A stretch of DNA of 32,618 nucleotides from Craspedostauros australis (taxonomy: Eukaryota), in NCBI GenBank assembly GCA_030167865.1, contig JALAGF010001063.1, forward strand, positions 1 to 32,618. The letters are read 5' to 3'. This document shows, one piece after another, positions 1-32,618 of this stretch; position 1 is the first letter of the stretch, and each line of letters begins with the position of its first letter. Below the pieces are notes generated by a model. The model was not told the DNA's origin, searched no databases, and saw nothing but the letters and a program-made list of their open reading frames with translations. The position numbers and the translations under genes were made by a program.

Positions 1-2
1 AT

Positions 3-2129
3 GAAGAAGAAAAGAACGAGGGAACGGAAGCGAAGGAGGACGAAGGGAAGGAAGGAGAAGAGCCGGGACAGATGGTGGTGGTCATCAACACGGAGGAAGC
101 AATAGGCCAACGAAACCGAAAGAGAGCAGACGTGAGCCCAACGCAAGGAAGCAACAACGAACAGCCAAGCAAGAGGCTGAATGCGGATGAATCGACGGAA
201 GAAAGCAACGAAGCCGCAATGGACAACGACATGGCAAGCACAGACGAGGCAGGCAATGAAACGCAGGTGGAGAACGAGGATACTCAAGACACAATGTCAG
301 TGGGCAATGACGAGGAGACACAAGTGGGCAACAATTCCAATGCCGGGGAACCATGGACAGAAATTGTCCATCCGGTGGTCAATGTGGTAACAAGGAAGCA
401 GGACATAAAGTACTGCGACCTGCAGATCATGGTGAACGGAGGAGCGGGGTCAAGAGATGTCAAGGTGGCAATGGAAGCAGTCATAGGTTCGTGCAAGGAT
501 TTCTTGCGAACCATCCAGCAGGTCAACACAACAGCAAGACTCCTGCCTTGGGACACAAAGGAAGACTACATCCGAATCCATGCTCTGGACGATTTTCCAA
601 AGGACATGACGACTTTGAAGAAATTCTTCAAGGGAGCGAAAGCCCTGTACGGAGCGACAAGAGCCAAGGCGTACTACAAAGTCAGAATCGAATGCGAGGG
701 CAAAGTGAGTGAGATTGCCGAAGAACTCAACGACTTCTTCGCGGTGGAGCAAGGAAGGTTCAGCGTAGCCAAAATCCAGGCACCATCGACGACAACCATC
801 GGATGGCTGCTCTATTCTACCAGACAGGTGGGAGTGGAAGAGCTGGAGGAAGAGCTGACAAAGCGCACGAAGCGACCGGTTGCTACAAACTGGAAAAGGA
901 TCTCTGACGGCACCAAGTTTGATCCAGACCGCAACACGGAGAACGATGCAAGAGCGCTGCATGTGGAGACGGCAACAGAAGACAAAGATGTGGTCACAGA
1001 AACATTGATGCACTACTACGGCACCGAGTCAAGGAAGTTTCCGTTGGGCATCAGAATGCGAATGGTGACACCGCTAGCAGGAATCGTGAACACAGACGTG
1101 AGAAGTGGATGGTTCGCCCTGAGAGAGAGACAAGCAGGGTGGTGCAAAGAAGCACAGGCAGTCACATCTTACGACCTCATCAACGAGACATTGGAGGCAA
1201 TACCAGTGGGGTACAACAAGACCCTACGATCCATGATCATGCAAATTAAGGCGACAACTGGGAATACAAACACGCCATTATTCACTTCAGTGAACAAGAA
1301 GTGGAGAGGGGCCGGGTATGTATTCCAATTCCATCCAGCCAAAGAGATGGAGGCCAAGATGATGATCAAAGGGTTGCTGGTAAGGTTGGTGGCAGAATAC
1401 GGAGTGGGCATGGAGATGTATTTTACATCCCTGGCACGAACGGAAGCCAAAACCATGAAGTGGGATGCGGAGGCAAAGAGAGTGATCTCGGAGAAGGACA
1501 AAGCAGTCGAGGCAGCCTTAGCAGGAGACGACGACATGCATTTCACACAACCAGTGGAAAGTGAAGATGAGAAACCACTAGCGACACGGGAGTGCGATGC
1601 CAGACCAGAGAAAGACTACGGCGACAGTGACACAATCCCTTCACTGCGCAATGCATCCGAATGGAGAAAGATCTCCGAAAGACAAGAAGCCAGGAAGGCG
1701 GCAGCAAGGGAGGCAGAGGAGGACGCGAGCACCATAGCATCAAGGTCGACCTGCAAGACATCAAGGACAGCAGGAACGAGCAAGAGGTTGGTGTCCATTG
1801 AAGCCAAGCTAGCAGAAATGCTGGAGACCCGAACCCAGCGGTCAGCCCTGTCGACATTGTCCGGGAGTACACGGAGGTCCAAAGAAACGGTGAAGAAAGA
1901 GATGAAAGAATTGCGAGAACAGATGGCACAAATGCAAGCGATGATGGCAGCAGCAATGGAGGAAAACAAGGAGCTCAAGGCAAGAGCGAAGGAAGCTCAG
2001 CCGGAGCAGGAAGTAAGGCCACCAGAGGCCCAGCGTGACATAACGGGAAACCCAACGGCCGACAACCCGCGGGACCCGCGCGAAATTGAGGAAGCAGGTG
2101 CTGTGCAAACGGCGCCTGCGAATGGTTGA
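3..2129 (+). CDS. LINE A ORF1 protein (5'-incomplete)
   Basis: The frame is open from position 3 (EEEKNEGTEAKEDEGKEGEEPGQMVV...), so the true start may lie upstream. It has an acidic N-terminus, a globular core homologous to ORF1 of element B (LLPW/ILAW, GWLLYS/GWLFGS, LRSMIM/LREVIM, LFTSV/LFVSV, FHPAKEMEA/FHPKRQVEA), and a coiled-coil-like C-terminus. Confidence 0.88.
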   Translation, partial: EEEKNEGTEAKEDEGKEGEEPGQMVVVINTEEAIGQRNRKRADVSPTQGSNNEQPSKRLNADESTEESNEAAMDNDMASTDEAGNETQVENEDTQDTMSVGNDEETQVGNNSNAGEPWTEIVHPVVNVVTRKQDIKYCDLQIMVNGGAGSRDVKVAMEAVIGSCKDFLRTIQQVNTTARLLPWDTKEDYIRIHALDDFPKDMTTLKKFFKGAKALYGATRAKAYYKVRIECEGKVSEIAEELNDFFAVEQGRFSVAKIQAPSTTTIGWLLYSTRQVGVEELEEELTKRTKRPVATNWKRISDGTKFDPDRNTENDARALHVETATEDKDVVTETLMHYYGTESRKFPLGIRMRMVTPLAGIVNTDVRSGWFALRERQAGWCKEAQAVTSYDLINETLEAIPVGYNKTLRSMIMQIKATTGNTNTPLFTSVNKKWRGAGYVFQFHPAKEMEAKMMIKGLLVRLVAEYGVGMEMYFTSLARTEAKTMKWDAEAKRVISEKDKAVEAALAGDDDMHFTQPVESEDEKPLATRECDARPEKDYGDSDTIPSLRNASEWRKISERQEARKAAAREAEEDASTIASRSTCKTSRTAGTSKRLVSIEAKLAEMLETRTQRSALSTLSGSTRRSKETVKKEMKELREQMAQMQAMMAAAMEENKELKARAKEAQPEQEVRPPEAQRDITGNPTADNPRDPREIEEAGAVQTAPANG

Positions 2130-5100
2130 GCAGAGAGGGCAGGGTCGACCGCTGGTGGAGGCACAGCAGAATGACCTGAGCCCAAATGCTCCTGCGGACG
2201 CATACGATATACCGCATCGCAGCGGCTGCAGCAATGAGGGAAGTAAGGAGGAAGGGTGCGAAGATAGATTGGGGGATATGATGATGAGGAAGAGGCAAGG
2301 AAGGCTGAGGATTGGCATGCAGAACTTCGGAGGGTTCCGTAGGGTGCCAAGCAACGTGGATGAAGGATTAAAGCAATGGATGAACGAAGGCGAGTTTGAT
2401 GTGTTTGGGATAACTGAGGTGAACGTCGATTGGCGAGGAGTACAGGAAGAGGCGCGACTGAAACATCGAATAAGAGAGTGGTGGCCAACGGGGACCACAC
2501 AAGCAACAACAGCGAACAACACCAACGACGAAGTGATGAGAAGCAAACAATGGGGAGGAACTGCAATTGTTAGCCGATACCAAGCGGCTATAAGGATGGC
2601 CAAGGCTGGGTGGGACGATGCGAATTTAGGGCGATGGGTGTGGCAGCTGTACCGAGGAGCAAAGAAGCAACGACTACGCGTGGTGGTGGCATACAGACCT
2701 TGTCGGCCACGAACAAAAGGAGTCTTGAACACGTATGCACAGCAGCGAAAATATTACAACGAAAAAGGCAAAGACGTGGAACCAAGAAATCGCATGCTGG
2801 AGGACCTGGAAAAGCAGGTCAAGGAATGGAGCGCTCTCGGCGACCACATCGTGGTGATGATGGACTGCAACGAAGACACCCGGTCGAAAAGGATCATGGA
2901 ATTCCTGCAGAACACGGATATGGTTAACGCGATGGACGCAAACGAAAATGAAGCCGGTGCTACAGCAACACATCGGCTTGGGAAAAAGCCCATAGACGGG
3001 ATATTCGTGACGCGGTCCATCAAAGTGGAGAGAGCCGGGTTGACCAGGTGGGATGAAGGGATTCAGGAAAGATGCGCAGACCACCGGTGCCTGTGGCTGG
3101 AAGTAAGCATGGCAGGAGTACTGGGGCAAGAAATGCCACCGTTACGAAGGGCAGTAGCGCGAAGAGTGAAGACAGAGGACCCGAGGATCGTCGAAAAATT
3201 TAATGACGAATATGAGAGACATCTGAGCCAGCACAATGCGAGGGAGAGAGCAATCACACTAGAGCGACGAACGAAGGAAGGATGGGACGAGCAGATGGAG
3301 AAAGAGGCAGAAGCGCTGGATGACATACGAGTATCGGGGATTTGGAAAGCTGACAGAAGGTGCAGGAAGCTTCGAATGGGAGGCATTCCATACTCTAGAG
3401 AGTACAAGCAGATTGAGGCGAGGATCGGGCTATGGAATAACATTAGCAGGAAGCAGGCAGGCAGGAAGGTGTCAACATCCCTGTTGCAGAGACAAGCCAA
3501 ACGAGCTAAGGAGGACCGAAGGATAGCAGAGATGGTGAGAATGGAAGCGAAAGACGTGCGACAAGAACAGACAAAGGCATACGACGCGCTCAAAATATTC
3601 CGAAAAAGAGCAACAGAGTCGCGAAGCGAGTGGCTGGAGAGGATAGCAACCGCGAGGGCGAAAAAGGAGGAGAGTGCGCAAGGTAGACCAAAGAAAATGA
3701 AGAAAAACAGAGGGCAACGGACAGCATCACAGCTGCAGCAACTGCGAAGGAAAGAAGCAGTGCGAGCGATGTACCGACGAATCAGGCAAGCATCCGGCGG
3801 CGATGGAGCTGGGGGAATATCAATGGTTATTGCACCCAACGCTCACGGAGTATGGGAAGAGCGAACAGAGCAAGGAGGAATTGAAAGAGGTTGCATGGAA
3901 GAGAACCAGCGCAGGTTCCGGCAAACGGAGAATACACCCTTTATGTACGGAGAACTGGCACGGGACTTCGGATTCCTCGGCACGTCGGACGCAGCACAAG
4001 CTACATTACGAGGACAGTACAGTGTGTCGAAATGGGTGGATGTAGGAGCGCGGAAGCTCATCGAAGGACTACAGACGGTGGCGACCAACGACATACCGGC
4101 AGGGATGACAACGGATGAGTTCCAAGCCGGATGGGACAAGTGCAAAGAAGACACATCGGCAGGACCGTCAGGGCTGCATTTTGGGCACTTCAAGGCCATA
4201 GCGAAGCGTCGGAGCAATTCAGAATTCGAAGCAAGTATGTCGTCGATTGCAATGAAGTCGGGGTATTCGTACAAGAGATGGAAACAAGGGGTGGACGTGG
4301 AACTCATGAAGAAAGCCAATAGCTACCGAGTGGACAAGCTACGGACAATTGTGCTCTTCGAAGCAGACTTCAACTTCTGCAACAAAGCGATCGGCAGGAA
4401 GGCTGCGGTGCAAGCCGAAAAACAGCACGGTTTCGCAGAGGAACAATACGGGAGTCGAAAGGGACACAAGGCAGTCGAGCACGCCCTCAACAAGCAGTTG
4501 ACGCTTGACTGGTTGCGACAAACCAGGACGCCGGGGCTGCTGTGCTCGAACGACTTAAAGAGCTGTTACGATAGGATTGTACACTCGATCGCATCCATGG
4601 GATTGCAACGACAAGGAGTGGCCCAAACGGAAGTGCGAAGCATGTTCACGACACTGCAGCAGCTGGAACATTACATCAGAACTGTGTATGGCGATTCCAC
4701 CGCGGCATACAGCGGGCGACATAACCGGGTGCCTATGCAAGGAATCTACCAAGGCAACGGGGCCGGACCAGTGATATGGGCTGTCATATCATCCCCGATG
4801 CTCGACATCATGAGAAAAGAAGGTCATATGGCGCACTTCGAAACAGCAACGAGCAACCAGACGGTCGGGATTGTCGGATACGCGTTCGTTGACGATACGG
4901 ATTTGGTGGTAAATGCAAGAAACGGCGAAAGGATAGAGGATGCCGTGGAAAGGATGCAGAATAGCGTGGACGAATGGGAGCGATTGGTGCGGGCGACAGG
5001 TGGGGCGCTGGTGGTTGAAAAAAGCATGTGGTGGGCAATCGACTTCGCGTGGCAGCAGAACGGAGAATGGAGGTATGCCACAAATGCCGAAGTGCCGGCG

Positions 5101-7914
5101 ACGATATCCATGCGAGGCAACAGCGACAGCAGACAGAATATGCCGCGAAGCGAGGCACATGAGGCTTTCGAGACCCTCGGGGTGCGGCTGGCCCCAGACG
5201 GCAACGGCAGGGCGATACATGAGGCGATGGCATCAAAAGCGAGAGGGTGGGCGGAGAAGGTCCGTACCAAACGCATACGCAAACAGGATGCGACAGCGGC
5301 GATGAGCACGGTTCTGCTAAAAAAGCTGGAGTACGTTCTACCAGTAGCACAACTCTCAGAGCAGGAATGCAGAGCGGTGATGCAGCCGGTATGGAAAGTG
5401 ATGATGTCCAAAATGGGTTACAATCGTGGTTTCCCGAGGGCAATGATCAACGCTGCGGCAGGTCAGTTAGGGGCTGACATACACGAGCTCCATACAACCC
5501 AAGTAATGGAGCACATTACAATGGTGATGGAGCATGGCGAGCGCGATACCATGACAGGGCGGCTGTTAAGAGGGTCGATGGAGGCGATGAAAGTCGAGAT
5601 AGGAACGGGCAAGCCGCTCTTCGAGATGGATGTCCGAAAGTGGGGGTTCCTGGCTACAGAATGTTGGATCAAGACAGTGTGGCAGGAAGCTCAAGAATAC
5701 GGGATTAGCATCTGCGAAAAGACCGAAGGGGCAAGGAAGGTACGACGGAATGACAGGTGGCTGATGGAGGAGCTAGACAGGCTGGGGTACACCAAAGATC
5801 AGTTGAGGCGAATCAACCGGTGCAGGATATTGATGAAAGTCATGACTGTGGATGATGTTCGCGGCGGCGAGGAAGTATTGCGATGGCACACAGAACGAGG
5901 ACGGTGGAGCGGGCGGCGACACATTCGATGGCCGAGGCAAGGTGCAGTACCGGATGCCGACTGGTCTCTGTGGCGACGAGCGGTAGCAATGGCACGCGGC
6001 AGCAGCACGGATCAAGGAGATGCAGAAGCACGCAGGTGGTACGCAGTGTGGAATTCGTCGAAACAGAAAGTTTGGACGTTGGCAGCGGAACACGAGTGGG
6101 AGGAATGGGAAGCGAGCGAAGGAGACGTCGCAGGGATGCAGGGGTTCCGACGAGCTCGCGAAACGGTGTCATCAGAGGAGGTCCACGGGAGAGAGGTGAA
6201 ATTGCGAGAGGCGAACGGCAAAGTGTACGTGGTCGAAGTAGGACGAAGGGCGCATGTGCAGACGAAAGAGAGAGCAGGACGAGATCCTGGAAATGATTTA
6301 GGGGAATGGATCCATGCCGTACAGCAAGGACGGGCGGTGATAAGCACAGATGGGTCATTCAAGGATGGAAGGAGCACAGCGGCGTTCTCGCTCAATGTTA
6401 GAGGACGACGCGAAGGCTACCTTCGGATGGCAGGCGACGTGTTGGGGCGACCAGAGGTGCAGAGCGCCTATCGGGCAGAGCTAGGGGGCATTTATTACGC
6501 CCTGAAGACTGCACGGGAGGTGGTAAGCCGGCAGAAGCGAGGGTGGTCAGAGCAAGCGGCAATCGTGGTCGCATGCGACAACCGAATGGCAGGGATCCAT
6601 GCCATTGAGTACGATAGGGACGTACCAGTGAAGGCCCAGCATTTTGACCTGCTGCGGGCGATCCGCCGAGAGCAACGAATGATGCCGGTGAAGCTGGTGT
6701 ATCGACATGTGTATGGGCATCAGCTGGAGAGGGCCAGAGGAGTCAAGATTGATGAGTTCTCGTACTGGAACGATGATGTGGACAGGATGGCAGGGGAAGA
6801 GCAAGGCAGAGGGCAGCCGGCAAAGGATGCAGAGTTGCACGACAGCGAATGGTCTGTGTGGATTGGCCATGACAAGATATGTGTGAACGCCAAGGATACT
6901 GTTCGCGAGCATGTGCAACGGCAGAAGACGGAGAGGTGGCAGCAGCGCGCTGGCAAGATGGATCGGGAAGGCATGAGTGACGTCGACGGCCAGTCTATAC
7001 GGGCGGCGTTGAAAGGGCTGGGCGGCAACCGGAGACGCTGGGTGGTAAAGCATGCCGCGCACTTCGGGCCAGTTGGACGGAATATGCGGAAGTGGAAGTT
7101 CTGGGGTGATGGTTTGTGCCCAGTGTGCAAGGCGGAGGAGGAAGACACTGCTCATGTGATGAGGTGTCAGCACCCGGCTGCAGTACAGGTACGAAACACG
7201 GCCCTCGCGAAGTGGGAGGACTCTATGCGAACGCAAGGAGGGGACCCGCGCATGGTGCGAGAGATTGTCCGGCAGGTTCGTATGTGGTCGGACGGCACAG
7301 AATCGGAGCCGCAAGGGTGGTCCGACGTGCACCGGGCAGCAGTGGCACAAGGCAAGATCGGGTGGGACAAGATGGTGCTAGGTAGGTGGTCGAGGCAGTG
7401 GCGGCAGGTCCAGGCTGAAACGATGCGCAGCATGGGGGCACGAGGTACGGCCACGAACTGGATCGGGAGAGCGATCGCAGGGTTGTGGGAAGTGCGGTGG
7501 GCTGCCTGGCAAGCGCGTAATATGGCGCTGCACGACGATGAGGCCTGGAAGAAGCAAACCATGAGAGAGAGGCAAGCACAGGTCGAGGTTACTGCCACTT
7601 GGAATCAAGGCAGCGACGGCCTACAACAGAGGGACGTCGGTCTGATGAAGAACACCAGCGAGGAGCAAATCCGGAGAATGCCGGTGGATGAGCAACTAGC
7701 ATGGGTGCGGCACGTGGCGGCGGCTCGGATAGGATCGGCGGCCGCAAGAGTGCGACGGGCACAGGCAAGGGAGGAGGCGACGATCGAATGCGATGATGGT
7801 CGGCAAGGCAACGGGCGAGTGGGGGAGGATAACGGCAGAAGGAGGAGGCAGACGAGGAAGCGCGCCAGCAGTCTCCAGTTAGGGAGAGCAAGGTGTAAGC
7901 AAGCGAGGAGGTGA
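2122..7914 (+). CDS. LINE A ORF2 polyprotein: APE endonuclease, reverse transcriptase, RNase H, CCHC knuckle
   Basis: APE motifs: QNFGG, GITEVN, VVVAYRP, MDCNED, PIDGIF, ADHRCL. RT motifs: GPSG, KLRTIVL, QYGSR, DLKSCYD, QGNGAGP, FVDD (4885-4896), LGV. RNase H motifs: STDGSF (~6349), SAYRAELGGI, ACDN, HVYGHQ, NDDVDRMA. Knuckle: CPVC-x8-H-x3-C (7117-7167). The first ATG at 2122 overlaps the ORF1 stop. Confidence 0.95.
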   Translation: MVEQRGQGRPLVEAQQNDLSPNAPADAYDIPHRSGCSNEGSKEEGCEDRLGDMMMRKRQGRLRIGMQNFGGFRRVPSNVDEGLKQWMNEGEFDVFGITEVNVDWRGVQEEARLKHRIREWWPTGTTQATTANNTNDEVMRSKQWGGTAIVSRYQAAIRMAKAGWDDANLGRWVWQLYRGAKKQRLRVVVAYRPCRPRTKGVLNTYAQQRKYYNEKGKDVEPRNRMLEDLEKQVKEWSALGDHIVVMMDCNEDTRSKRIMEFLQNTDMVNAMDANENEAGATATHRLGKKPIDGIFVTRSIKVERAGLTRWDEGIQERCADHRCLWLEVSMAGVLGQEMPPLRRAVARRVKTEDPRIVEKFNDEYERHLSQHNARERAITLERRTKEGWDEQMEKEAEALDDIRVSGIWKADRRCRKLRMGGIPYSREYKQIEARIGLWNNISRKQAGRKVSTSLLQRQAKRAKEDRRIAEMVRMEAKDVRQEQTKAYDALKIFRKRATESRSEWLERIATARAKKEESAQGRPKKMKKNRGQRTASQLQQLRRKEAVRAMYRRIRQASGGDGAGGISMVIAPNAHGVWEERTEQGGIERGCMEENQRRFRQTENTPFMYGELARDFGFLGTSDAAQATLRGQYSVSKWVDVGARKLIEGLQTVATNDIPAGMTTDEFQAGWDKCKEDTSAGPSGLHFGHFKAIAKRRSNSEFEASMSSIAMKSGYSYKRWKQGVDVELMKKANSYRVDKLRTIVLFEADFNFCNKAIGRKAAVQAEKQHGFAEEQYGSRKGHKAVEHALNKQLTLDWLRQTRTPGLLCSNDLKSCYDRIVHSIASMGLQRQGVAQTEVRSMFTTLQQLEHYIRTVYGDSTAAYSGRHNRVPMQGIYQGNGAGPVIWAVISSPMLDIMRKEGHMAHFETATSNQTVGIVGYAFVDDTDLVVNARNGERIEDAVERMQNSVDEWERLVRATGGALVVEKSMWWAIDFAWQQNGEWRYATNAEVPATISMRGNSDSRQNMPRSEAHEAFETLGVRLAPDGNGRAIHEAMASKARGWAEKVRTKRIRKQDATAAMSTVLLKKLEYVLPVAQLSEQECRAVMQPVWKVMMSKMGYNRGFPRAMINAAAGQLGADIHELHTTQVMEHITMVMEHGERDTMTGRLLRGSMEAMKVEIGTGKPLFEMDVRKWGFLATECWIKTVWQEAQEYGISICEKTEGARKVRRNDRWLMEELDRLGYTKDQLRRINRCRILMKVMTVDDVRGGEEVLRWHTERGRWSGRRHIRWPRQGAVPDADWSLWRRAVAMARGSSTDQGDAEARRWYAVWNSSKQKVWTLAAEHEWEEWEASEGDVAGMQGFRRARETVSSEEVHGREVKLREANGKVYVVEVGRRAHVQTKERAGRDPGNDLGEWIHAVQQGRAVISTDGSFKDGRSTAAFSLNVRGRREGYLRMAGDVLGRPEVQSAYRAELGGIYYALKTAREVVSRQKRGWSEQAAIVVACDNRMAGIHAIEYDRDVPVKAQHFDLLRAIRREQRMMPVKLVYRHVYGHQLERARGVKIDEFSYWNDDVDRMAGEEQGRGQPAKDAELHDSEWSVWIGHDKICVNAKDTVREHVQRQKTERWQQRAGKMDREGMSDVDGQSIRAALKGLGGNRRRWVVKHAAHFGPVGRNMRKWKFWGDGLCPVCKAEEEDTAHVMRCQHPAAVQVRNTALAKWEDSMRTQGGDPRMVREIVRQVRMWSDGTESEPQGWSDVHRAAVAQGKIGWDKMVLGRWSRQWRQVQAETMRSMGARGTATNWIGRAIAGLWEVRWAAWQARNMALHDDEAWKKQTMRERQAQVEVTATWNQGSDGLQQRDVGLMKNTSEEQIRRMPVDEQLAWVRHVAAARIGSAAARVRRAQAREEATIECDDGRQGNGRVGEDNGRRRRQTRKRASSLQLGRARCKQARR

Positions 7915-8039
7915 CGCGGGAATACATGCAAGAGTGAAGTGCACGGCGGATATGATATCGGGTGCCCAGTGCGGTACGTTTTATGTGACCCACGGTGATG
8001 GCAAGCTGTGGAAGGCAAGGATGTGAGATACTTGCAGCA

Positions 8040-8144
8040 GTCGTTCTAGCACGATCGGCCGTTAGGGCTCGTCGGACGCAGGCGACTTTAAAGCCTTCGA
8101 GGCAACCTTGTGCGCAAGGGATAGTCAGTGTGTTATTATTATTA
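8040..8144 (+). other. Structured 3'-terminal RNA element and (TTA)4 tail of LINE A
   Basis: Stem GTCGTT/GGCGAC (8040-8086), hairpin GCC-TTCGA-GGC (8093-8103), hairpin CCTTG-TGCG-CAAGG (8106-8119), then TCAGTGTG(TTA)4. The order matches element B. Confidence 0.7.
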
Positions 8145-8820
8145 GAGTACACAGAATAGTCGCAGTCGATAAAGTACAAGTGCACCAATCTCTAGATGGT
8201 ATTCTACTCTCTTGCTTCGAATGCGTTCCACCGACCTTCATAAGTCACAATTTCTGTATCTTCATGATATGATACCATGTTCTAAGTACGTACGAAGCTG
8301 TGATTCGTTTGGCTTGGACAAGCACGAGCGATTACCGCGCGCTTCCTTTCTTGTTTGTTCGACGAAGTGTCCGATTTCAATGGCAACAGGACCAAGACAG
8401 AGAACAACGCGCGATTACAGGTGCAAGAACAAAGAGGAGGGTGAGACAACGATCAAACTGCGATACGCACACAAAATCCTCGCATGGTGTCACCATCCCC
8501 GTTCTGGTGTGAGGTGCTGAGGGTCACCACGGCATTTCCCTCCATCACGAGAGCAAGAAGAAAAGGGGCAACCAAGAAAAGATCTTTTGCGATCAGGGGA
8601 CTACTCGTTGAGCGCGTGGAAGCGTTCTGCTATTGCACAATACTCCCTGGAGATCGTATTCTGTTCAAATTGACGCCACGAGCACACAAAACTCAAACGC
8701 TCGCAACTGAAGGCTTCGGCACCATACCTAACTGCACTCTCCCATTCCATTCCGTCCACCATGAGCCGAAGTATCTCAAAGGCAAGTTGCAGCTCACTCT
8801 CCGGACTGTTCGGAACACGC

Positions 8821-9573
8821 ATGATGAAGAAGATCGTCCTCGCGCAGTTGGTCCTTGTATCGGGCGGCGCTGGCAGTGCCAACGGTGTCATGCGAACTGC
8901 TGCTGCGTTCGCCCCGAATCGTTCGCATGGTGCTGCCTCTCCGCATTCAAAGAGATCCACCGTTGCATCATCCACCAACCCCGGCCTTCTTTCTCGATCT
9001 ACTCGTCTCGTCGGCCAAAACTTCCACGGACTTCGTTCCCCCACCAACCCACCTTCCTGGCGACTGCAGCTGAGCCTTGATGATCCTCCGATTGTTCCTG
9101 CCATGGATCCGAAACGCCTCGATATGCTCCAGCGCGGTATCGTGGATCCCATCACGGAGGTGCAGTACCTCCTCACGGTCCGGCATCCCGGGTTCGAGGA
9201 GCTCCGCAAGAAGACCTGCGATCCCGAGACGCCTCTCAACATTGCCGAATTCATGGGGCAGCTCCTGCAGCTCTACAAGGACGAGAGCTGCCTCGCCCAG
9301 CTCCGCAAGGTCTACCCATCGATCGAGACCACCCCCATCATCGTCTACGTCATCTTCCGCACCATGCAGGTCTGCTCCGTCCTGCAGAACACCGAGTTTT
9401 GGAAGGCCGACGTCGCCGACGCCAAGCTCGACGAGATCCTCGAGGTCGCTCCGGATGATTGCAAGGACGGTTTGAAGGAGACTCGCCAGATGTTGTTGGA
9501 ACTTGCGGGCGACATGGACATGGCGGCCTTCATTGACGCCATGTACGGCATAGACCCCGCCAAGTACAAATAG
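8821..9573 (+). CDS. Hypothetical protein with probable bipartite (signal + transit) plastid-targeting presequence
   Basis: MMKKIVLAQLVLVSGG...RTAAA|FAP resembles the ASAFAP motif and is followed by an S/R/T-rich stretch lacking acidic residues. The C-terminal helical-looking domain has strongly C/G-ending codons. No family recognised. Confidence 0.65.
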   Translation: MMKKIVLAQLVLVSGGAGSANGVMRTAAAFAPNRSHGAASPHSKRSTVASSTNPGLLSRSTRLVGQNFHGLRSPTNPPSWRLQLSLDDPPIVPAMDPKRLDMLQRGIVDPITEVQYLLTVRHPGFEELRKKTCDPETPLNIAEFMGQLLQLYKDESCLAQLRKVYPSIETTPIIVYVIFRTMQVCSVLQNTEFWKADVADAKLDEILEVAPDDCKDGLKETRQMLLELAGDMDMAAFIDAMYGIDPAKYK

Positions 9574-9974
9574 GCTGGTGGGCACGGAGGGCTGGGCAGC
9601 ATACGTCACAGAACGAGGATTTTGGGAACGGCGAAACGATGCCATCGAATGAAATCAAATGGGGATCAAGGCTCCGGCTGTTGAAGAAGGGGAGGGGAAA
9701 TGGCTGCGTTGTCTGTCAGACGCTCTCGCACAGGGCGGTCGTCTGGCCAGGGACGCGCACGAGACACAGATGCTAGCCAGGGGATTCGGGGAGAGCAGTG
9801 CAGCACATGCGCATCTGCTTGACTTTGGGACGGAGTCAGGACAGCCAGCCAGGGGCTGGAAGCAGGAAAGCTGGAGACGAGTAGTCGTACCGGGCGTCAA
9901 TCACACCAGCCATTCACTACATCGCCATCACACTAATAGTACCTGCACTGATTCTCTACTTATCTGTACCTGTC

Positions 9975-11489
9975 CTACTCCGCAGCTGAGTCATGCGCAA
10001 CAAAAGCAGACATGCAACACTTCGCCATAGTCGCGCAAAGGTTGGTCTGTTTGGCATGATTTGGATGGGATCCCATCAACGCAACGTTATCAGCCTCGCT
10101 GAGTGTGCTCAAGTAGTCGACAACCTTCCGATGACCCCTCTCCACGGCAACATCCAACGCAGTGCATCCTTGATTATCGGCGATGTTCACATCCACCGTC
10201 ACATTCTCTGAGTTCACCAATAACTGCACGAGTCGCAAGCGACCTCTGCGGCACACTTCGTGCAATACTGTGCTGCCCTCGGCGTTGCGCACTCTTCCGT
10301 TAACTGTGCTCGGCGCGACCAAGTCTTCCACCCACGTTGCAGAACCACCGCGGCATGCAACGTGCATCGGGGTATCGCCACGGTTGTTCTGCGTATCGAG
10401 CATGGGCTGCGCGTAATGGATGAGTGGATGGAAATCATCGCCGATCGTGACTTCGTTGAGATTGCAACACGACACGATCTCCGTCTTGATGTGGTGATAC
10501 AATTGCATGAGATGGCCGACATCGGAGATGGCGTAATGAAAACCATGCTGGCACGCCAAATGCAGCGGCGTGTCTCCATCCTTGTTGCGAATTCTCGTAG
10601 CGACGACTTCGGGATGCCGCATCAACAGTTTCACCAACTCCTTGTGCGGCGATTGGCAGGCCAGATGGAGGCCTGTGTTTCCATCGTGATCCGCGAGGTT
10701 GCCACGTAAGGCAACGTTCTTCGATTCCAGCAAATAGCTCACGGCGGCGTCGCGTCCGTAACGACACGCTCGATGAAACGGAGTTTCGCCGCGATCGTTC
10801 TGCGCATTCACGTCAAACTTGGTGCTGTGATGATCCACCAAGTACTGCATGACGCGGCTCTTGTAGTTCTCGCAAGCGACATGGAATGGCGTGCTGCCGC
10901 TTTTGTTGCGGGCCATCAGATCGGCGTTGTGTTGGTCCGATTCCAACAGGTACTCCACCAGGTCTCTCTGTCCACGCCAACAAGCGATGTGCAACGGTGT
11001 ATTTCCCTCATCGTTTGGCTCGTGCGCATCGAAATTCACCCAGGCTGGTGATTCCTTCATCAGGTACTCCACCACGCCCCGATGGCCACCGAAACAGGCA
11101 CTGTGCAGGGCCGTGTTGCCGTCGTTGTTGCGTAAGCTCACATCGATGTTGAGACGCTCGGACTCGAGCAAGCACTCCACGATGGCTTGATATCCACGTC
11201 GGCAAGCCACGTGCAGCGCCGTATCACCGTGCCGCTCCTGCAGGTTGGGGTCGAAGGCAACGTGGTTGGAATTAATCAGGAACCCAACCACCGCCAAATG
11301 ACCACGCCGGCAAGCCAGTAGGAGCGGCGTCTCGCCGTTGTCGTTGCAGGGGTTGCTGTTGATGTTGCTAATGTTGCCGCTGTTGGTGAGCGTGGATGGA
11401 ACCAGAACTCGCACCGTGCGCAGATTGCCGTTGTGGCAGGCATCATGGAGTGGCGAGTTGCCATAAGGTGGGAGGACACTCTCTCGCAT
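9975..11489 (-). CDS. Ankyrin-repeat protein (about 11-12 repeats)
   Basis: Repeated G-x-T-(P/A)-L-H-x-A-C-x-x-G units (GNSPLHDAC, GETPLLLAC, GDTALHVAC, GNTALHSAC, GNTPLHIAC...). The first ATG is at 11489; the ORF-track start at 11495 is TTG. Confidence 0.92.
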   Translation of the reverse strand: MRESVLPPYGNSPLHDACHNGNLRTVRVLVPSTLTNSGNISNINSNPCNDNGETPLLLACRRGHLAVVGFLINSNHVAFDPNLQERHGDTALHVACRRGYQAIVECLLESERLNIDVSLRNNDGNTALHSACFGGHRGVVEYLMKESPAWVNFDAHEPNDEGNTPLHIACWRGQRDLVEYLLESDQHNADLMARNKSGSTPFHVACENYKSRVMQYLVDHHSTKFDVNAQNDRGETPFHRACRYGRDAAVSYLLESKNVALRGNLADHDGNTGLHLACQSPHKELVKLLMRHPEVVATRIRNKDGDTPLHLACQHGFHYAISDVGHLMQLYHHIKTEIVSCCNLNEVTIGDDFHPLIHYAQPMLDTQNNRGDTPMHVACRGGSATWVEDLVAPSTVNGRVRNAEGSTVLHEVCRRGRLRLVQLLVNSENVTVDVNIADNQGCTALDVAVERGHRKVVDYLSTLSEADNVALMGSHPNHAKQTNLCATMAKCCMSAFVAHDSAAE

Positions 11490-13045
11490 TGTCAATGATT
11501 GCGCTAGAAAGTGAGGAGAAAGAGAACGGAAGAGAAAGAAAGAGAAGGATTGAGTGCGGTGCCATGTGGATCAAACGACCAATTCTATTGCAATATGATC
11601 ATCCGACTATTGCCAACTCCACTCGACCCAAAGAATTGTGGGTTTCTCCATTCGTATGGCACAGCACCAGCAGAACGCTCACCATGGAACTATGCGAATG
11701 CGTCGTGAGGAGATGAGAGGGACAGAGAGTTCGAAGTGTCCTCTCCTCGTTTGTATTGAATAGCACCGCGCGAGTACCCGTCAAGGACAGCGCATGCGAG
11801 TGCGATCAGGACAGTCAACCAAACACGCAGAGCACGGCACCATACTGACACTTGGGCGTAGGCTCCCTCGACCACGCTCTCGTAGTCGCAGGCTCCAGGA
11901 TGTGCGGATTGCCACCACTTCAACCTTCCCAACAGTGGGCGGAGGACTTCTCGCTCATTGCTCGCAGGCGTGCGTCTGCGCGAGCAACAAACGAAGATTT
12001 GCCCAAACCCAGCACAGAAAACACGCCTGAAAATATCGTGGATCCAATCCACGTTTCAACAAAGGAAGTCGTCACGGAATCCCTGTCTGCGACGCGACGT
12101 GACACAACAAGAAAAGAACAGAGCAATTGATCCGTTCGACTAACTCTGCTCTTTGTGTTGTTGGACTGTTCCGCTTAGTCCATTCACGATGCACGTCTGT
12201 GTCACTCGCGGATGATGTTATTGGCGCCAAAAACGATCCAAAATGAACACACCAGACATCGAGGCGCCGCCCCACCTTTCTCTTGCCATGGCACGAGCAG
12301 TCCCGACCTTCGGGCTGTCCAGGTGGCTGCCTCCCACGTACGACTATGCAAGGTGTGACGCTTCGGCCAAAACCATGCAGTCTCCAGCCGCAGCGAGCTG
12401 CTGCAACGCATCCGCATCAGGCTCGACCAGTCTCTTAGTGTACAGCATCAATGCAAAGTCTCAACCACCGTGCACAAAGCGCGCTTCATGAAAATGAGAC
12501 AGGCACGAACCCAGACGCCAAATCCGATGACGCGGTCGGAGCGCTGGTGCGGTTCGATGCTCTCGTTGTTTCCCGTGATGAACCGGAACGACCCGATCTC
12601 CTTCAACAAGATCGATCGATTCATGGCTGTTCATTGCCTCGTCGATGCAACCATCATCATCGCGATGATCGCGGCATGCCTGTTCTTCCATCACCAGGAG
12701 ATTGCGTCAACGATGCAAACACCTGATCAGAAATTGACTTTGGCTGGCTGCCTCCGTTCATCTTGGCATGCGCGATCTCATCTTGTCCATCGAAGGTTGG
12801 ATTCACGTGAAATATCATGCACCTGGTAGCGCCGCAACAGGGCGGGATGTATCAATCGAGCTGGGCGCACAGTCTCAGGTCCAATCACGTATCTCGTCCG
12901 TCGCCCAATTCATGAAATGTCTAGTTGATAGTGAATGGATTCTAAGGCTTGTTGTTGGTGTCGTGCTCGTGAGACAGGAATGCATCAAGTGAAGGACGAC
13001 CGAGATGAGCTGCGCCGAACAGTGCGCATGAGTGCGAAGTCAGTC

Positions 13046-15248
13046 TCACAATTCCTCTTCCTCCTCATCGTCTTCGTCATCCTCGTCGTCTTCATCATCT
13101 TCCTCCTCATCGTCGTATTCGTCTTCTTCCTCCTCTCCTTCGTCACTCCACCAGTGCAGCTCGGCTCCAAAGCTTTTCAGGATCTCCACAAGCTCATGCC
13201 CCAAACCATGATGCTTCACCACCAACGAGAGGGGTGAGAGTCCTTCACCAAAGTCCGTGCGGCTGTTTACGTTCGCATTGTGCTCGAGAAGGAATTGGAC
13301 TGCGTCAGTCTCACCAGCGCGTGCGGCCTCATGGATCGGTTGCCATCCGTTGCTGTCCTTGAAATGCAGATGTGTGGAATCCTTGCGCGCAATGTCGTGG
13401 AGCTTCTCCAAGTCGCCATCACCAGCGGCGGTGTGGGCGCTCGTGCCAGCTTCGTTGTATCCCTGGTTCTGTGCGCGATAAACGGGGATTGGACGATGCA
13501 AAAGTGAACAAACCAATTGAGTGGACATCTGGCATTCGCAATCCTGCGATTGGGAGCAGAGCAGTCGATGCACAAGATCGGATCGCAGAGCAAATTCACA
13601 GTGCTCTTCTTGGCAGCCCCATTCCGGATGCTGATGATAACATCAACAACAGCACCAACACAACTAACAACGATGATAGTGACTCACATCCAGAAAGTTC
13701 TCGTGCTGATACTCTGCCAATCGCGATCCCGCTTGGACGTATGGTGGAAGGTCCGGATCCTCATCGTTGACAAATCGCCGCCCATCCATGAAGCCGTATG
13801 GCTCAAAGTGAATGAAGATATTGGCATAATATCGGCCGACCAACGGGAATGGTCTCTACGAACAACCGTGGAGACGATCGATGTTGTCACATTAGCAATT
13901 TGGCGTTGTGCGACGATGGGAACGGTTTGGAAAAAGCAGCAGTGCAGAGGTATGGTGAGCATTTAATCGAGGAGACGGCACGGCACGATATTGCGAGCAC
14001 ACACGTACGAGTATGCTTGAGTATCCCAGCATGACGACTTGAGCAATCCGCAGCATTCTCAATAGTTCGCAATGTGCAGAGTATCGTGAAACAGCCGCCA
14101 TCAACAGCCACTCGTTTCCACTCACCCCATGAATAATCGAACCGGATTCGTACAAGACCATGTCACCAGGCTCCATGGTGACGTTGACTGCCTTGCCATC
14201 ATGACCGTAGACCTCTATGGGCCAATCCTCATCCACATCTTGCGCCACATTGACGATCGCCGACGAGATGAGTGGGATGCGGTCGCAGTGCGGACTGAGC
14301 ACCGCACCCTCGTTGTACACGCGCACGCCATAGACACTGGAGGGACGTTGCTTCATGCCGGTCCATTCCTCGATGGTGGTTTTGGCGGCGTCCCAGATGG
14401 CATCGGCCAGTTCGGGCCCGGCGCCCTCCAATTCTTCGTCTTCGATACCAACAAAGTCCTAAGACGTGCACACAAGCAGAATAGGTGCAATGATTTACAT
14501 CAGTAGATTTTTGAGTTTGTGAGGCCATGCGAGAACAACAGTCGATGACGACAGGTAATCAATCAGTCAGTCAGCCGGTCATCGACAACCCCCTTCCCAT
14601 ACAGTCCAATGTCCAGCATCGTAAATGGCAAAGCATGCGCTTACCGTCGGTACCGCCCAATGGTTGGTGTAAATGTTTCCCGTGTACCACACCTCTTCTT
14701 TGCGGTTGTTTTGGTTGATCTCCCAAAAGTTCCGAATCAGTTCCACAACGTTGTCGGGTGCGCGGATCTTGACGAATCCAGTTTCGGTGAAGTTCTGCGT
14801 GCATTGGAAGCAAAACGAATGGATTGAGGGAAGAGAGAGAGAGACGGAGACAAAGAGCATTGCAGATAGTGAGTGCCTGTTCGCAAACCAAATTCATTTT
14901 CAACCGCAGGATTCACACCAACATTCACGCATGGGTGCCCGCACGTACCCTCATCGAAATCGGCTGACGGTTGTTCATGTGAAACCGTTCAGCTTCGTTG
15001 GTATCGCAGATGTCTCCAAACTTGTCGCGGCATCCCTGCATGTAGTTCTCATAGAAGCTGGCCTTGTCTCCCAGATCCTGTTTGCAGTCATCGAGGTTGT
15101 TCTTGGCAAAGATGGGGAACGAGCAATCAAAGGAGTAGCCGTTGTTGTTGGTGGGTGATTCCAGATCCGCTGCGGCCAATACGACGGCAAGCAGGAGCGT
15201 GATGGCCGCCGTGGTGAGGAAGCGAATGCAAGATGTCGGTGATCTCAT
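13046..15248 (-). CDS. Spliced gene: signal peptide, 2OG-Fe(II) dioxygenase-like domain, ankyrin repeats, acidic tail ending EEEL
   Basis: Exons 15248-14949, 14794-14645, 14458-14126, 13855-13688 and a last exon ending at 13046 (acceptor at 13630 or 13468, uncertain). They are joined by phase-0 GT-AG introns into one frame. Motifs: PHCDR (HxD), IIHG|RPFP (distal His plus Arg), GWQPIHEAARAG (ankyrin). Confidence 0.85.
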
Positions 15249-16010
15249 TGCAGATGTAATACTCGTTCAGCGAGAGGATGCGAAACTGTTGCTGTTGCTG
15301 ATGCTGATGATGTTCACGTTGATAGACTTGTGATGAGGCAGGCTGTTAGATGCCGCAAATCACAATGATCTGTTCCAATGGGAGCTTGAATCGTTGCCTT
15401 GGGACGGAGGAGAGAGCATACAGAGGTCGTACGAGTAGCTCGTGTGTAGAGTGCGAGCCGAGTGGAGAAATGGAACTGCCTCTTGTGCTCAGAATGAGTT
15501 CGCGAATGCCGATTGCGATTGCAATTACATGAGAGTTGGTGGGTGGCGGCAGTTGGGTTGCTGCTGGTGCTGCTGGTGTTGAGATGGTGATGACATCAAC
15601 CATGTCCGAGCGCAGCTCTCAGTTCTCTTTGTGCCCAAGAACATCCAAACATCCCTGTGTCAGTTTGGCGGAGAATTTGGCGCACGTGATTTAACGGATA
15701 CTTACTGTTGTCGTGTACCATTGGCTCAACGGAAGAAATTCTTAGTCGTGCCAGACGATGGCGCAATGTTGGAAAATGCCATCGCAAGTGCGCAGCGCGT
15801 TCGTAGCGGAAGGTGCGCACTGGCGATACTATTCCGGCTCGTCCCAGGCACATTCAGGGGTCCGCGATGCAGTCGTCATACCGCAACTGGGGGCCTGCCG
15901 TCCGATCAGAGCAAAGCCCCTCAGACGAAGAACTGTTCTACGACTATGGTCATGGGAGTGACAACATCCTCGACACGAGTTGTCGTACAGTAATGCACAG
16001 GGAGACCATG

Positions 16011-16032
16011 CTCTCTCTCTCTCTCTCTCTCT
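16011..16032. repeat. (CT)11 microsatellite
   Basis: Read directly from the sequence. Confidence 0.9.
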
Positions 16033-16134
16033 ACCACAAACGAACATCGGAATTGATGAGAAATACAATTGTTATGACTTCTTGTGGCGAAAGAGTAATT
16101 ACCCAACGACCCACTCTGTGTGATGACTTCTTAT

Positions 16135-17793
16135 TTACGCGGAACAGGAAGAATCGCCGATGCAGCCTCCGTCAGCCACCGGATCAGCGTTGAGGTAGCA
16201 TGCCATGGTACCGAGGCAAGCTCCATTGCCAACATCGCCGGTGTTGGAGTAGCAAGCTTGGTACATTTTGCACGAATCCATCCCGATCTCGCCTTCGTTG
16301 GAGCCGCAAGCCTTGTCTCCGAAGCAAGAACCCTTGCCGATGGCTCCCTCGTTGTACCCGCATGCATAGGTACCATTGCAAGCGTCATCGGCGACAGTGC
16401 CAGAATTCTCGTAGCAAGCTTTGTCTCCGAAGCAAGAACCCTTGCCGATGACCTCCTTGTTGTGCCCGCATGCATAGCTACCATTGCAAGCGTCATCGGC
16501 GACAGTGCCAGAGTTCTGGTAGCAAGCCTTGTCTCCGAAGCAAGAACCCTTGCCGATGGCTCCCTCGTTGTACCCGCATGCATAGGTACCATTGCAAGCG
16601 TCATCGGCGACAGTGCCAGAATTCTCGTAGCAAGCCCTGTCTCCGAAGCAAGAACCCTTGCCGATGACCTCCTTGTTGTACCCGCATGCATAGGTACCAT
16701 TGCAAGCGCCATCGGCGACAGTGCCAGAGTTCTGGTAGCAAGCCCTGTCTCCGAAGCAAGAACCCTTGCCGATGACCTCCTTGTTGTACCCGCATGCATA
16801 GGTACCATTGCAAGCGCCATCGGCGACAGTGCCAGAGTTCTGGTAGCAAGCCTTGTCTCCGAAGCAAGAACCCTTGCCGATGGCTCCTTTGTTGTACCCG
16901 CATGCATAGCTACCATTGCAAGCGTCATCGGCGACAGTGCCAGAGTTCTCGTAGCAAGCATCCTCGCCATTGCAAGCTCGGGAGGGAACGGACACGGCGG
17001 TGTACTGACAGGCTCTGTCGCTGTTGCAAGAGTATGAGGCAATCTGGATGGTCGTCGTGATGTTGGGATTGAAGAAGCAAGCTCGCTCGCCGTTGCAGGA
17101 GTCGGGGCAGACGGTTACAGAGCTCCCACTGCTCCAAGAGCATGCTGGGGATGTGGCGTTGACTGAGGTTTCGCAACAGCTGGCATCCTCGGCCGCGCAC
17201 TTGGCAGTGACAGCTTCGGCTGTTCCAGTGAAGCACGGCTCGAGTACCTCGGGGGGCTTGGTCGATTTCGAGGACTTGGAGAACTTCGCCGAGTTGGCGG
17301 ATTTCGAGGACTTGAGCTGACGACTGTTGGCGTCGCTAGCCTCGTCTGTCTCCATTCCAACAGACAGAGTGCCGTGCTCGTGCGATGCATGCTCATCCTC
17401 ATCGTTGGACGCATCTTGGGCTTGAAGGCGACCGAGATCGGCGTACTTGTCCTTGATGTTGGCGGTGATGGAAGGACGTGGACGGCGGATGCTGTCTGCG
17501 GCCTTGTTTGTTGTGGTCTCGACGTTTCCATCATGAGAGTGCAGGTGAGAGTGCAGGTGAGAGTGCAGGTGCGATTGCAGGTGAGAGTGCGATTGCGAGT
17601 ATGACATGTTGGCATCCTTCCTCTTGTGGTTGGCTGTCAACTCCATGAGCTTCGCCTTGGCGGCGTCGACATTGACGTCGATTTTGCCGTCTGCGGCTGC
17701 CTTCTTGTTGGTGTTCAGCACCGCGTCGACGCCATTGGAGATGAGGCTCTGGGCCACGACGAGAGCGAGGATGTCTTTCTTGATGATCGGCAT
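16135..17793 (-). CDS. Secreted Cys/Gly-rich tandem-repeat protein with a His-rich tract and an RXL + KXXK segment
   Basis: 552-aa ORF with an N-terminal hydrophobic signal, (HSHL)n, RQL|KSSKSANSAKFSKSSKSTK, and then 12-aa C-x5-C units (IGKGSCFGDKAC, VADDACNGTYAC) grouped into 36-aa repeats. Confidence 0.85.
   Translation of the reverse strand: MPIIKKDILALVVAQSLISNGVDAVLNTNKKAAADGKIDVNVDAAKAKLMELTANHKRKDANMSYSQSHSHLQSHLHSHLHSHLHSHDGNVETTTNKAADSIRRPRPSITANIKDKYADLGRLQAQDASNDEDEHASHEHGTLSVGMETDEASDANSRQLKSSKSANSAKFSKSSKSTKPPEVLEPCFTGTAEAVTAKCAAEDASCCETSVNATSPACSWSSGSSVTVCPDSCNGERACFFNPNITTTIQIASYSCNSDRACQYTAVSVPSRACNGEDACYENSGTVADDACNGSYACGYNKGAIGKGSCFGDKACYQNSGTVADGACNGTYACGYNKEVIGKGSCFGDRACYQNSGTVADGACNGTYACGYNKEVIGKGSCFGDRACYENSGTVADDACNGTYACGYNEGAIGKGSCFGDKACYQNSGTVADDACNGSYACGHNKEVIGKGSCFGDKACYENSGTVADDACNGTYACGYNEGAIGKGSCFGDKACGSNEGEIGMDSCKMYQACYSNTGDVGNGACLGTMACYLNADPVADGGCIGDSSCSA
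16306..16958. repeat. Intragenic tandem repeat, six near-identical 108-bp units
   Basis: Units start GCAAGCC/TTTGTCTCCGAAGCAAGAACCCTTGCCGATG at 16306, 16414, 16522, 16630, 16738 and 16846. Confidence 0.93.
17535..17600. repeat. 12-bp coding minisatellite (GAGAGTGCAGGT)n encoding HSHL repeats
   Basis: About 5 degenerate units, read directly from the sequence. Confidence 0.85.
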
Positions 17794-17984
17794 GGTTGTT
17801 GGTGCGCGTTGGTGCGTGTTGATGTGGTACGAATGTGTATCGAACTGTTCCTACGAGTACGAATGGATCATGCGAGGATGGGCCTGTGTTACATTGTTGT
17901 GCCGAATTATGTGAACAGGAGCATTCAGGGGATGCAGGGTCCAAGGAAGAGATGGATCCAGTTGTCATTATCCGTACGTATTAG

Positions 17985-18021
17985 TACTCGTACATACGAC
18001 AACTCTACTCGTACATACGAC
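17985..18021. repeat. 16-bp direct repeat TACTCGTACATACGAC x2, upstream of the Cys-rich gene
   Basis: Copies at 17985-18000 and 18006-18021, about 200 bp upstream of the ATG at 17793. Confidence 0.8.
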
Positions 18022-18392
18022 TCCACTCCGCAGCGGCTGGCTTGTGTTTTTTTCTGCCTTGTTTGCCTGTGTATCGGTGTGCAGAGGCATCGCCAAACTT
18101 CTGTTTGTTTCTTGTTTCTCGCCACAAGAGAAACGGAGGTTGGGAAGCAGTCGTCCCCGACAAAAGTGCCTCTTCGACAAAATCACCGACTTTGTCACCG
18201 CCAATTGCGGCCAGTCGGTGTCGAACAGTTGGGTTGAGCGGTCAATGGAGAGGTTGGTGGGGCTTCGTTGGCTCAACAGGAACTGAAAGTTTCATGTGAA
18301 GATCCTCAGGGTGAGCTCTCTGTACAGGGACACTTGGCGGGAAGACGGGATTCGCTGCGACCGATCTCACGTTAAGTAACAACGTACCTATC

Positions 18393-18712
18393 ATGATATT
18401 CTCGAACGATAATGTAGTACAGAATTGTTTGTCTTGGTTGAAGTTGGAATTCGTGCGCTGTTTGCTAACACGAATCGGTGGGAAAGCTGTGCGAGCTGCC
18501 GGTTCGGGGAAACTGTTTGATGCAGTTCGCACAGAGTGTGCCATACTTTATTATAGTATGATATTCTCGAACGATCACATAGTACAGAATTGTCTGTCTT
18601 GGTTGAAGTTGGAATTCGTGCGCTGTTTGCTAACACGAATCGGTGGGAAAGCTTTGCGAGCTGCCGGTTCGGGGAAACCGTTTGATGCAGTTCGCACAGA
18701 GTGCGCCATACT
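18393..18712. repeat. 165-bp tandem duplication (2 copies, few substitutions)
   Basis: ATGATATTCTCGAACGAT...GCCATACT begins at 18393 and again at 18558. Confidence 0.93.
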
Positions 18713-18721
18713 ATTACGAGC

Positions 18722-18771
18722 AAATTCACTAACCAGGTCGATTTTTAGGCCGAAATTCACTAACCAGGTCG
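18722..18771. repeat. 19-bp direct repeat AAATTCACTAACCAGGTCG x2
   Basis: Copies at 18722-18740 and 18753-18771. Confidence 0.85.
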
Positions 18772-18811
18772 TTTTGGTGCCTGGCACGATGATTGGATCA
18801 ATGAATTGGCC

Positions 18812-20452
18812 GGCGTATCACTGCGACAGACTCGAAAATAATAATTTAGCCACAAAGCCAACATATCAACCATTTCCCTGTTGGACAGCGTAGAGTACTC
18901 TAGTTCATGATGTTGTTGATGAATCCTGTTGAGCAGAGGGTTGGACCTGCTATATTGCATACTGACATCAGCCATTGGCATGTACCTACCTTGGAACGTT
19001 CTACATCCAACTGGAAAAAGATTCAGATCACATGAAGTTAGTTCCTGTGATGCCATTCAGTCACTGTGTGTACTGTGTTGGTCATCTGTGCATACAAAAA
19101 GGTCAAGCAGACTTGATTATTACAACCCCACCACTCCAAGCACACTCCAAAAGGTACAGCCACGAAGTTTGAGGTCTTGGATCTGTCTGGAAGGTACTCA
19201 TATCGATGGATCTGGATATCATGTGGTCTTGTGTTTGGAAGTACTGTGAGCTACGCATCTGGCTGTACAGTGACTCGAACATTTGTGCATATAAAACGTC
19301 AGTCGCGATCCAATCCAACACTACCACCACTCCAAGCACACTCCAAAGAGTATGGTTATGGAGTTTGAAGTCTAGAATCAGGTTGGAAAGGATCGAAATC
19401 TACGGATGCAGATATCGAATAGAAATGACTGGCGTCGTTACATGGGGCTCACCTGCGCGCATGCCAACACCCCTTTCTGACGAATCTAACACTTCAAACT
19501 CCATAGCCGTACTCTTTGGAGTGTGCTTGGTGTGGTGGTAGTGTTGGATTGGATCGAAACTGACATTTTACATGCACAAATGGTCGAGTTACTGTGCAGT
19601 TTGATGCGTAGCTCACAGTACTGCCCCCACAGCATCACATGACATCCTGATCCGTAGATTTCGATCCTTTCCACATGGATCTATCACTTCGACCTCTATA
19701 TCCATAACCTTTGGAGGAGGTTCGGAGTCATGGAAGTGTTGGATTGGAATATGATTGACATTTTGTCTGCACACATGCTCAGAACGCTGTACAGTGCGAT
19801 GCGTACCGTTTCGTACTACTTGGTATCAGCATCCGTTGAATTGGATCCCTTCTAAACGGATCTAGGACTTCAAACTCGGTGACTGTACTCTTTGGAGTGC
19901 GCTTGGAGTTGTCCAGTTGATTGGATTTCTGAAAACGGCCTGTGCAATGCATCGATATGCACAATACTGCACAAGGCAATGTGTACCGTGCAGTCGCGTC
20001 CAACGCAGTACTGCGTGATATCAGCATCCGTAGATTTCGATCCCTTCCAGACAGATCCAAGACCTCAAACTTCGTGGCTGTACCCTTTGGAGTGTGCTTG
20101 GAGTGGTGCGGTTGGTATCATCAAATATGCTTGACCTTTTGTATGCACAGTACACACAGTGGCTGAACGGTATCGCAGGATTGGACTACATGTAATCTGA
20201 AACTCGTCGCAGTTGGGTCTGGACCATCCCAAAGTAGGTACATGCCAATGACTGATGTCAGTGTGCAATATAGTTGGTTTAAGCCTCTACTCGTATTCCA
20301 CAGAACAGGATTCATCACCAACATTATAAACTTGTCTCGTCTACTCTACTCTACTCTACTCTACTCTACTCTACTCTACTCTACTGGGAAACGGTTGACG
20401 TGTGTATTTCGCGGCTAAATTAATATTTTCGTCGTTGTCGCAAGGACGCGCC
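18812..20452. mobile_element. Non-coding foldback element: long inverted arms built from ~195-bp tandem subunits
   Basis: 19131-19194 is the reverse complement of 20043-20106 (63/64 match). 19240-19371 pairs with 19491-19622. The outer ends GGCG...GAAAATAATAATTTAGCC and GGCTAAATTAATATTTTC...CGCC match. Subunits start at 19131 and 19327 (+) and at 19491, 19686, 19867 and 20062 (inverted). No TSD or transposase was seen, so mobility is inferred. Confidence 0.75.
20340..20385. repeat. (CTACT)n pentanucleotide microsatellite inside the right foldback arm
   Basis: About 9 units, read directly from the sequence. Confidence 0.9.
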
Positions 20453-20813
20453 TGTCAACAGTCCACTCGTGTCTCAACTAAGGAGGTAAGACTGCGCTCG
20501 GCCATGAGAGGCATCAGACTCACAGGACCGGATGGAGTCAAGCACAGGTGGAATCAAGCGATCCATCCAAATCACGAGTTGAACACATCATGAAGATCAT
20601 ACACATGTCTTGATGCGTGGTCAACGATCCAGAGGTGAGGATGAGGATTTATGTCCAAATCAACAGCCTACTCCTCTCACAACAACAATCATCACATCCA
20701 AACACCAAACAAGCACGATGATTCAGGATTGATCACTGAAAATTCGCCCTTCTTTGTTGTCAACTTTTTCCAGTCTCGCTTCCCTCCTTCCTCGCCTTCG
20801 GCGCTGCTTCACG

Positions 20814-22943
20814 ATGCCTTCCTTCGATCTTGGTTCGGTTCCTTCGGTCCCTCGGCCGCGCCCTGCGACCGGTGGCTCTGGGGTTGCTGCCTCCAGCGGT
20901 GGCTCGCCTTTCGGCGCTGGCGGTGGGTTGTTTCCGCCTTCTTCTGCGGCTTCTTCGACGAGGGGAGTTGTTGGCGGGGTTGGTAATGCTGGTGTTGTTT
21001 CGTTGTTGTGGGTTGAGTCTGTTGAGGACGTCTGCGGTGGCGTTATTGGTGGATCGGAGGCCAAAGGGGCTGTTTGGTTCTGCACACGCAGCGATGGCTG
21101 CACCACAAGGAGCCATGCTGCGAATAAGGCGCCTCTCGCCGCAGGGAACTTTTATGTCCGCACGTTCAAGGCGAATCAAGAACGGTTGGAACTTTCTGTT
21201 GCGCTCTCTTGGTTGCCTGGTCCTCTCACCAAGGACAGCTTGCTTCCTGAGTGCAAGGCTCCGGCAGTGTGGCGTGCGTTCTTGCAGGACATCGAGTCCT
21301 CTTGGTCTCTGATGGAGGCAGGGGAAGATCTTCTTGTCGTCGATGTCTCCGAGTATGCTGCGGCTGCCACTATGGCCTCACCTCGGCGCGGTCTGGCATG
21401 TAGCAGTCCGCTTGCCAGCGACGACGCGTCTCTCTTGCTTGAGATGCCAGAGGAGTTGACTCCCTTGTCTGAGGATCCTGATGCTGCAGCCTCGACTGAC
21501 CCCGTTCGCTCCAATTTCATCTCCATCATCGACGATTGGGACTCCATTCGCTCAAATTTCTTGCAACTGCAAAACGTGATCAACGGCGTGCGGCGCGGAC
21601 GTGCAAGCACTGGCTGGCCGGATGCAGCAGCTTCAGGCACAAGACCAGCTACTCAACGCACGAATCGGCCAAGGGGCCGGTTCCGATGAGACGCTCAGCG
21701 AACAAATCATCGGAATCCGCGCAGCGGTGGAGTCGGTTCACGGCCAGTAAGCTCTTTTCCAGGACGCTGGCGTGCTTGATTTCGTCACTCGCTGGTCCTC
21801 GGACCTCCCGGTTCTCGATCGTGCATTCGACCAGCTGTTTCAGCACTACCTCGATAACGTAGCCGTCATCATCGAGCGGTTCGACCAGCTGGAAGCCGAT
21901 GTGAAGACAGCCGCTTTTCCTGCCGCCTCGCCGCCTCGGGCGGTTCCGCCATCCCTCAGCATCTCGCGCGCGTCCCATCCGTTGCCCGGTATGATTGCTG
22001 ACATGGTCGACGCCGCTGTGAACCGACGCGTTGCCAACTTGCGGCGTGAGATGGGTCCTGGCCGGACGTCGTCCTTCTTCCCCTCTGTCTCTCCTGTGGC
22101 CGGTGGGCGTGGCGACGACATTGAAGACAGACTGGCGCGCGTCGAGCGCCGTGTTAGATTTTACTTCGTTGGTCAATGATAGTTACCGCACAGCTTCGTC
22201 TGAGTGATCAATTCAAAGTAGAAGGGTGAGGTGGGTTGTCTGTTGTGTTTGTGTTGTGTTATAATGTTAGTGTTATGTATGATTGTTGTCTCTGGGTATG
22301 GAGTGGGTGTGTATTGTGAGATGATGATGGATGATTTATAACTTGTGATTGATTTGAGCGTGATGTACGCGGTTTGCTCGTGATGAATGTGATGGAAATG
22401 GAGAATGATGGATTGTTGATGTGAGTAGGAAAGCACGAGGTGGATTTGTTCCGATGAACATGTGACGAAAATGTATCGAAGCGTGTTCATGGGTTTTGGT
22501 GGCGAAGTCTGTCCTTCTGGGTTCTTCTTTTTCACTGGGATACCATCGGCATGCCAGTGAATTGTGACAGGCCCTCTTCTCGTCAATCATGCCAATTGTA
22601 AGGGAGTAGGGGATTCACTGGTGTAATTCCCATGCCTTGTATATAGAGATAACCATACTGGATATGGTATCATCATCTTGATTCAAGTGTCTCATGTTGG
22701 TTTCTTGGGCTTGGTCCATGTTGATGTGGTGTTTGTTTCGGTTTCGGGAGTTGCGGTAAAATACAACTGCGGTACAATGTTCACAGAAGTGCACTGATGC
22801 ACACATGGACACAATGACGTCATAAGAGGAAGGAAGGATTGGTGGTACATCCACGTTCTAGTTTAGGTGTGTATAGCAGTGTGCTGATACGCCGCGTGGA
22901 CCAAGCTCTCCGCTTGCAGTCGGACCATGCCATCACCGCCGAT
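20814..22943 (+). pseudogene. Disrupted gag/ORF1-like frame of an unidentified mobile element
   Basis: Starts at ATG 20814 with a Cys/His motif (VCGGVIG...WFCTRSDGCTTRSH). There is a frameshift at ~21590 into GADVQALAGRMQQLQAQDQLLNARIG and an in-frame TAA at ~21748. The frame continues to RLARVERR and resumes as VDQALRLQSDHAITAD once the 22152-22889 insertion is removed. It is cut off at 22943. Confidence 0.6.
22152..22889. mobile_element. 738-bp solo-LTR-like insertion with 5-bp TSD
   Basis: Flanked by CGCCG at 22147-22151 and 22890-22894. Termini TGTTAG...CTGATA form an imperfect inverted pair. Composition shifts abruptly to AT-rich non-coding sequence, and excision restores the host reading frame. 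Confidence 0.8.
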
Positions 22944-23446
22944 TGTTGAGATGTACATGCGTGTATATGTCAAGATGTACGTATGTGTATGTGCATCACT
23001 CACCCACTATTCTCGTATACTCACGTACGAACGGTACAACTACATTCATGTCATAGTGAACTGTGATTTGACAAAATCACACCACAAATGGAACACACGA
23101 AAATGAGCAGGATTTCTGGAGGAAATCTGCAAACAACAATTTCTGAGAGTATCAGGAACATCGTCCGTCCATCCATCAATGGGAACGTATGGTACCAAGT
23201 GAAACTTGGTATACTTCCCAACTAAACCTCAAATGACGATATCCGCACTGAGACGTCGACATCATCGACGGCACGTGACATCTGGAGAGCAGAAGGACAA
23301 CAACTGACATTGACAGGATGTCATCATGTCACCACGTCAACATCTGTCTCCATGTCAGGAGCAGAAGGTGAAGATCAGATGACAGAAGTACATGAGGATC
23401 ACGGATACATGAAGAGGAGTTCAAGTGGCAAGTACTCATGGAGTAG
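22944..23446. mobile_element. Left part of a second LTR-like insertion, interrupted by LINE B (continues at 31972)
   Basis: Begins TGTTGAG exactly where the host frame ends. It is non-coding and hairpin-rich, and ends at the LINE B TSD. The other terminus and its TSD are not confirmed. Confidence 0.5.
23433..23446 (+). repeat. Target-site duplication of LINE B, left copy: (TA)CTCATGGAGTAG
   Basis: An identical copy lies at 31958-31971, overlapping the (TTA)4 tail by TA. Confidence 0.9.
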
Positions 23447-23553
23447 TAGAAGACAGTCACGTGACTCTTCCACTGTTGATGACGTACGTAGGACCAGTAC
23501 AAAAAACTTTACGTAGAACCTGTAGAAACCCTACCAGACCAAAATCTTTCACC

Positions 23554-25970
23554 ATGGTGCGCACCGACGCACAAAACACCGCTGGCAAAGCCAACGCAAC
23601 CCCCCGAAAGCCATCGACCATGGCACAAGGAAGGACAGGAAGAGGAGGCCGTCACGCCCGTGGCAAAGGGACGTCCGGAGGAGGTCGAGGAAGCAAGCGA
23701 CAGAACCGAGACTCGCCACCCAAAAAGACAGCAAAAAACCATCCGGTGACGAACGAGAACCGTTGGATTTGGAGCCACCAACACGAGCGCCGCTGGGGTG
23801 ACATCCTATGCGAACGCAACCTGATCACCCGAGGCTCGGACCCCTTCACTGTGCTGTCCGGGGCAGAAGGAGCACTGGATGAGACCATTGCATTCGTGAA
23901 GGAGATGAGGGACGACCTCGCCAAAGGGGCATCGCTGGAGCAGTGGAAGGATATCTTCGAAAAGGCATACGACAACAAGCTTCCAGCAGAGTCGAACCTC
24001 TCGATCGTGCAAATCATGGTGCGACTGGTGGCAACGTCCAACATCTTTAAGTCGTCCATGTGGAAACTGGGCCAAATCAAGGCAACTCATGAAACAGCAG
24101 CATGGATCGCAGCAAGAATCGTGTTCATGGAGGTCAAGGGAATCCGCTTCGACACCGACAGCGACAGCGAGGAGCCACAAGCCACATCGCCAAACCCGTC
24201 CTCCAAAAAGAAGTCACGCAAGCCAAAAAACAAGGTGGTGGCGTACCCACGGAAAGCCCCACAGGCCAGAGAACTCCTGAGTGTGAACGACGTCCTCAGT
24301 GACTATCACAAGACGTTTTTCGACGTACGACTTCCAATGTCCAGAGAAGGCAGCGAGACCCCACTGATCCAAGTTATCGCGGGGCTCAATGCACTACGGG
24401 CATTTATCTTCCGTGCTGATTCCAAAGCACAGATCCTTGCATGGCGTAAGAGCAAGGAGCTCCGCCCCTGGACAGCAGCCGACGTGGCATGGACAAATCG
24501 GGAGACCCTGAAGCAATTTGTGGAGAGCCTATACGCAAGGACGGGTTTCATGACCTACACTCGCATCTGGATCGCACACAAACAGGACCTGGAGGCATTC
24601 GAGGATGATGGCACGCTGGCGACGGCTGCTATCTCCTTCGCGAAATCGGACATCCAAGAGCACAACATCGTGGCAGCAGGATGGCTGTTCGGTAGTCACA
24701 GCTCCATGAATACCAACGACCTCGCAGAAGTCATCAATGAGAACGAGTTGGTGAAGAATCACTGTGTGGTGCAACTGAGGATCCGGGAAATCCAGCTGGT
24801 CCGGCGTCGAGGCCACAGGCCGGAGACGGACGACTTTCGGAACAGGCCAAGAGCAACCCACATCCTGTGTGGTGAATCAAAGTCGAGAGCGTGTCGCGTG
24901 GCCATGAAGGAAATGTTCAATAACAGGGCCGACACAGTTCGCCTGTTGGGCAAACAGATGAGATTCATGCCCGATGCCTTGGACCAACGATTTCACCATC
25001 CCCCATCGGAGCTCGCCAACCTGAGCTCAATGGTGTCCCACCAAGTTGCCTTCGAGAAAAAGATGATGACTCAAGGAGTGTATTCCATCACACAACTGGA
25101 TGTGGAAGTCCCAATTTGGAACCTAACGCTGCGCGAGGTGATCATGAACCTTCGCTCCTTTGAAAACCCGGATTACACACTCTTCGTGTCGGTCGACACC
25201 GACAAAGCCGACTACAATCGAACATTCTTCGTGTTCCACCCCAAACGCCAAGTGGAAGCATGAGAATTGATCTCGAAGCTACCTTTCTTCTGCAGTAAGA
25301 AACTGGACCACAAGTGTCAAGGGTGGTTTACACCGGAGGCGTGGGCCCAGAACGAATACTACGAAGTCGACTGGGAGACTGGATTGGTGAGGAGCAGGGA
25401 AGAGCTGGAGATGGGACAACTGGCACGGCCGGTGCACATTTCCTGGATCTTGACGAGGAAGAGATGGTCGGGCTAACCGCGGCCGACGTGGGGTGGGAAG
25501 GGTATGTCGACGAGAACGGCAACATGAAACCAGTGCCACTGTTGAAATTCGAGGTGGAAATGGTGTCAAACCTGAGAACCCAGAACGGAGACAACGGCAC
25601 CGTGGCCACGTTTGCCACCGCCACGGTAGCCCAACAGTCTGAACACATTGGGGCAGCCATCTCCAACACAGCAAGGAGCAAGTCTGCGAACCCTAGTCGC
25701 TTCGCGACGGACCCGTCGGCGAAGACGGACTTCGACGTGGATAACCCGGGTGCGAGCATTCCGGAAGGTGATGAGAGTGAGACCGACGACGAAGGAGTAC
25801 ACAGCGGGCCCAGGAACAAGGGTGCAAACAGTGACGAAAGCACGAGCGAGGATGACAAGAGTGGAGAGGACGGCAACAGCGCCGATAGCGCGGACGACGC
25901 AGAAATGGGAGATCCAATGGACACCGAAACAACATCGCAGACCGGCGCGGAAGCCGCAAGGCGGGAGTAA
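23554..25970 (+). pseudogene. LINE B ORF1, with a premature stop and a frameshift
   Basis: First ATG inside the element (ACCATGG, 23554). TGA at 25261-25263 falls within homology to ORF1 A (FHPKRQVEA*ELISKL vs FHPAKEMEAKMMIKGL). A frameshift at ~25425 leads into the acidic tail ending TAA at 25970. Confidence 0.85.
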
Positions 25971-26386
25971 AAAAAAAGGAGGAGCAGGAAGCAGTCAGGA
26001 AGGGGAGAGACCGAGCGAACGAACGACCAGCGAGAACGGAAAGAGGCGACACCTATGGAGTCAAAGCAAACAGGAACACAGCAAACAAACAAACGCACGG
26101 CGAACAACAAACACAAATACAGCAAACAACAAAATCAAACACAAACACACCGATAATCAAATACACAACAAACTTACAAACAACCAAGTGAACAAAGCGA
26201 AATCAATCAACACGCAAACCGAGCGACGACAGAAGACAAATCGCCGCGACATCACAACAACAACAACACGACGGACCACGTCCGGAGTAGAGGAGAGGGG
26301 GCCTGATAAATAGGCATCACAGATTAACAATCACCCACACCTCCACCTGCCACGCCGCAGCTACCACAGAGTAGCAGAAAGGCATA

Positions 26387-29300
26387 ATGGCGGACCAAAC
26401 AAACCCATCAGCAGCAAGTAGGCTAAACGATGCTTGCGGGGATACGATGAAAGACAAAACATCCGCGACGATTCGCGTTGTCTTCCAAAACGTGTCTCAA
26501 ATACCCATCCACGCATACCAACAGAAGAATGAGGAAATCTTCGAATTCGTCCGTGCCAGCAAACTCGACGTGCTCTGCCTTGCAGAGACAAACATACGAT
26601 GGGACCATGTACAACCACGGGACCAGTGGTCGGAACGCACACGACAACGACTGCCCAGGTCGAAGCATGCATTCTCCTACAACACGCACGAAGACAAGCG
26701 GGACCCCAGAATCTACGGGGGTGCCGGTGTTGTGGTGACAGAGCAACTGGCCGCCCGCACGTTTCAGAACGGAATAGACCAAAGCGGGATGGGGCGGTGG
26801 TGCTGGACACTGACAGAAGGCAAAGGAGACAAGCTTCTGAGAGTCATCTCCGCATACAGACCATGCAGATCCACGGAAGGTTCTACGACAGTGTGGTCCC
26901 AGCAGGTGAGAGCACTGGCGGCGGCAGGCCGGGAAGAAGACCCGCACGAGGCGTGGAGTAACGACTTGGCCAATGAGATCAGGAAATGGCGAACTGAGGG
27001 CAACACTCTAATACTGGGGGTCGACCTCAACGACAACGTACTGGACTGCACCACTGCTCGCCTTCTGGAGTCCACGGGGCTCAAGAATGCGGTGTGGGAC
27101 AGAACAGGAGACCAGGCGAGGCAAGCTACGCAACAAAGAAACCGGAACAACGTTCCCATTGACGCGATATTCGTGTCGGAAGGAGTGCAGCTGGAGAAGG
27201 CAGGCTACCTGGGGTTCGGCGAGGCCATACCATCCGACCACAGAGCAGTATGGGTCGACATTGGCTTCGAGCAAGTCCTAGGTGTGCCCGTAAAGCCCAT
27301 CCGGACCTCTCAGCCCAGACGACTGGTCCTCAGTGACCCGCGTGTCACCCAGAAGTACAAGATGCACTACTGGAAGAGTACGGAAAACACAACATCAGCG
27401 AACGGGTGCAAGAGTTATGGTGCCTTGCGAAATCACAAGGATGGCGACTTACCCCTGGCCAGCGACTCCAGTACGACAAACTCTTGGCGCAGACCTATGA
27501 GATTAGGCGATACGCGGAGAAGAAGTGCCGCAAGCTGAGAATGGGGGCAGTGGCTTGGTCTCCCGACCTGCAACACGCGAGGAACGTGATCAAGTTCTGG
27601 TCCTTGGAAGTGAAGCACATATCCAGAGTCAAAGTGAGTTCATCCCTTCGGCAACGCACCAAGAAGTCCGTAGGGCTGGACACGGCGGCGACGCTGGAGC
27701 AGGCGAAACAGAAATTGTCTGAAGCATACGCGTCCTACTACGAGCAGAAAAAGCAGCACAAACAAGCACGACAAGACTACCTGGTGGAGATTGCGAGGCA
27801 ACGCCACGACGCCCATGATCAAGAATACGAGGCAGCACTACATCTTTTGCAGAACCGTGAGAGACAAAGAGAGCAAGCAGGCCGCCTTCGGACGATTTTC
27901 GGACAGGACAAGTCGATGACTACCAAAGTCCTGTTCACCGACGAAGATGGTAGGCTCCACGAATGCACTGAGCAACATGAGATTGTCACCACGTGTATCC
28001 GGGAGAACAAGCGAAGGTTCTCACAAGCAAACGGTACTCCCTGTATGACAGGTCGAGACAAGCGCATCATGGACCGTATCTGGCAACCGGAACTCGCAGC
28101 CCATCTAGTGAACCGGGAGGGCACGTCCCCGACCGAACTGGATCCCATGATCCGGACTCTGCTTGCATCACTGGAGCCCATCGCTCAAGACAAGACTGAA
28201 CTCACGGTCGAGGATCACCGGAAAGCGTGGAAGCGACAAACAGAGCTCACCAACTCGGAACCCAGCAGTCCGCATTTCGGCCACTACAAGGCAGCAATGA
28301 TGGTGGATAGCTTGGCTAGAACGGATGCGCAGTTGCGCGACGTCCCATACCAAACAGGGCATTCGCCCCGACCATGGCAACGGATCACAGATGTCGAGAT
28401 CCTGAAGAAGGCCCAGGTGTTCAATATTGAAAAAATGAGGACTATCCAGCTCATGGACGCTCAGTTCAATCTCAACAACAAGAGATTGGGCAGGCAAATG
28501 ATGAAGACGGCGGAGGAAGCGGGCTGGCTGTCCGGGTACCAATTTGGCAGCAGGAAATGCAAATCCGCCATGAGTGCCGCCCTGAACAAGAGGTTGAGCA
28601 TCGACCTGGGCTTCCAACAGAAGGTGGCGATTGGGTTCTGCTCGAACGACGCCAAGTCGTGCTACGACAGGATTGTTCCAAATTTTGCGGCAGCTGCGAT
28701 GATAGCGGCGGGCGCAAATGGGGCAGCCACACGAAGCATGTTCAAGACCCTTCGCGATGCCGACCATCGCATAAGCACAGCGTACGGGGTGTCGGATAGG
28801 TCATACGGTCGAGGTCCCGACTGCGAAATGCATGGCATAGGACAAGGCAACGGAGCGGGCCCCGCGATATGGGCCGTCATCAGCTCCGTGATGTTCAATG
28901 CTATGCTCAAGTTGGGCCACGCATCCCAGCTCACGACACCTGACGGAGGGGTCATTGAGATCCTTGGCTCGGCGTTTGTCGACGATACGGACTTGGTCCG
29001 ACTGGAGTCCACAGGCGGCGAAGGAGCCGACACGGAGGCATTCAAGAACATGGTGCACGACTGGAGCCGGTTGCTTCGCGTGACAGGCGGGGCGTTGGTT
29101 CCTGCTAAGTCAGCTTGGTGGGCCATTCAGCCGGAGTTCGTCAAAGGCGAGTGGGACTGGACGGACGTCGACACCCACACTACAATCCGCATTGAGGATG
29201 GGAACGGCGTCAGGTCTGAGATACCCTACAAGACGATGGACCAGCCCTTGTTCACGCTGGGGGTGTTCATCGACTTTGACGGCGACCAGACCGAGCAGAT

Positions 29301-31851
29301 GCGGAGAATGCGAGCGAAGGCCAAGGATTTCGGCGGCAGGATGCGGTCCGCGCAGATATCACCGGAGGACGCTAAGTCGGCCCTATCATTGCGGTTCATG
29401 AAGACGATCGAGTATGCACTGCCAATGACGCAACTCTCCAGGCAGCAGTGGCGACGAGCCATGGCGCCGGCACTGCTGGCGTCTCTGCCAAAAATGGGAG
29501 TGTCCAGGAATTTTCCGCGGGCCCTTGTGTACGGCACAACCTCGCTGGGCGGGCTGGGAATCACAAACCCCGCCAATGCCCAGCTGATTTCACAAATACA
29601 GCTTGCGTTTGACGAGGTGCATCGTGGAACCCAGACGGGGAAGATGATCGAATGCTCTATTCTGGCACTCAAGGAAGAGTTAGGAACGGGCAGATCTATT
29701 TTTCGGTACCCCTTCGACAGTGTGGGCCATTGTGCCACGCAATGTTGGGTGACGGGGCTATGGCAACAACTCCAAGACACCAGCATCCGGATTGACGAGA
29801 CGACGACGACAGCGAAGATCCAACGGGACGGCGATGGCTTTCTCATGGACATCTGGCTGGAACAAGGCATCAAAGGAGCACAGCTCCGGCACCTGAACAT
29901 GGTGCGCCAGAAGTTGGGAGTGTTACGCCTATCCGATATAGTGTCGGCCAACGGCACAAGGATACTCGGCGAGGCCCATGACGGCACCATAGCCTCATGC
30001 ATACCCAAGCGCTGGGCCAACCAGCCGGAACGGCTACCAAGCGGGTGGTGGCGAGAATGGCAACGCTGGTGCAAGTCCATGTGCTTTCGGGGCCTTCTCC
30101 TGCATGAGCCGCTCGGTAGGTGGCGCCGCGACGATGGGTCTTGGCGGTGGTGGAAGTTACCCTACGGCCACGATATATTCGATGCGGGGACACAACCCCT
30201 ACAACGATACGTGCTCCGCCAGAACAGCAGAACCCGCAGGCAACTCTATGCTCGGCGAGGGACAGTCAACAATCTCCCAGCCGGCGCCAAGCGTGTCTCG
30301 GTGTCTTTCACGGATGCGGGCATGGCGTGGGACAGCTTTGTCGGACTGGCACAGCCGGTCGACGAGCTCGACGCACCCTACGACCCAGTGGAGAATCTGC
30401 AAGGCGACCTCAGCCTCGAGGAGGCCGCGGGCGCCGCGAGAAGATCCCAGCTGCTAGTAGTGAGTGACGGATCATTCAAGGGTTCCAGAGGGACTTCAGC
30501 TTCTATTCTGTACGACAAGGCGACGACGGCAAGCATGATGTGTCAGACGTTTGTCCCAGGTCTGTCCGAGGTGCACAGCGCCTACAGAAGCGAGCTCGCG
30601 GGAATCTGGGCGTCACTGGCCGTGATAGACAGAATGCGCGATCTGGACGCCTCGTGTGTGATTACCATTGCACTTGACGGCAAGCAGGCGATGCTACAGG
30701 CCCAAGAGGACGGACTACGCCCGGGTCAACGGGACTGGGATGTCCTGACGGAGATTCGCGAGCTGCAGCACAGGATTCCGGCGACCCTACAATGGGAGTG
30801 GGTGAAAGGCCACCAGGACGACACCGGCAAGCAGCTGACTGTGTTGGAAAAACTCAACGTTAAGGTTGACGACCACGCCAAGCAGTTCTGGACCCTTACA
30901 GAGAGCCGACGCCGGGTGCGAAGGTGGCATACGTCCACGAACCGATGGAGGCTACGCCTCCGTAACGCCGATTACTCGCATGTGGACGCGAAGGAGCTCC
31001 ACGAGCTTCTGCAGTCTGCCGACGCAGCTACCTATTGGTCATCAAAGTTCCAGTGGGATGAAGATCAGCTGACAAAGGTGGACTGGCACACGTACAAGAA
31101 GACGCGTGTTGCCAAGAAGAACAAAGAGGTGGCTAAGTTCATCTCGAAGTGGTCATCGGGTTTTGTCGGAGTCAACAAGAAGCTTCATCAGGTGGGTCAA
31201 CGTGAGACACCAAAGTGCCAGTTCTGCCAGCAAGACGAAACGACGACGCACGTGCTCCGATGCAGCGAACATCAGGAAGCCTGGCAGACCGCTACGTCAG
31301 AACTACTTGACCGTATGGTGCGGATCGGCACATGTCCCCGACTGGTACGAGATATGAGAGTGGGGCTTGTGAGATGGAGGAGAAAGCTCCGCCTGGACGG
31401 GCCGCAAAGCTACATCGGTTGGTACCCCCTCCTGCTTGGTTTTATCCATAGGGATTGGGTCCGCCAGCAGACACAGTGGATGACGACGAATGAGTGCATG
31501 TACCCCGATGCAGGAGCTTGGGCGCGAGAGATGGTGCGGTGGATCTGGAAAGTACCGTGGGCGGTCTGGATTGCCAGGAATGCAAAAGTGCATGGCGCGG
31601 AACAGCATCCAACGATCAAAGACCTGCGCCGACAGGTTCAGCGGATGCAACAGAGTGCGAGCAGCGATATGACGGCATCGGAGCTTCATTTGCTCAGAGA
31701 CGGTTGGAATATTGAGTATGGCACCAAGCTACAAATGCAGCAGTGGGTGCACTCTATGACGGCGGTTCAGGCGGCAGTGAAGGCCAGACGCAGGTCCCGA
31801 TCTATGCAGGCAGAACGACAAGCCATGGCAACATGGCTAGGAATAGGATGA
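26387..31851 (+). pseudogene. LINE B ORF2 (APE-RT-RNase H-CCHC) with a single frameshift at ~27360
   Basis: APE: FQNV, LAETN, ISAYRP, VDLND, PIDAIF, SDHRAV. Frameshift DPRVTQKYK/DALLEEYGKHN, compared with DPRIVEKFNDEYERHLSQHN in A. RT: DAKSCYD, QGNGAGP, FVDD (28975-28986). RNase H: SDGSF (~30466), SAYRSELAGI, WVKGHQD. Knuckle: CQFC-x7-H-x3-C (31216-31263). Confidence 0.93.
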
Positions 31852-31868
31852 GTGGCAACACTTGACGG

Positions 31869-31959
31869 CTCGCTCAAAGCCTGGTCCTACGGGGCCGGCG
31901 GCGGCGAGGGAAAAGCCTTGAGGCACATCTATGATGTAATCACTGAGTTATTATTATTA
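31869..31959 (+). other. Structured 3'-terminal RNA element and (TTA)4 tail of LINE B
   Basis: Stem CTCGC/GCGAG (31869-31908), hairpin GCC-TTGA-GGC (31915-31924), hairpin ACATC-TAT-GATGT (31925-31937), then TCACTGAG(TTA)4. Confidence 0.7.
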
Positions 31960-31971
31960 CTCATGGAGTAG

Positions 31972-32400
31972 AAGCCAGTAGTGAATGAATGGAGTGTCAA
32001 ATGCGGAGTACGCATCGAGCACAGAGTGTTGCGTAGCACAAGCATGCAACATTGAGAGAGAGAGAGAATACAGAGAGGAGCGAGAGAGCATCTTGCGTAC
32101 CGACTCATAGTCGGATCGAAACGAACTGAACCAACCAATCTGTAAAGAGACAGACGCACCGAGAGCATCGGGCAAGACTATGGAGACATCGAGAGGATTG
32201 GAGTGCTTCAACTAATGAAATAGCAAACAGAAACAGTAACAACCATCACCGTCTTCCATGATTGTAGGCTCCCAATATCGGGACTTTGCCCTAGACGGCA
32301 GGCTAGATAGACTATTGGTGACACAAGACCTAGACTTGTGCACAATAGATACTAGTCATCAATAAGTCACCCAAGCAATCACATTGCCAGTCACACCTAC
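31972..32400. mobile_element. Right part of the LTR-like sequence interrupted by LINE B
   Basis: Contiguous with 22944-23446 through the TSD. It is non-coding with short hairpins and a (GA)n tract, and runs into an N at 32401. Confidence 0.4.
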
Positions 32401-32452
32401 NAGTCGTGTTAACAGTCAATCAAGACTGACGAGTCGTGAATCAAAATTGAAA

Positions 32453-32552
32453 TCAGATTAGTCAAGACTCAAACTGAAGTCGGATGAGTCAAGGTTCTAA
32501 CTGGAAGTCTGATTAGTCAAAGCTCCAGTTGGAAGAATGATTGGTCAAGATT
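32453..32552. repeat. Degenerate 27-28 bp tandem repeat (GATTAGTCAAG core)
   Basis: Units start at 32453, 32480, 32508 and 32536. Confidence 0.65.
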
Positions 32553-32618
32553 CAATCGTAAAAATATTTGCATATGAAAAGGGATATCGCCATCCAAACC
32601 CTGACCTCCATCCAAAAC

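Follow-up and report, generated by a model that had tools for sequence, protein, structure and literature searches.

Most LINEs choose their own RNA for copying by means of folded 3′ tails, and, to our knowledge, few such tails have been defined so far, almost all of them from animals. The 3′ hairpin and octamer microsatellite of amniote CR1 and the structured 3′ UTR of R2 elements are examples of folded RNA acting as a recognition signal for the reverse transcriptase (RT). In the stringent-type L2 elements of zebrafish (ZfL2-1 and ZfL2-2), PMC4176376 describes the binding of the ORF2 protein to the cognate 3′ stem-loop. Passages of PMC3747384 link the TGTAA repeats of eel UnaL2 to template slippage and report TAA repeats at the end of the I element, and the title of a study cited there describes the I-type repeats as indispensable for reverse transcription to start precisely. 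The same source, in its section 4.3, describes for the plant L1-clade LINEs a stem of variable sequence next to a conserved 3′-flanking tetranucleotide.

Here, we consider a stretch of 32,618 nucleotides from Craspedostauros australis (contig JALAGF010001063.1 of assembly GCA_030167865.1), referred to below as the window, whose + strand carries two non-LTR retrotransposons, A (3′ end at 8144) and B (3′ end at 31959). Their parts and the other features of the window are listed in Table 1. The ORF2 of element A matches Pfam RVT_1 with an E value of 7.5e-08, above the curated cut-off; its match to Exo_endo_phos (E 4.4e-04) falls under the Pfam curated cut-off, which the endonuclease ORF of element B passes. 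The ORF2 proteins of A and B are identical at 429 of 1452 positions (30%) over about 1450 aligned residues, and their alignment contains the D, E, D and H columns (DGS..E..D..H) typical of RNase H as well as a C-terminal Cys/His motif. Pfam reported no RNase H in A or B. PF00075 is present in 71-98% of the members of the Atlas neighbour clusters, and one relative has been named "ribonuclease HI" by JGI; it is from these clusters, this name and the motif columns that we assign a putative RNase H-like region to ORF2. The 3′ UTR is 230 nt long in A and 108 nt long in B. Unlike A, with its single 1942-aa ORF, element B has its endonuclease and RT parts in different frames, in ORFs that overlap by 133 nt, and for this reason, although its target-site duplication (TSD) is intact, it is probably dead through a frameshift, an assembly error or a programmed shift being the alternatives.

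Table 1. Positions of the elements, their 3′-terminal parts and other features in the window
Feature	Positions	Strand	Basis or remark
Element A, ORF1	3-2129	+	runs past the 5′ edge of the window and is open there
Element A, ORF2, 1942 aa	2086..7914	+	APE-type endonuclease, RT, putative RNase H-like region, C-terminal Cys/His motif
Element A, SL1, 49 nt	8039..8087	+	MFE folds and pair counts on a structure-blind alignment
Element A, single-stranded linker TTAAA	8088..8092	+	AAA ahead of H2 invariant in two alignments
Element A, H2, GCCT-TCG-AGGC	8093..8103	+	fold; all 3 modelled pairs covary across relatives
Element A, H3, core CCTTG-TGCG-CAAGG	8104..8122	+	fold and covariation
Element A, single-stranded box AGTCAGTGTG	8123..8132	+	variant of the lineage consensus AATCAATGAG
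Element A, terminal microsatellite (TTA)4	8133..8144	+	3′ end of the element
506-aa ankyrin-repeat protein	9975-11495	-	largely within the run coverage at 9068-11450
Second ankyrin ORF	13046-13573		
552-aa ORF	16135-17793	-	five stretches match Pfam DUF7640
Element B, 5′ TSD copy CTCATGGAGTAG	23435..23446	+	exact 12-mer, elsewhere in the window only at 31960-31971
Element B, full length, 8513 bp	23447..31959	+	delimited by the target-site duplication
Element B, endonuclease ORF	26387-27538	+	Exo_endo_phos (Pfam)
Element B, RT ORF	27406-31851	+	other frame than the endonuclease ORF
Element B, SL1, 40 nt	31869..31908	+	MFE folds
Element B, linker GGAAAA	31909..31914	+	
Element B, H2, GCC-TTGA-GGC	31915..31924	+	fold, covariation
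Element B, H3, ACATC-TAT-GATGT	31925..31937	+	adjoins H2 and the box without a spacer
Element B, box AATCACTGAG	31938..31947	+	
Element B, terminal microsatellite (TTA)4	31948..31959	+	
Element B, 3′ TSD copy CTCATGGAGTAG	31960..31971	+	begins directly after (TTA)4

Elsewhere in the window, eight tandem copies of a 108-nt unit, with 60-96% identity, lie at 16090-17145 within the 552-aa ORF. The stretch at 18887-20347 contains dense long inverted repeats, with arms of 44-175 nt that are 73-90% complementary, in addition to direct repeats at a spacing of about 181-196 nt, and to judge by this arrangement the stretch may represent a repeat array of foldback or palindromic type. No RNA run is listed for this locus; the one public run that is listed (Logan contigs, the kind of run being a guess) has contigs confined to 9068-11450, with neither element included.

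The two elements end in parts that follow the same order, namely, a large stem-loop (SL1), an A-rich linker, two hairpins (H2 and H3), a 10-nt box and (TTA)4. The initial annotation had proposed such a common ordered module at the ends of two elements with otherwise dissimilar UTRs, and this description holds: all of its parts are present, ViennaRNA folds both 3′ ends into three hairpins, and a MAFFT alignment of the two 3′ UTRs is convincing over the last 70 or so bases only. The basal helix of SL1 in A pairs AGTCGTT (8039-8045) with GGCGACT (8081-8087), including two U·G pairs, and that in B pairs CTCGCT (31869-31874) with GGCGAG (31903-31908), while H3 of A is closed by A8104 and T8122 across a small internal loop. 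The 12-mer TTATTATTATTA (with up to one mismatch) and the H2 motif AAAGCCTT(N)GAGGC each have two matches in the 32.6-kb window, at the ends of A and B only, against 0 expected, and none of 100 shuffles gave two. The folding energies of these ends are unremarkable, with z = -0.78 for A, matched by 47 of 200 shuffles, and z = -1.47 for B (17 of 200). Since the folds of A and B on their own are no more stable than those of shuffled sequences, two copies cannot decide whether the hairpins matter, and the case for something beyond chance rests on the comparison of relatives and not on thermodynamics.

When the RT region of element A was used as a query, 814 relative proteins were found at E ≤ 0.001 in ENA, JGI, Logan and NCBI. 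A profile of 14 ORF2 sequences matched 597 stretches in JGI metagenome contigs, 438 of which were confirmed as relatives, and the best 80 of these 438 were taken as loci L001-L080. The ORF2 match reaches residue 1800 or beyond (of the 1942 of A) in 45 of the 80 loci, and 39 of these 45 have 150 nt or more after an in-frame stop, which gives a readable 3′ end. Among these 39 readable relatives from the best 80 of 438 loci, 32 carry the complete module and four a variant, partial or cut-off one (L024, L032, L060 and L078). In the other three (L012, L016 and L042), no module was seen in the readable sequence. Given these three relatives and the four variants, the module is not universal in the lineage; the stop in L042 is premature, so that the sequence read downstream of it is still coding-like. 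The module is also found in L022, a frameshifted copy outside the 39, and that of L051, 2.7 kb past the stop, may be part of a different copy. The 32 complete modules, L022, A and B make up the 35 instances considered below.

The RT regions of the relatives are 36-43% identical to that of A. In an RT tree of 41 sequences with a midpoint root, the module occurs on both sides, A falling in a clade of 26 rows and B in a clade of 15. As a separate observation, SL1, the linker and H2 are retained in L024, a T/G-rich stretch takes the place of a clear H3, and of the box nothing but TGAG is left ahead of (TTTA)n; its sister row in this tree, L012, has no module within 607 nt after the stop, and the sublineage formed by these two may be losing or replacing the signal.

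Across the lineage, the consensus on the 3′ strand of SL1 is GGCGAC, and the linker measures 5-8 nt and ends in AAA, or in AA in a few families (for example, L049, L050, L056 and L076). H2 consists of 3-5 bp, and its arms form the pairs GCC/GGC, CCC/GGG, GCGC/GCGC, GTGC/GCAC, GCCT/AGGC, GTCT/AGAC and GTCT/AGGC. These H2 types track the RT clades, with CCC/GGG in nine rows (support 100), GTCT/AGAC in six rows (support 99) and GCCT in three rows (support 99). H3 begins on the base right after H2, ends on the base before the box and nearly always opens with an A-T pair; its smallest form has 5 bp closing a 3-nt loop and its largest spans about 40 nt, interrupted by internal loops, and its arms are entirely different in sequence between families. 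The single-stranded box of 10 nt has the lineage consensus AAUCAAUGAG and reads AATC-NN-TG-W-G in most instances, with one additional T in one subclade and AGTC in A. The tail is made of (TTA)n, (TTAT)n or (TTAA)n units, of (TA)n in L005, (TAAA)n in L051 and (TTTG)n in L022, and of AA-prefixed TTA repeats in L029, L035 and L036. Its unit varies inside RT clades; the CCC clade, for instance, has TTA, TTAA twice and TTAT once.

For the hairpins next to the box, a covariance model (model R2) of ten non-CCC sequences was used, with three pairs in H2 and five in H3. Run over the window and the 80 loci (549,853 bases, both strands), it gave 34 matches at E ≤ 1, all of them on the ORF2 sense strand. 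Each match in a locus lies downstream of the end of the ORF2 match, and among the matches of the model in these roughly 550 kb of window and loci there was no module away from an ORF2 3′ end. The complete instances in L029, L051 and L074 were missed by model R2 and found by a motif search.

Covariation across further families is what the initial annotation had set beforehand as the test of its proposal, and it is indeed observed: in addition to the presence of the module in 32 of the 39 readable relatives, H2 and H3 undergo compensatory change. In an alignment of 34 instances fitted to the structure of model R2, which leans towards pairing, 97.7% of the 222 lettered cells of H2 and H3 hold standard pairs, as opposed to 65.7 ± 2.2% in shuffles, none of 500 being as high. 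By the same counts, two-sided changes are found in 69 cells against 19.0 in shuffles (0/500), and the covariation score is 0.599 against 0.156. Seven of the eight pairs vary on both sides, and the remaining one, an A-U pair closing H3, is invariant. As this alignment is fitted to a structure, an alignment-free parse and a count of events on the tree were added. The strict parse calls for AA, an H2 of at least 3 bp and an adjoining H3 with at least four consecutive pairs ending at the box, with at least eight pairs in total. It was passed by 23 of the 35 instances and by 83 of 7000 shuffled upstream sequences; 11 of the 35, A included, fail it because H3 is interrupted by internal loops or H2 contains a mismatch. 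On the RT tree, there are at least 28 changes among standard pair states, distributed over the eight pairs as 1, 4, 2, 0, 7, 5, 4 and 5.

These results bear on one alternative, namely, that the shared 3′ end was inherited from a common ancestor, with incidental hairpins and no functional structure. Such inheritance would suit the unremarkable folding of single sequences and the conservation of SL1, the linker and the box largely as sequence, and related sequences can exceed column shuffles without any structure. It accounts poorly, however, for the arms of H3, which have no common sequence between families and still pair in 97.1% of cells, or for the controls in which the 3′ partners were slid by one to three columns, as these keep the relatedness of the sequences and pairing in H2 and H3 nonetheless falls to 26-52%. 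Both the changes on the tree, which keep standard pairs, and the outcome of the alignment-free parse point the same way, so that this explanation, already disfavoured, now seems very improbable to us.

The large stem-loop is a different matter. When the 100 nt ahead of H2 are folded, the MFE structure contains a hairpin of 40-51 nt that ends 5-8 nt before H2 in 23 of the 35 instances, and two of the 12 failures stem from a wrongly picked start of H2. In a structure-blind MAFFT alignment, 77.6% of the cells of the 7-bp basal helix of SL1 pair, against 72.6 ± 1.9% in shuffles, two of 500 reaching the observed level, and 27-67% in slid controls, and double changes are found in 15 cells against 8.6 in shuffles (0/500). 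The basal helix is mostly conserved as sequence, and the support for it is therefore modest. Thus, of the RNA that the initial annotation had described as structurally conserved, H2 and H3 are upheld by strong covariation, with pairing kept by compensatory substitutions, while SL1 is upheld much more weakly.

The basal helix of SL1 is informative in another respect, as two of its positions are U·G pairs, with UG in 23 and 9 of the 28 lettered cells, respectively, and U·G-type pairs are also found in H2 and H3 (UG 3; GU 1 and UG 1). On the complementary strand, the U·G pairs of SL1 would be A·C mismatches, and they indicate, as far as base pairing can, that the module acts as RNA of the sense strand. 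One could propose instead that the structure works at the DNA level, in the cDNA or the integrated copy, for example, in second-strand priming or as a transcription terminator. Our evidence consists of DNA sequence, Watson-Crick hairpins form equally on either strand, and G·T pairs would still be available to the sense strand of the DNA; nevertheless, with A·C mismatches expected on the other strand at the U·G positions of SL1 and also of H2 and H3, we consider a function in DNA very unlikely.

The position of the module at the terminus is best seen in element B. An exact TSD of 12 bp, or of 14 bases if the preceding TA is included, flanks this element, and B is on that account a full-length insertion with its true terminus at the tail. 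The two-base overlap between TSD and tail would fit priming by microhomology in this single case. The 5′ end of A lies beyond the window, which leaves A without a TSD check of its own; its terminus is placed at (TTA)4 by analogy with B and with pairs of copies from the same family. Two such pairs, L035/L036 and L071/L074, are each identical at 210 of 210 positions up to the box and then differ in repeat number and continue into unrelated flanks. As in stringent-type LINEs, the end is formed by a short tandem repeat instead of poly(A), and the number of repeats varies between copies; the module itself follows the ORF2 stop on the sense strand and lies at the very 3′ end of an autonomous LINE.

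In the metagenome loci, of which most contigs miss one or both flanks, the only possible TSD is an unconvincing one of 9 bp in L005. There, the 9-base sequence CCCCTTGTA is found at 682-690, about 2 kb upstream of ORF2, and at 8689-8697, directly after the (TA)n tail; it may be a TSD, and a chance match is also possible. As a further observation on tails, the end of L071 (9068-9095) reads GAGTTA followed by seven A and then by unrelated DNA, and that of L074 (8591-8615), from the same family, ends GAGTTATTAT. The comparison of these two copies hints that the tail is occasionally replaced or extended by a run of A.

A conserved RNA fold in this position might also serve the formation of the transcript's 3′ end, or the stability, export or translation of this transcript, and not recognition by the RT. 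The structure and its specificity for the sense strand suit any such role, the module sits where a 3′-end processing or stabilising element would be expected, and elements that lack a poly(A) tail need some means to define or protect their 3′ ends. A role of this kind alone does not explain why an invariant box adjoins a repeat that is present in different numbers in copies of the same family, nor why the sequence of the element ends with this repeat, right at the TSD, as would be expected for the initiation of reverse transcription; in addition, no ribozyme or processing-signal family of Rfam was matched, even at E ≤ 10. We therefore regard a function of this kind in place of RT recognition as unlikely, bearing in mind that RNA processing or stability and RT recognition are not mutually exclusive and may coexist in the same structure.

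To gauge specificity, a 15-base box pattern was run over viral and prokaryote collections, where it has many chance matches, and these were used as a negative control. On the control loci, the highest score of model R2 was 29.1 bits among 98 viral loci and 22.1 bits among the 100 prokaryote loci searched out of 120, and the four viral matches displayed have broken pairs, up to four of the eight in the best one. By comparison, the scores of the first 19 of the 34 instances lie at 37.1-76 bits. Instances with a long H3 score 17.7-37 bits, which overlaps the range of the chance controls, and they were accepted because of their context (downstream of ORF2, on the sense strand) and their folds and not because of their score.

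With regard to novelty, Rfam 15 gave no match at the gathering score over the whole window and none at E ≤ 10 over 7900-8200 and 31800-32050, LINE 3′ elements and self-cleaving ribozymes included. A ribozyme or tRNA-like identity was also considered and rejected, as the hairpins stand in series and not around a junction and have no Rfam match. A search of the full-text literature, a body that excludes subscription journals, Repbase reports and supplements, returned no published description of the module or of the box, in agreement with the earlier statement that no description was known. For example, in passages of Maumus 2009 (PMC2806351) the mention is confined to one RTE-like non-LTR family, that of Thalassiosira pseudonana, and those of Lescot 2016 (PMC5029228) report environmental LINE clades and no 3′ structures. 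An earlier description may exist, and this kind of signal is itself well known.

Several of the systems introduced above resemble the module in part. The I factor is an APE-type LINE in which RT is followed by RNase H, an order that the elements described here may share through their putative RNase H-like region, and like them it has a trinucleotide A/U repeat at its end. We know of no upstream three-hairpin module in the I factor, and its repeat is (TAA)n, whereas that of the present elements is (TTA)n on the sense strand. CR1 and R2 elements belong to other clades, with other folds and other repeats, and no Rfam family was matched here. The L2-clade elements UnaL2, ZfL2-1 and ZfL2-2, as far as they are described in the passages cited above, share with the present lineage a stem-loop of the 3′ UTR near the terminus that is followed by short repeats and no poly(A). 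However, that clade has one hairpin where there are three in series here, and the strongest sequence conservation here lies in a single-stranded box of 10 nt, placed between the last hairpin and the repeat, and not in a hairpin loop; moreover, the repeat unit here has 2-4 nt and changes between sublineages, and the protein has a putative RNase H-like region. In the 3′ ends of plant L1-clade LINEs and SINEs, according to the relevant part of PMC3747384, the stem varies with compensatory changes and the 3′ flank is conserved, a logic that matches the variable H3 and the invariant box. Those elements differ in having poly(A), a single stem-loop and a tetranucleotide flank in place of the 10-nt box. 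The module is thus a well-supported addition to a known kind of signal, and its layout of three hairpins and a box is distinct.

Our preferred reading, to which we assign a probability of roughly 0.68, is that the module is the cis-acting 3′-terminal signal for template recognition and initiation in a large lineage of APE-type, stringent LINEs that code for an endonuclease, an RT and a putative RNase H-like region. We favour it because the position, the strand, the fold, the invariant box beside a variable repeat and the TSD fit such a signal when taken together. The initial annotation had already proposed a signal for RT recognition; the exact terminal position and the covariation support this in part, and binding by the RT is suggested by analogy with LINEs of the stringent type. 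According to this model, the sense transcript would end in SL1 (about 40-50 nt), the A-rich linker, H2 stacked directly on H3, the box and the A/U-rich repeat. The ORF2 protein of the element would recognise the folded part and the box and would thereby copy its own RNA over others, which is the "stringent" choice. The box would position the repeat in the active site of the RT, and the nicked target DNA would prime on the repeat through a microhomology of a few bases. Slippage on the repeat would then give each new copy its own repeat number. By the same analogy, protein binding, initiation at the repeat and slippage are all predicted features of this lineage.

A more far-reaching proposal, which we put forward tentatively and consider somewhat less than an even bet, is that the module represents an RNA family not described before and characteristic of an entire LINE lineage, most of it environmental, in which the box and not a hairpin loop is the sequence-specific determinant. 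If this were true, an invariant box would be held beside the repeat by a platform of stacked H2 and H3, a logic that differs from the UnaL2 paradigm, and the lineage would span hundreds of protein clusters in aquatic metagenomes. With the box fixing the initiation point, the tail unit would be free to change among TTA, TTAT, TTAA, TA, TAAA and TTTG with recognition left intact. The lineage would then offer a natural series for dissecting the choice of the start site by the RT of a LINE and a compact, portable 3′ tag with which this RT could be steered to heterologous RNAs.

From a practical point of view, the module of about 105 nt, which belongs to a large LINE lineage of protist or environmental origin, can, with its covariation, conserved box and repeat variation, seed an Rfam family. 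It also enables the annotation of 3′ ends, of 5′-truncated copies and of possible SINE partners in algal and protist genomes and in metagenomes, and it offers concrete mutants for binding and target-primed reverse transcription (TPRT) assays, namely, the disruption and restoration of stems, changes in the box and swaps of the tail unit. For the biology of these elements, the finding leaves existing concepts in place and carries a known mechanism over to a new lineage, one whose architecture differs.
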